Below are positions 1 to 64,000 of a stretch of DNA of 64,000 nt, in pieces. Each line of letters opens with the position of its first letter. Positions within the stretch are counted from its first letter, which is position 1. The stretch is taken from positions 28,402,437 to 28,466,436 of the forward strand of contig NC_092672.1 of the NCBI RefSeq assembly GCF_964355755.1, in the 5' to 3' direction. A model generated the notes under the pieces. That model searched no databases, had not been told where the DNA came from, and saw nothing but the letters and a program-made list of their open reading frames with translations. This DNA is from Antedon mediterranea (taxonomy: Eukaryota; Animalia; Echinodermata). Position numbers and translations under genes: made by a program.

Positions 1-982
1 ACAAATCATTACATTAATTTACAGTTAATAATCAATAGTAATAAACATACATACATTTTTTAAGCAATGAATATCCCTTGAATGATGTTTCAAACGATGG
101 TTGCGAACCATCGTATCCGTAGTGATGTTAGCCATACAACTCATTGAGTATGGTATGTTGGCATGTACAGCATTGTTCATGAGCATCGTTCCATTGGTTT
201 CTATTGTTTGGTTATTCAGCATGTACAAAATATGGTAAACGTAGAGTTTGGCATTTCAGCCATTTGCAACAATTGTTTGATTTTCAGCCAGTTGCAACAA
301 TTGTTTGATTTTCATTTTCCATACATTTAATAGCCATTTAGTTTTCAAATCAATTATAACAAATCACTATCAGTATGATTTGAAACAAAGATTTCCTTTA
401 TAATAGTAAATCTGAGGTAAACCAGATGGCAATTCTAATTATGTTATATATTTCGTTTCTTCATATTACCTTAACATTATTATCTTAATATTTCTTACTT
501 AATTATTTGGCATTTAATTAGCATTAATTATTATATTATATTTTTTGTTTCACTAATCCACTTGTATTATAATTGTAAACCAATAAAGATTCATTCAATA
601 TATTAACAGTTTTAAGGTGTTTTACATTTGATATGTTCTAATACTTTATATGTTATTAGCATAACATGAATGATTATTTTATCATTGTCGTTATATCTAC
701 CAGAAGTCATTTTACAAATGTAAGTTTACAATGGTTGTGGTGGCACTGGTTAAACATCTCTAAAAGCAATATTAAGAAACAAATGTATTACGAATCACAT
801 TTGGTGTAAAAACAATAATCAAAATAATACAAATACATAATACATAGATAGGTATGTATTAATATTTGACGTGTTTACAAATGATCGAAATCGATTATTA
901 AATAAAGCTTTAAATTACCAATACATTTAACCTATATTTTGTATATAATTTTTTACGTTAAACCATTCATGAATACGTACGT

Positions 983-1024
983 GTGCAACGTTTCGACTTG
1001 TTTTCAAAAATCTTCATCTGGCAA
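983..1024 (-). ncRNA. Degenerate Penelope-type minimal hammerhead ribozyme motif
   Basis: Minus strand TGC-CAGATGA-A-GATTT-ttgaaaac-AAGTC-GAAACGTT-GCA: stem I, core CUGAUGA mutated to CAGAUGA, stem II, GAAA and palindromic ACGT. Confidence 0.45.
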
Positions 1025-2689
1025 TGACTAAATGGAAAATGTTAAATATTTGTTTATCAATTATTAGAAAAAAATTTCACATTGCAAAATCCGAATAATG
1101 AAAGAATTTTTATGGATCAGAAAAAAAACAAAATACCATGAATGGGATGACAGTGGATGTTCAATATATTACAAATGATTTAACGTAAAGAATTATACAG
1201 ATAGTTAATATAAAACATTTTTCGAAAAACAAAATCTACCTTTTAAAGTACATACATAATTTAAAACAACATTAAATATCTAGTAACAAACTCAATACCA
1301 TTTTTAATAGTAGCTGTACTGAGAAGTAATAGGTGTAATTTTTGAGTAAGTAAACTTACATGTTCATATTTCACAGACGTCCCAACTCTCTCTCGAAAAG
1401 TGTTGGCATTTTCCGACTATTGGGTATATCATGCTCTTCTGCTAAATGTCATTCCTTCCGACATTTTGGGTAAACCGAAGAATTATCTCGATATGTATAC
1501 ATTGTGAATAAACTAGATAGTGATGAAATAATAGAAAATATACTAAAATCGACCTTTGATTATTCACTATTATAGATGTATTTTTAAACTTTTATAGCGC
1601 CCCCATGTATTATACCTTAATTTATCTTATGAAGACGTCAAGTATTAACAATTTCGTTCCCGATAATTTCAATTACAATTGACGTAGACCCAACGCAAGC
1701 AAATTGACCAATGACAAGTGACTGTTCAAATTATCCGTTGATTGTGATTAGTCAACTCGCTTACGTCATTGCGTTGTATCTCCTCATAAAAAACCTGGAA
1801 TCGCTATTGATCATTTACATGTTCACCCACAAAAATGTGTCTTAATTCAATTAGGTTTGTACGACCATACCAAGTAATACACCATACCGTGTCGGTCTCC
1901 CATGAGTTAACCAAAGTCGGCTTCATGACGAATTTTATTATCACGTGACCCATTTTAAAAAAACCCATAAGAACGGAATCTTTATTAAATGGTATCGTGG
2001 TAGGCCTATGCCGTTCTCTATCTTAACGACATAATCCCATCGTCAATTTCGTTTTCAATATTAGGACAAAGGTTTATTTGCATTTTACGAGAATCAGTGT
2101 CGATAACAGACGGAGATCTGTACTATCTTTTGTAAATGGCAAACCCGTGTTTTGTAAAAGACTACTGTATTTTTGTTAACAGAAAACCTATAGTTTTTTC
2201 TTTTATTAAAAACATTATGGGTTTGAAACGATTGATATTAAACTAAAGTTCTTGAATAATATAAATCAAATCTTTGTCATATATGTTGTTTTTATCACTA
2301 AGTATCTTATCTGTTAATATTTGATCTACCATAGCATAAAATGACGCAGTTTCTCAATAGACAATTTCCAGATTACACAGTACAAAACTTGTGTTTGTAT
2401 AGTCTAGGGAGTCACGGACAGACAATAAAACTACAGTGACGTTTTCTAAATCTCGATTGATTTCTAAGTGAGTATAACACAGTGAATAAGTCAAGTTAAA
2501 CCAAGTCTTTGTTAAGGTGGATGTTTTTACCTGAAAGAAATACTAGGAAAAAACAATTTGTATATCGTTCACGTCTAAGCCCGGTGAAAGCCAAACAATG
2601 GCGTCAAAAACCCATAGAAACGGGACTAATAAAGGAATGTACAGTGCTGCACAGGCTGACGGTGACGAAATCAGCAGGATGAACGGGCA

Positions 2690-3630
2690 GCGATTTTTTT
2701 TTTCGTACATAAGTTGGGGACCCCCTCATGAAACGTCACAAAATAAACATGAATAATTCATCTGTTAAATTTTCTTGTTCCGTGTGCACCCAAGCGTATA
2801 GCAACAAGAAGTGATTACACAAGTGCGGTACGATTCTAGGCCTATTCCCGCTGTTGTTGCGGCGTGCGATTTCATAGAAGAATAGCGGCGTTTTGTGTGG
2901 ATTGTCGAAATAATCAGCCTTTAGTTTATGGTGTTTTTAATATAATTTATTACTAAAGAATTACGTGTTAAAACTATAGTTTCTTCTATTAATACTATTA
3001 GGTCTAATTATTAGTCTCTAAACCCATGTCTATTCTAGTAGTAGTGGCTGTGTGGGTGTGTGTGACGTGTGTGTGTGTTAGGTATGACCAAAGATAGTTA
3101 CACTTACTATCTTTGGTATGACACAATCCGAGTAATAAGTCAGCAAAATTAAACAATAAACATTACACAAAAATACATTTTTTATTCTCGTGGGTCAAAT
3201 CTTCCCATCTCATGTGTTCATATACGCGCATTTTTAAAGTTCCTTTGAGTACATGCATATTGTTTGATAATAAAATAGCAGAATTAAAAAAATACAGTAC
3301 ACAAATTATACACATTCTTTATTCTTGTGGGTCTAAGCTTTCTTTGGGCTATGTCCAATGAATTACTACTTAGTTTAATGTCTTGCCTAGCTGTCGATTA
3401 GCCTCGACACATTTTGTGTGAAGAAGAGTGCGCGAGGGCAATCACGTGAATTGACTTGGAATCCTAGGCCTGCTGTAGAAAGTATCGTATCGCAGTTGTG
3501 TAATCACTTCTTGTTGCTATACGCTTGGGTGCACACGGAACAACAAATTTAACTGATGAATTATTCATGTTTATTTTGTGACGTTTCATGAAGGGGTCAC
3601 CCCCAACTTATGTACGAAAAAAAAAATCGC
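2690..3630. mobile_element. Mutator/MULE-like MITE, copy 1
   Basis: About 130 bp TIRs (GCGATTTTTTTTTTCGTACATAAGTTGGGG...) and a 9-bp TSD GAACGGGCA at 2681-2689 and 3631-3639. Confidence 0.88.
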
Positions 3631-4670
3631 GAACGGGCAAACAGTAAACAAAGAACGTAGTGTAGTGAAGCCAATCTTTTTGAAGGCTGATCAAATACCA
3701 ACAGGAAAAAGCTTTTTCAAAGATGAAGACCTATGTATAGCCCTACTAAAAATAATTGCTGCAGAAAGTATAATCGGTGTTCAAAAAATACGGAACCTAT
3801 GGCGAATTTATCTAAATAATAGAAATGATAGAGTGAAACTAATTACGAATGGACTAAACATTAGGAATTGTAATATTACAATTCATGATAAAAATCCTTA
3901 TTTGGCATACAACAACATGGAAACAACGAGAATAGTCATAAAGGATATACCATTATCGGTTGCTGACGTAGAGATTGCTAGCAAGTTGAAAGCGCTAGGA
4001 TGCAAACCAATAGGAGATGTTACAAGGCTAAAAATAAGGGTTAATGGTCAATTAACCAGCTGGCTAAACGGTGACAGAGCTGTCGTTGTAGAAAAGCTAA
4101 AATCGCCAATACCAAGACAGATAATAATAAATGGTTTTAGAGCACGGGCTTTTCATGACGGTCCGGAAGTGAAATGCAACAAAATTAATGTACAAGGACT
4201 GGGCATTTAGCTTTTCAATGCAAAGCTGATATAATCTGTTTCAAGTGTCATTTACCAGGGCATACTAGGGACAGATGTAATGTTGAAGCGCATAATGTTT
4301 TTAACTTTGAAAACCCAAAAAATAACTAGATTTAATTCGTCACTATGACGAATTATAGGTTATATGCATTGATAATTAAAATAAAGATAATTTATTTTTA
4401 AAAGATATTTTGATTCATTGATTTTCTCAGATTCTTTAAATAATATATAATATATGATAGGACCTTGCTAACGCGAATACAATAGCCGGTATCACAATCC
4501 GATCAAAGATCCCTCTGCGTATAATGTCATAAACCACATTTGCTGTTACATAATAATAAAGACATAAGTTATTTTTTATCTAGATTTCATTATAAATCAT
4601 GTGTATAATATATACACTAAGAAATAAATTTGAACAAACAATACGGATAATAAAAAAAAAAATTATTTCG

Positions 4671-4745
4671 TTTCCCAAGGTGAGACTCGATCTCGGTACC
4701 TTGAGTGCCATAGACACGAGCACACACCACCGAGCCATACACAAC
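4671..4745 (-). promoter_or_regulatory. tRNA-derived Pol III box A/B cassette in family A (present in all seven copies)
   Basis: Minus strand TGGCTCGGTGG (A box) ... AGGTACCGAGATCGAGTCTC (degenerate B box/T arm). Confidence 0.55.
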
Positions 4746-5742
4746 TGACTAAAAATTGTAGAAAAATTCCTCCGTGTATTTACTATGCAGTAACCACTTT
4801 GGTGCAGATAGATTATTACATACCGCAATGAATTATAATTTTTTACTATGATGACATCTCTAAAAATGTACAAAAATGATGCACTGTCAAACTATATACT
4901 TTTAACTTTAATATATGAACTTTTGAAGGAAGAAAGTTAATGTTAAGTTTGTTATTTTGGCCTAAGAAAATGTCATAATTTGTTTGATTGTCGAAATGAA
5001 TTTTTTTAAATTTAATATGCAATTAATTATGGCTTAATCAACTTTTGTTCCCTTAGTTTAATAATAAATCATACATAAGATACATACACTTCAAGAAAAT
5101 TAAATAAAAAATATGTGTTCCCGAGCATTCTGACGATCTATATTAATTTTAAAATTTAGCATATTTTCACCATTTTGTTAACTTACACGTGCGTAGCCTG
5201 TCACTTTTGACGTGCTCGTATAAGGCAATTACGCGTTGAAAAGTGAATAAAATATGATGATATTATTAAAGAAAGGTTGTACAACCGAAATCGGACAAAA
5301 AGAGTGCACATTAACGTATAACGCGCAGTGCGCGTGCAAAAATCTGCGCACTCATGGCAATTTTTTAAACGCTTAAAATTGCCTGAAACGTACTCTAATT
5401 TCATCGAAAATAAATTTTGACAATTTTGAACATTTTAAGCGCGCGTACGCAAGCGTTATATGCGCTACGCACGTAATTGTATTGCCATATGATGAAATAT
5501 GACCTGAAATTTATGAGTACCAAATTTTGTTTAATTGTGATTCATGCTTGTGAAGATATGATTACAAACGTGATTTCGTAAAATCGCGCGTAGACCGCGT
5601 GATTTTTGATTACGCATCGTGAAAATATAACCACATCGATTCCTGGCCATAAGGAATATACTCTGAAAAATTGACTTAGATAGATGAAACTGATATCAAG
5701 ATAATTCACGGACAAAATAGTGCTAAGGAAAGAATAAATAAA

Positions 5743-7214
5743 CTAGATTTAATTCGTCACTATGACGAATTATAGGTTATATGCATTGATTTAAATAAAG
5801 ATAATTGATTTTTAAAAGATATTTTGATTCATTGATTTTCTCAGATTCTTTAATTATTTATAATATATGATAGGACCTTGGTAACGCGAATACAATAGCC
5901 GGTATCACAATCCGATCAAAGATCCCTCTGCGTATAATGTCATAAACCACATTTGCTGTTACATAATAATAAAGACATAAGTTATTTTTTATCTAGATTT
6001 CATTATAAATCATGTGTATAATATATACACTACGAAATAAATTTGAACAAACAATACGGATAATAAAAAAAAAATCTTATTTCGTTTCCCAAGGTGAGAC
6101 TCGATCTCGGTACCTTGAGTGCCATAGACACGAGCACACACCACCGAGCCATACACAACTGACTAAAATTTGTAGAAAAATTCCTCCGTGTATTTACTAT
6201 GCAGTAACCACTTTGGTGCAGATAGATTATTACATACCGCAATGAATTATAATTTTTTACTATGATGACATCTCTAAAAATGTACAACAATGATGCACTG
6301 TCAAACTATATACTTTTAACTTTAATATATGAACTTTTGAAGGAAGAAAGTTAATGTTAAGTTTGTTATTTTGGCCTAAGAAAATGTCATAATTTGTTTG
6401 ATTGTCGAAATGAATTTTTTTTAATTTAATATGCAATTAATTATGGCTTAATCAACTTTTGTTCCCTTAGTTTAATAATAAATCATACATAAGATACATA
6501 CACTTCAAGAAAATGAAATAAAAAATATGTGTTCCCGAGCATTCTGACGATCTATATTAATTTTAAAATTTAGCATATTTTCACCATTTTGTTAACTTAC
6601 ACGTGCGTAGCCTGTCACTTTTGACGTGCTCGTATAAGGCAATTTCGCGTTGAAAAGTGAATAAAATATGATGATATTATTAAAGAAAGGTTGTACAACC
6701 GAAATCGGACAAAAAGAGTGCGCATTAACGTATAACGCGCAGTGCGCGTGCAGAAATCTGCGCACTCATGGCAATTTTTTAAACGCTTAAAAATGCCTGA
6801 AACGTACTCTAATTTCATCGAAAATAAATTTTGACAATTTTGAACATTTGAAGCGCGCGTACGCAAGCGTTATATGCGCTACGCACGTAAGTGTATTGCC
6901 ATATGATGAAATATGACCTGAAATTTATGAGTACCAAATTTTGTTTAATTGTGATTCATGCTTGTGAAGATATGATTACAAACGTGATTTCGTAAAATCG
7001 CGCGTAGACCACGTAATTTTTGATTGCGCATCGTGAAAATATAACCACATCGATTCCTGGCCATAAGGAATACACTCTGAAAAATTGACTTAGATAGATG
7101 AAACTGATGCCAAATTAATTCACGGACAAAATAGTGCTAAGGAAAGAATAAATAAAGAAATAAATAAAGATTTTGACAGAATCAAGAGGTTATATGCATG
7201 AATGCATATAACCT
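5743..7214 (-). mobile_element. HINE family A element A2, uninterrupted (1472 bp)
   Basis: Complete CTAG/hairpin/subTIR end, body, microsatellite and cap with a GA loop. Confidence 0.88.
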
Positions 7215-10200
7215 AACTAGATCTGAACTCGTCACTTGAGGACGAGTTTGGTTATCCGCCCGCAACAAAACGTATCTTGCGCATTCAAGTACTTTTCAGT
7301 CGTGACTTTTCCAAAAAAATTAGCCTATTCAAAATTAAAACTGCCCCTTAAGTGTAATAACCAAACAAATCCTTTTATTTAATTGTTTTCCCGTTATGAG
7401 ATTTGAACCCGGTACCTCTGATACCAAAGTCGGTTGCACTACACATCGAGCCATATGAGCACCTGCTGAAGAAAATCCGAAGAAAGAGTCCTCGTTCATT
7501 CGGTATGTCGTGAATCCCCTCGATGCAAGTTGATTATTACATATCAAACTTAAATCATAAATTTTACTATGATGAAATCTTCACAAATTATAAACAGTGA
7601 CATATTAGCAAAGTGCATACTTTCAAGTTTTATATATCAACATGTAAAGAAAAAAGATAAACGTTATGTTTATTGTTTTGCTCTTTGAATATGTTATTGT
7701 TTGTTTGATGATAACAATTTCGAAAATTATATTTAATATGCAAATAATGTAGCCATCAAACACGTTTTAACATTCAACACTATAATAAATCAGACCTACG
7801 ATTCATGGACTGTAATCAAATAAAATAAAAAATGGGGGTAACCTTGCATTCTGATGAACTGTATCACTTTTAAAAGTAGACATATTTTGCAACATTTTCA
7901 CTATTTGTTGACGTTTTCGTGCGCAACCAGTCATGTTTAACGTGCTCGTAGAACGCCATTTCAAGTTGAAAAGTGAATAAAATAACGTAAAATTGTTAAC
8001 CTAAGTTTGAAAAACACATTTTATGTAAAAGAAAAGCTTATACGCGTTCCCTGCGCCGTGCGCGCGTAAAAATGTGCGCACCAGTGGTAATTTTTAAACC
8101 CTTAAAATGACCTGAAACGTGCTCTAATTTAATCAGAAATTGATTTGAAGCATTTTAAAATTTCAAACGCCGTTTACGCACGCACTTTCTAATGTTACAA
8201 AATTCGGTAGGGATAAAAAAGTTAACAATTAATGTAAAGCAAACGTGGCTGAAAATTACGTTAAAAAATATTTATCTGTTTCAAAGTTATGATCAATTTA
8301 AGATTTTCAGAAAATCGCCCGTAACTTACGATACGCGCCTCTGACAGCGTCCAAAAGCTTGGCTGCACATCTTCAGTTAAATGTCTATATGTTGACCAAG
8401 TTACAACATGTTATGTTCACGCGTTGCAGAGAAACAGCGTGTACAAATTTGGAGCATTTTAAAATTTCAAACGCAATTTACGCGCAAACTTTCTAGTCTC
8501 CAAAAATGTGCTAAAGATTGAAAAAGTTAGCCATTGATATGAAGAAAACGTGGCTGCAAGTTACGTTAAAAAATATTTATCGGTTTCGAAGTTATGATCA
8601 ATTTAAGATTTTCAGAAAATCGCGCGTAACTTACGCTACGCGGCTCTGACAGCGTCCAAAAGCTTGGCTGCACATCTTCAGTTAAATGTCTAAAGGTTTA
8701 CCAAGTTACAACATGTTATGTTAACACGTTGCAGAGAAACGTCGCGTACAAAAAGTGGCGGAAAGAAAGAAGAATAACTAGATCTGAACTCGTCACTTGA
8801 GGACGAGTTTGGTTATCCGCCCGCAACAAAACATATCTTGCGCATTCAAGTACTTTTCAGTTGTGACTTTTCCAAAAAGTAGCCTATTGAAAATTAAAAC
8901 TGCCTTTTCAGTGTAATAACCAAACAAATCCTTTTATTTAATTGTTTTCCCGTGATGAGATTTGAACCCGGTACCTCTGATACCAAAGTCGGTTGTACTA
9001 CACATCGAGCCATATGAGCACCTGCTGAAAAAAATCCGAAGAAAGAGTCCTCGTTCATTCGGTATGTCTTGAATCCCGTCGATGCAAGTTGATTATTACA
9101 TATCAAACTTAAATCATAAATATTACTATGATGAAATCTTCACAAATTTTAAACAGTGACATATTACCAAAGTGCATACTTTCAAGTTTTATATATTAAC
9201 ATGTAAAGAAAAAAGATAAACGTTATGTTTATTGTTTTGCTCTTTGAATATGTTATTGTTTGTTTGATGATAAAAATTTCGAAAATTATATTTAATATGC
9301 AAATAATGTAGCCATCAAACACGTTTTAACATTAAAAATTATTATAAATCAGATCTATGATTCATAAACTGCAAGAAATTAAAATAAAAAATAGGGGTAA
9401 CCTTGCATTCTGATGAACTGTATTGTTTTTAAAAGTAGACATATTTTGCAACATTTTCACAATTTTTTGAGCTTTTTCTGCGCAACCAGTCATGTTTAAC
9501 GTGCTCGTAGAACGCCATTTCAAGTTGAATAGTGAATAAAATAACGTAAAACTGTCAACCAAAGATTTAAAAACATAAATCGTGTAAAAGAAATGCTCAT
9601 TCGCGTTCCCTGCGCCATGCGCGCGTAAAAATGTGCGCACCAGTGGCAATTTTTTAAACGCTTAAAATGACCTGAATCGTGCTCTAATTTAATCAGAAAT
9701 TAATTTCAAGCATTTTAAAATTTCAAACGCCGTTTACGCACGCACTTTCGAATGTTACAAAATTCGTTAGGGTTAAAAAAGTTAACAATTGATGTGAAGA
9801 AAACGTGGCTGAAAATTACGTTAAAAAATATTTATCTGTTTCAAAGTTATGATCAATTTAAGATTTTCAGAAAATCGCGCGTAACTTACGATACGCGCCT
9901 CTGACCGCGTCCAAAAGCTTGGCTGCACAATTTCAGTTAGATGTCAATATGTTGACCAAGTTACAACATGTTATGTTAACGCGTTGCAGAGAAACAGCGT
10001 GTACAAATTTGGAGAATTTTAAAATTTCAAACGCAATTTACGCAAAAATTTTCTAGTCTCCAAAAATTTGCTAGGGATCAAAAAAGTTAGCCATTGATGT
10101 GAAGAAAACGTGGCTGAAAACTTCGTTAAAAAATATTTATCGGTTTCGAAGTTATGACCGATTTAAGATTTTCAGAAAATCGCGCGTAACTTACGCTACG

Positions 10201-11753
10201 CGTATCTGACAGCGTCCAAAAGCTTGGCTGCACAACTTCAGTTAAATGTCTAAATGTTGACCAAGTTACAACATGTTATGTTAACACGTTGAAGAGAAAC
10301 GTCGCGAACAAAAGTGGCGGAAAGAAAGAAGAATAACTAGATTTAATTCGTCACTATGACGAATTATAGGTTATATGCATTGATAATAAAAATAAAGATA
10401 ATTTATTTTTAAAAGATATTCTGATTCATTGATTTTCTCAGATTCTTTAAATAATATATAATATATGATAGGACCTTGCTAACGCGAATACAATAGCCGG
10501 TATCACAATCCGATCAAAGATCCCTCTGCGTATAATGTCATAAACCACATTTGCTGTTACATAATAATGAAGACATAAGTTATTTTTTATCTAGATTTCA
10601 TTATAAATCATGTGTATAATATATACACTAAGAAATAAATTTGAACAAACAATACGGATAATAAAAAAAAAATTTATTTCGTTTCCCAAGGTGAGACTCG
10701 ATCTCGGTACCTTGAGTGCCATAGACACGAGCACACACCACCGAGCCATACACAACTGACTAAAAATTGTAGAAAAATTCCTCCGTGTATGTACTATGCA
10801 GTAACCACTTTGGTGCAGATAGATTATTACATACCGCAATGAATTATAATTTTTTACTATGATGACATCTCTAAAAATGTACAAAAATGATGCACTGTCA
10901 AACTATATACTTTTAACTTTAATATATGAAATTTTGAAGGAAGAAAGTTAATGTTAAGTTTGTTATTTTGGCCTAAGAAAATGTCATAATTTGTTTGATT
11001 GTCGAAATGAATTTTTTTAAATTTAATATGCAATTAATTATGGCTTAATCAACTTTTGTTCCCTTAGTTTAATAATAAATCATACATAAGATACATACAC
11101 TTCAAGAAAATTAAATAAAAAATATGTGTTCCCGAGCATTCTGACGATCTATATTAATTTTAAAATTTAGCATATTTTCACCATTTTGTTAACTTACACG
11201 TGCGTAGCCTGTCACTTTTGACGTGCTCGTATAAGGCAATTACGCGTTGAAAAGTGAATAAAATATAATGATATTATTAAAGAAAGGTTGTACAACCGAA
11301 ATCGGACAAAAAGAGTGCGCATTAACGTATAACGCGCAGTGCGCGTGCAAAAATCTGCGCACTCATGGCAATTTTTTAAACGCTTAAAATTGCCTGAAAC
11401 GTACTCTAATTTCATCGAAAATAAATTTTGACAATTTTGAACATTTTAAGCGCGCGTACGCAAGCGTTATATGCGCTACGCACGTAATTGTATTGCCATA
11501 TGATGAAATATGACCTGAAATTTATGAGTACCAAATTTTGTTTAATTGTGATTCATGCTTGTGAAGATATGATTACAAACGTGATTTCGTAAAATCGCGC
11601 GTAGACCGCGTAATTTTTGATTACGCATCGTGAAAATATAACCACATCGATTCCTGGCCATAAGGAATATACTCTGAAAAATTGACTTAGATAGATGAAA
11701 CTGATATCAAGATAATTCACGGACAAAATAGTGCTAAGGAAAGAATAAATAAA

Positions 11754-14709
11754 CTAGATTTAATTCGTCACTATGACGAATTATAGGTTATATGCATTGA
11801 TTTAAATAAAGATAATTGATTTTTAAAAGATATATTGATTGATTGATTTTCTCAGAATCTTTAATTATTTATAATATATGATAGGACCTTGCTAACGCGA
11901 ACACCATAGCCGGTATCACAATCCGATCAAAGATCCATATGCGTATAATGTCATAAACCACATTTGTTGTTACATAATAATAAAGACATAAGTAAATTTT
12001 TATCTAGATTTCATTATAAATCATGTGTATAATCTATACACTAAGAAATAAATTTGAACAAACAATACGGATAATAAAAAAAAAATCTTATTTCGTTTCC
12101 CAAGGTGAGACTCGATCTCGGTACCTTGAATGCCATAGACACGAGCACAGACCACCGAGCCGTACACAACTGACTAAAAGTTGTAGAAAAATTCCTCCGT
12201 GTATTTACTATGCAGTAACCACTTTGATGCAAATAGATTATTACATACTGAAATGAATTATAATTTTTTACTATGATGACATCTTTAAAATGTATACAAA
12301 TGATGCACTGTCAAACTACATACTTTTAACTTTAATATATGAATTTTTGAAGGAAGAAAGTTAATGTTAAGTTTGTTATTTTGGCCTAAGAAAATGTCAT
12401 AATTTGTTTGATTGTCGAAATTATGTTTTTTTAATTTAATATGCAATTAATGATGACTTAATCAACTTTTGTTCTCTTAATTTGATAATAAATCATACAT
12501 ATGATACATACACTTCAAGAAAATGAAATAAAAAATAGGTGTTCCCCTGCATTCTGACGATATATATTAATTTTAAAATTTAGCATATTTTCACCATTTT
12601 GTTAACTTATACGTGCGTAGCCAGTCACTTTTGACGTGCTCGTATAACGCAATTTCGAGTTGAAACCTGAATCAAATATGATGATATTATTAAAGAAAGA
12701 TTGTAAAACAGAAATCGGGCAAAAAGAGTGCGCATTAACGTTTAACGCGCAGTGCGCGTGCAAAAATCTGCGCACTCATGGCAATTTTTTAAACGCTTAA
12801 AATTGCCTGAAACGTACTCTAATTTCATCGAAAATAAATTTTGACAATTTTGAACATTTTAAGCGCGCGTACGCAAGCGTTATATGCGCTACGCACGTAA
12901 TTTAATTGCCATATGATGAAATATGACCTGAAATTTATGAGTACCAAATTTTGTTTAATTGTGATTCATGCTTGTGAAGATATGATTACAAACGTGATTT
13001 CGTAAAATCGCGCGTAGACCGCGTAATTTTTGATTACGCATCGTGAAAATATAACCACATCGATTCCTGGCCATAAGGAATATACTCTGAAAACTTGACT
13101 TAGCTAGATGAAACTGATGCCAAGATAATGCACGGACAAAATAGTGCTAAGGAAAGAATAAATAAATAAATAAATAAATAAACTAGATTTAATTCGTCAC
13201 TATGACGAATTATAGGTTATATGCATTGATAATTAAAATAAAGATAATTTATTTTTAAAAGATATTTTGATTCATTGATTTTCTCAGATTCTTTAAATAA
13301 TATATAATATATGATAGGACCTTGCTAACGCGAATACAATAGCCGGTATCACAATCCGATCAAAGATCCCTCTGCGTATAATGTCATAAACCACATTTGC
13401 TGTTACATAATAATAAAGACATAAGTTATTTTTTATCTAGATTTCATTATAAATCATGTGTATAATATATACACTAAGAAATAAATTTGAACAAACAATA
13501 CGGATAATAAAAAAAAAAAATTATTTCGTTTCCCAAGGTGAGACTCGATCTCGGTACCTTGAGTGCCATAGACACGAGCACACACCACCGAGCCAAACAT
13601 AACTGACTAAAAATTGTAGAAAAATTCCTCCATGTATTTACTATGCAGTAACCACTTTGGTGCAGATAGATTATTACATACCGCAATGAATTATAATTTT
13701 TTACTATGATGACATCTCTAAAAATGTACAAAAATGATGCACTGTCAAACTATATACTTTTAACTTTAATATATGAACTTTTGAAGGAAGAAAGTTAATG
13801 TTAAGTTTGTTATTTTTGCCTAAGAAAATGTCATAATTTGTTTGATTGTCGAAATGAATTTTTTTAAATTTAATATGCAATTAATTATGGCTTAATCAAC
13901 TTTTGTTCCCTTAGTTTAATAATAAATCATACATAAGATACATACACTTCAAGAAAATGAAATAAAAAATATGTGTTCCCGAGCATTCTGACGATCTATA
14001 TTAATTTTAAAATTTAGCATATTTTCACCATTTTGTTAACTTACACGTGCGTAGCCTGTCACTTTTGACGTGCTCGTATAAGGCAATTACGCGTTGAAAA
14101 GTGAATAAAATATGATGATATTATTAAAGAAAGGTTGTACAACCGAAATCGGACAAAAAGAGTGCGCATTAACGTATAACGCGCAGTGCGCGTGCAAAAA
14201 TCTGCGCACTCATGGAAATTTTTTAAACGCTTAAAATTGCCTGAAACGTACTCTAATTTCATCGAAAATAAATTTTGACAATTTTGAACATTTTAAGCGC
14301 GCGTACGCAAGCGTTATATGCGCTACGCACGTAATTGTATTGCCATATGATGAAATATGACCTGAAATTTATGAGTACCAAATTTTGTTTAATTGTGATT
14401 CATGCTTGTGAAGATATGATTACAAACGTGATTTCGTAAAATCGCGCGTAGACCGCGTAATTTTTGATTACGCATCGTGAAAATATAACCACATCGATTC
14501 CTGGCCATAAGGAATATACTCTGAAAAATTGACTTAGATAGATGAAACTGATATCAAGATAATTCACGGACAAAATAGTGCTAAGGAAAGAATAAATAAA
14601 TAAATAAAGATTTTGACAGAATCAAGAGGTTATATGCATGATAATGCATATAACCTAATAAAGATTTTGACAGAATCAAGAGGTTATATGCATATCATGC
14701 ATATAACCT
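11754..14709 (-). mobile_element. HINE family A element A4, divergent subfamily (body 11754-13182, cap about 14657-14709)
   Basis: Shares diagnostic SNPs with A7; the predicted cap has the ATC loop variant. Confidence 0.8.
13183..14656 (-). mobile_element. HINE family A element A5, uninterrupted, deepest layer (1474 bp)
   Basis: Complete termini with a GATA-loop cap. Confidence 0.88.
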
Positions 14710-14765
14710 AATAAAGATTTTGACAGAATCAAGAGGTTATATGCATGATAATGCATATAACCTAA

Positions 14766-16381
14766 CTAGATCTAAACTCGTCACTTGAGGACGAGTTTGG
14801 TTATCCGCCCGCAACAAAACGTATCTTGCGTACTCAAGTACTTCTAAGTTATGACTTTTCCCAAAAAAAGTAGGCTATTCAAATTTAAAACTGCCCTTTC
14901 AGTGTAATAACCAAATAAACCCTTTTAATTAATTGTTTTCTCGTGATGGGATTCGAACCCGGTACCTCTGATACCAAAATCGGTTGCACTACACATCGAG
15001 CCATATGAGCTCCTGCTGAAGAAAATCCGAAGAAAAAGTCCTCGTTCATTAGGTATGTCGTGAACCCCCTCGATGCAAGTTGATTATTACATAATGAACT
15101 TAAATCATAATTTTTACTATGATGAAATCTTCACAAATTTTAAACAGTTACATATTATGAAAGTGCATACTTTCTAGTTTTATATATTAACATGTAAAGA
15201 AAAAAGATAAGCGTTATGTTTATTGTTTTGCTCTTTGAATATGTTTATGTTTGTTTGATGATAATTATTTCAAAAATTACATTTAATATGCAAATAATGT
15301 AGCCTTCAAACACTTTTTAACATTCAAGACTATAATAAATCACACCTATGATTCATACACTGCAAGAAAATAAAATAAAAAATGGGGGTAACCTTACATT
15401 CTGATGAACTGTTTCATTTTTAAAAGTAGACATATTTTGGAACATTTTCACAATTTGTTGACGTTTTCGTGCGCAACCTGTCATGTTTAACGTGCTCGTA
15501 GAACGCCATTTCAAGTTGAAAAGTGAATAAAATAACGTAAAATTGTTAACCGAAGATTTAAAAACACAAATCGTGTAAAAGAAATGCTCAAACGTATTCC
15601 CTGCGCCGTGCGCGCGTAAAAATATGCGCACCAGTGGCAATTTTTTAAACGCTTAAAATGACCTGAATCGTGCTCTAATTTAATCAGAAATTGATTTGAA
15701 GCATTTTAAAATTTCAAACGCCATTTACGCGCGCACTTTCTAATGTTACAAATTGCGGTAGCGTTAAAAAGTTAACTATTGATGTGAAGCAAACGTGGCT
15801 GAAAATGACGTTAAAAAATATTCATTTGTTTCGAAGTTATAACCAATTTAAGATTTTCAGAAAATCACGCGTAACTTACGCTACGCGGCTCTGACATCGT
15901 CAAAAAGCTTGGCTGGAAAACTTCAGTAAAATGTCTAAATGCTGAACAAGTTACAACATATTATGTTTACACGTTGAAGAGAAACAGCGTGCACAAAATA
16001 AGAAGAGTAAAATATTTCAAACGCAATTTACGCGAAAACTTTCTAATCTCCAAAAATTTGTTAAACATTCTAAAAGTTAGCCATTGATGTGAAGAAAACG
16101 TGGCTGAAAATTTCGTTAAAAAATATTTATCGGTTTCGAAGTTATGACCGATTTAAGATTTTCAGAAAATCGCGCGTAACTTACGCTACGCGGATCTGAC
16201 ATTGTCAAAAAGCTTGGCAGTACATCTTCAGTTAAATGTCTATATGTTGACGAAGTTACAACATGTTATGTTAACACGTTAAAGAGAAAACGCGTGCACA
16301 AAATCCGAGAAAGAAAGAAGAATAATAAAAAAAAAAAGTAACACTACAATAACAAAGGTTATCCGCTTGAGGCGGATAACC
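14766..16381 (-). mobile_element. HINE family B element B3, uninterrupted (1616 bp)
   Basis: Complete termini with the intact GAAGAATAATAAAA tract and cap. Confidence 0.88.
14941..15013 (-). promoter_or_regulatory. tRNA-derived Pol III cassette in family B (also about 7391-7463 and 8950-9022)
   Basis: Minus strand TGGCTCGATGTG ... AGGTACCGGGTTCGAATCCC, a canonical B box with tRNA-like spacing. Confidence 0.7.
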
Positions 16382-16499
16382 AATAAAAAAAAAAAAGAAA
16401 CACTACAATAACAAAGGTTATCCGCTTGAGGCGGATAACCAATAAAAAAAAAGAAACACTACAATTCCAAGGGCTTATCCGCTTGAGGCGGATAACCAA

Positions 16500-19455
16500 C
16501 TAGATTTAATTCGTCACTATGACGAATTATAGGTTATATGCATTGATTTAAATAAAGATAATTGATTTTTAAAAGATATTTTGATTCATTGATTTTCTCA
16601 GATTCTTTAATTATTTATAATATATGATAGGACCTTGCTAACGCGAATACAATAGCCGGTATCACAATCCGATCAAAGATCCCTCTGCGTATAATGTCAT
16701 AAACCACATTTGCTGTTACATAATAATAAAGACATAAGTTATTTTTTATCTAGATTTCATTATAAATCATGTGTATAATATATACACTAAGAAGTAAATT
16801 TGAACAAACAATACGGATAATAAAAAAAAAATCTTATTTCGTTTCCCAAGGTGAGACTCGATCTCGGTACCTTGAGTGCCATAGACACGAGCACACACCA
16901 CCGAGCCATACACAACTGACTAAAAATTGTAGAAAAATTCCTCCGTGTATTTACTATGCAGTAACCACTTTGGTGCAGATAGATTATTACATACCGCAAT
17001 GAATTATAATTTTTTACTATGATGACATCTCTAAAAATGTACAAAAAGGATGCACTGTCAAACTATATACTTTTAACTTTAATATATGAACTTTTGAAGG
17101 AAGAAAGTTAATGTTAAGTTTGTTATTTTGGCCTAAGAAAATGTCATAATTTGTTTGATTGTCGAAATGAATTTTTTTTAATTTAATATGCAATTAATTA
17201 TGGCTTAATCAACTTTTGTTCCCTTAGTTTAATAATAAATCATACATAAGATACATACACTTCAAGAAAATGAAATAAAAAATATGTGTTCCCGAGCATT
17301 CTGACGATCTATATTAATTTTAAAATTTAGCATATTTTCACCATTTTGTTAACTTACACGTGCGTAGCCTGTCACTTTTGACGTGCTCGTATAAGGCAAT
17401 TACGCGTTGAAAAGTGAATAAAATATGATGATATTATTAAAGAAAGGTTGTACAACCGAAATCGGACAAAAAGAGTGCGCATTAACGTATAACGCGCAGT
17501 GCGCGTGCAAAAATCTGCGCACTCATGGCAATTTTTTAAACGCTTAAAATTGCCTGAAACGTACTCTAATTTCATCGAAAATAAATTTTGACAATTTTGA
17601 ACATTTTAAGCGCGCGTACGCAAGCGTTATATGCGCTACGCACGTAATTGTATTGCCATATGATGAAATATGACCTGAAATTTATGAGTACCAAATTTTG
17701 TTTAATTGTGATTCATGCTTGTGAAGATGTGATTACAAACGTGATTTCGTAAAATCGCGCGTAGACCGCGTAATTTTTGATTACGCATCGTGAAAATATA
17801 ACCACATCGATTCCTGGCCATAAGGAATATACTCTGAAAAATTGACTTAGATAGATGAAACTGATATCAAGATAATTCACGGACAAAATAGTGCTAAGGA
17901 AAGAATAAATAAATAAACTAGATTTAATTCGTCACTATGACGAATTATAGGTTATATGCATTGATTTAAATAAAGATAATTGATTTTTAAAAGATATATT
18001 GATTGATTGATTTTCTCAGAATCTTTAATTATTTATAATATATGATAGGGCGTGACCTGGCCTTGCTAACGCGACCACCATAGCCGGTATCACAATTCGA
18101 TCAAAGATCCATATGCGTATAATGTCATAAACCACATTTGTTGTTACATAATAATAAAGACACAAGTTAATTGATTTCATTATAAATCATGTGTATAATC
18201 TATACACTAAGAAATAAATTTGAACAAACAATAAGGATATTAAAAAAACAAAATCTTATTTCGTTTCCCAAGGTGAGACTCGATCTCGGTACCTTGAATG
18301 CCATAGACACGAGCACAGACCATCGAGCCATACACCACTGACTAAAAGTTGTAGAAAAATTCCTCCGTGTATTTACTATGCAGTAACCACTTTGATGCAA
18401 ATAGATTATTACATACCGAAATGAATTATAATTTTTTACTATGATGACATCTTTAAAATGTAAACAAATGATGCACTGTCAAACTACATACTTTTAACTT
18501 TAATATATGAACTTTTGAAGGAAGAAAGTTAATGTTAAGTTTGTTATTTTGGCCTAAGAAAATGTCATAATTTGTTTGATTGTCGAAATTATTTTTTTTA
18601 AATTTAATATGCAATTAATGATGACTTAATCAACTTTGGTTCTCTTAATTTGATAATAAATCATACATATGATACATACACTTCAAGAAAATGAAATAAA
18701 AAATAGGTGTTCCCCTGCATTCTGACGATATATATTAATTTTAAAATTTAGCATATCTTCACCATTTTGTTAACTTATACGTGCGTAGCCAGTCATTTTT
18801 GACGTGCTCGTATAACGCAATTCCGAGTTGAAACCTGAATCAAATATGATGATATTATTAAAGAAAGATTGTAAAACAGAAATCGGGCAAAAAGAATGCG
18901 CATTAACGTATAACGCGCAGTGCGCGTGCAAAAATTTGCGCACTCATGGCAATTTTTTAAACGCTTAAAATTGCCTGAAACGTACTCTAATTTCATCGAA
19001 AATAAATTTTAACAATTTTGAACATTTTAAGCGCGCGTACGCAAGCGTTATATGCGCTACGCACGTAATTGTATTGCCATATGATGAAATATGACCTGAA
19101 ATTTATGAGTACCAAATTTTGTTTAATTGTGATTCATGCTTGTGAAGATATGATTACAAACGTGATTTCGTAAAATCGCGCGTAGACCGCGTAAATTTTG
19201 ATTACGCATCGTGAAAATATAACCACATCGATTCCTGGCCATAAGGAATATACTCTGAAAACTTGACTTAGCTAGATGAAACTGATGCCAAGATAATGCA
19301 CGGACAAAATAGTGCTAAGGAAAGAATAAATAAATAAATAAATAAATAAATAAAGATTTTGACAGAATCAAGAGGTTATATGCATATCATGCATATAACC
19401 TAATAAAGATTTTGACAGAATCAAGAGGTTATATGCATGATAATGCATATAACCT
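16500..19455 (-). mobile_element. HINE family A element A6 (body 16500-17917, cap about 19402-19455)
   Basis: Family A termini; contains A7. Confidence 0.8.
17918..19401 (-). mobile_element. HINE family A element A7, uninterrupted, divergent subfamily (1484 bp)
   Basis: Complete termini; ATC-loop cap directly attached; shares SNPs with A4. Confidence 0.88.
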
Positions 19456-20078
19456 AATAAAGATTTTGACAGAATCAAGAGGTTATATGCATGATAATGC
19501 ATATAACCTAATAATGCTAACGATAACCACTACGGGAAAAGAGCTACGTACGGTACAATTTGATACAAAAACACATGATGAAGTGTTAGTATTGATGAAA
19601 GTAGTGAATCATCAGATGATGAAAATGCGCAGAAAGAAACAAGTGTGATCACTATAGAACAACACACAAACCAAAATGAGCAGGAAGATGATGACAGAGA
19701 GGAGCAGAGAGAAGAGCAGGAAGTTGACGAAAGAGAGGAGGAGGAAGTTGAAGAAGGAGAGGAACAAGAAGTACCGGGAAGAAAGAACCAGAAAGCTGAA
19801 GAAAGAGAGGAGCAGGAAGTTGGGGAAGGAGAGGAGCATGAACAGAAGAAGGTAACTGACTACTTTGAAAAAAGTATACAAAAAACTAAAAGTGTTAGCA
19901 CAAACAAGAAAGCAGCGAGAGATCTGAAGGAACAGTCCGGAAATGAAGGCAGGACAGAAGTAAAAACAAAAAGTATTGAAAAAAGAAGTTTAAGAAAGAG
20001 AAACAAAAACAAGTAATTTAATCTTAATAATATGTATTCTAAATATTGTAATTTCCCTAGGAAATCTAATCTAATCTT

Positions 20079-23000
20079 ATGAATTTACATTGTATAACAC
20101 TAAGCGTTAGAGGAGCTAGAAATATAAATAAGCAACATAAGCTATTCCAATGGGTAAAAGATCAAAAAGCGGATATATGTCTGCTTCAGGAAACCCATCT
20201 AACAAATGAGATTATTAATAAATCAAACTTTGTTTGGGAAAGGTGAAGCGATCCATAGTATAGGTAATTCACATAGTAGAGGAGTGTCGATACTATTACG
20301 AAAAGGTCTTGAATGCAAAATTGTTAAAAAGTTAACTGATATTGATGGAAGATATATATTTCTTAATTTAATGATAAATGAAAAGGAATTGGACATTATA
20401 AATATTTATGCTCCTAATGAAAGCAAAAATAGAAGTGCATACTTTAGGACCATACACAAATGTTACAATGACTTTGATGGAGGGAAGGGTAATTCTATCA
20501 TTCTAGGTGGAGATCTGAATTGCATCATGAATAGTGACATTGACCAAAAAGGTAGCGCAAATAGGTCTGATAAATCTGTTTTTACGATTAAAAACCTAAT
20601 GAAAAATTTAAATTTAAATGATATTTGGAGATCCAAAAACATGAATAAGCGACAATTTACGTTGCGTAAGAGATTTAACAACATTTTCCGTAGGCTGGAT
20701 TACTGGTTAATATCAGAAGATCTCTTTTCAAATGGAGATGTTTTAGCCTGTGACATTCGTCCAGCTATTCTCACAGATCACCAGGCGGTATCAATTAAAA
20801 TAGATTTGCATGAAAAAATACGCGGTCCTGGTTTATGGATGTTCAACAATAGCTTTCTGAAAGATGAATTAATGCGTTAAATGAAAGTTATAATTCTCAA
20901 GAATTATCCTTTTCGCAAAAACGAGGTGTAATCACCCTTTTGTTCAAGGATGGAGAAAGAGAAAATTTGAATAATTGGCGTCCCATTACCCTCTTAAACA
21001 CCGATTAAACAATTCTTGCACATGTATTAAGTAACAGACTTAAAATGGTTATTAAATCAATAGTAAGTTCAGACCAAAAAGGTTATATAAAAGGCCGTTT
21101 CGCTGGTGAAAACATTCGGTTAATAGAAGACCTGCTTTATTTTACAGAGTGTAATGATATCGAAGGGGCAATAATTACCGTAGATTTTAAGAAGGCTTTT
21201 GACTCTATTAGTAGAGATTTTATGTTCAATGTTCTAGAAAAGTTTAACTTTGGAATGTTTTTTTGTAACTGGATAAAAGTATTATACAATAACGTTGAAA
21301 GTGTCACAGTTAACAATGGTTGGGTTTCAAACAATTTTAAAATGGAAAGAGGTATTAGACAAGGTTGTCCTCTATCTGCTCTGTTATTCATTTTAGTGGT
21401 TGAAGTAATGGCATCTAGAATAAGAAACAAAGATGACTATAAGGGTATTAAACTTCCAAATAATGAAAATAACATAGAAGCTAGAATAAGCCAATTAGCA
21501 GATGACACTGTTTTGTATGTTGGTAATGACAAAAGTATTAAGTCAGCAGTCAGTGTAATTGAACGTTTTTGTGAAGTATCTGGAATGACACTAAATAAAA
21601 AAAAACCAATGCTTTTTGGATTAGTAAATGGAAGAACAGAATAGATAGATCTTTAGAATTAAATTGGGTAAAACACCCGATCAAAATTGTAGGCATATAT
21701 GTAGGGTATAATACAGAAGAATGTACCAGAAAAAACTGGGATGTTAAATTAATAGAGCTAGAAAAGACTTTAAAACAATGGAATGCTAAAAATCTCTCAA
21801 TTTTTGGTAGAATAATAATCCTGAAAAATCTTGCACTATCTAAATTAACATATGCTGCAAATATCACTGATGTTCCAAAATATGTATATACACAAGTTAC
21901 AAATCTAATATATAATTTTATTTGGAACAATAAAAGGGAAAAGATAAAAAGAAAAACTCTAATTGGTGATGTTGAGATGGGAGGCATTAAAATGCCTGAT
22001 TTTACTCTTCATGTTAACGCACTCATGTGTGGCTGGTTAAAAAGAATTATGAATGATGATGGTGCTAAATGGAAAAATATTCCAATGTATTATATTAAAA
22101 AAATATGTGATGTTAATGTTTTACTTAATATGTCATGTTATAACATTATTGATGTTAATTCTGATAAAATTCCACTGTTTTACAAAAATATGATAAAGCC
22201 AACATAAATTATAACAGAATCTCTAAAAAAAAAACTGAAACTTATAACGATATAATGAATGAGCAACTGTGGGGAAACCACTATGTTAAACTAAAAAAAA
22301 AAATCGCTTTTCTACAAGCATTGGATTGACAGTGGCATTATCAGTATTAAAGACATTGTTAATAAGAACACTTTTTTATCATCAAACGAAATACAATGTA
22401 AAACAAACTGGTTAAATGAGTATTTGTGCATTATTAAGGCAATACCAATTCAATGGAAACGTATTATTAAGGAGGTAGATATTTTCAATTGTGATGATAA
22501 TGATGAATTAGTTGGGACCAAGTATGAGATTAATACTACCAAACTAATATACTCATGGTTTGTGAAAGAATATTTCATTATTCCAATGTCACAACTAAAA
22601 TGGGAAGAGTACTTCAATGATAACAACATTGATTGGAAAACTTCTTGGTTACGGAAAGTATGTAAAATGAAAGATAAGAAACTAGCACAATTCAATTATA
22701 AGATGTTACATAGAATACTGCCTACCAACAAACGGCTGTATCAGTGGAAAGTTAAGGAAACACAAACGTGTGACAAATGTGGAGAAATTGAAAATGAAAA
22801 TCATTTGTTTTTTAGTTGTAGATTTATTCAGAAATATTGGAGGAAAATGCTTAGTATCTTTGTAAGTTTAAATCACAATAATATATCATTTAAACAATTA
22901 GTACTAGGAACGGGAGATAAGCTAATAGATTATATTTACACTTTTGCAGCATTTACTATTTATAGAATAAAAATGTTATCTGCACAGTGGGTAAATCTTC

Positions 23001-23110
23001 ATGGAATTCATTTAAAAGCAATATGTTATATAACATTGAGTGTGAAACATATAACAATAAAGAAACAAGTATAGAAAAATGGGTAGCTTTAAGAAATACG
23101 ATTATGATAA
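20079..23110 (+). pseudogene. Tx1 ORF2 (APE endonuclease, reverse transcriptase, zf-RVT), frameshifted, with an internal deletion near 20880
   Basis: Motifs LSVRG, LLQETH, NIYAPN, GGDLN, RLDYW, TDH, WRPITLLN, DFKKAFD, GIRQGCPLS, QLADDT and CDKC...HLFFSC. Confidence 0.92.
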
Positions 23111-23744
23111 TATAATTTCTAATTTGATACGATTAACAGAAAAAGAATTACAGTGATACGGGTTACTGGTGGTACTGAGCTATTATTGTTTTTTTTAATC
23201 ATGTATATAAATATATTGTATAATCCGGGTTGTAAAATAAAAACAAACAAATGAAAATGTGTGAACTATTTTAAAACGGGATAGATGATAATGGTGATCC
23301 TGTCAAGTGTATAACAAAATATAAGAAAATTAATGAAAAAAGGAATAACACAGAATTCATATATGTAAAAATGTTACTTATGAACTGTAACGACATTTAC
23401 AAGTTAAATAATACGATTTTATGTAATATGAGATAATATGAATGTGAATAAAAGTGGTGTTTGCGGCAAAAAAGAGAGAAAAAAAAATACAGTGTTCCTT
23501 TATGTTCTCAATACACATATGATTGACTTTCATCGAGGATTAGACACATTTAGTTTGCTTGATTTTACTGATTAAAGTGTCTATGGCAACAGTTTTGCCT
23601 TGAGATTAAAGACACCAGGTAAGTATATATTCCAGGATTTTATACTGTAATCATACTTCTAGTATCAAACACAATATAATTGCGGGAAATCATTTTGTTT
23701 TTTTAATTAGGAGGGGCGACATTGACGGACTTTAGAGTATGTCA

Positions 23745-24165
23745 TCCCTCGACCAAATGATACTTTTTTTTTTAATTTGTTTTTTAAATGTACATGTACT
23801 ATGTTTATGTTGTTTTTGGTCGAAATAGGCCTAAATTGAGTCTGCCGAGATTGTTTCAATCTCACCATTCCCTAATAAAAAAAAATTTCTTTTACTTTAT
23901 TGGCCCACGAAAATAGGTTTAAAACGATTTCTATTGTCCAAATTGTATCTATAGCAAAAGGACTTTGCCACATATATTGTCGCCCCCGGTCAAATGATGA
24001 TACTTTTTTGTTGTTCTTTTATTTTTTTTTTTTATTTTTTATGCTGATTTGGGTCTACCGAAATTATTTCAATCTCACCATCTCCTACTAAAATAAAATT
24101 TCTTTTACTTTATTGGCCAACAAAAAATGGGTTTAAAACGATTGATATTGTTCAAATTGTGACTC
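23745..24165 (+). repeat. Diverged tandem duplication, about 240 bp period
   Basis: tttcaatctcaccat...tttcttttactttattggcc...gtttaaaacgatt occurs twice. Confidence 0.7.
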
Positions 24166-24649
24166 AGTTTAAACTAACAGTATCTAAAGCAAAATGTGGC
24201 ACATGCAAGGGAAGTAGATAAGTCGGAATTTTCAAAATTGAGATTTTCACAAATACTAAAACTACATAATCCAAGATTTAAAATGCTGAAAAAATGTATT
24301 GATACCATGTCTACTTCCAGAGATATCTAAGTCTAAAATGTTGGCTGTTACAACCAGTGTTTTGAGAAAAATGCTTTTAAATTTAAGTACAGTAACAGGA
24401 AATTACAAACACAAACAAATAAACAGGGCGTTTCAGTTTACGCCTTAGCAAAAAGGTATTCTAATTGTTTTATTTCAATGAAACTTCGCACTTTCCTCAA
24501 TTAACTATTTTTCTATTATTATGCAAAATTTTCATTAAAATCAACCCACTGAAACAATTCAATTTAAGCATAAAACATGATAGGTTTTATGAAAATCATG
24601 CATAATTTACACCCTCTTTTTAACCAAAATACCACACAAAATGTTAAAA

Positions 24650-24732
24650 TTTATTTATTTGTCTAAAAATGTATTTATTTATTTGTCTAAAAATGTATTT
24701 ATTTATTTGTCTAAAAATATTTGTCTAAAAAT
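24650..24732 (+). repeat. 24-bp minisatellite, about 3 copies
   Basis: atttatttatttgtctaaaaatgt repeated. Confidence 0.85.
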
Positions 24733-24994
24733 AGAAAAACACCAAGGTAATGTAAATAAATGCTGTTTCAGCTATCCTTTTCTGTAAAAATAAAAACATT
24801 TAATATTCAGCCTTTTATTGTTTTTGGCTGTCTCTACAAATAGTCCAGGAGGGGGATATCACCACCCGAAAGGAAACAAATTGCCATCCAACTTTTCTAG
24901 ACCAGAATTTTCCGTAGATTACGAATATGAAAGGTAATCGATCAGGATAGGAAGCGTTTTCAAGATATAAGGGGTCAAAGTTCAAAATTGACCA

Positions 24995-26035
24995 TTTCAT
25001 TTCATTATTTATTTGGTCTATTGAAGTATATACAAAACAAAAAAACTGAAATTGGGGAGACCAGGGTCAACCTAAGTGAACTTAATCACTGTAGCTGAGC
25101 CGGTTGACCCAACCCCAAAGTCAGTTTACACATAAAAGACATAAAGACAAAATACAGTTACAGCGAATCAAAATGAATATGGACTTTTCTAATGAAGGCT
25201 GATGGGCTTTCTAGGACTGCAGCATCTGTCAACGGTCTGGGAAGCTGGTCCCAGACACGGGGTAACCTGATTGCTATAGAATGGAAAAAAGCCTGTGTCC
25301 TTGATGCTTGATGTCTGAAGCACAAGCGATCATTGTGACAAGTATTTATTAAAATTTAGTCATGAACTGTACTGCAGTCCAGAAACCCCACCAGAACCTT
25401 AAAACAAAATATAATAAGAAATTTATCTCTTCTAACAGACAAAGATGAAACTGTAAGCAAATTTAACCTCTCCTCATAGCACATCTGTCCACGATGCTGT
25501 TTGAGAGCAAGACGAGTTGCTCTCCTATGGACCCCCTCAAGCTGATCTGACAAAGACTTCGACTATGGAAACCAAACAGGTCGCGCATACTCCAGACCAG
25601 GCAAAACAAGACTTTTTGTACAAAGACAAAAATGCACTGGTCGAAGCATGTCCAGCCACACTCCAAACAAAGCCCAACATACGTTTAGCTTTGGAAACAA
25701 TGACATGGACATGGTCATCCCAGGTCAATTTTTAGTTAAAAGTAACACCAATGTATTTAAAAGATGTCACCGGACTAATATGAGAGCCAAACAAAAGGTA
25801 TTTAGACAAATGTCTGTTACGCGAACGTGTGACATGCAGGACATTCGTCTTCATAACATTGAAAGGCATGCGATTTGCTTGGCTCCACAGACCAAGTCGG
25901 TCCAGATCAGCTAGAAGGTTTAGAGAATCCTGAGGAGAGTTAATTGCATTATAAATAAGAGTATCATCGGCAAAAATAGCAGTTTTACATTTAAGTGAAC
26001 AAATAATATCGTTAATAAAAAAATAATATCGTTAA
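24995..26035 (-). mobile_element. CR1/L2-group LINE 3' fragment, decayed
   Basis: Minus strand FINDII...AIFADDTLIY, TWDDHVHVIVSKAKRMLGFV, LEGVHRRATR, and a tail AATAAAATAATGAAATGAAA. Confidence 0.8.
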
Positions 26036-28128
26036 TAAATCTATATCTATCTATATCTCTGGAAATTCTGGACCTAGTGAGATAATTTTGGTGTCAAATT
26101 GTTCACAATGTATATGTTTATATTAGCTCTAACAGAACTTTCTTTGTAAAATTGACCGGAAACCCCATTTTTAGCAATTTTGACCTTTTACCTCTTTTTG
26201 CTATATCTAAGTAACGGCAGGTCGGAGAGAATTAAAAAAATAGGAGCAAATTGTTCCCAAGATATACATTTATATTCAGTGTAACAGATGATATTGCTTG
26301 AAAATGACCGGAAGTGTGGTTATTAACCCTTGACATAATTGAATAAGGTTATAAAAACATAAATTAATAAATATTTGTCGTAAGGAGCCAATTTTGGTAT
26401 CAAATTGTTCATAATATATATGTTTATACTTGCCATAATGCAACATTTTTTTCAAAAAGTGACTGAAACACCATAGTTCTGTAATTTTAACCTTTGACCT
26501 GTTTTTCTCATCGAAATAACGACATGGCATAGAGATTTCTAACGGCAAATTGTTTATAATAGATATTTTTATTCAATCTAATTTGCTTTGAAATCCTGTA
26601 CATAAGAGCCTATCATGTGGATTTAATGCAAAGAGAACCCCGAAAGGTCCATGAAGGATCGGCCCTTGGGTTCATTTGGGCAAATCCATAAATGTTATTT
26701 AAAGATTGAGGGTGAACATTTTAGTTTTATTCCATATTTCATCTATGAACTATTTACCCCATATTAATTTCTAATACAGGGCCTTATGTAGCACACCACA
26801 TAGAGATCCCAAAAGGGTCCTTAGAGGGTTCATTCGGGCAAATCCATATGGGTTATTTTAGAATCTTTTGTGTGTACAGGAAACTCGTTCCTGTATGGGC
26901 CAAACTATCTGTGGCTATATAAAAATTGTGGTATGTCTGTGTAGATTTGTGGATTGAGTTTGGCCACCTGGTTCTGCCTATGCCCTGTCCTGTACGAATT
27001 GGTATTCTCTGGTTCTGATGAATAGTAGTTTATTTTCCAAAAACGAATATTGTAGCCCTAATAAATGCAACTGTATAGTGGCAAATCATTGAAGGTCAGC
27101 GTAACATTTTAACATCATAATATTTTAACCGTCATAATATTAATAATATTAATAATTTTATTATTTATTTTACAGTATTATATTAATACATTTAAAATAA
27201 TGCGCACTAGAAAAAATACCATAACTTCAATGATCAAATAACGTGATCACATTTATGAACATCGATCTCATAGTTTGAATAACTTTGCATTATTTAGTAT
27301 ATCACTTGTTCAAATGTTGACCTTTGACCTATGTCAACTTGTGTAATGATAAATGTGCTCTTTTGATTGTGTATGATTGGTAGAATGATAAAACATAACA
27401 GAATGATAAAACATAACATTTTGTCTTAAATGTTAGTTTTTATTTGGGTTTATATGCAAATTGTGTGATTGGTCAATATTGACATTTGACCTTTAATTGA
27501 AAAGTATTTGTTGTATAAGGCGACTGAATAGATACCTATTACCATACAAATGTATTAAAAGACCAAATTGAACTTCAATAAATTGGTTATAATACATTTG
27601 TATATAATACATTGTTATAATTGGTCAATTTTGAACTTTGAACCCTTATCTCTTTCTATTCGCTTCCTATCCTGATCAAAGTCTGATTTGATTAAATACA
27701 GTATTATAATTATATTAATCAAAATTATAATGAAATAACATAACTTTACTAATCAAATAATTTGATTACTTGTAAAACCATCAATATCATAGTTTGGACA
27801 ACTTTGCATTTATTTGTTAACTAATACGTGTATTAAAATGTTGACCTTTGACCTTATGTCAACTGATGATATTGACCTTATGTCAAGTGATGAAATGATG
27901 TATTCGCTCTTTTACATTGCGTGTGATTGATTAACAGGATGAGAAAACATCCAATTTTTATTAAATATAAGTTTTTATTTGGTTTTATAGGTACGTTCTA
28001 TGATTGGACAATATTGACATTTGACCCTTAATTACAAAGGATTTTTTTTTCATAAGGTGATTGAATAGACACTTATAATCATAAAATGTAACAAAAGACC
28101 AAATTGTGCTTCAATAAATTTGTTATAA

Positions 28129-29422
28129 CTAGATGGCACGCTCGCTTCGCTCGCGTACCATCTAGGTCGTGCCCACAGATGGTTCTCGAATACACAGTAT
28201 TTTCCAGCGAGAAAAACATGGAGATTTCAAATGTACGTACTGCAGGACTATAATACATTGTCGTTTATAGAAACGAATAAATATACACGATGATTTATGT
28301 AGTCAGCTAAAATTAGCACCCTGGGAATTACTTCCGAGAGAGAAACAAAATGAGTCAAATTTTTTTATTTGGACTCATTTAAACAAACCTAATTTGTGTT
28401 TTGTATGTAACATTAAGGGTTGAGGTATGGGGGAAGAAGATAGGTACAAAGAGGAAACATTTTAAAATATATTCTTATCCACTCAGTAACGAAATATTGT
28501 TTTTAATATTTTATAGGCCTATAAATAATATACCACTAAATACAGTAAAACATTTACGATTTAATACTTTGTTAAAACTCTCACTGTCATAGTCGATTGA
28601 AATAGTAAAGTACATGTAACGATACACCACTACGTACGTTTATATATTTTTAAATTATTAATTAATACAAACGTTGAGAAGCAACTGTCAGTAATAACGT
28701 TTATTTATTTGTATATTATTTGTTTATAATCTAACAGTAGGGCCTACCCACACTCACAGTAATAAAGTTTATTTGTATATTTGTTTATATTATATCTAAC
28801 AGTACCAACACTCACAGTAAGAAATTTGCGATTCAAATTGCGATCAAAAGTGGTTAATACCTTAACAGTATTGTACAGCATTGCAATACTATTTATGTTT
28901 ATTCTCCAAGGGGGCCCATAAATCTAAATCTATACCTCTATGGTTAAACCAAATAATTTGGAATGTTCCATTCATCACAAATCAATACATTTGAAAAAAC
29001 GTATATTACATGTATCAAAATAGCATTTTTTAAAGAAAATCGGCCTGTCTTCAACATTATGATGCTGTACTCGAACTGTTCAACCGGTTTTCAGCTATTA
29101 AAAACAATTATCGTAGGAGGAGATAGGAAAATGCGAAGTGTCCTCGTATTATTGTGTGCGGGTATTTTTCAAATTGACATCCATTAGACAGTGTATACCA
29201 CGATCGGAAAACACCCCTATTTGGGGCAAATCGTTGAACCTAAATTCGTTTTAATCGTCAATAACTAATAATCGAACTCAATTTAATTAGTAAACAGGGT
29301 TACATCAGGTGGTTAAAATCAGTACCGAAAGTACGAACCAACTTTATATACCATCGAGTAAACATTCTAGAAATAACGCACGATTTACCGATTTTTGCCC
29401 TTACGTAAATTTATAATATAGA
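28129..29422 (-). mobile_element. Non-autonomous canonical Helitron (1294 bp)
   Basis: Minus strand starts TC(TATAT) and ends CTAG after a GCGAGCGAAGCGAGC hairpin. Inserted between A and T with no TSD. The empty site is visible in the paralogous repeat near 27585 (gttataa^tacat). Confidence 0.88.
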
Positions 29423-30467
29423 TACATATACATAATACATTGTTGTAATTGTTCAATTTTGAAATTTGACCCCTTATATCTCGAAAACGCTTCCTATCCT
29501 GATCGATTACCTTCCATATTCGTAATCTACGGGAAATTCTGGTCTAGAAAACGACAAAGTTCCATCACTGATTGTTTCGCGATTACATACACAACTTGTG
29601 TTTATAGTCCACACCACTCTAGTGATACACCATAAAGAAGTCTCTTCTTGAATTCTTTCTATGGCAAAATGTTTGCTTTAGAGTATGAAAACCAGGTAAG
29701 TAGTTTTGTTTTTGAACTGTACATAACATTTAGTATGCCTACCAAACACAAGTTTACTAGGAATAGTACCTGTTCATTATCTAATAAGCTTAAATCTATC
29801 TACCTTCGACAGCATAATTTCTGCAATGATGTCTCACTTTTAACAATTTTTTTTATTGGTTGATACTGTGTGCAACATTTGTTTTTATTTTACAGTTGCA
29901 CAATGTTTTAAACATAATTATTTTGTCGTATGTATAACACATGCTATCAAATTTAAACACTAAAAAGCAGGTTTTGTCTTTAAATGCCTAAAAAAAGTTA
30001 AAAAGTCTAAATTAAATATTTGCCGTTTAGTAGCATTTACGTATATAAAATAGTAATACCAGATATTAATTAGTTGTGCTATAATTGTTATAAAAGACAT
30101 ATATGTTGAGTACTATATTATATACACAGGGTTTCTAATAAAAAAAATGTATAGTGTGTCTGCTAGTAATTTAGAAATAAATACGGGCCAGATAAAAAGC
30201 ATGTAGGCCTAGCGTCGAAAACTCATGGCTTTTAAGGATATTAACAGTGTTTTCCCTTTTATCTGTACCGTAGCTCTTTTGTGAGCCGTATGAAGTGGAA
30301 CCATGGCATCTAATTTTGAAAACCCGGAAAAAAGGTAATACTATTTGTATCATATTTAATAATAGAAATAAATAATAAGTACTGTATGCACAAGCTGTAT
30401 CTCAATTATTGCTTAAAAATTCATTTTTCCACTTTGAATCAAAAGTAAAATGGCAATACATGTAGCC

Positions 30468-31015
30468 TCTCTCTCTCGTCGTTCTACACATATCTGAGTA
30501 CCCGTGACCATTCTGATGAGGTATCTCCATTCTTGCCGATCTTGAGCTTCATTGTAGCAACTGATTATTGGTCGGTTTGTAGCACCACTTATACCATCAA
30601 TCCATCTGAGTCTCTGTCTTCCTCTTTTTCGCTTCTCCTCAACTTTTCCAAACATAATCATTTTCTACATACTATCTCCATCCCGTCTGACAATATGTCC
30701 AAAGTATTGTAGTTTTTGTTTGATAATATAGATTCGATTAATGTGCCTTTCTTGCCTATTTCGTGCCTTACACTTTCATTAGTTCTTCTGGCAGTCCATG
30801 GAATACCTAGAAGCTTTCTCCAGCACCACATCTTAAAAGGTTCAATTCGTTTTTGATCTGCAGCATTAATTACCCATGTTTGACATGCGTACGTTGCAAT
30901 TGAAAAAACTAGAGCTCCAATTAATCTAATTTTTGTTGCTTTGCTGATGCTTCTGTCTTTCCATATCATGTGCATTAAACACATTGATGATTTTGCCATT
31001 GCCAGACGACGTTTG
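30468..31015 (-). mobile_element. RTE-clade LINE 3' fragment
   Basis: RRLAMAK...IWKDRSISKATKIRLI..LVFSIATY, MWCWRKLLGIPWTARRTNESV, GKVEEKRKRGRQRLRWIDGI, then a (GA)n tail. Confidence 0.88.
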
Positions 31016-31684
31016 TGCTGTATTTTTTTTTTACATCTAGGTGGTATTTATTTGATTATACATATTACCATATTATACCCCAAATAAAGATGCCTCCCCT
31101 CCACTAAAAACCCTTTTGAACAATAAATGCCCGGGGCGTTTAATCGGATACACATGGCAAGTTACTTCTAGCATTCTGAAAAAAACTGTTGAGCTTGACG
31201 TTTCTATTAAAATGTTCTTGGGGACAGCAATAACTAGTACTTGAAATTGAAACAATTTAAAGTATCAGTTATTGCATAACATTACTGTCTAAGGATAAGT
31301 TATGTAGAGATATGTTTTTTTGTTTGAAACATTAGTAATAGTATTTCTGTACATGTTTTAACCACATTTTCTATTACAATGAATGTAAATATGTATATTT
31401 CGAACAATTTGATACCAAACTTAAGTTTCTACGACCAGTACTTACAGAGATATGAAGATGCCATGATATGTGGGTCAAAATAATTTTTGACTAAAATGTC
31501 CCATTTGATTGAATATGAAAGCATGCCTTCTGAACATTTTGATTTTGTTCATATAACCCTTGACCCTGACCCTTTGACCTTTTGTAACATTTTTAAAAAT
31601 GTGCACCAAATAACAAAATGTTTATTTCAAACAATTTAAGACCAAATTCAAGTGTCTAGGATCAGTAGTTACGGAGATGTTTTT

Positions 31685-33083
31685 GCAAACATTGAAGAGA
31701 AAGTTGGTTATTCATCTCGTGATCGTGAGGTTGAAATTGTTAGTTTGATATTTGGAAATCTGCAGTTGTTTTCCGATGTTCCAGGTCGAACGAACTTAGT
31801 GGAGCATGACGTTAAGACAGCTGATTGTTTACCAATAAAACAAAATCCATATAGAGCAAACCCGTTCAAGATGAAGATATTACAAAATGAGATTGATTAC
31901 ATTATTAAGAATGATATAATCGAGCCTAGTTGCAGTGCTTGGAGTTCTCCATGTATATTAGTTCCGAAGCCAGATAAATCGTATCGTTTTTGTTCTGATT
32001 ATCGGAAGGTTAATGCTAAATCTACTACAGATTCATATCCCATACCGAGGATAGACGACTGTATTGATCGTGTGGGTTGTGCTAAGTTTGTCAGTAAATT
32101 TGATCTTATAAAGGGTTACTGGCAAATTCCTTTAACAGAGCGTGCGAAAGAAGTGTCAGCTTTTGTAACTCCTATGGGTCTTTATCAGTATAAGGTCATG
32201 CCTTTCGGTTTAAAAAACGCACCAGCCACGTTCCAGAGATTGGTTAATGGTATAATTTCAGGGTTGGAGGGCTGTGAAGCTTATATAGACGATTTGGTTG
32301 CTTATAGTGATACATGGGATGTCCATGTGCAGAGAATTAAGGCATTGTTTGACAGGTTGACAGCTGCAAAGTTGACAGTAAATTTGGTGAAAAGCGAGTT
32401 TTCATGTGCAGAAATTGTGTTCTTAGGTCATAAAGTTGGTTGCGGAAAAGTGAAACCATTAAGTGCTAAGATTAAGGCAGTCTGTGATTTCCCAGTTTCA
32501 AAGAGTAAGCAGGAGTTAATGCGGTTCCTGGGAATGGCTGGGTTTTATCGACGTTTTCGCAGAAGTTTCTCAACGCTTATAGCTCCATTAACGAATCTGC
32601 TGAAAAAGAATGCGAGTTTTGTGTGGTTGGAGGAATGCAATAATGCGTTCATTAAAGTTAAAGCGATGTTATCAAACGAACCGGTGTTGATGGCTCCACA
32701 ATTTGATAAACAGTTCTCGTTGATGATTGATGTCAGTGATGTTGGTTCTGGTGCTGTGTTGGCGCAAACAGACGAGAATGGTGTTGACAAGCCTGTGTGT
32801 TTCTACTCGAGAAAATTCAACCAGCATGAGAAGTTATTCTACTGTTGAGAAGGAGACATTAGCTTTGATGTCAGCGTTAAAGCACTTTCAAGTGTATCTT
32901 GGATCTACTCCGTTTCCAATTGTAGTTTGGACTGACCACAACCCATTAACGTTCTTGGCAAGAATGAAGGACAAGAATCAATGCTTGTTGAGATGGAGTT
33001 TAGCAGTTCAAGAAATGAATCTGGAAATTCATCATATCAGAGGAAAAGACAATGTTGTAGCTGACGCTTTGTCAAGAGTTTAG
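31685..33083 (+). pseudogene. Ty3/Gypsy pol fragment, RT plus RNase H, one frameshift near 32830
   Basis: PIKQNPYR, WSSPCILVPK, DLIKGYWQ, MPFGLKNAPATFQR, YIDD, YSTVEKE, TDHNPL, NVVADALSRV-stop. Confidence 0.95.
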
Positions 33084-33346
33084 ATAAAACATGCATGAAA
33101 TGATTTTGAAAGTTTTGTTGATTTTAAAAGTGTTTATTTAATTATAATATGTTAGTTGTGATAGAGTGATGCATTAATGGCATACACGGAAGTACAGTAA
33201 TTAGAACTTGTGAAATTTTAAAGAAGCAGTTGAAGTAAATTCATATCAACGACCTGTTAAAATAACTACTGTATAAGAAAAGATTTAAGATGTTATAGTA
33301 AACAGTTATAAGTTTAATCATATCAAACGTTCTTTAAGTGGGGGTG

Positions 33347-33478
33347 TGTGATGAGTTTGTCACACGGAAGTGAGCCCTCTAGAGAGGAAGAGGGGAATGA
33401 ATAAAGATGGACGACAACTACAACGTGTTTTTTTATATTCTTATTGTTGGTTTTAGCCTAACGAGCGAGCCCGTAACA
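33347..33478 (+). mobile_element. Short 3' LTR of the Gypsy element, with polypurine tract upstream
   Basis: AAGTGGGGG immediately before TGTGA...GTAACA, with an internal AATAAA. Confidence 0.7.
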
Positions 33479-33763
33479 GTAGGCCTAATGGTTTCCAATT
33501 GTTTCTGAGAGCCAATTCATACTTAAGTTGGTTCCTAACCATCAAAGTTGTTCTGCGTTTAGGGCATGTGATCATTGGTACTGTAAGCCTGTCCTCTATT
33601 GGCTTTACAACGCTACTCATGCCAGTGAGGGGGGGGGGGGGGGGTGTGGTGGTGTGGATGGTGGTTTAACTGAAATAATAAAGTTGATTGTACATAATAG
33701 ACGACGACTGGAAAGGCACTTGTCTTTTCGACGCCTGAGGGAATAGAAACTTGTGGAACAGAG

Positions 33764-34233
33764 ATTGGAATGTTCCGTTTATCGCAGATCAAAACATTTG
33801 TATAAACGTATATTAAATCTATCAAAATAGTATTTTTTAAAGAAAATCGGCCTGTCTTCAACATTATGATGCTGTACTCGAGCTGTTCAACCGGTTTTCA
33901 GCTATTAAAAACAATTATCGTAGGAGGAGATAGGAAAATGCGAAGCATCCTCGTATTATTGTGTTCGAGTATTTTGGATTGACATCCATTAGACAGTGTA
34001 TACCACAACTACAAAACCCCCCTATTTTGGGCAAATCGTTGAACCTAAATTCGTTTTAATTGTCAATAACTAATTATTTAACTCAATTTAATTAGTAAAC
34101 AGGGTTACATCAGATGGTTAAAATGAGTACCGAAAGTACGAACCAACTTTATATACCATCGAGTAAAAATTCTCGAAATAAACCGCGATTTATCGAATTT
34201 TGCCCTTACGTAAATTTATATATAGATTATAGA
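33764..34233 (-). mobile_element. Helitron 5' part, same family as 28129-29422
   Basis: High similarity to 28958-29422, with a doubled TCTATA 5' terminus. Confidence 0.8.
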
Positions 34234-34609
34234 TTAACAATAGCTGAGAGATTTACGAATTGGCTTGAAGAAGAAAAGATCGATCGAAGGTTTGTTTACC
34301 AAGCCAGCGCATGTTCATACCGTGTCATCGCCGTCCTTCATGACCGCATTTTGCGTTATTAGCCAATCATATTAGCGGATTCGCTTAGCCAATAGAAGCG
34401 CCGAATGCAACCACGAATTTTCATTGGTCGTATTTGACGTCACAAATAGGCTGCCATGAATACAAGATGACAAAAGTCTTGAAAACAACTTTAAAATCCT
34501 GTTTACTAGAAAAACTACAAACCGATTTAAACATAAATTGTTCTGAATATTAAGTTGGTGGGGTTACTTTTATAATAGTTAAGTAAAATATTAGGGTGTC
34601 CCTTTCCAT

Positions 34610-35278
34610 TAAGCAAAATAAGCAGCTTAAGCAGTCACTTCACAGGGAGAAGAAAATTTGCAAATTAGCAACTAATCAGCGCAACGTTTCAGCTTACAAT
34701 GCTACAGCTTAAGCAGTAATCTCATAGGGAACAGATTCGTTGCAAATTAGCAACTAATCAGCGCAACGTTTCAGCTTACAATGCTACAGCTTAAGCAGTA
34801 ATCTCATAGGGAACAGATTCGTTGCAAATTAGCAACTAATCAGCGCAACGTTTCAGCTTACAATGCTACAGCTTAAGCAGTAATCTCATAGGGAACAGAT
34901 TCGTTGCAAATTACCAACTAATCAGCGCAACGTTTCAGCTTACAATGCTACAGCTTAAGCAGTAATCTCATAGGGAACAGATTCGTTGCAAATTACCAAC
35001 TAATCAGCGCAAAGTTTCAGCTTACAATGCTACAGCTTAAGCAGTAATCTCATAGGGAACAGATTCGTTGCAAATTACCAACTAATCAGCACAACGTTGC
35101 AGCTTACAATGTTACAGCTTAAGCAGTAATCTCATAGGGAACAGATTCGTTGCAAATTACCAACTAATCAGCGCAACATTGCAGCTTACAATGCTTAAGT
35201 AAAATAAGCAGCTTAAGCAGAGACTTCACAGGGAAAGGATTCGTTGCTAATAAGCAACTAATCAGCACAACATAGCAA
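34610..35278 (+). repeat. 82-bp minisatellite, about 8 copies
   Basis: aagcagtaatctcatagggaacagattcgttgcaaatt... recurs at 34711, 34793, 34875 and onward; outer units diverged. Confidence 0.95.
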
Positions 35279-36232
35279 TACATTTGAATTTAAATAAAAT
35301 AACTAAGTTTTATCGATGGGTGTCTTTAAAATATAAATTCAAGGTTCAGAATAAATAGTTCAAAATTTAGATTGAAATCAAATAATATTACTTTATTAAT
35401 CTTTTTACCATATTTTCTCTGATAGTAATCAAAATATAGGCCTACATAGGTACATTAAAGATGAAAATGGGCCACATAAACCCGCAAGGCTTATAAAGAT
35501 GTGGAAACCATAATAGTAGGCCTAAATGAATGAGTAATTACACAGTAAGCAAAATTGAAACGATAAAATTAAGGGTAATAGGGCCTACATAATAATATAT
35601 AATAATACATGTTTAGTAAACTAAAAGTTAATACATATTTCGTTAACAAAAAAAGATGTTAACATCATTATGATTAATAGATCAATACTCTATTATTTCT
35701 ACTACATTTTAATTCATAAAAAAAAATGGGTACAGAGTCTGAATTAGTATCTAAATCACCGGTAAATAATATTAGGCTGCCAGTTATTGATTTAAACAAT
35801 GTTTAAATGCGAAGGCTTGTTAATATGCTTCCTTCTTCGTGGTAAATAAACGGCGAACTGTACTAAAAAAGAAGACACATTTGCTTCGGCCTCCAAGCGA
35901 TTATATAAAACACATTGTTTTCAGTGGGGTTTTATCGCAGGACATGTCTCGGGGTAATGGTATCGAAATCGTCACGGGCTATATATTGAACTATGCCCCA
36001 GTCAAATGTATATAGGCCTAATATGCATTAAAGCAGAATAATGCATGTCTGTGTACATTATTATAATGAAAGAAAAACAATGTAAATAAGTTAAACATTT
36101 TGGCAACATAAATTTTAGATAGGCCATTACTTTAATTATTTTTCTTGAGCCCAAAGAAATATATTTATTACATTTTCGTTATCCGTGCTCTTAAATTGCT
36201 CAGAAAAAACGTCCCTTTTTTTAGTAAACCAA

Positions 36233-36433
36233 AAATAAACAGGTTAAAACCAAATATAAACAGGTTAAAACCAAATATAAACAGGTTAAAACCAAATATA
36301 AACAGGTTAAAACAAATATAGACAGGTTAAAACCAAATATAGACAGGTTAAAACCAAATATAGACAGGTTAAAACCAAATATAAACAGGTTAAAACAAAA
36401 TATAAACAGGTTAAAACCAAATATAAACAGGTT
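36233..36433 (+). repeat. 22-bp minisatellite, about 9 copies
   Basis: aaacaggttaaaaccaaatata repeated. Confidence 0.95.
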
Positions 36434-37080
36434 CCGAATTATGACATTAGGTTACGTATCATAATCAGCAACCATGACTAATACAATTAATAAAAACCAA
36501 GTACGAAAGGATATGTAAACATTTTCTCAGTCGGTCAACCATGTGCTTTTTTAAAATGATAAACGAGTTATGGCGAACACGCACAGTATACATCAACTGA
36601 AAGAAAAAATAATATTTTAGGAACTGTATCTTGGAGTTGTGTCTTGGTGGTTATGATGCTTGGCTACCAATCCAAGGGTACTGGGTGCCTGTCGTTTGTC
36701 AGTAGTTTTTCTAATTTCTAATGACCAATTACAACTTCACTCCAAAACTTGTAATAAGACTTTGTTTATGTAGAGCATCTTATGTATGTTTGTCTTGTTG
36801 TGAACGGGATTGCCAACTTTAAGAAGGATAGTGAATGAATTCGCGTTTGGTTCGTCCTTGGCAAATGAAAATTTAAATTAATTTTACATTTTATTTTATA
36901 TTTTACACTGTGTTTTGTCAATATATTTTGCAAGCAAAAAATGCAAAATACATGCATGAAGTAATTTTACTTTGTGTTCTTTAAAATTATGTTCTGTCGT
37001 GATACGGCGTTTTAAAAGAATGGGGACGAATGAAAAAGAATTTAGGCACACTGAATAGATTAATATTTGTTTAAGTATAC

Positions 37081-37200
37081 TTTTTTTATGGCTACATGTT
37101 GGGCCCATGTACCCATTGGAGCATTTGCAGACGCTTGTATTATCTGTAGTAACACAAGTACCACCATTCAAGCATACACCGCAATCATCTTGAATATCAT
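37081..37200 (-). CDS. LRP/LDLR-like gene exon 6, EGF-like domain
   Basis: ttacag acceptor, gt donor, phase 1-1; DDCGVCLNGGTCVTTDNTSVCKCSNGYMGPTC. Confidence 0.85.
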
Positions 37201-37444
37201 CTGTAATAAAGAAATTAGTAATGGTATATTTAGTAAAAATAAGATGTTAGACTTGTGTCTAAAATAAATAATGGGAACTTTTATGTTTACGACCTACCAC
37301 CGACTAACCTAGGTCAGGTCAATCGATGTGTCTTCCTCGTCGGTCGTCGTCTAGACTGGACCTAAAAACTATTGAAACAAACATGTGTCGAAGTGAGGAG
37401 CAGGATATGGAACGCCATGACGGACATAACTATGTCAAGTTGAC

Positions 37445-37795
37445 CTCGCTCGTGTTATGTAGACATCGCTCTCGTGTTATGGAGACATTGCGCGAGTTGA
37501 GTTTACACATCGATCGTGTTATGGAGACATCGCTCGTGTTATGGAGACATCGCTCGAGTTGAGTTTTCGCGATGTGTAAACTCAACACGAGCAATGTCTC
37601 CATAACACGAGCGATGTGTAAACTCAACACGAGCGATGTCTCCATAACACGAGCGATGTGTAAACTCAACTCGAGCGATGTCTCCATAACACGAGCGATG
37701 TGTAAACTCAACTCGAGCGATGTCTCTATAAAACGAGCGATATGTAAACTCAACTCGAGCGATGTCTCCATAACACGAGCGATGTGTAAACTAAA
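37445..37795. repeat. 42-bp minisatellite that switches orientation near 37565 (foldback)
   Basis: About 5.5 forward units acgagcgatgtgtaaactcaactcgagcgatgtctccataac preceded by reverse-complement units. Confidence 0.85.
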
Positions 37796-37929
37796 CCGGA
37801 GGAAATGCGTCCCATACGTAGTTCAGTTGTCACAAATCAAAATCTACGATATTATATCCTTAGGTCCATGATTATACTCTAAATTGTTAGACCACAAAAA
37901 AAATAGTCTTAGTCCATGGTTAAACCTAC

Positions 37930-38190
37930 CTGTGAATGGGCCTATATATAAGCTTGAATATGGATATTGAAATCGAGTAATACTGCTTTCCAATGATGGA
38001 TTTCCAGTTCTTCTATCAACTCGATATATGTCATAAGTCGCCGCATTTGTCCAGTAGATATAAGGGCCATATATTTCAATATCAATGCAGGAATATCCGG
38101 CCAAATCAGCAATGGTTGTTCTGTTGGTTCCATCAAGGTTAGCTTCTTCAATGATATTAGTTATTTCATCACACCAATACATCTTTCCAT
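37930..38190 (-). CDS. LRP/LDLR-like gene exon 5, YWTD blades
   Basis: ttcaag acceptor, gtaggt donor; GKMYWCD...ANLDGTNR...YIYWTN. Confidence 0.88.
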
Positions 38191-39406
38191 CTTGAAGATA
38201 ACAACAAAAATATATTTAAAAAAATAATGAACAATGGGATGTAGTTTAATCCAGTAATTCAGAATATTATAATAATTTATCAAACTTCGTAAAATACATA
38301 ATCGGTTGACACTTTTGCTCTTTTTTTTTTATCCCTAAACAGATAATGCTTTCATTGTTTTAAATTATAAAGAAAAAAGATCGAGTTTGTTTACGCTCAG
38401 TGTCCAGGCATTTACGATATAAACAAACTATGAGATATGTTTTTTATAATAGTTATGGTGTAATTGTTCTTTATCACTGATTTTTAATATTTAAAAAATA
38501 GAAATAAACTTCCACACATCCTACAAAAGATTTGTATAAAGTCCGTTGCATAGAAAGAATGTTATCTACAATCTCCGAAGATAAAGAAATATTACAACAT
38601 TGTATTAAAACACTGAATGAGGAATTAATTAACAATTTGAGTATTGCTATTGAAGAAATTGAGACAGAAATAGACCTAAAACAAAGGAATTCGAAAATAT
38701 TTACAGTAAAGAAACGAAAGTGCTTATATACGATCAAGGGTTACAAATGGATAGAGGAGGGTGAGCGCGTAGCACAAAATACTTCTTAGATTTAGAGAAA
38801 AAAAGCATATAAAAAATATTTAAAAAAATAATTGTAAATTATTGAAAAAACCAAAGGAATCATATGTGAAGAAATAAGATTCTTTAAGAAACTATATGCT
38901 AATAAGGGAATCTCCCAGGTAAAGTTACTCTAGATCGTTCAAATGTAAATAGTTTACCAAAATGAAGAAAAAACAAGTTGTGAAGGCTTAAAGAAGAAAC
39001 GTACAAGAAGCAGTGAAGCATTAAAGCATAATGTAATTGAATAAAGCCCCAGGGTATGATGGTTTACAAATATTAAATTTTTGGGAAGAGCTCAAATATT
39101 TAATATGTGATGTATTAATTTTAATGAATGTTATTTAAATAGCAAAATGAGCAATACGCAATGACTTGGTGTTATTAATCTGAAAGGGGATAAAAATCAA
39201 CTACAAAATTGGAGTCATATTACTCTGCTAACCACAGATTATAAAATATTAACACACATCCTTAGTAATGTGTATATGACAGGGATGTCCCTTGTCAGCA
39301 TTATTATTTCTATTGGTTGTAGAATCAATGGCAATTAAGTAACCTAAGAAATGATCAACATTATAAAGGAATGTTGCTACCTAGTCCTATAAAAGAGGAA
39401 GTGCGT

Positions 39407-40030
39407 CCCGTGGGGGTCACTTGTATATAAACCAAACGGTGGGGGGGGGGGGGGTGCAGCAGCCACTTCAAGACATGAGGCACTTGCGCTACCTGTTTTA
39501 CTGAAAAATACTACGGACTTGAACTACCATTTACCAAAATCCAGTGTACTTTAAAAAGACGGTAGGCAGAAACAAGGCCACGCCAGAGAGGGCGCAATGT
39601 TTGTACTGGTTCCCGGCATGATCTGCGCATTGCCAAAGAGACCGTTCATGGCAAAATCACGAAGTTTATCGCTCGTCCGTGTGGTGCATGACGACGATGA
39701 TCAAGATTGGTCACAGTTGAATGATTTTTTATGCGAAAACTCTAGGCCTATTCAAAGGTATTTAGCGATGGGCTTATATAGCCGGGCTTATAGCATCCAG
39801 TATGCTAAAATACCTGCAAAATGTGGCGATAAATCGTCAAATTTTGACACGGGTGGGCGGGCCAGGGACTTGAACTACTAATTTCACCCCGTCATTTCCC
39901 ACACTTGTGCTACCAACTCTCCATATTTTCCCACACTTGTGCTACCAGGCCCTCGAAATCATACCCGTAAATGCGACACCTCCCCGTATGGAAATATTTA
40001 AGAGTGAAACCCCCCCCCCCCCCTCCCTGT
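39407..40030. mobile_element. Non-autonomous DNA transposon with G/C-tract termini
   Basis: 9-bp TSD GAAGTGCGT (39398-39406 and 40031-40039); removal restores EEVRMAQLADDT. Confidence 0.8.
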
Positions 40031-40338
40031 GAAGTGCGTATGGCACAACTTGCAGATGATACAGTATTGTTTGCAGGAAACGAAAAAAGTATAACAAGAG
40101 GTCTATTCATTGTTAATCATTTCTGTGAAGTATCTGGTTTAAGCTTAAATAATAACAAAACTAGTGCCATGTGGATTTTATAGAAGGTATTACCATTCCC
40201 AAATGGGAAAAAGAAATTGGTATTGAAATTACAAACTGGTTTGATATTTGGTCAAGAAAAGTAAGAAATGAGAAATACAAAAAATATGCATAACTTAATT
40301 ACAAATTGCTTCTCAGAATTTTACCAACACATTTACAA

Positions 40339-40855
40339 CTAGAGGGTACTCCGAGAGTACAAACCTCCGCCTACTGTAAATTTCCCTACATAAAATTCAC
40401 CCGGAAAATATTATAGGCTAACTGCACACTACAAAGTTGTGGATGAGCGTTTGGTGTAATTGTTATGTATCCAGCCTCTCACAGTTGAGATCGCTGGTTC
40501 AAGTCCCGCTGATGTTTTTTTTTTATTATTATTGTATTTTATTTATTTTTTTGGACCTTGATCTTTGACCCTGACCCTTCAAAATTTAACCACAATTATA
40601 TGATGAGTCAGAATCGGATTAAAACTGTGGTCTCTAGGCAGTAAAATAGTTTTTTGTTAGTTGTGACCTTGACCTATGACCTTTTCCCCTCAAATTCGAA
40701 CTCCTCTGAGCTTTTTGGGCTTAGATCATTGTGAACAAATTTGGTGAGAATCAGCTAAAAACTGTGGTCTCCAGGATGTTCACATACACACACACACACA
40801 CACACCCACGCACACAAACATACAGGGGTGAAAATATAACCTCCTTGGTGGAGGT
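40339..40855 (-). mobile_element. Solo HINE-like element, family C (517 bp)
   Basis: CTAG, hairpin GTACTC-CGA-GAGTAC, subTIR ACCTCCGCC, (CA)n tract, cap ACCTCC-TTGGT-GGAGGT, AA flanks, and a tRNA-like segment at about 40445-40515. Confidence 0.85.
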
Positions 40856-41475
40856 AACTATATAAATGGAATATTAAAAACCCCAAAAAATGTTATGTGA
40901 TGTAACTGAGGATGAAAAACACATGTTTTTCAAATGTAAAAGCAATGTCTATTTATGGAAAAAATCAATAAAATAATAAAAAGTTAGATAATAGTATCGG
41001 TTCTTTTGAAGAACTTGTTTTTGGGTGAATGCAATATAAAGATAAATTTATGCTCTATATTCTATATACAAAATAAAAATATTGTCAGAATTAAATAGGT
41101 CAATCTGTAAAAACTTATGGATTATGTTTAAAAATATACTTACACAAGAGCATTCCATGAATGTATTTTTAATTTTTTTTTTTAAGGTTACTGTAAATAA
41201 ACTAATTTGTACAAAAATGTAAATAATGCAAATAAAACAGAAAAGAAAAATAGGGGGAAAACACTAAAAAGAAGAGTAAGCAGAAAGCACTGAAAATGCT
41301 ATACTCTAGTATAGTTTTTTCAGATGTAAGGGGAAACTTAATATTATAAATGAAAATATTTATATATTTAAAAAAGATAATACACAAACATAATAAAATT
41401 GTTTATTTATCAAAATGATTATGTTTTGAAATTAAGTAAAGGTGAGTGAACCTCACAAAAAAAAAAAAAAGAGGC

Positions 41476-41825
41476 CAGGGGTTCTCAACAGGCGGCTCAA
41501 GGACCAAATGCGGCTCGTGGGTGCATTTCATATGGCATGCAAAGAGATACTGCTAAAAAGTTTACTCCTTATAGCGGCATGGGTTCCCGTAAGCAGGGCT
41601 ATAATATTAGCAGCAACCGGAACCGGCACATCTAGCTCTATTTTTCAAATGGTACTGGTCGGTCCTGGAAACTAAGTGCCATTTCCCGTTTTTTTTTATC
41701 TTTGTAGGCCTACTCCATGACCCAAATGCCCTTGTTACATGGCTGTTCCAGCCTATAATATCTGGCCCGCGGCGACATTTGTAAATTGCAATATGGCCCA
41801 CGGTAGGAACGGTTGAGAACCCCTG
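41476..41825. mobile_element. hAT-like MITE
   Basis: 14-bp TIR CAGGGGTTCTCAAC / GTTGAGAACCCCTG; TSD not preserved. Confidence 0.75.
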
Positions 41826-41870
41826 ACATATTCTAATAACTAAAAGATAAAATATAAGTTGTATCTGAAC

Positions 41871-41998
41871 CGTTAACTGATAACGCAAGCCCGTTTGGTA
41901 GATAAAGTGCCGTTGTCACAAGTTCTTCTCTGGTACTCAAGTCATTCAGCTTCGCGCGCTCTATCTTTTGCAAACCATAATCAGTCCAGTACAGGTAT
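41871..41998 (-). CDS. LRP/LDLR-like gene exon 4
   Basis: ttatag acceptor; YLYWTDYGLQKIERAKLN...PNGLALSVN; weak donor gttcag but phase-consistent. Confidence 0.8.
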
Positions 41999-42302
41999 CT
42001 ATAAAATAAAGCATAATAATTTCTCGTATTTATAACGTCCATGTGTAGAAATATATAATACAACTATTACAACCGGAACAGATGAAAATATTCAATTTCA
42101 TTATTAATAAGAAAACCAATGGAAATTAACAAAATTAAACAAATCAATGTTGAATTTTGATCTACGTCATTTAAAAAAAATTATTTTGTTAAAAAGGTAC
42201 CGTGATAAAGCCCTGCATAGAGCAAAGATAGATTGATTTGCATAAGTAAACCCACCTAAGTAAGATTTAAACCCGATTTCTTCAGATAAGCTACGTACAT
42301 AC

Positions 42303-42465
42303 CCGTTAACAGTATCTATCGCAATCCCACGTGGACCGCCTAATGATGTATCAAAAAGAACTGTTCTGCCTGTTCCATCCAGATTTATTACTTCGATTCG
42401 GTCTTCTACCTCATCTGTCCAATAAAGTTTATTTTCAATTACGTCAACGGCAATACCACGAACAC
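42303..42465 (-). CDS. LRP/LDLR-like gene exon 3 (not in the ORF track)
   Basis: GVRGIAVDVIENKLYWTDEVEDRIEVINLDGTGRTVLFDTSLGGPRGIAIDTVNG; gtatgt donor. Confidence 0.9.
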
Positions 42466-43411
42466 CTTAATTAATGAGAAATATCATCTTTATATTATTG
42501 CTGTGGGTTAACATTACCTTGAAACATTACCTATACAGCCTCAGATTATGTATTAGTGTAACCCTTCTTGTTCGATAAAAAATAATGAAAACTCGGATTT
42601 CAAATGAATTTATATCATTCCGGAATTTATTCCAATTGAAGTTTAATCTTAAACTAAAATAGAAAATACATACATGTATTATAATATAACTAACATACAT
42701 CGATCGATTAAAACAATACAACACTATCAAAACAGGTAACTCTTGATATCTTAATCCATAATTGTCTTCATAATTAATCAATAATCAATAATATCGTAAT
42801 AAAACAAAAATGCTATAGCAATAGTAATTAAGTGAAAATTCAATATAAAACACGCTAATGCTTCATCACTTTATACATTTACTAAAGCCTAACATATTCC
42901 TTGGAATATCTTTAATACAAACGTATCCTTTAACATACTAGATCAAGAGTGAAATAAAAGTTATAACAAGTGTACATAATACAGTAACCCTATGAGTCGT
43001 TCAGCCAATTCGGCGAACATAACACTATGTTCTTGATCCTAAATTAATATAAAGATGGATCATCGTAACAAGGCTTCTAATAATTAGTCGTATGGACCAG
43101 AAACTTAAAAAAACAGGTTGTTAATATGGTTAGAGCAGTGTTACACTTTGTATGTCTTGGTTTTATCTGTGTGAATCAGGGGAATGGAATGTGGGGCTGG
43201 TCTTATTTGACAACTTTGGGTTTAGGTTATTTATGTCTTCTTCAAGAGGGCTCTTTATTTTATGGTTCCCTGTCATTTCAGATTTTGCACTGTGTTACAT
43301 ATAGGCCTAACCTATATTTTAATTCTTGGCCAAGTTCTTCTTCACGGCTGTCAATAGTACATTCTACTTGATAATTAATTGAACATAAACAGAATAATGT
43401 CTTGTTCTTAC

Positions 43412-43663
43412 CCCTAACTTCAGTAGAAACCAAAACTTTGTGCTGATTATTGGCAAATGAATACCATTCAATGGTATCATTAGTATAAGAAGACCAGTAT
43501 AACGTTAAGGTGTCAGGATTATAATCAAGAGCTGTGATACCGATTGGTGTTGGTGAAACTGTCTGTGGCAATGCGGCCACAAAGTTTAAAGTTGTGTTAG
43601 TCAGACTTATGTTTGAATAATAAATGGTGTCTTGATAACCACCTACGAACACAATATCACGTC
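43412..43663 (-). CDS. LRP/LDLR-like gene exon 2
   Basis: ttacag acceptor, gtaaga donor; ITALDYNPDTLTLYWSS. Confidence 0.85.
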
Positions 43664-44248
43664 CTGTAAGATAATAACGTTACATCGAATACAATAACCT
43701 AAATAATACAAATACAATAACTTAAAACCATGAGTACATTCTAATAAATAAAACACGAATACAGACTCTGTGCATCCGTCAGACAGCGTAACACAAACTA
43801 CAAATGATATCTATAGTTAATATCTAATTTGTTAGGTAAAAACAAAAGCTCCCTCTATAATGTAAAGCATCCTTCTGTAACAACAAACCTTATTTCTGAA
43901 AACACTGTCATGCAAACTTTACTTCCAGAAAATAATATATTATTATAATATTAATAGAAGAAGAATAGTTTATTATTATTCATTAAATAATTTTTTTTGT
44001 AAGAATGATGGAAATTAGAGGGAGCTAACCGTACCTTTATGCCTACCGTAACAGAGTTATATTGGGAAGGTAACCTGTTAATTGTACACTGTAATATATA
44101 TATATATATATATATTTTTTTTTGTTGAAATTATAGTGTAGTTTGATAGTCATTTCGTATGATACATGATTATATTTCACCGTATTTATATTTTTTTTTC
44201 TAAAAACGCATAATTATATTAAGGCCATGTCTTGAAGTCAATACTTAC

Positions 44249-44309
44249 CGTAAACGAATCCTATGCGTAAAGTCACTAGACACATTGCAAACAATAGAGA
44301 TGTCATCAT
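44249..44309 (-). CDS. LRP/LDLR-like gene first coding exon, signal peptide
   Basis: MMTSLLFAMCLVTLRIGFVY-G then gtaagt; phase 1 matches exon 2. Confidence 0.78.
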
Positions 44310-44825
44310 GTTACTTCTATATACAAAAAAATATTTGTTATCGAGGATTCATGACAACTTAATTATATCTTCTTTTTTACATGTCAAACAAAAACTAGCC
44401 CTAATAATATTAGTACTATAAAATATCGTGTTATTATGATACCATTAAGTAAGTGCTTCAAGCTATTTTACATGGATACAATTTATCAACGTTGATCAAA
44501 TAGATATCATTGTGTGCAACTTATGATTTTAATTATAATGCAAACTCTACCAACAGACTTTTGTTGGAAGAGAATGGTACTTATAACACGCTTTGATGTC
44601 ATGGTATGCCTACCAACATGCTTCACTGGGTATTGCATAAAAAAAAAAACTTTTAGCAGTATATGAATTGTAAGCACGATCGATATGTCATTTAGAAATA
44701 ATAAAGGCTGAAAATAATGAAAATGCTGTGGGTATCGGTGACTGGATCTCAATGGAGATACAAAATAAAATAATCAAAATGCTACTGTAGATCAAAACGA
44801 TAAAGTAAAACAGCCAGAAAATTAT

Positions 44826-44862
44826 CAGAGCTTTCGGGTAACACTAGCCCTTCATCAGTGCA
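44826..44862 (-). ncRNA. Penelope-type minimal hammerhead ribozyme motif
   Basis: Minus strand CA-CTGATGA-A-GGG-ctagtgtta-CCC-GAAAGCTC-TG, with intact core boxes. Confidence 0.6.
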
Positions 44863-44955
44863 AGTGAGAGTATATATATTGTGAGGGTGTTTGTTGTATG
44901 AGAGAACGTATATGGTGGGTGAAAATCGGTGAAAATATGTGATAATACCATATAT

Positions 44956-45027
44956 GGCTCTGTGGTCTGGTGGTATGATACTCGCCCTGTAAGCGAGAGG
45001 TCGCAGGTTCGACTCCCGCCAGAAACA
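44956..45027 (+). pseudogene. tRNA-like sequence (pseudo-tRNA or SINE head)
   Basis: A box TGGTCTGGTGG, stem CTCGC/GCGAG with loop CCTGTAA, B box GGTTCGACTCC; acceptor stem pairs only 5 of 7. Confidence 0.7.
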
Positions 45028-46419
45028 TTTTTTCAACATTTTTTTACAACTAAAAATACGGAACTTTCGCCGATGAGCTATGCTCGACACGATTATGAGA
45101 CATTGGTCCAAATATGAGCACTGTTTCAATAATTTGACAGTATTATTTATTTTATCTCTGGTGCGCGTGCGTACAATTGAGGGAATAGTGCTGAAATCTG
45201 TGAACATAAGAAAAAGTTGCTTCAACCGAGATTCGAACCCGGCATTATAAACTTATTTTGTGCTAAAAACGTTCTAAAGTTCACACCGAAAATCACCAAA
45301 AACACTGATTGTTCACATTATATTGGTCAAAACTTCGCTGATACTTATCCGATATTTTTCTGGAAAAGTCAAATTTGTTGAAAGTTTAATCATCTTTACA
45401 GCAATATAAATATTAATAACTAAATGCTACGTATTTTTTCCGGAAGTTTGATTCCACTCGTGAAAACGAAACAGTAAAATCGGTTAAATTACCATGCTAT
45501 AATAAATACAAATTCCTCTATAGCCAGTTTCTTCCCAAAGGTAAGAAACATCTCTGTCCAAAAACAGACGATCAATGATACAAATAGCCAAAAAAGGCTG
45601 AAACCGTAACATTTTACATGAAAAATGTTTAAATTTATAAGAAAATATCATATATGTAAACAAATGTATAAAATGTATAGACAATTAAATATAAAAACAG
45701 GAAACGACATTCATATTAAACTGAGTAAAGGACATCAATAAAAAAAAAAGAAGATTAAGGCGGATCATTAAGGAGTCTGATTAGGGCTGGAATAGCTGAC
45801 TTTCAGTGTCTCTCAGTACGACAAAAGGATCATCAAAGTTTTTCTAAGGCATCTCAAACACTCACGTTTAGGGAGTAACAAACTGCCGATATCAGATAAA
45901 AGAAGTTTCTTCCCAAAGGTAAGAAACATCTCTTCTCGCCTTAAGCGAAGTAAGATCTACAGACCCAAGAACAATATCGTAATGGGTATAGTCTGAACCG
46001 AGAATGAGACGTAACACTCTTTTCTGAATTAACTCAATACGCTACATGTTTAAATGTTAAAGAGGTATGCCAGACACAGCATGAAGCATACTCTAAACAC
46101 GGCCTAATATATGTGGTATAAACACTACCATGACATTTCGATGGTTTCGGAATGATCTGATTATTATTGCACCAGAGTTCAATCTCATTAAGCATACATT
46201 GCATAGAGGATTACCACCCTTTTTAACAATTTCACCAATGGTAAGGTCATTAACATATTTTCATCGCCTGCAGTTTCCCTCACAATCATTATTAATGAGG
46301 ATGTGTAGATGGTATATTAGTGCCAATTTTGGAATTAATAACTCTATTAGAAAGGAAATTGCAGACAATGGGTATGATTGACGGTCTAACACCAATGGAA
46401 ATCATCTTATTAATTAAAA

Positions 46420-49417
46420 ACTAGTTCTTCGAAGAGATCGCGACCGCAAAGGCGGTGGCGTATGTACGTATATAAGGGATGACATCGCGTTTAACCGGCG
46501 TTCAGATATTGAATCCGACGAAGCTGAAGTACTTTGGATTGAACTGATCCTGCCTAAAACCAAACCCATTATAATTGGAACATGTTACAGACCACCAAAG
46601 CAAACGAACTTTCTAACTCTGTTTGAAAATATGTTATCTAAAATTGGAATGGACAGTGAATTAATTGTTGTTGGCGATTTTAATATATGTACTTTAACAA
46701 AGTCATCTTTATTGAATAGCTATAATCAAATTCTAACGATGTTTAGTTTAAGTAACAAAGTAACTGAACCAACTAGGATATGCCCTACAGTTGCTTCATG
46801 CCTCGATCATATATTATGTAATAATGAGAATAAGATAAGCCAATCGGGTACAATCGCAACAGGTCTAAGCGATCACTTAATGACATTTTGTACACGGAAA
46901 ACTATTAAACTTAAGTTCAATGGACATAAAAATGTATATATCAGATCACTAAAAAACTATACCGTTGATCAATTTAGAAACATACTAATAGATATCGATT
47001 GGTCAGTAGTTACCTCTATCGGAGATGTAAATGAAGCTCTGTATAAATTTAATGCATTACTTTTGGCTGCTATTGATTCCATTGCCCCCCTTAAAAACAT
47101 TAGGATGAAACAAAGAACGGAACCATGGTTAACTAGAGAAATTTTACAAGACATTGAAACCAGAGATAAATTATTAAATATGTATAATAAAAACAAGAAT
47201 AATACCGACTTATTAATACAATTTCGCAAACTAAGAAATAAAATACAGCGTGATATAAATAAAGCTAAATCAAATCATTTGTTAAACAAGGCTGAAGAAA
47301 ATAAAAATAACCCTAAAAAATTATGGAAAATGTTTAAAGGTCTAGGCTATAGTAATACATCTAAGGATAGTGCTAAAACGGTTATTGACCTGCCCAATGG
47401 TACTAAATGTTTCGACCCAGCCAAAATTGCTTCTTGCTTCAACGAATATTTTACTACTATTGCAGCCAATTTGGTCAGTAAACTTCCATCCCCTAAGAAT
47501 GTGTATGACTGTACGTCGTCCAAACTTAAGGATTTCTATAGAACCGTTAGTGGCAATAACTTTATGCTCAACTCAGTGGACGAAGACTTTATATATAGTG
47601 AATTAAACAAACTTAATGCGACAAAAAGCACGGGTGTCGATAAGATACCTCCCCGCTTCATAAAAGATGGGGCTGAAATTCTAAAAGTTCCCATTACCTA
47701 CATAATTAATTTATCAATTAGTACCAGTACAGTCCCAGAAGACATGAAAAAGGCCAAGGTCATACCTCTTTATAAAAAAGGTAGTAGAACCGATATTGGA
47801 AACTATCGCCCTATAAGTATACTCAGTACAATGTCTAAAATTTTAGAGAAGGCTGTTTTTATTCAAATCGAAAAATACCTTACTGAAAACAACGTATTGT
47901 ATAAATATCAATCTGGATTTCGAGCTGCCTTCTCTACTGACACATGTTTGATAGACTTAGTTGATTCCCTTAAAACCCAAACTTCTAAGGGAAATTTCTC
48001 GGGTATGGTGTTGGTCGATTTAAAGAAGGCATTTGACACTGTAGATCATGACATTTTATGTAATAAGCTTAAATTAATGGGTATTGGATCTATTGAATGG
48101 TTCAAATCTTACTTATCAATAAGAAAGCAAATAGTAACTGTTGATGATCATTGCTCTCAATCTTGTACTGTTACATGCGGGGTTCCTCAAGGAAGTATCC
48201 TTGGACCCCTTTTGTTCTTATGTTTTGTTAATGACATGGTAACTTGTATTGATTCTGATTGTAAACTCCTTCTATACGCTGATGACAGTGCAATTGTTTA
48301 TTCACACAGAAATCCAGATATTATTTCTAAGAAGCTAGGGTCAACACTAGACTCCTTGTGTGATTGGCTTGTAGACAATAAGTTAACAATTAACCTGGAT
48401 AAAACTGAGTGTATACTATTTGGATCTAAGAGAAAAACTAAAAATGTTAACAATTTTAATGTCTCAACAAATGGTAACAATATCAACACTAGTAATTGTG
48501 TCAAGTATCTGGGTATTGAAATAGATCAAAATTTAACGTGTTCTGAATATGCATGTAAAACCATTAAGAAAATTAATAATAGGCTTAAGTTTATGTACCG
48601 CCAACGTAAGATACTAAGTTGTAAGAATCGTAAACTATTATGCTCTGCTCTCATCCAATGTGTTTTTGATTATGCTGCATCTTCTTGGTTCTGTGGAACC
48701 AGTAAAGCTATCCAAAGAAAACTACAAATTGCTCAAAACAAAATGGTTAGACTCATAAAAGGAGTTGAACCCAGAAGACATATAGGTGCTGATCAATTAG
48801 ACGATTATGGATTGTTAAATGTAAAATATCGAGTAAAGTTCTTGCAAATTAGCCAAGTTCATAAAATATTTATGGGCAGAAGTGCTTCATACCTAAACGA
48901 AAACTTTCGTAGAGTTAATAACTTACATGGTCACTTCACTCGTGGTAGTAAACTCAATTTTGTTGTACCTAAAGTCCAAGGCATAGAATGTAATACGTTC
49001 TATTTTAATGCAATCAGAGAATGGAATAACCTTCCTGACTATATTAAACAAATTTCCAACACATCTAAATTTAAAACTGAATTGAAACAATATTACAAAA
49101 TTAAACATAGATAAATTATTATTGTGCCATTATATCAGATGTTTTGCTTGTATGCTTATATATTTATGAACCCCGTCTTATAATGTTTGTTTTGTTAAAA
49201 TTATAATTACTATCTTTTTAGGGACCACATTGGAATTAAGTTGTTTTACTTTAAACGACTTTATGTGTTTTCCCGTGCATCGTCAGACTTCATTAATCCC
49301 GCCATTTTTATTTGCTTTTTTGATGTACATGTATATTAATATTTAAGGTGATTTTATATATTATTGATGTATTTTTAATGTTATTTATTGAGATGCCAAA
49401 TAAATGAAAGAAAAAGA
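46420..49417 (+). mobile_element. Young 5'-truncated CR1/L2-group (Crack-like) LINE
   Basis: TSD AATTAAAA at 46412-46419 and 49418-49425; empty site in the sister units; AATAAA-like A-rich tail. Confidence 0.92.
46421..49114 (+). CDS. LINE ORF2, partial APE plus reverse transcriptase, frame open from the truncation point
   Basis: RRDR..GGGV, CYRPP, GDFN, LDH, SDH, NYRPISIL, DLKKAFDTVDH, GVPQGSILGPLLF, YADD, KYLG. Confidence 0.93.
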   Translation, partial: LVLRRDRDRKGGGVCTYIRDDIAFNRRSDIESDEAEVLWIELILPKTKPIIIGTCYRPPKQTNFLTLFENMLSKIGMDSELIVVGDFNICTLTKSSLLNSYNQILTMFSLSNKVTEPTRICPTVASCLDHILCNNENKISQSGTIATGLSDHLMTFCTRKTIKLKFNGHKNVYIRSLKNYTVDQFRNILIDIDWSVVTSIGDVNEALYKFNALLLAAIDSIAPLKNIRMKQRTEPWLTREILQDIETRDKLLNMYNKNKNNTDLLIQFRKLRNKIQRDINKAKSNHLLNKAEENKNNPKKLWKMFKGLGYSNTSKDSAKTVIDLPNGTKCFDPAKIASCFNEYFTTIAANLVSKLPSPKNVYDCTSSKLKDFYRTVSGNNFMLNSVDEDFIYSELNKLNATKSTGVDKIPPRFIKDGAEILKVPITYIINLSISTSTVPEDMKKAKVIPLYKKGSRTDIGNYRPISILSTMSKILEKAVFIQIEKYLTENNVLYKYQSGFRAAFSTDTCLIDLVDSLKTQTSKGNFSGMVLVDLKKAFDTVDHDILCNKLKLMGIGSIEWFKSYLSIRKQIVTVDDHCSQSCTVTCGVPQGSILGPLLFLCFVNDMVTCIDSDCKLLLYADDSAIVYSHRNPDIISKKLGSTLDSLCDWLVDNKLTINLDKTECILFGSKRKTKNVNNFNVSTNGNNINTSNCVKYLGIEIDQNLTCSEYACKTIKKINNRLKFMYRQRKILSCKNRKLLCSALIQCVFDYAASSWFCGTSKAIQRKLQIAQNKMVRLIKGVEPRRHIGADQLDDYGLLNVKYRVKFLQISQVHKIFMGRSASYLNENFRRVNNLHGHFTRGSKLNFVVPKVQGIECNTFYFNAIREWNNLPDYIKQISNTSKFKTELKQYYKIKHR

Positions 49418-52400
49418 AATTAAAACAGTGTGGTCAACACGATCGAACGCTTTGGCGAAATCTAAAGCACAAACATAGACGTAACAGCTTTTACCATCAA
49501 CATCTTTAGAAATAGAGTCAAGCATGGTAATTAAATAATGAGAAGTCGAAACGCCTTTCCTACTACCGAACTGTTTCAAATTAAGCACGCGACCAAAAAC
49601 ACATATAATGAACCGTTCCTATTAAATTATTGCCTGTAAACGGTTCGTTTGAATGACCGACAACCTTTTTAAGCAACTTCAGGGCTGTTGGTGCAAAATA
49701 AGTTTATAATGGAACCTTTTGCTTGATATGCAGATGTCCTAAACATTAGACCACTGGGGCTTTCATGGTATTCAAAATTGCACTGATAATAAAATGTATT
49801 ACTTAATACTTACCCAGATTCCAAATTTGATTAGTAGTTAAACTAGAATTCGCTTACCGACCAATTTACCTACACTGAAAGAGACTTGCCTTTATTGTCG
49901 TTATGTGAAGTAAATTTGATTGTTAAGTATATTTGAATTATAATTTATAAATATTTCGATAAACCAATTATTGCTACGTTTCGACTATTTTCATGTCAAT
50001 ATATTTGGTCACGCAAATGACTCTATTTAAATCCTCGTTATTATGTTCTTTACTTAGGACAATTCTTCTTATGCCCCAATAAATTTGGCACTCCTTATAC
50101 AATAATTGTTTTTAATAGCTGAAACCCAAATGAACAGCTCGATTAGTAGAGATAATGGCCTGATTATGAGCACTGTTTCAATAATTTGACAGTATTATTT
50201 ATTTTATCTCTGGTGCGCGTGCGTACAATTGAGGGAATAGTGCTGAAATCTGTGAACATAAGAAAAAGTTGCTTCAACCGAGATTCGAACCCGGCATTAT
50301 AAACTTATTTTGTGCTAAAAACTTCTAAAAGTCACCGAAAATCACCAAAAACACTGATTGTTCACATTATATTGGTCACAACTTCGCTGATACTTATCCG
50401 ATATTTTTCTGGAAAAGTTAAATTTGTTGAAAGTTTAATAATCTTTACAGCAATATAAATATTAATAACTAAATGCTACGTATTTTTTCCGGAAGTTTGA
50501 TTCCACTCGTGAAAACAGTAAAATAGGTTAAATTACCATGCTATAATAAATACAAATTCCTCTAAAGCCAGTTTCTTCCCAAAGGTAAGAAACATCTCTG
50601 TCCAAAAACAGACGATCAATGATACATATAGCCAAAAAGGATGAAACAGTAACATTTTACATGAAAAATATTTAAATTTATAAGAAAATATCATATATGT
50701 TAACAAAAAGTATAAATTGTGTAGACAATTAAATATAAAAACAGGAAACGACATTCATATTAAACTGAGTAAAGGACATCAAAAAATATAAAATAAAAAA
50801 GAAGATTAAGGCGGATCATTAAGGAGTCTGATTAGGGCTGGAATAGCTGACTTTCAGTGTCTCTCAGTACGACAAAAGGATCATCAAAGTTTTTCTAAGG
50901 CATCTCAAACACTCACGTTTAGGAAGTAACAAACTGCCGATATCAGAAAAAGAAGTTTCTTCCCAAAGGTAAGAAACATCTCTTCTCGCCTTAAGCGAAG
51001 TAAGATCTACAGACCCAAGAACAATATCGTAATGGGTATAGTCTGAACCGAGAATGAGACGTAACACTCTTCTGAATTAACTCAATACGCTACATGTTTA
51101 AATGTTAAAGAGGTATACCAGACACAGCATGAAGCATACTCTAAACACGGCCTAATATATGTGGTATAAACACTACCATGACATTTCGATGGTTTCGGAA
51201 TGATCTGATTATTATTGCACCAGAGTTCAATCTCATTAAGCATACATTGCATAGAGGATTACCACCCTTTTTAACAATTTCACCAATGGTAAGGTCATTA
51301 ACATATTTTCATCGCCTGCAGTTTCCCTCACAATCATTATTAATGAGGATGTGTAGATGGTATATTAGTGCCAATTTTGGAATTAATAACTCTATTAGAA
51401 AGGAAATTGCAGACAATGGGTATGATTGACGGTCTAACACCAATGGAAATCATCTTATTAATTAAAACAGTGTGGTCAACACGATCGAACGCTTTGGCGA
51501 AATCTAAAGCACAAACATAGACGTAACAGCTTTTACCATCAACATCTTTAGAAATAGAGTCAAGCATGGTAATTAAATAATGAGAAGTCGAAACGCCTTT
51601 CCTACTACCGAACTGTTTCAAATTAAGCACGCGACCAAAAACACATATAATGAACCGTTCCTATTAAATTATTGCCTGTAAACGGTTCGTTTGAATGACC
51701 GACAACATTTTTAAGCAACTTCAGGGCTGTTGGTGCAAAATAAGTTTATAATGGAACCTTTTGCTTGATATGCAGATGTCCTAAACATTAGACCACTGGG
51801 GCTTTCATGGTATTCAAAATTGCACTGATAATAAAATGTATTACTTAATACTTACCCAGATTCCAAATTTGATTAGTAGTTAAACTAGAATTCGCTTACC
51901 GACCAATTTACCTACACTGAAAGAGACTTGCCTTTATTGTCGTTATGTGAAGTAAATTTGATTGTTAAGTATATTTGAATTATAATTTATAAATATTTCG
52001 ATAAACCAATTATTGCTACGTTTCGACTATTTTCATGTCAATATATTTGGTCACGCAAATGACTCTATTTAAATCCTCGTTATTATGTTCTTTACTTAGG
52101 ACAATTCTTCTTATGCCCCAATAAATTTGGCACTCCTTATACAATAATTGTTTTTAATAGCTGAAACCCAAATGAACAGCTCGATTAGTAGAGATAATGG
52201 CCTGATTATGAGCACTGTTTCAATAATTTGACAGTATTATTTATTTTATCTCTGGTGCGCGTGCGTACAATTGAGGGAATAGTGCTGAAATCTGTGAAAA
52301 TAAGAAAAAGTTGCTTCAACCGAGATTCGAACCCGGCATTATAAACTTATTTTGTGCTAAAAACTTCTAAAAGTCACCGAAAATCACCAAAAACACTGAT

Positions 52401-54059
52401 TGTTCACATTATATTGGTCACAACTTCGCTGATACTTATCCGATATTTTTCTGAAAAGTTAAATTTGTTGAAAGTTTAATAATCTTTACAGCAATATAAA
52501 TATTAATAACTAAATGCTACGTATTTTTTCCGGAAGTTTGATTCCACTCGTGAAAACAGTAAAATAGGTTAAATTACCATGCTATAATAAATACAAATTC
52601 CTCTAAAGCCAGTTTCTTCCCAAAGGTAAGAAACATCTCTGTCCAAAAACAGACGATCAATGATACATATAGCCAAAAAGGATGAAACAGTAACATTTTA
52701 CATGAAAAATATTTAAATTTATAAGAAAATATCATATATGTTAACAAAAAGTATAAATTGTGTAGACAATTAAATATAAAAACAGGAAACGACATTCATA
52801 TTAAACTGAGTAAAGGACATCAAAAAATATAAAATAAAAAAGAAGATTAAGGCGGATCATTAAGGAGTCTGATTAGGGCTGGAATAGCTGACTTTCAGTG
52901 TCTCTCAGTACGACAAAAGGATCATCAAAGTTTTTCTAAGGCATCTCAAACACTCACGTTTAGGGAGTAACAAACTGCCGATATCAGAAAAAGAAGTTTC
53001 TTCCCAAAGGTAAGAAACATCTCTTCTCGCCTTAAGCGAAGTAAGATCTACAGACCCAAGAACAATATCGTAATGGGTATAGTCTGAACCGAGAATGAGA
53101 CGTAACACTCTTTTCTGAATTAACTCAATACGCTACATGTTTAAATGTTAAAGAGGCATGCCAGACACAGCATGAAGCATACTCTAAACACGGCCTAATA
53201 TATGTGGTATAAACACAATACCATGAAATTTCGATGCTTTCGGAATGATCTGATTATTAGTGCACCAGAGTTCAATCTCATTAAGCATACATTGCATAGA
53301 GGATTACCACCATTTTTAACAATTTCACCAATGGTAAGGTCGTTAACATATTTTCATCGCCTGCAGTTTTCCTCACAAGCATTATTAATGAGGATGTGTA
53401 GATGATATATACTGGAATTAATTATAACTCTATTAGAAAGGAAACCACAGACAATGGGTATGATTGACGGTCTAACACCAATGGAAATCATCTTATTAAT
53501 TAAAACAGTGTGGATCGAACGTTTTGGCAAACATTGACGTAACAGCTTTTACCATCAACATCTTTAAAAATATAGTCAAGCATGGTAATTAAATAATGAG
53601 AAGTCGAAACGCCTTTTCTACTACCGAACTGTTTCAAATGAAGCACGCCACCAAAAACACATACAGTATAATGAACCGTTCCTATTAAATTATTGCCTGT
53701 AAACGGTTTGTTTGAATGACCGACAACCTTTGTAAGACACTTCAGGGCTGTGATAATAAAATGTATTACTTATAAAATACTTACCCAGATTCCAAACTTG
53801 ATTAGTTAAACTAGAATTCGCTTACCGACCAATTTACCTACACTGAAAGAGACTTGCCTTTATTGTCGTTATATGAAGTCAATTTGATTGTTAAGTTTAT
53901 TTGAATTATAATTTATAAAGATTTCGATAAAGCAATTATTGCTACGTTTCGACTATTTTCATGTCAATATCTTTGGTCACGCAAATGACTCTATTAAAAT
54001 CCTCGTTATTATGTTCTTTACTTATGACAATTCTTCTTATGCCCCAATAGATTTGGCAC

Positions 54060-54290
54060 TCCTTATACAATAATTGTTTTTAATAGCTGAAACCCTGTTG
54101 AACAACTCGAGTAGTACATCATCATAATGTTGAAGACAGGCCGATTTTCTTTAAATAAAATAATATTTTGACGAATTTAAATAAACTTTATTACTGTGAG
54201 TGTGGATAGGCCCTACTGTTAGATATATATACACAGAATATACGAATAAACTTTATTACTGGCAGTTGTTTCTCAACGCTTGTATTTATT
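54060..54290 (+). mobile_element. Internal fragment related to the 28129-29422 Helitron, opposite orientation
   Basis: Reverse complement matches 29030-29110 and 28665-28775. Confidence 0.7.
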
Positions 54291-54769
54291 TATAATTACA
54301 AACATTGGAACAAATTTTGGACATGGAAAAGTCACAAAGTGTGATGTCAACTTCTTCTAATTTTATACCCCTTTTCGATATCCCGTCTGGGAAAAATAGT
54401 TTCGTGGCTTCTTCAATAATGTTGTTACCGTCTGCATCCTTTGACACCGTCATTTTTCGGGTTCCTCTACCCTTCACACTTGTATCCCTTGATGGAGCCA
54501 TCCAACTTCAATAATGTGACTTGATTTCATTGCAAATGTATAATTACCATGCATGGATTTACTCTTTTTTTTGTGATGTTAAAGGGGGATTGTGGGTTTA
54601 AAATTGCTTTTAAATATCGTTTATTTATTAAATAAAAAATATTATAACAATATAGACATGTCAGAATGAAGAAGTAATAACGAGAAATTAAAAAAATTAA
54701 ATTTCATATACATTTTTGGGTAAAATGTTAATGTTACTTCAAATTATACAACTGCAAACAATTCTATTC

Positions 54770-55710
54770 CACTTTTACCGATGTAGCATATAAAGCGTGC
54801 ATACCAAAAGCACAAGATAAATGGGAAAACCAACTTCAAAATTGTTTTATTGACTGGAATCTGTGTTGGAAAAACAAAGTTAAGAGTATGTTGCACATAA
54901 AAAGAGTGGCTTTCTTTAATTTTAAGTTGCTACATAAAAAAAAACCAACTAGGTGTAAGCTAAAATTATGGAATTTGTCAAACAGTAATTATTGTGAATA
55001 TTGTAATGAGGAGGTTGAAAATGAAAAGCATATGTTATTTACATGCAAAGAAGTAAAACATTGCTGGGTAAAATGTTGCGCTATGCTGAAAACATGTTTT
55101 GCATTTACTCAGAAAGTTACATGGGAGAAAATTGTACTTGGAAAATATGATGTCAAAATTAATTAAATATTTTCCATTTTAACTTTCTGTGTTTATAAAA
55201 GTAAAGTCAAACATAGACTAGGACTTGTTAAAAAATGTCCATGGTTAATGTTCACTGCGGAGTTAGAAGGTATAATCAATTGTGAGTTTTTAATAAATAA
55301 AGAAAAGGCAACAAAAATGTGGTCAGATATGGACCGTAACAATTTAGCAAGGTATAAAATTAACGTTTATAAAATTAATATTTTTGTAAAGTAAAATATA
55401 ACTCTTTTTTTTGCCTGAAAGAGATAAAAAGAGTTATAAAATAAAGAATTCTGTGGTAAATTATACGTACATTGTTAAGGATTGAAAAACGATTAAAGAG
55501 TGTATACATAGAGGATTTTTTTTTTCTTCTTTCCTTATACTATCATATATAAAATGCAATGGTAGGAGTGAGATATCAGATGTACTGAAAGTTATTTAAT
55601 GTCAATTATATTGTATTGTATCATTACATTGCTCATGTGCAATGCATTGTAAACAAACATTTTATTGATGAAGAAATAAAAGTGGGTAGATCCTACATAA
55701 GACAAACAAA
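54770..55710 (+). mobile_element. Tx1-like LINE 3' fragment
   Basis: IPKAQDKWE, IDW, AFFNFKLLH, CEYC..EVENEKHMLFTC, then AATAAAAGTGG and an A-rich end. Confidence 0.8.
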
Positions 55711-55999
55711 ACATTTTAGGGTAAATTAGGGAAGCTCATTAATATTCACGAGATATTCACAAACACGTCATCAGTGGATTCCAAACTCGCGACGTCATGT
55801 ACGTTGTGTTTGTCAACTAATTTACATCTGTCAAACGACGACCACCCGATCATTGTGAAATACATTTTTTGTAGATTTTCTAAGCTAGGCCTAAAGTGTA
55901 ATAATAACAGTAGTCTTAGCATATATTTATTTGACATTTAATGAAATACAAAATTTAGTACAGATTAAGACCGGCGTGAAGTTGGTTACTTATTCCTTA

Positions 56000-56062
56000 C
56001 TAGAGGGTGAGCTCGCTTCGCTCGCTCCCCTCTAGGAAGTGTAGACGATGGTTCTCGGAATG
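56000..56062 (-). mobile_element. Helitron 3' terminus, second subfamily; 5' end not located
   Basis: CTAGAGGGTGAGC-TCGCTTC-GCTCGCTCCCCTCTAG hairpin plus gatggttctcg, shared with the 28129 terminus. Confidence 0.65.
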
Positions 56063-56882
56063 TTAATGACTCGGGTAAAAAGTTTTAGGACATTCTGGCC
56101 TGGACGATTTCGATCGGTTACCATTATTTAAATGCTTTTGATATTCGTAAAACTAAACCTACTCACTAACCTGTTTCACAGTGTCTTAGATGATTAATAG
56201 CGTCTTACGTATAGTGTGGGGAGGGAGAGTGGCGATAATTATTTTAATTGATGTTTTATTGTGGAGGTGTTCCGGGCGCTTATTCAAATAAATACCATCC
56301 TAATTTGTATAATTAATACATTATTCCGCGACACAGTGAGCCGTTTTGGCCTAAGAAGGAAGACGTTTTAGACGGCTTGCAATATGGGCAGAAGTATCCC
56401 AGGGTCCTGACGGGACACAGATAGCGCATAGTATACATAAAGTCCTGGCAGCTTACTCAACAACTTGGCTATCGGGTTTCATTCCATTTCAAACAAAAGC
56501 TCTTATCATCAATTCTCTCGATGTAATTTTATATAATTATTTCCCACAATTTACTCCTATGTTTTATGATTATATTTAATTTGATCTTTATGTACTACAG
56601 TATTATACTTTTACACGCGCAGTCCGAAAAAAAAACAAAAAATCAAACGGCCAAGGTTACAACTCCTTGGTTGAAACCAACCATGCAGGGAACTTGCTAG
56701 GTGATTGACACACCTTACCTTACCGTGAACCCGGAAATTACTTACCGCGCGTCGAGTTAAAATTTACCGATTGAAATAAGAAAATTTCTTATAAAACCCT
56801 TTATAATATCTTCCTAAGATAGAAATATGGAACAATAGTGTCGATGTGAAAACTAATGTTATCAAATCTACGTCTCCCGGTA

Positions 56883-58165
56883 GCGATTTTTTTTTTGTAC
56901 ATAAGTTGGGGACCCCTTCATGAAACGTCACAAAATAAACATGAATAATTCATCAGTTAAATTTGTTGTTCCGTGTGCACCCAAGCGTATAGCAACAAGA
57001 ACTGCGATACGATACTTTCTACAGTAGGCCTAGGATTCCAAGTCAATTCACGTGATTGCCTTCGCGCACTCTTCTTCACACAAAATGTGTCGAGTCGAGG
57101 CTAATCGACAGCTAGGCAAGACATTAAACTAGTAGTAATTCATTGGACATAGCCCAAAGAAAGCTTAGACCCACAAGAATAAAGAATGTGTATAATTTGT
57201 GTACTGTATTTTTTTAATTCTGCTATTTTATTATCAAACAATATGCATGTACTCAAAGGAATTTTAAAAATGCGCGTATATGAACACATGAGATGGGAAG
57301 ATTTCACCCACGAGAATAAAAAATGTATTTTTGTGTAATGTTTATTGTTTAATTTTGCTGACTTATTACTCGGATTGTGTCATACCAAAGATAGTAAGTG
57401 TAACCAAAGAATATATATCACAAGAATGAGTATTCCGCGATTTTTGCATGAGAAATTTGTAACAGAGAGCTCCAGAGAATGATGCCCGCCCTCATAAGGG
57501 CGGATGTATACATACTAAATAAGACTTGATTTAATAGATATTATACATGTCACATTAAATAGAATTATGATAATAGTTTTTGCAATTGTAAACTATTTTA
57601 TAATACATATTTATTAACAAACTAGTGTACATTCACTTTTAAAGACAATTATTTACTAACATGCTAAGTTAGTTCACAAAAAAGGCCTAACACAGCAACA
57701 CCAACAATTATTATTGAAAGCGTCACAAAAAGTTGTATACATCCCAGATACATCCACACTTATGGCGGCGCCCTACCACATGGACAATATTACTGTTACA
57801 GGGAAAATCGCGGATTACTCATTCTTGTGATATATATTCTTTGGTGTAACTATCTTTGGTCATACCTAACACACACACGTCACACAGCTACTACTACTAC
57901 TAGAATAGACATGGGTTTAGAGACTAATAATTAGGCCTAATAGTATTAATAGAAACTATAGTTTTAACACGTAATTCTTTAGTAATAAATTATATTAAAA
58001 ACACCATAAACTAAAGGCTGATTATTTCGACAATCCACACAAAACGCCGCTATTCTTCTATGAAATCGCACGCCGCAACAACAGCGGAGATAGGCCTAGA
58101 ATCGTACCGCACTTGTGTAATCACTTCTTGTTGCTATACGCTTGGGTGCACACGGAACAAGAACA
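56883..58165. mobile_element. MULE-like MITE copy 2, inverted relative to copy 1, right TIR truncated
   Basis: Reverse-complement match to 2770-3630 with a 439-bp insertion. Confidence 0.85.
57405..57843. mobile_element. P-element-like MITE
   Basis: TIR CAAAGAATATATATCACAAGAATGAGTA (about 38 bp imperfect) and 7-bp TSD GTGTAAC; empty site in MITE copy 1. Confidence 0.8.
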
Positions 58166-59809
58166 TTTTAAGAGCCATTGTCTGTAAGAATCAAAGAAAT
58201 ATCAAAAAGAGTGGCAGACTCAAAAAAATGGATTTCTTTCAAATTTTGCACATGGCTATATATGTGTTGAGAGAAATCAAATATGAAGTATTTTTTATTT
58301 CACACGTATATTTCCATGGCAACGGCCAAATTTGTGTTTTTGACAAATTTTGTCCTTTTTTAAGGTTTTTTAAAATGGATATTGGTACTACTTTGATGAA
58401 CGATATTTTTGTTGTGTTCATTTAATTATAAAAAATACTTAGTGTATGCATAATAACAATGCATTGTGCACCTGTTTCAAATTTTTTTATTTTTTTTTAT
58501 TTCATACTTTGGGAGATTTATTTAAAAAGGGGTGTTTTTCACTTTTTTTAAATTGTTCAATGCAACTAAACTTTACTTCACCATAACGCCCAAAGTGGTG
58601 TATTTTTTTAGCTGATTTATTACAAATAGGTAGTTCCAATGTTTAATAATTGATTTCTAAAATAAAATACTGGGGTAAATTTAAAATCTGCAAGCAGTGT
58701 TGCGAGAAACATAGGCATTTTTATTTAAAAAAAACATGGTATATTAATAAAAACATTTTATTTTCTTTGATTATTTGATTTGAAACTCATTGGTCAGAAA
58801 AATTCTTAATATTTTATATAGTTCTAGTTGTGTTGTGATAAAAAAAAAAAAATTTTTAATTATAGATTCTGTAATTCCCAGTTTTAATGTCATTTTATAG
58901 GTTATATCCTCTGGAAATTTGAATAAATTATCAGATCGTTGTGAATTTTAATCTTTGCAACAGATTACTCCTCTCTTATTTTGAAGCTCCTCTTTCATTT
59001 GTTTACTTCTTTTATTTGCTAACCTAAGCAGATCCCACATGCCCATCCACCACCACTTTCGACTACCATCCCTCCCCCCCCCCCACCCCGACTATAACCA
59101 CAAAAAGATAAACTGCAACACTTCGGTCGATCATCCACTATAGAGTGTCAAATGCATGCATTCAAGCACCACCCACACTGCCGCTACTATCGCCCCAATG
59201 AATAAACAGATTCAAACTCCTCCATCCCACCCCTCCCCATTTCTCCAAGCCCCCACCCACCCCAAGTTAAAAATTGCAATGCAAAAGATAGGACATAAAG
59301 TTAAGTTTTTAGACCCTCCTTAACCTCCTAACTATTTAAAAGTCCTGGATCCACCACTTTTTCCTCCCCAAAATAGAACCAATCAAAAGTCAATGATATA
59401 CTCAGGTATGTTAATGCTACATAACAAATATTGAAGCCCTGATTTGAAATTTCATTTCATTTAAGGTCAGCATGTAAAATATCACACTTTATTATTAAAT
59501 ATTGGTTTTAAATTCTATATTTTTTTTACTGTGATGGTTGGATTCAGTATTAATTATTAATTAATTAATAATTGTCTGATAATTATTTAATTTCCCTTAG
59601 TTATGCATAGCAACAGTTACTATGGTAACTAAAATTGAGATATTCTTTAGATTTTGCCTATTTATCTTATACAAATTTAATTTTAATTTGTAGATTATTA
59701 GCAGGCAATGCCTTATTTGCATTTTCAAATTACCGTTTCACAAGGTCATATTCGTAAACACTTTCTTCTGTGATTATTTTTATTCATGAAAACCCCATAT
59801 TTTATTTAC

Positions 59810-60233
59810 AGCGGCCACCTCCCTTAACGGACGCACTTTGAAAAGCCTGTTTGTTCTTCCTATCTAATTAGTGCATTTGGTGCTTACCGTAAGCAGCTGC
59901 GGGCACCTTTTTATACAAAAAATGAGATTTTTTGTAAGCGGCCAATCGAAAAATGTGATACTTATTGCATGGACCTATGAATTAGAGGTGCATGTTTATT
60001 GTATTTCTTTATATATTAGCTTTATTTTGAAGAGGTTTTAAAAACATTACTGTGAAGAGATGAGAAAACTACACTGATTTTGACCGACCATTTTTCATAT
60101 GATAAAAGTTTTTAAAATTGGTCTGAAAATGCTAAAAAATACTAAACCACCTGATTATAAATAATAGGCCTACAATTATAAGCGGCCACTTTTCCAGGTC
60201 CCGAGGGTGGCCACTTACGGGAGGTTCAACTGT
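59810..60233. mobile_element. Tc1/pogo-like MITE remnant
   Basis: Right end CTTACGGGAGGTTCAACTG followed by TA, with internal AGCGGCCAC repeats; left end missing. Confidence 0.5.
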
Positions 60234-60769
60234 ATTTAAACAAGAATATTTCTTACAAAAAACGCTGCTTGCTTATTGTTATTGCTAAGGTCAAGTCTGG
60301 GGGTCACTTCATCAAGCCTAGATACTTCAAGTATCCTATTACAAACAAAAACTTCAATGGACTGTTTTGATAATAATTCAATGATTATCTGACAGTGAAT
60401 TATAGTAATATCATGGGACTCATAAATACCAGAAATGCTTTGGGATTTGTCATTAGACTCTTTTTCCAGCCGTTTTTGGATTCAACAGGTGGTACCTATA
60501 AAATTATAGTCGAGTTTCCATTTTAACAAAAATGTCAAAGTGTAGTACTATACTGCTGCTTGATTTCATCTAAAGAATGAGTCATCTCGTGTGACGTAGC
60601 GGGCTAGAGCAGCAATTATCCTTAGTTATGCATAGAAACAGGTTCTAAGATAACATAAATATACATATACATTTTGACATAACTTGACCCAACAAATGAC
60701 CTTTTCACAAGGTCAGACATTTTCTGGGATTCAGTAGATAAGTAAATTTGGGAAAAGGTAGTAAAGCTA

Positions 60770-60884
60770 TGTAATCACTTCTTGTTGCTATACGCTTGGG
60801 TGCACACGGAACAAGAAAATTTAACTGATGAATTATTCATGTTTATTTTGTGACGTTTCATGAGGGGGTCCCCAACTTATGCAC
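60770..60884. mobile_element. Isolated TIR of the MULE-like MITE family
   Basis: Reverse complement of about 2703-2818. Confidence 0.8.
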
Positions 60885-61364
60885 GCCACTCAGAGAGAAG
60901 TCTGTGCGTTGCTGCTGAAACCACGTGCTATAGGAGGGGAATGCACCACAATCCTCTGAGCTGAGGGCTGAATCATTCCGCTACCTGCTAAATAGTACAG
61001 AGGGATTTTCCATCTCTCGGGTCTACCGGATCTAGGCGCAGGGGTGTGACAAAATATTATTTTCACTCTGCTATGTTCGAGAGACATGTGAGTGAACACG
61101 CTCGAAATGCCAACATTGCAGTCATTTGATGAGTGTGTCGCTATAACAATTATTGTTTATCGAAAGTTGAATACTGTCGTTCAGATTTTTGAACCGTAGT
61201 TTGGGCACTTTTGTGAAAGTAAAATTTGACACGATATGACTTGAATGAAAAAACAATCGTTACATAAAAATAAACAACATGATGAGTGTATACACGAATC
61301 TATTTAGATACGCTTGTATCGATTGATTATTAGGCCTATAATATAGCATAATAGCACGTTAAGA

Positions 61365-62881
61365 TATGCCTCGCACCTTTTTGAAATTGTAAACTATATG
61401 CCTCGCATGCCTCGCACTTTTGGAAATGATAAAATGATGCCTCGCACAAATATTTGGCATGCCACGCTTGCCTCGCTGCCTCGCACTTTGTCAACACTCA
61501 TTCTCTAGGAACAACACGTGTACCTATCTCGCAAATAAGGTGAACAGCGATTGCCAGGACAAGTTCAATAACTGGCGGTGAATAAAAGGTAACTGATATG
61601 GCGATCCAATAACATGCCGCAAAGAAAAAAATTGCGACAGAATTCTGGAGCGGGTGTGAAAAAAGACTTACGTCCGACAATTGTAATACTAGGCCTAAAA
61701 TTAAAGTTTAGCTAATATGCTTAGCCCTAACCTAGATAAGAGGCCTATGTAGAAAATAATTTAATCAATTTTGATATAATAATAATTGGTGTAATATTTA
61801 ATAATGATACACTATTCCTGTTTTAGTAAGCTAGGTATATTACGACCGATTTTTATTTATTGTTGTAATAAACCTGGCGCTAGTTTCCTTCGCTTGTATT
61901 TTTACTCCAAATTTGATAACTAACTTTATCGTGTGAATACCACACCTTAGAAGTATACCTCATGAGTACTTTAATGAAAGAATCACATAAAAAGTAACAA
62001 ATAAATCCTTAAATTAATGATTTTACAGGCGTGTTTCTCGCACACTGTTCGCGAATTTCACTTATTCAATGTTCAATATTTTTGTTTCTATGGAGCGCCA
62101 AAAGAGCAACGATAATAGAGGACTAAAACTCAGTGGAATGCGTCAATTTCTCATGCATTTATTGGTGAAAAACACGTTTTATTTCAATATATTTGTTAAT
62201 TTGTCAATAAAAATGCTGTAATATGTTATTGCTGATACTGTTCTGTTTTCAAAGAATAATAATCGATCCTAAATCAACATCACTACCTAGTCTAGTCCTA
62301 GGACATCCTACTAAGGATATTATGATGAATTTTTCTATTTTATTCTTTAAAAGGTTACCGAAACCGTGTACATTATCAACAGTACACCGGTGAACAGTAA
62401 CATTTTTCCTTACTGACAGTGACAAAATCTATTGAAATTGTACCTGATTTTCACCAAATAATGCGTTAAATATAAATGGATTCCACAGAGTTTTTAGCCC
62501 TCTAATTAATTTTGCTCTTTTGGCGTTCCATAGAAATCAAAATATTGAACATTGAGTGTGCAAAATGCGAGAAAAACAACGTCTGTAAAATCACCAATTT
62601 AATGGATTTATTGTTACTTTTATGTGATTTTTCTTCATTAAAGTAGGCCTACTAATTCTAAGCTGTGGTATTCAGGATAAAGTTGGTTAAAATACAAGGC
62701 AGGTGCAAAAGGAAACTAGCCTAGCGGGCCTAGGCCTAGGCTACTTCAATTTCGGTGATTTCCTGCCTTGCAATTTTGAGAAATGATAAAATGATGCCTC
62801 GCATTTTTTGATGATGGTAAAACGATGCCTCGCATAAATTTCTGACTTGCCTCGCGTGCCTCGCACTTTGTTACTACCCTA
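61365..62881. mobile_element. hAT-like remnant with TGCCTCGCA subterminal repeats and an internal inverted repeat of about 230 bp
   Basis: Motif clusters at 61365-61497 and 62780-62881 (ending CCCTA); inverted repeat about 61878-62110 versus 62512-62720. Confidence 0.55.
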
Positions 62882-64000
62882 TGCATTCATTATTGCCAGC
62901 GATCTAACTTACTACTAAACAATAGCTAGGTACGCACTTGTCTGGCGGTATCCCTTTGTACGAATCGTTCAACGTTGGGTCGAGACGCGTGATATCAAGT
63001 TTCATCCAGGGACCAAAATGTGTAATGTGTTATTTTCCAGGCGAAGTTTACCGACGGTTACGTCGTGTACTGCGTCGACGTACGCTACACTACAGCAAAA
63101 ACGAATTATGTTAATTGTTCGTTTGTTCACCAATTTTTTAATTTACAAATAACCTTCTGTACCGTGGGGCACCTAAAATAAATTTTTCATCCATTACTAA
63201 ACAAAAAAACATGCAATTTTCGCTTAGCCAACATTATAGCTGTAACCTTGACGTCACGTGCGGTTCTGGGAGTCAAAACGAATTAAACGCGTTCACAAAG
63301 GTATAGATATAAATAATGTTTACTGGGACGGATCCAGACATTTTTGAGAGGGGGGGGTCCGCCGATAAAAAGGGCACATCAGATATTGAGTATTTGAGCC
63401 ACAGCCCCCCCATGGTGGGGGTTGTGGCGAAGCGAATTTTGTTACAGGACACACTTAGATGGCCGGAAATGGCACTCTCGCACGCAAAATCCATGATAAA
63501 TGGCACCTTGTTCGCCGGAAATGACACTTTATTAGCAGGGATAACGATGCAAAATTAAAAGTTGTTATTTTTCAACCAATTTAAACATTATCTGTTGGTA
63601 TTTTGTTTCAATATTCCAATAAAGAAAGAATTACGAAAATCGGACTTGTAGTTTTCGAAATATAGGGTCTAAAACATTGCCGAAAATGATCGTTTTTAGC
63701 CACGAACGTTGTAAACAAATTGCGCCATTTTTCGCTAAAATAATTACATATAATTACGTTTTATAGTAATTTCTTTTATATATCAACATTGGAAATATCA
63801 ATAAAATTTGTTATTAAATGTTTATAAAATATATAGAGTTGTTTATTTAACGGAATTCGTACAAATTCATTGCTCTGAATTTGTGTAGTACCGTTTCAGT
63901 ACAGAGAGATCACGTGACTTCTTGGTACACGCGAGAGAAAACATTCCGCTGTGGGTGATTCGCGTCCACCAATCAAATAGCCAGAATCCAAAATCATTCA

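What the first reader, a model, noticed from the sequence alone, without database searches (positions are those of the whole stretch)
4326..19509. Self-targeting nested stack of ten Helentron/HINE-like elements that parses as balanced parentheses
Seen: the order on the + strand is A A a B B A A A a a a B b b b A A a a a (capital = body starting CTAG, lower case = roughly 55-bp hairpin cap). That gives 7 A bodies with 7 A caps and 3 B bodies with 3 B caps. It closes exactly as (A1 (A2)(B1 (B2 (A3 (A4 (A5)))(B3)))(A6 (A7))), six levels deep with no orphan end. Known: a subTIR with adjacent inverted repeat, microsatellite, 3' hairpin and TT target describes non-autonomous Helentrons (DINE-1/HINE). 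Their arrays are usually explained by tandem or rolling-circle amplification. Inference: this array grew by repeated insertion of whole elements into a landing pad that each element carries, with two families using each other's pad. It acts as a self-extending integration stack and records the order of events.
Basis: partly seen in the sequence, partly recalled or inferred. Interest (0 to 1): 0.93.

Follow-up and report, generated by a model that had tools for sequence, protein, structure and literature searches.

The report
Self-nesting stack of rolling-circle transposons
Ten small protein-less transposons of two related families sit inside one another, six levels deep, at a single spot in an older retrotransposon, likely because each newcomer landed just behind the front-end hairpin of an earlier copy, an orderly and extreme form of a self-insertion habit already proposed for this transposon type.

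Summary
The 20 ends occur in the stated order and close as balanced brackets, six deep. The elements read on the minus strand: the 'cap' is the 5' subTIR/IR hairpin and CTAG is the 3' end, the anatomy of non-autonomous HLE2/HINE elements.

Four results support nesting by insertion. Copies differ 0.5-9% and children do not copy their neighbours. Cap variants match body subfamilies across intervening elements (48 of 5040 permutations; 6 of 24 for the four split A elements). Six of 6 parents were hit at the first (A/T)TTA|TT behind their hairpin. Public contigs show the host LINE without the stack, joined exactly at the predicted empty site.

Not shown: an autonomous partner, genome-wide nesting frequency, and whether sub-blocks arrived pre-assembled. 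Many caps elsewhere run into unrelated flanks. Self-insertion near the 5' end was already proposed for Fusarium FoHeli1; I found no paper describing a balanced two-family stack (7 searches). This scan noted similar stacks in at least six windows of other genomes (unchecked notes). Verdict: new variant of a known kind.

The parts
4326..19511 (-). whole stack = element A1 with all children; one insertion site in the host LINE
   Evidence: empty site
4326..5742 (-). A1 body (3' CTAG, stem-loop and 3' subTIR at 4326-4369; rest of pad at the other end)
19458..19511 (-). A1 5' cap (subTIR/IR hairpin, 4-nt loop)
5743..7216 (-). A2, intact, child of A1; 12 private substitutions and a unique 2-nt-loop cap
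7217..8777 (-). B1 body, child of A1 (cross-family)
16443..16499 (-). B1 5' cap
8778..10336 (-). B2 body, child of B1
16384..16442 (-). B2 5' cap
10337..11753 (-). A3 body, child of B2 (cross-family)
14712..14765 (-). A3 5' cap (4-nt loop)
11754..13182 (-). A4 body, child of A3; divergent subfamily shared with A7
   Evidence: 45 substitutions shared only by A4 and A7
14659..14711 (-). A4 5' cap (3-nt loop, as in intact A7)
13183..14658 (-). A5, intact, innermost element (level 6), child of A4
14766..16383 (-). B3, intact, child of B2; internal 294-bp duplication at 85%
16500..17917 (-). A6 body, child of A1
19404..19457 (-). A6 5' cap (4-nt loop)
17918..19403 (-). A7, intact, child of A6; same subfamily, cap loop and 7-unit pad as A4
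3630..4325 (+). host LINE, left part: ORF1 with a zinc-knuckle region (start approximate)
   Evidence: weak Pfam zf-CCHC hit below cutoff, E 0.0012
19512..23074 (+). host LINE, right part: acidic ORF1 tail, then broken ORF2 with endonuclease, reverse transcriptase and zf-RVT pieces
   Evidence: RVT_1 E 3e-25, zf-RVT E 1e-8, Exo_endo_phos E 6e-4 (below cutoff)

Best explanation
The block is ten non-coding HINE-type transposons nested six deep at one site of a LINE, likely built by repeated insertion of whole elements at the first (A/T)TTA|TT behind the 5' hairpin of a resident copy. Shown: the anatomy, the balanced nesting, the absence of a target duplication beyond the shared TT, the empty LINE site, the fixed insertion point, the single orientation, and that the copies are distinct sequences. 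Inferred: a Rep-helicase supplied by an autonomous HLE2 elsewhere moves both families; each insertion splits the parent's cap from its body and rebuilds TTA|TT at the newcomer's 5' junction, so the same spot stays open; siblings therefore arrived in the order A2, B1, A6 in A1 and A3, B3 in B2. Also inferred, at about even odds: the resident hairpin itself, by binding the transposase or opening the DNA next to it, picks the first site over equivalent sites further along the pad.
For: Balanced parse, P 0.00076 (0.0076 by runs), and clean un-nesting into ten full elements. A4 and A7 share 45 diagnostic substitutions; their predicted caps are the only 2 of 7 with the 3-nt loop, and the rejoined A4 pad has 7 units like intact A7; full concordance occurs in 48 of 5040 permutations. 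Child-parent differences are 12-70 of about 1465 in A and 98-152 of about 1615 in B; for 4 of 5 A children the nearest copy is not the parent, and A6's nearest, its parent A1, still differs at 12 sites. All 3 head-to-tail junctions join different families. Six of 6 parents were hit at the first (A/T)TTATT behind the hairpin although each holds 9-18 such sites on both strands; P 1.2e-4 for any pad site, 1.2e-7 for the exact site. 10 of 10 elements share one orientation. One contig each in runs X9 and X1 (two studies) runs from the right LINE flank into letters matching window 4297-4322 with no element between. FoHeli1/2 use a similar TNAT target and carry stacked 5' ends ascribed to self-insertion (PMC5148889).
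Against: Restricted to the 4 split A elements, the pairing test gives only 6 of 24; B caps do not discriminate. The P values for site use are post hoc on a window chosen for its oddity. One search listed no cap-to-cap joint of the window's own form in 4 runs (joints under 2% of depth are not listed), and the one cap-to-cap joint shown (X9, depth 163) has three pad units rather than one, which fits a later pad site or later slippage. In the 14 of 43 loose-end rows shown, 23 contigs in X7 and 20 in X9 leave the cap into mixed flanks (agreement 0.52-0.85), so many copies are dispersed. The outermost A1 is no more diverged than the innermost A5 (2 versus 5 private substitutions), so divergence does not confirm the order. 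No autonomous partner was found (no genome; 0 hits).
Confidence: 0.8

Rival explanations
1. Nested insertion is right, but targeting is plain preference for T-rich (TTTA)n sequence; the hairpin plays no part and first-site use here is chance or a by-product of how terminal T are handled.
For: HINEs are known to prefer T-rich sites (PMC4067079, PMC7492417, passages). The outermost site is an ordinary ATTA|TT in a LINE with no cap nearby. In X7 the consensus of 11 contigs leaving the cap begins with an (AATA)n-like run, and one cap-to-cap joint has three pad units.
Against: Sites 1 to n-1 of an A pad share the same immediate context, yet 4 of 4 A parents with 3, 3, 7 and 4 sites and 2 of 2 B parents with 2 sites each used the first (1 in about 1000 if equal). 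The B pad is not a (TTTA)n tract. There are 502 TTATT/AATAA sites in the 48.8 kb outside the stack and only one carries an A or B element.
Confidence: 0.35
2. Parts of the stack were assembled at other loci and moved here as composites by read-through of inner ends, so the nesting records ancestry but not events at this site.
For: End bypass and composite Helitrons are described (PMC5148889, passages). A1, A3 and A5 differ by only 8-13 bases whatever their depth. A cap-to-cap joint at several times the depth of unique-flank contigs (163 versus 3-25 in X9) could be a mobile double-capped form. An earlier unchecked note (e1-7304716) reports a nested pile polymorphic as one block.
Against: The published model predicts extra 5' ends over a single 3' end; here 10 caps match 10 bodies with no orphan. 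Moving the whole 15 kb would need nine inner ends to be bypassed.
Confidence: 0.2
3. The block is a tandem or rolling-circle array in which bodies and caps were duplicated separately by concatemer formation or unequal crossing-over at the AATAA microhomology, and the balance is accidental.
For: Caps do form 54-59 bp tandem runs, and tandem Helitron arrays with multiple 5' ends are described (Xiong et al. 2016 as summarised in PMC12628747, passages).
Against: Adjacent bodies differ by 26-70 bases in A and 95 in B while non-adjacent ones differ by 8-13; cap triplets are internally mixed in the order nesting predicts; all head-to-tail junctions are cross-family; balance P is under 0.008.
Confidence: 0.03
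4. The structure is an assembly artefact in a high-copy repeat.
For: Family A is very abundant in the best-matching sample (9349 contigs laid from X7), and no read or contig spanning the block was available.
Against: All ten copies are distinct sequences; junctions are base-exact; cap variants track body subfamilies; the flanks rejoin to the empty LINE seen in independent contigs.
Confidence: 0.02

Closest known systems
HINE / DINE-1, non-autonomous Helentrons (HLE2); Thomas et al. 2014 PMC4067079 and oyster Cg_HINE PMC7492417 (passages read)
   Same: 5' subTIR with adjacent inverted repeat, microsatellite after it, 3' subTIR followed by a stem-loop, no coding capacity, T-rich target, no target duplication, internal tandem repeat (family B).
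   Different: The passages read describe dispersed copies and internal satellite arrays, not insertion into their own pad. No autonomous partner could be shown here. The 3' end is CTAG, the motif usually cited for HLE1.
FoHeli1/2 of Fusarium oxysporum with multiple 5' termini; Chellapan et al. 2016 PMC5148889 (passages and section 6 read), PMC13342296 (passages read)
   Same: Hairpins at both ends, asymmetric inverted repeats, TNAT target (the paper gives the next base as T in a legend and A in the text), short stacked 5' ends (31-85 nt, up to five in a copy) ascribed to self-insertion.
   Different: There the extra 5' ends sit on one 3' end and the nested precursor is mostly inferred. Here the balanced precursor is present, six deep, with two families using each other's pad and a fixed insertion point.
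Helitron2 of Bao and Jurka 2013, PMC3627910 (passages read)
   Same: 5' inverted repeat 0-2 bp from the end forming a hairpin; 3' inverted repeat about 20-30 bp from the end, upstream of a hairpin (31-33 bp here); 5' T; no target duplication.
   Different: Target there is TTTT|T/C; the group is defined by RepHel phylogeny, which cannot be tested on these non-coding elements.
Transposon dimers by double insertion; McGurk and Barbash 2018 PMC5932611 (passages read)
   Same: Repeated use of one preserved target site by independent copies, giving arrays without rolling-circle amplification.
   Different: Those dimers are side by side and keep the site through a target duplication; Helitrons are not mentioned in the main text (0 occurrences). 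Here the site is carried inside the element and the array grows mostly by nesting.

Membership tests
HINE / non-autonomous HLE2 | 5' subTIR of 11-15 bp within 0-4 nt of the end, pairing with an adjacent inverted repeat | tested here: met
   A: 13-bp stem 2 nt from the end; B: 10-bp stem (11-bp match to the 3' copy); folds of -11.4 to -13.1 kcal/mol
HINE / non-autonomous HLE2 | 3' subTIR, inverted, directly upstream of a 3' stem-loop | tested here: met
   subTIR ends 31 nt (A) or 33 nt (B) from the end; 8-10 bp stem-loop with different stems in A and B
HINE / non-autonomous HLE2 | microsatellite after the 5' hairpin | tested here: met
   A: (TTTA)3-7; B has only a T-run plus ATTATT
HINE / non-autonomous HLE2 | insertion at TT without target duplication | tested here: met
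   rejoined pads match intact pads; empty LINE contigs differ from the joined flanks by nothing but the element plus two T. A 2-nt TT duplication cannot be told apart from element-borne TT.
HINE / non-autonomous HLE2 | no coding capacity | tested here: met
   no stop-to-stop frame of 120 aa or more in 4326-19511
HINE / non-autonomous HLE2 | autonomous Rep-helicase (HLE2 clade) element sharing the subTIRs | not testable with these tools
   no genome held; two metagenome pattern scans gave 0 hits
HINE / non-autonomous HLE2 | rolling-circle transposition through a circular intermediate | not testable with these tools
   only assembled contigs were served, no raw reads
Canonical Helitron (HLE1) | 5'-TC end and A|T target | tested here: not met
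   ends begin TTAGG or TTGG and lie in TTA|TT
Canonical Helitron (HLE1) | 3' hairpin followed by CTRR | tested here: met
   10 of 10 end in stem-loop plus CTAG
FoHeli-type composite with multiple 5' termini | several short 5' ends stacked head to tail | tested here: met
   three triplets of 53-60 bp caps
FoHeli-type composite with multiple 5' termini | extra 5' ends over a single 3' end | tested here: not met
   10 caps, 10 bodies, balanced
Rolling-circle concatemer / satellite array | head-to-tail copies of one unit with nearest neighbours most alike | tested here: not met
   3 of 3 head-to-tail junctions are cross-family; nearest copies are mostly non-adjacent

The most novel reading that the evidence does not exclude
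These HLE2 elements carry their own attachment site: the transposase is steered by a resident element's 5' hairpin to the first TTA|TT behind it, across family lines, and each insertion rebuilds the site. That would be structure-guided target choice in a eukaryotic rolling-circle transposon, giving a self-renewing safe harbour that grows as a last-in-first-out stack, disables the parent rather than host genes, and feeds the multi-5'-end composites known from fungi.
Probability: 0.35. Interest if true: 0.75.

Novelty: new variant of a known kind. Interest (0 to 1): 0.52.

Why it matters
How HLE2/Helentron elements choose targets has, to my knowledge (recalled), not been worked out biochemically. 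This locus gives nine base-exact self-insertion events with a fixed landing point and a verified empty site, so it yields a sharp test: does a resident 5' hairpin direct insertion? It shows in place the nested precursor that was proposed to explain stacked 5' ends in Fusarium. It also shows that a repeat block that looks like a tandem array can grow by insertion alone, which matters for annotating and dating such arrays in animal genomes. It reveals no new element class or host function.

Tried and rejected
Whole-genome census: no genome is held. Metagenome pattern scans for the A 3' end and for a motif shared by A and B: 0 hits each. Laying contigs on intact A7 to see pad and cap junctions: the tool skipped 19314-19420 as repeat, so those junctions were not examined. 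Run X2 gave 0 contigs on the cap plus LINE stretch; this is no evidence of absence. Summed depths were not used as copy numbers. Rfam on 13100-16550: 10 matches at E up to 1, all below gathering score, mostly miRNA models on cap hairpins; rejected as chance hairpin matches. A tRNA-like 75-bp segment in both families: not called by ARAGORN or Rfam; alignment to the window's own tRNA scored 42-48, reached by 0-6 of 300 shuffles; left open. B caps as a pairing test: uninformative. The equal 1618-bp length of the three un-nested B elements is treated as coincidence. Dating by divergence: no gradient with depth. Scan look-ups by place and by sequence: nothing. Papers checked by passage search without finding self-nesting of this kind: PMC13085455, PMC3630058, PMC11417382 (which notes a Xenopus HLE2 with two left termini in direct repeat), PMC12628747 (which mentions shuffled, nested Helitron parts in oyster). 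Supplementary files were not read; those of PMC5148889 (Table S6, Figs S11-S13) and PMC13342296 (Fig. 5) may show balanced nests.
Full report
Observation. I read 3500-20500 and scanned both strands of the window for body and cap motifs. Self-BLAST and a generic scan for CTAG-plus-hairpin ends and long palindromes show no other copy in the window. The string is balanced, depth 6; the probability is 0.00076 given the counts and 0.0076 when the nine runs are shuffled. Removing children leaves ten complete elements, A of 1471-1486 bp and B of 1618 bp.

Anatomy. On the minus strand each element reads TT, a subTIR/inverted-repeat hairpin (13-bp stem in A, 10-bp in B), a short spacer, a T-rich pad, the body, the inverted subTIR, a stem-loop and CTAG. 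This is the layout given for HINE/DINE-1 (PMC4067079, passages), oyster Cg_HINE (PMC7492417, passages) and Helitron2 (PMC3627910, passages). A and B are 70% identical over 703 bp and have different subTIRs, so they are related but separate families under the 11-bp rule of PMC4067079. No frame of 120 aa or more lies in the block.

Insertion or duplication. A copies differ by 8-77 substitutions and B copies by 95-152. Child-parent differences are 26, 12, 69, 70 and 69 in A and 98 and 152 in B, while A1, A3 and A5, which are far apart, differ by 8-13. All three head-to-tail junctions join an A to a B, which a concatemer of one circle cannot give. A4 and A7 share 45 substitutions found in no other copy. 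The parse assigns them the caps at 14659-14711 and inside 17918-19403, the only 2 of 7 with a 3-nt loop; A2, with 12 private changes, has the only 2-nt loop. The rejoined A4 pad has seven units, like intact A7. Full concordance arises in 48 of 5040 permutations; leaving out the three intact elements it is 6 of 24, so this test alone is modest. B caps do not discriminate.

Outer site. The flanks are two halves of one LINE: a zinc-knuckle ORF1 region on the left and an acidic tail plus endonuclease, reverse transcriptase and zf-RVT pieces on the right (the knuckle and endonuclease hits are below Pfam cutoffs). A search of public runs listed 10 holders from 4 studies, all as contigs; X7-X10 are one sample and may be the window's source. 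On 19456-19700, 304, 147, 0 and 2 contigs were laid from X7, X9, X2 and X1. One contig in X9 and one in X1, a different study, run from 19509 into letters of which 26 of the 30 shown match 4297-4322. That is the left flank joined to the right flank with the element and two T removed. The block is thus one insertion site without target duplication beyond the ambiguous TT. Whether these contigs are alleles or other copies of the LINE family cannot be told; the depth in X9 (715 versus 3-25 for unique-flank contigs) points to other copies.

Target rule. All ten sites read (A/T)TTA|TT on the minus strand once siblings are taken into account. Six of 6 parents were hit at the first such site behind their own hairpin, 53-59 nt from the 5' end, though each holds 9-18 such sites on both strands (P 1.2e-4 for any pad site, 1.2e-7 for the exact site; post hoc). 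Nearer weak sites (TGATT in A, GTTATT in B2) were not used. An insertion leaves TTA|TT at its 5' junction and CTAG|TT at its 3' junction; only the first fits the motif, so sibling order is inferred as A2, B1, A6 and A3, B3. All 10 elements share one orientation. Outside the stack, 502 TTATT/AATAA sites in 48.8 kb carry no A or B element apart from the stack itself.

Results against a strict or genome-wide rule. In one search, 14 of 43 loose-end rows were shown; 23 contigs in X7 and 20 in X9 leave the cap into mixed flanks, so many copies are dispersed. No cap-to-cap joint of the window's own form was listed (threshold 2% of depth). The single cap-to-cap joint shown, in X9 at depth 163, has three pad units instead of one. 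(9349, 1687, 81 and 11 contigs from X7, X8, X2, X6) shows that family A is abundant and has relatives in two other coded organisms, but it skipped the pad and cap; it lists one body-end-to-body-start joint in X7 with divergent letters between. Divergence does not rise with nesting depth (A1 2 private substitutions, A5 5), consistent with a fast build or with mixed donors. No autonomous partner was found.

Mechanism. Shown: structure, balance, empty site, fixed landing point, orientation, distinct donors. Inferred from family knowledge: movement by a Rep-helicase of the HLE2 clade, probably through circles as reported for FoHeli1 (PMC5148889). Inferred from this locus: the target is rebuilt after each insertion. 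Least certain: that the resident hairpin guides the choice. I put nested insertion at about 0.9 and the full statement at 0.8; hairpin guidance at about even odds given nesting. Composite transfer of sub-blocks is not excluded.

Comparison. Chellapan et al. (PMC5148889; passages and section 6) report FoHeli copies with repeated 5' ends of 31-85 nt, a TNAT target, and a model in which self-insertion followed by read-out from the outer 5' end gives extra 5' ends over one 3' end. PMC13342296 (passages) finds up to five 5' ends per copy. McGurk and Barbash (PMC5932611, passages) show dimers by repeated use of one site for other transposons. Seven full-text searches (listings seen, eleven papers opened by passage search) turned up no description of a balanced, multi-level, two-family HINE stack; most subscription papers and all supplements were out of view. 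The scan's own unchecked notes report similar nests in other genomes, which suggests a recurring habit of this group rather than a one-off, but I could not test them and do not count them as support.

Verdict. Real and well supported; filed as HINE-type by structure, with the autonomous partner untested; a new variant of known self-insertion. Interest 0.52.

Noticed in passing
window 45097-54116: A second, unrelated array: a unit of about 2.04 kb in roughly three tandem copies (96-99% alike), the first interrupted at about 46418-49417 by a LINE with an 898-aa endonuclease/reverse transcriptase frame. It has a CTAG at the unit boundary but no cap like those of A or B.
   Followed up: partly
window 44955-45028: ARAGORN calls a tRNA-Thr gene just left of that array; it may belong to a repeat.
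   Followed up: no
A elements about 1060-1130 nt and B elements about 1375-1450 nt from the 5' end, minus strand (e.g. window about 13530-13600 and 14935-15010): Both families carry a 75-bp segment with tRNA-like A-box and B-box appearance in the element's sense direction; alignment to the window's tRNA is borderline (0-6 of 300 shuffles reach the score) and Rfam gives no tRNA call.
   Followed up: partly
window 2686-3637, with relatives at 56876-58168 and 60770-60885: A roughly 950-bp element with 150-bp terminal inverted repeats (93%) abuts the 5' end of the host LINE.
   Followed up: no
run X1, contig laid on window 19456-19514: A 1525-nt contig at depth 83 (LINE contig 6.3) holds an A cap at its positions 113-171 and continues into unlike sequence; it may be a repeated host site or a longer relative of family A. 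Its sequence could not be fetched.
   Followed up: no
window 19545 and 19585: The host LINE copy differs from its family in X7, X9 and X1 by a 4-base and a 1-base indel and three substitutions in about 190 bases, which accounts for stop codons right of the insertion; the family looks young and multi-copy.
   Followed up: partly
window 31640-32848, 37844-38215, 43278-43679: An LTR-type reverse transcriptase/RNase H frame, and minus-strand exons of a probable LDL-receptor-repeat gene (Ldl_recept_b hit on the first, none on the second). Tandem arrays of 82, 21 and 42 bp lie at 34623-37796.
   Followed up: no
B1, B2, B3: All three un-nested B elements are exactly 1618 bp although their bodies (1561, 1559, 1558) and caps (57, 59, 60) differ in length; probably coincidence.
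   Followed up: no
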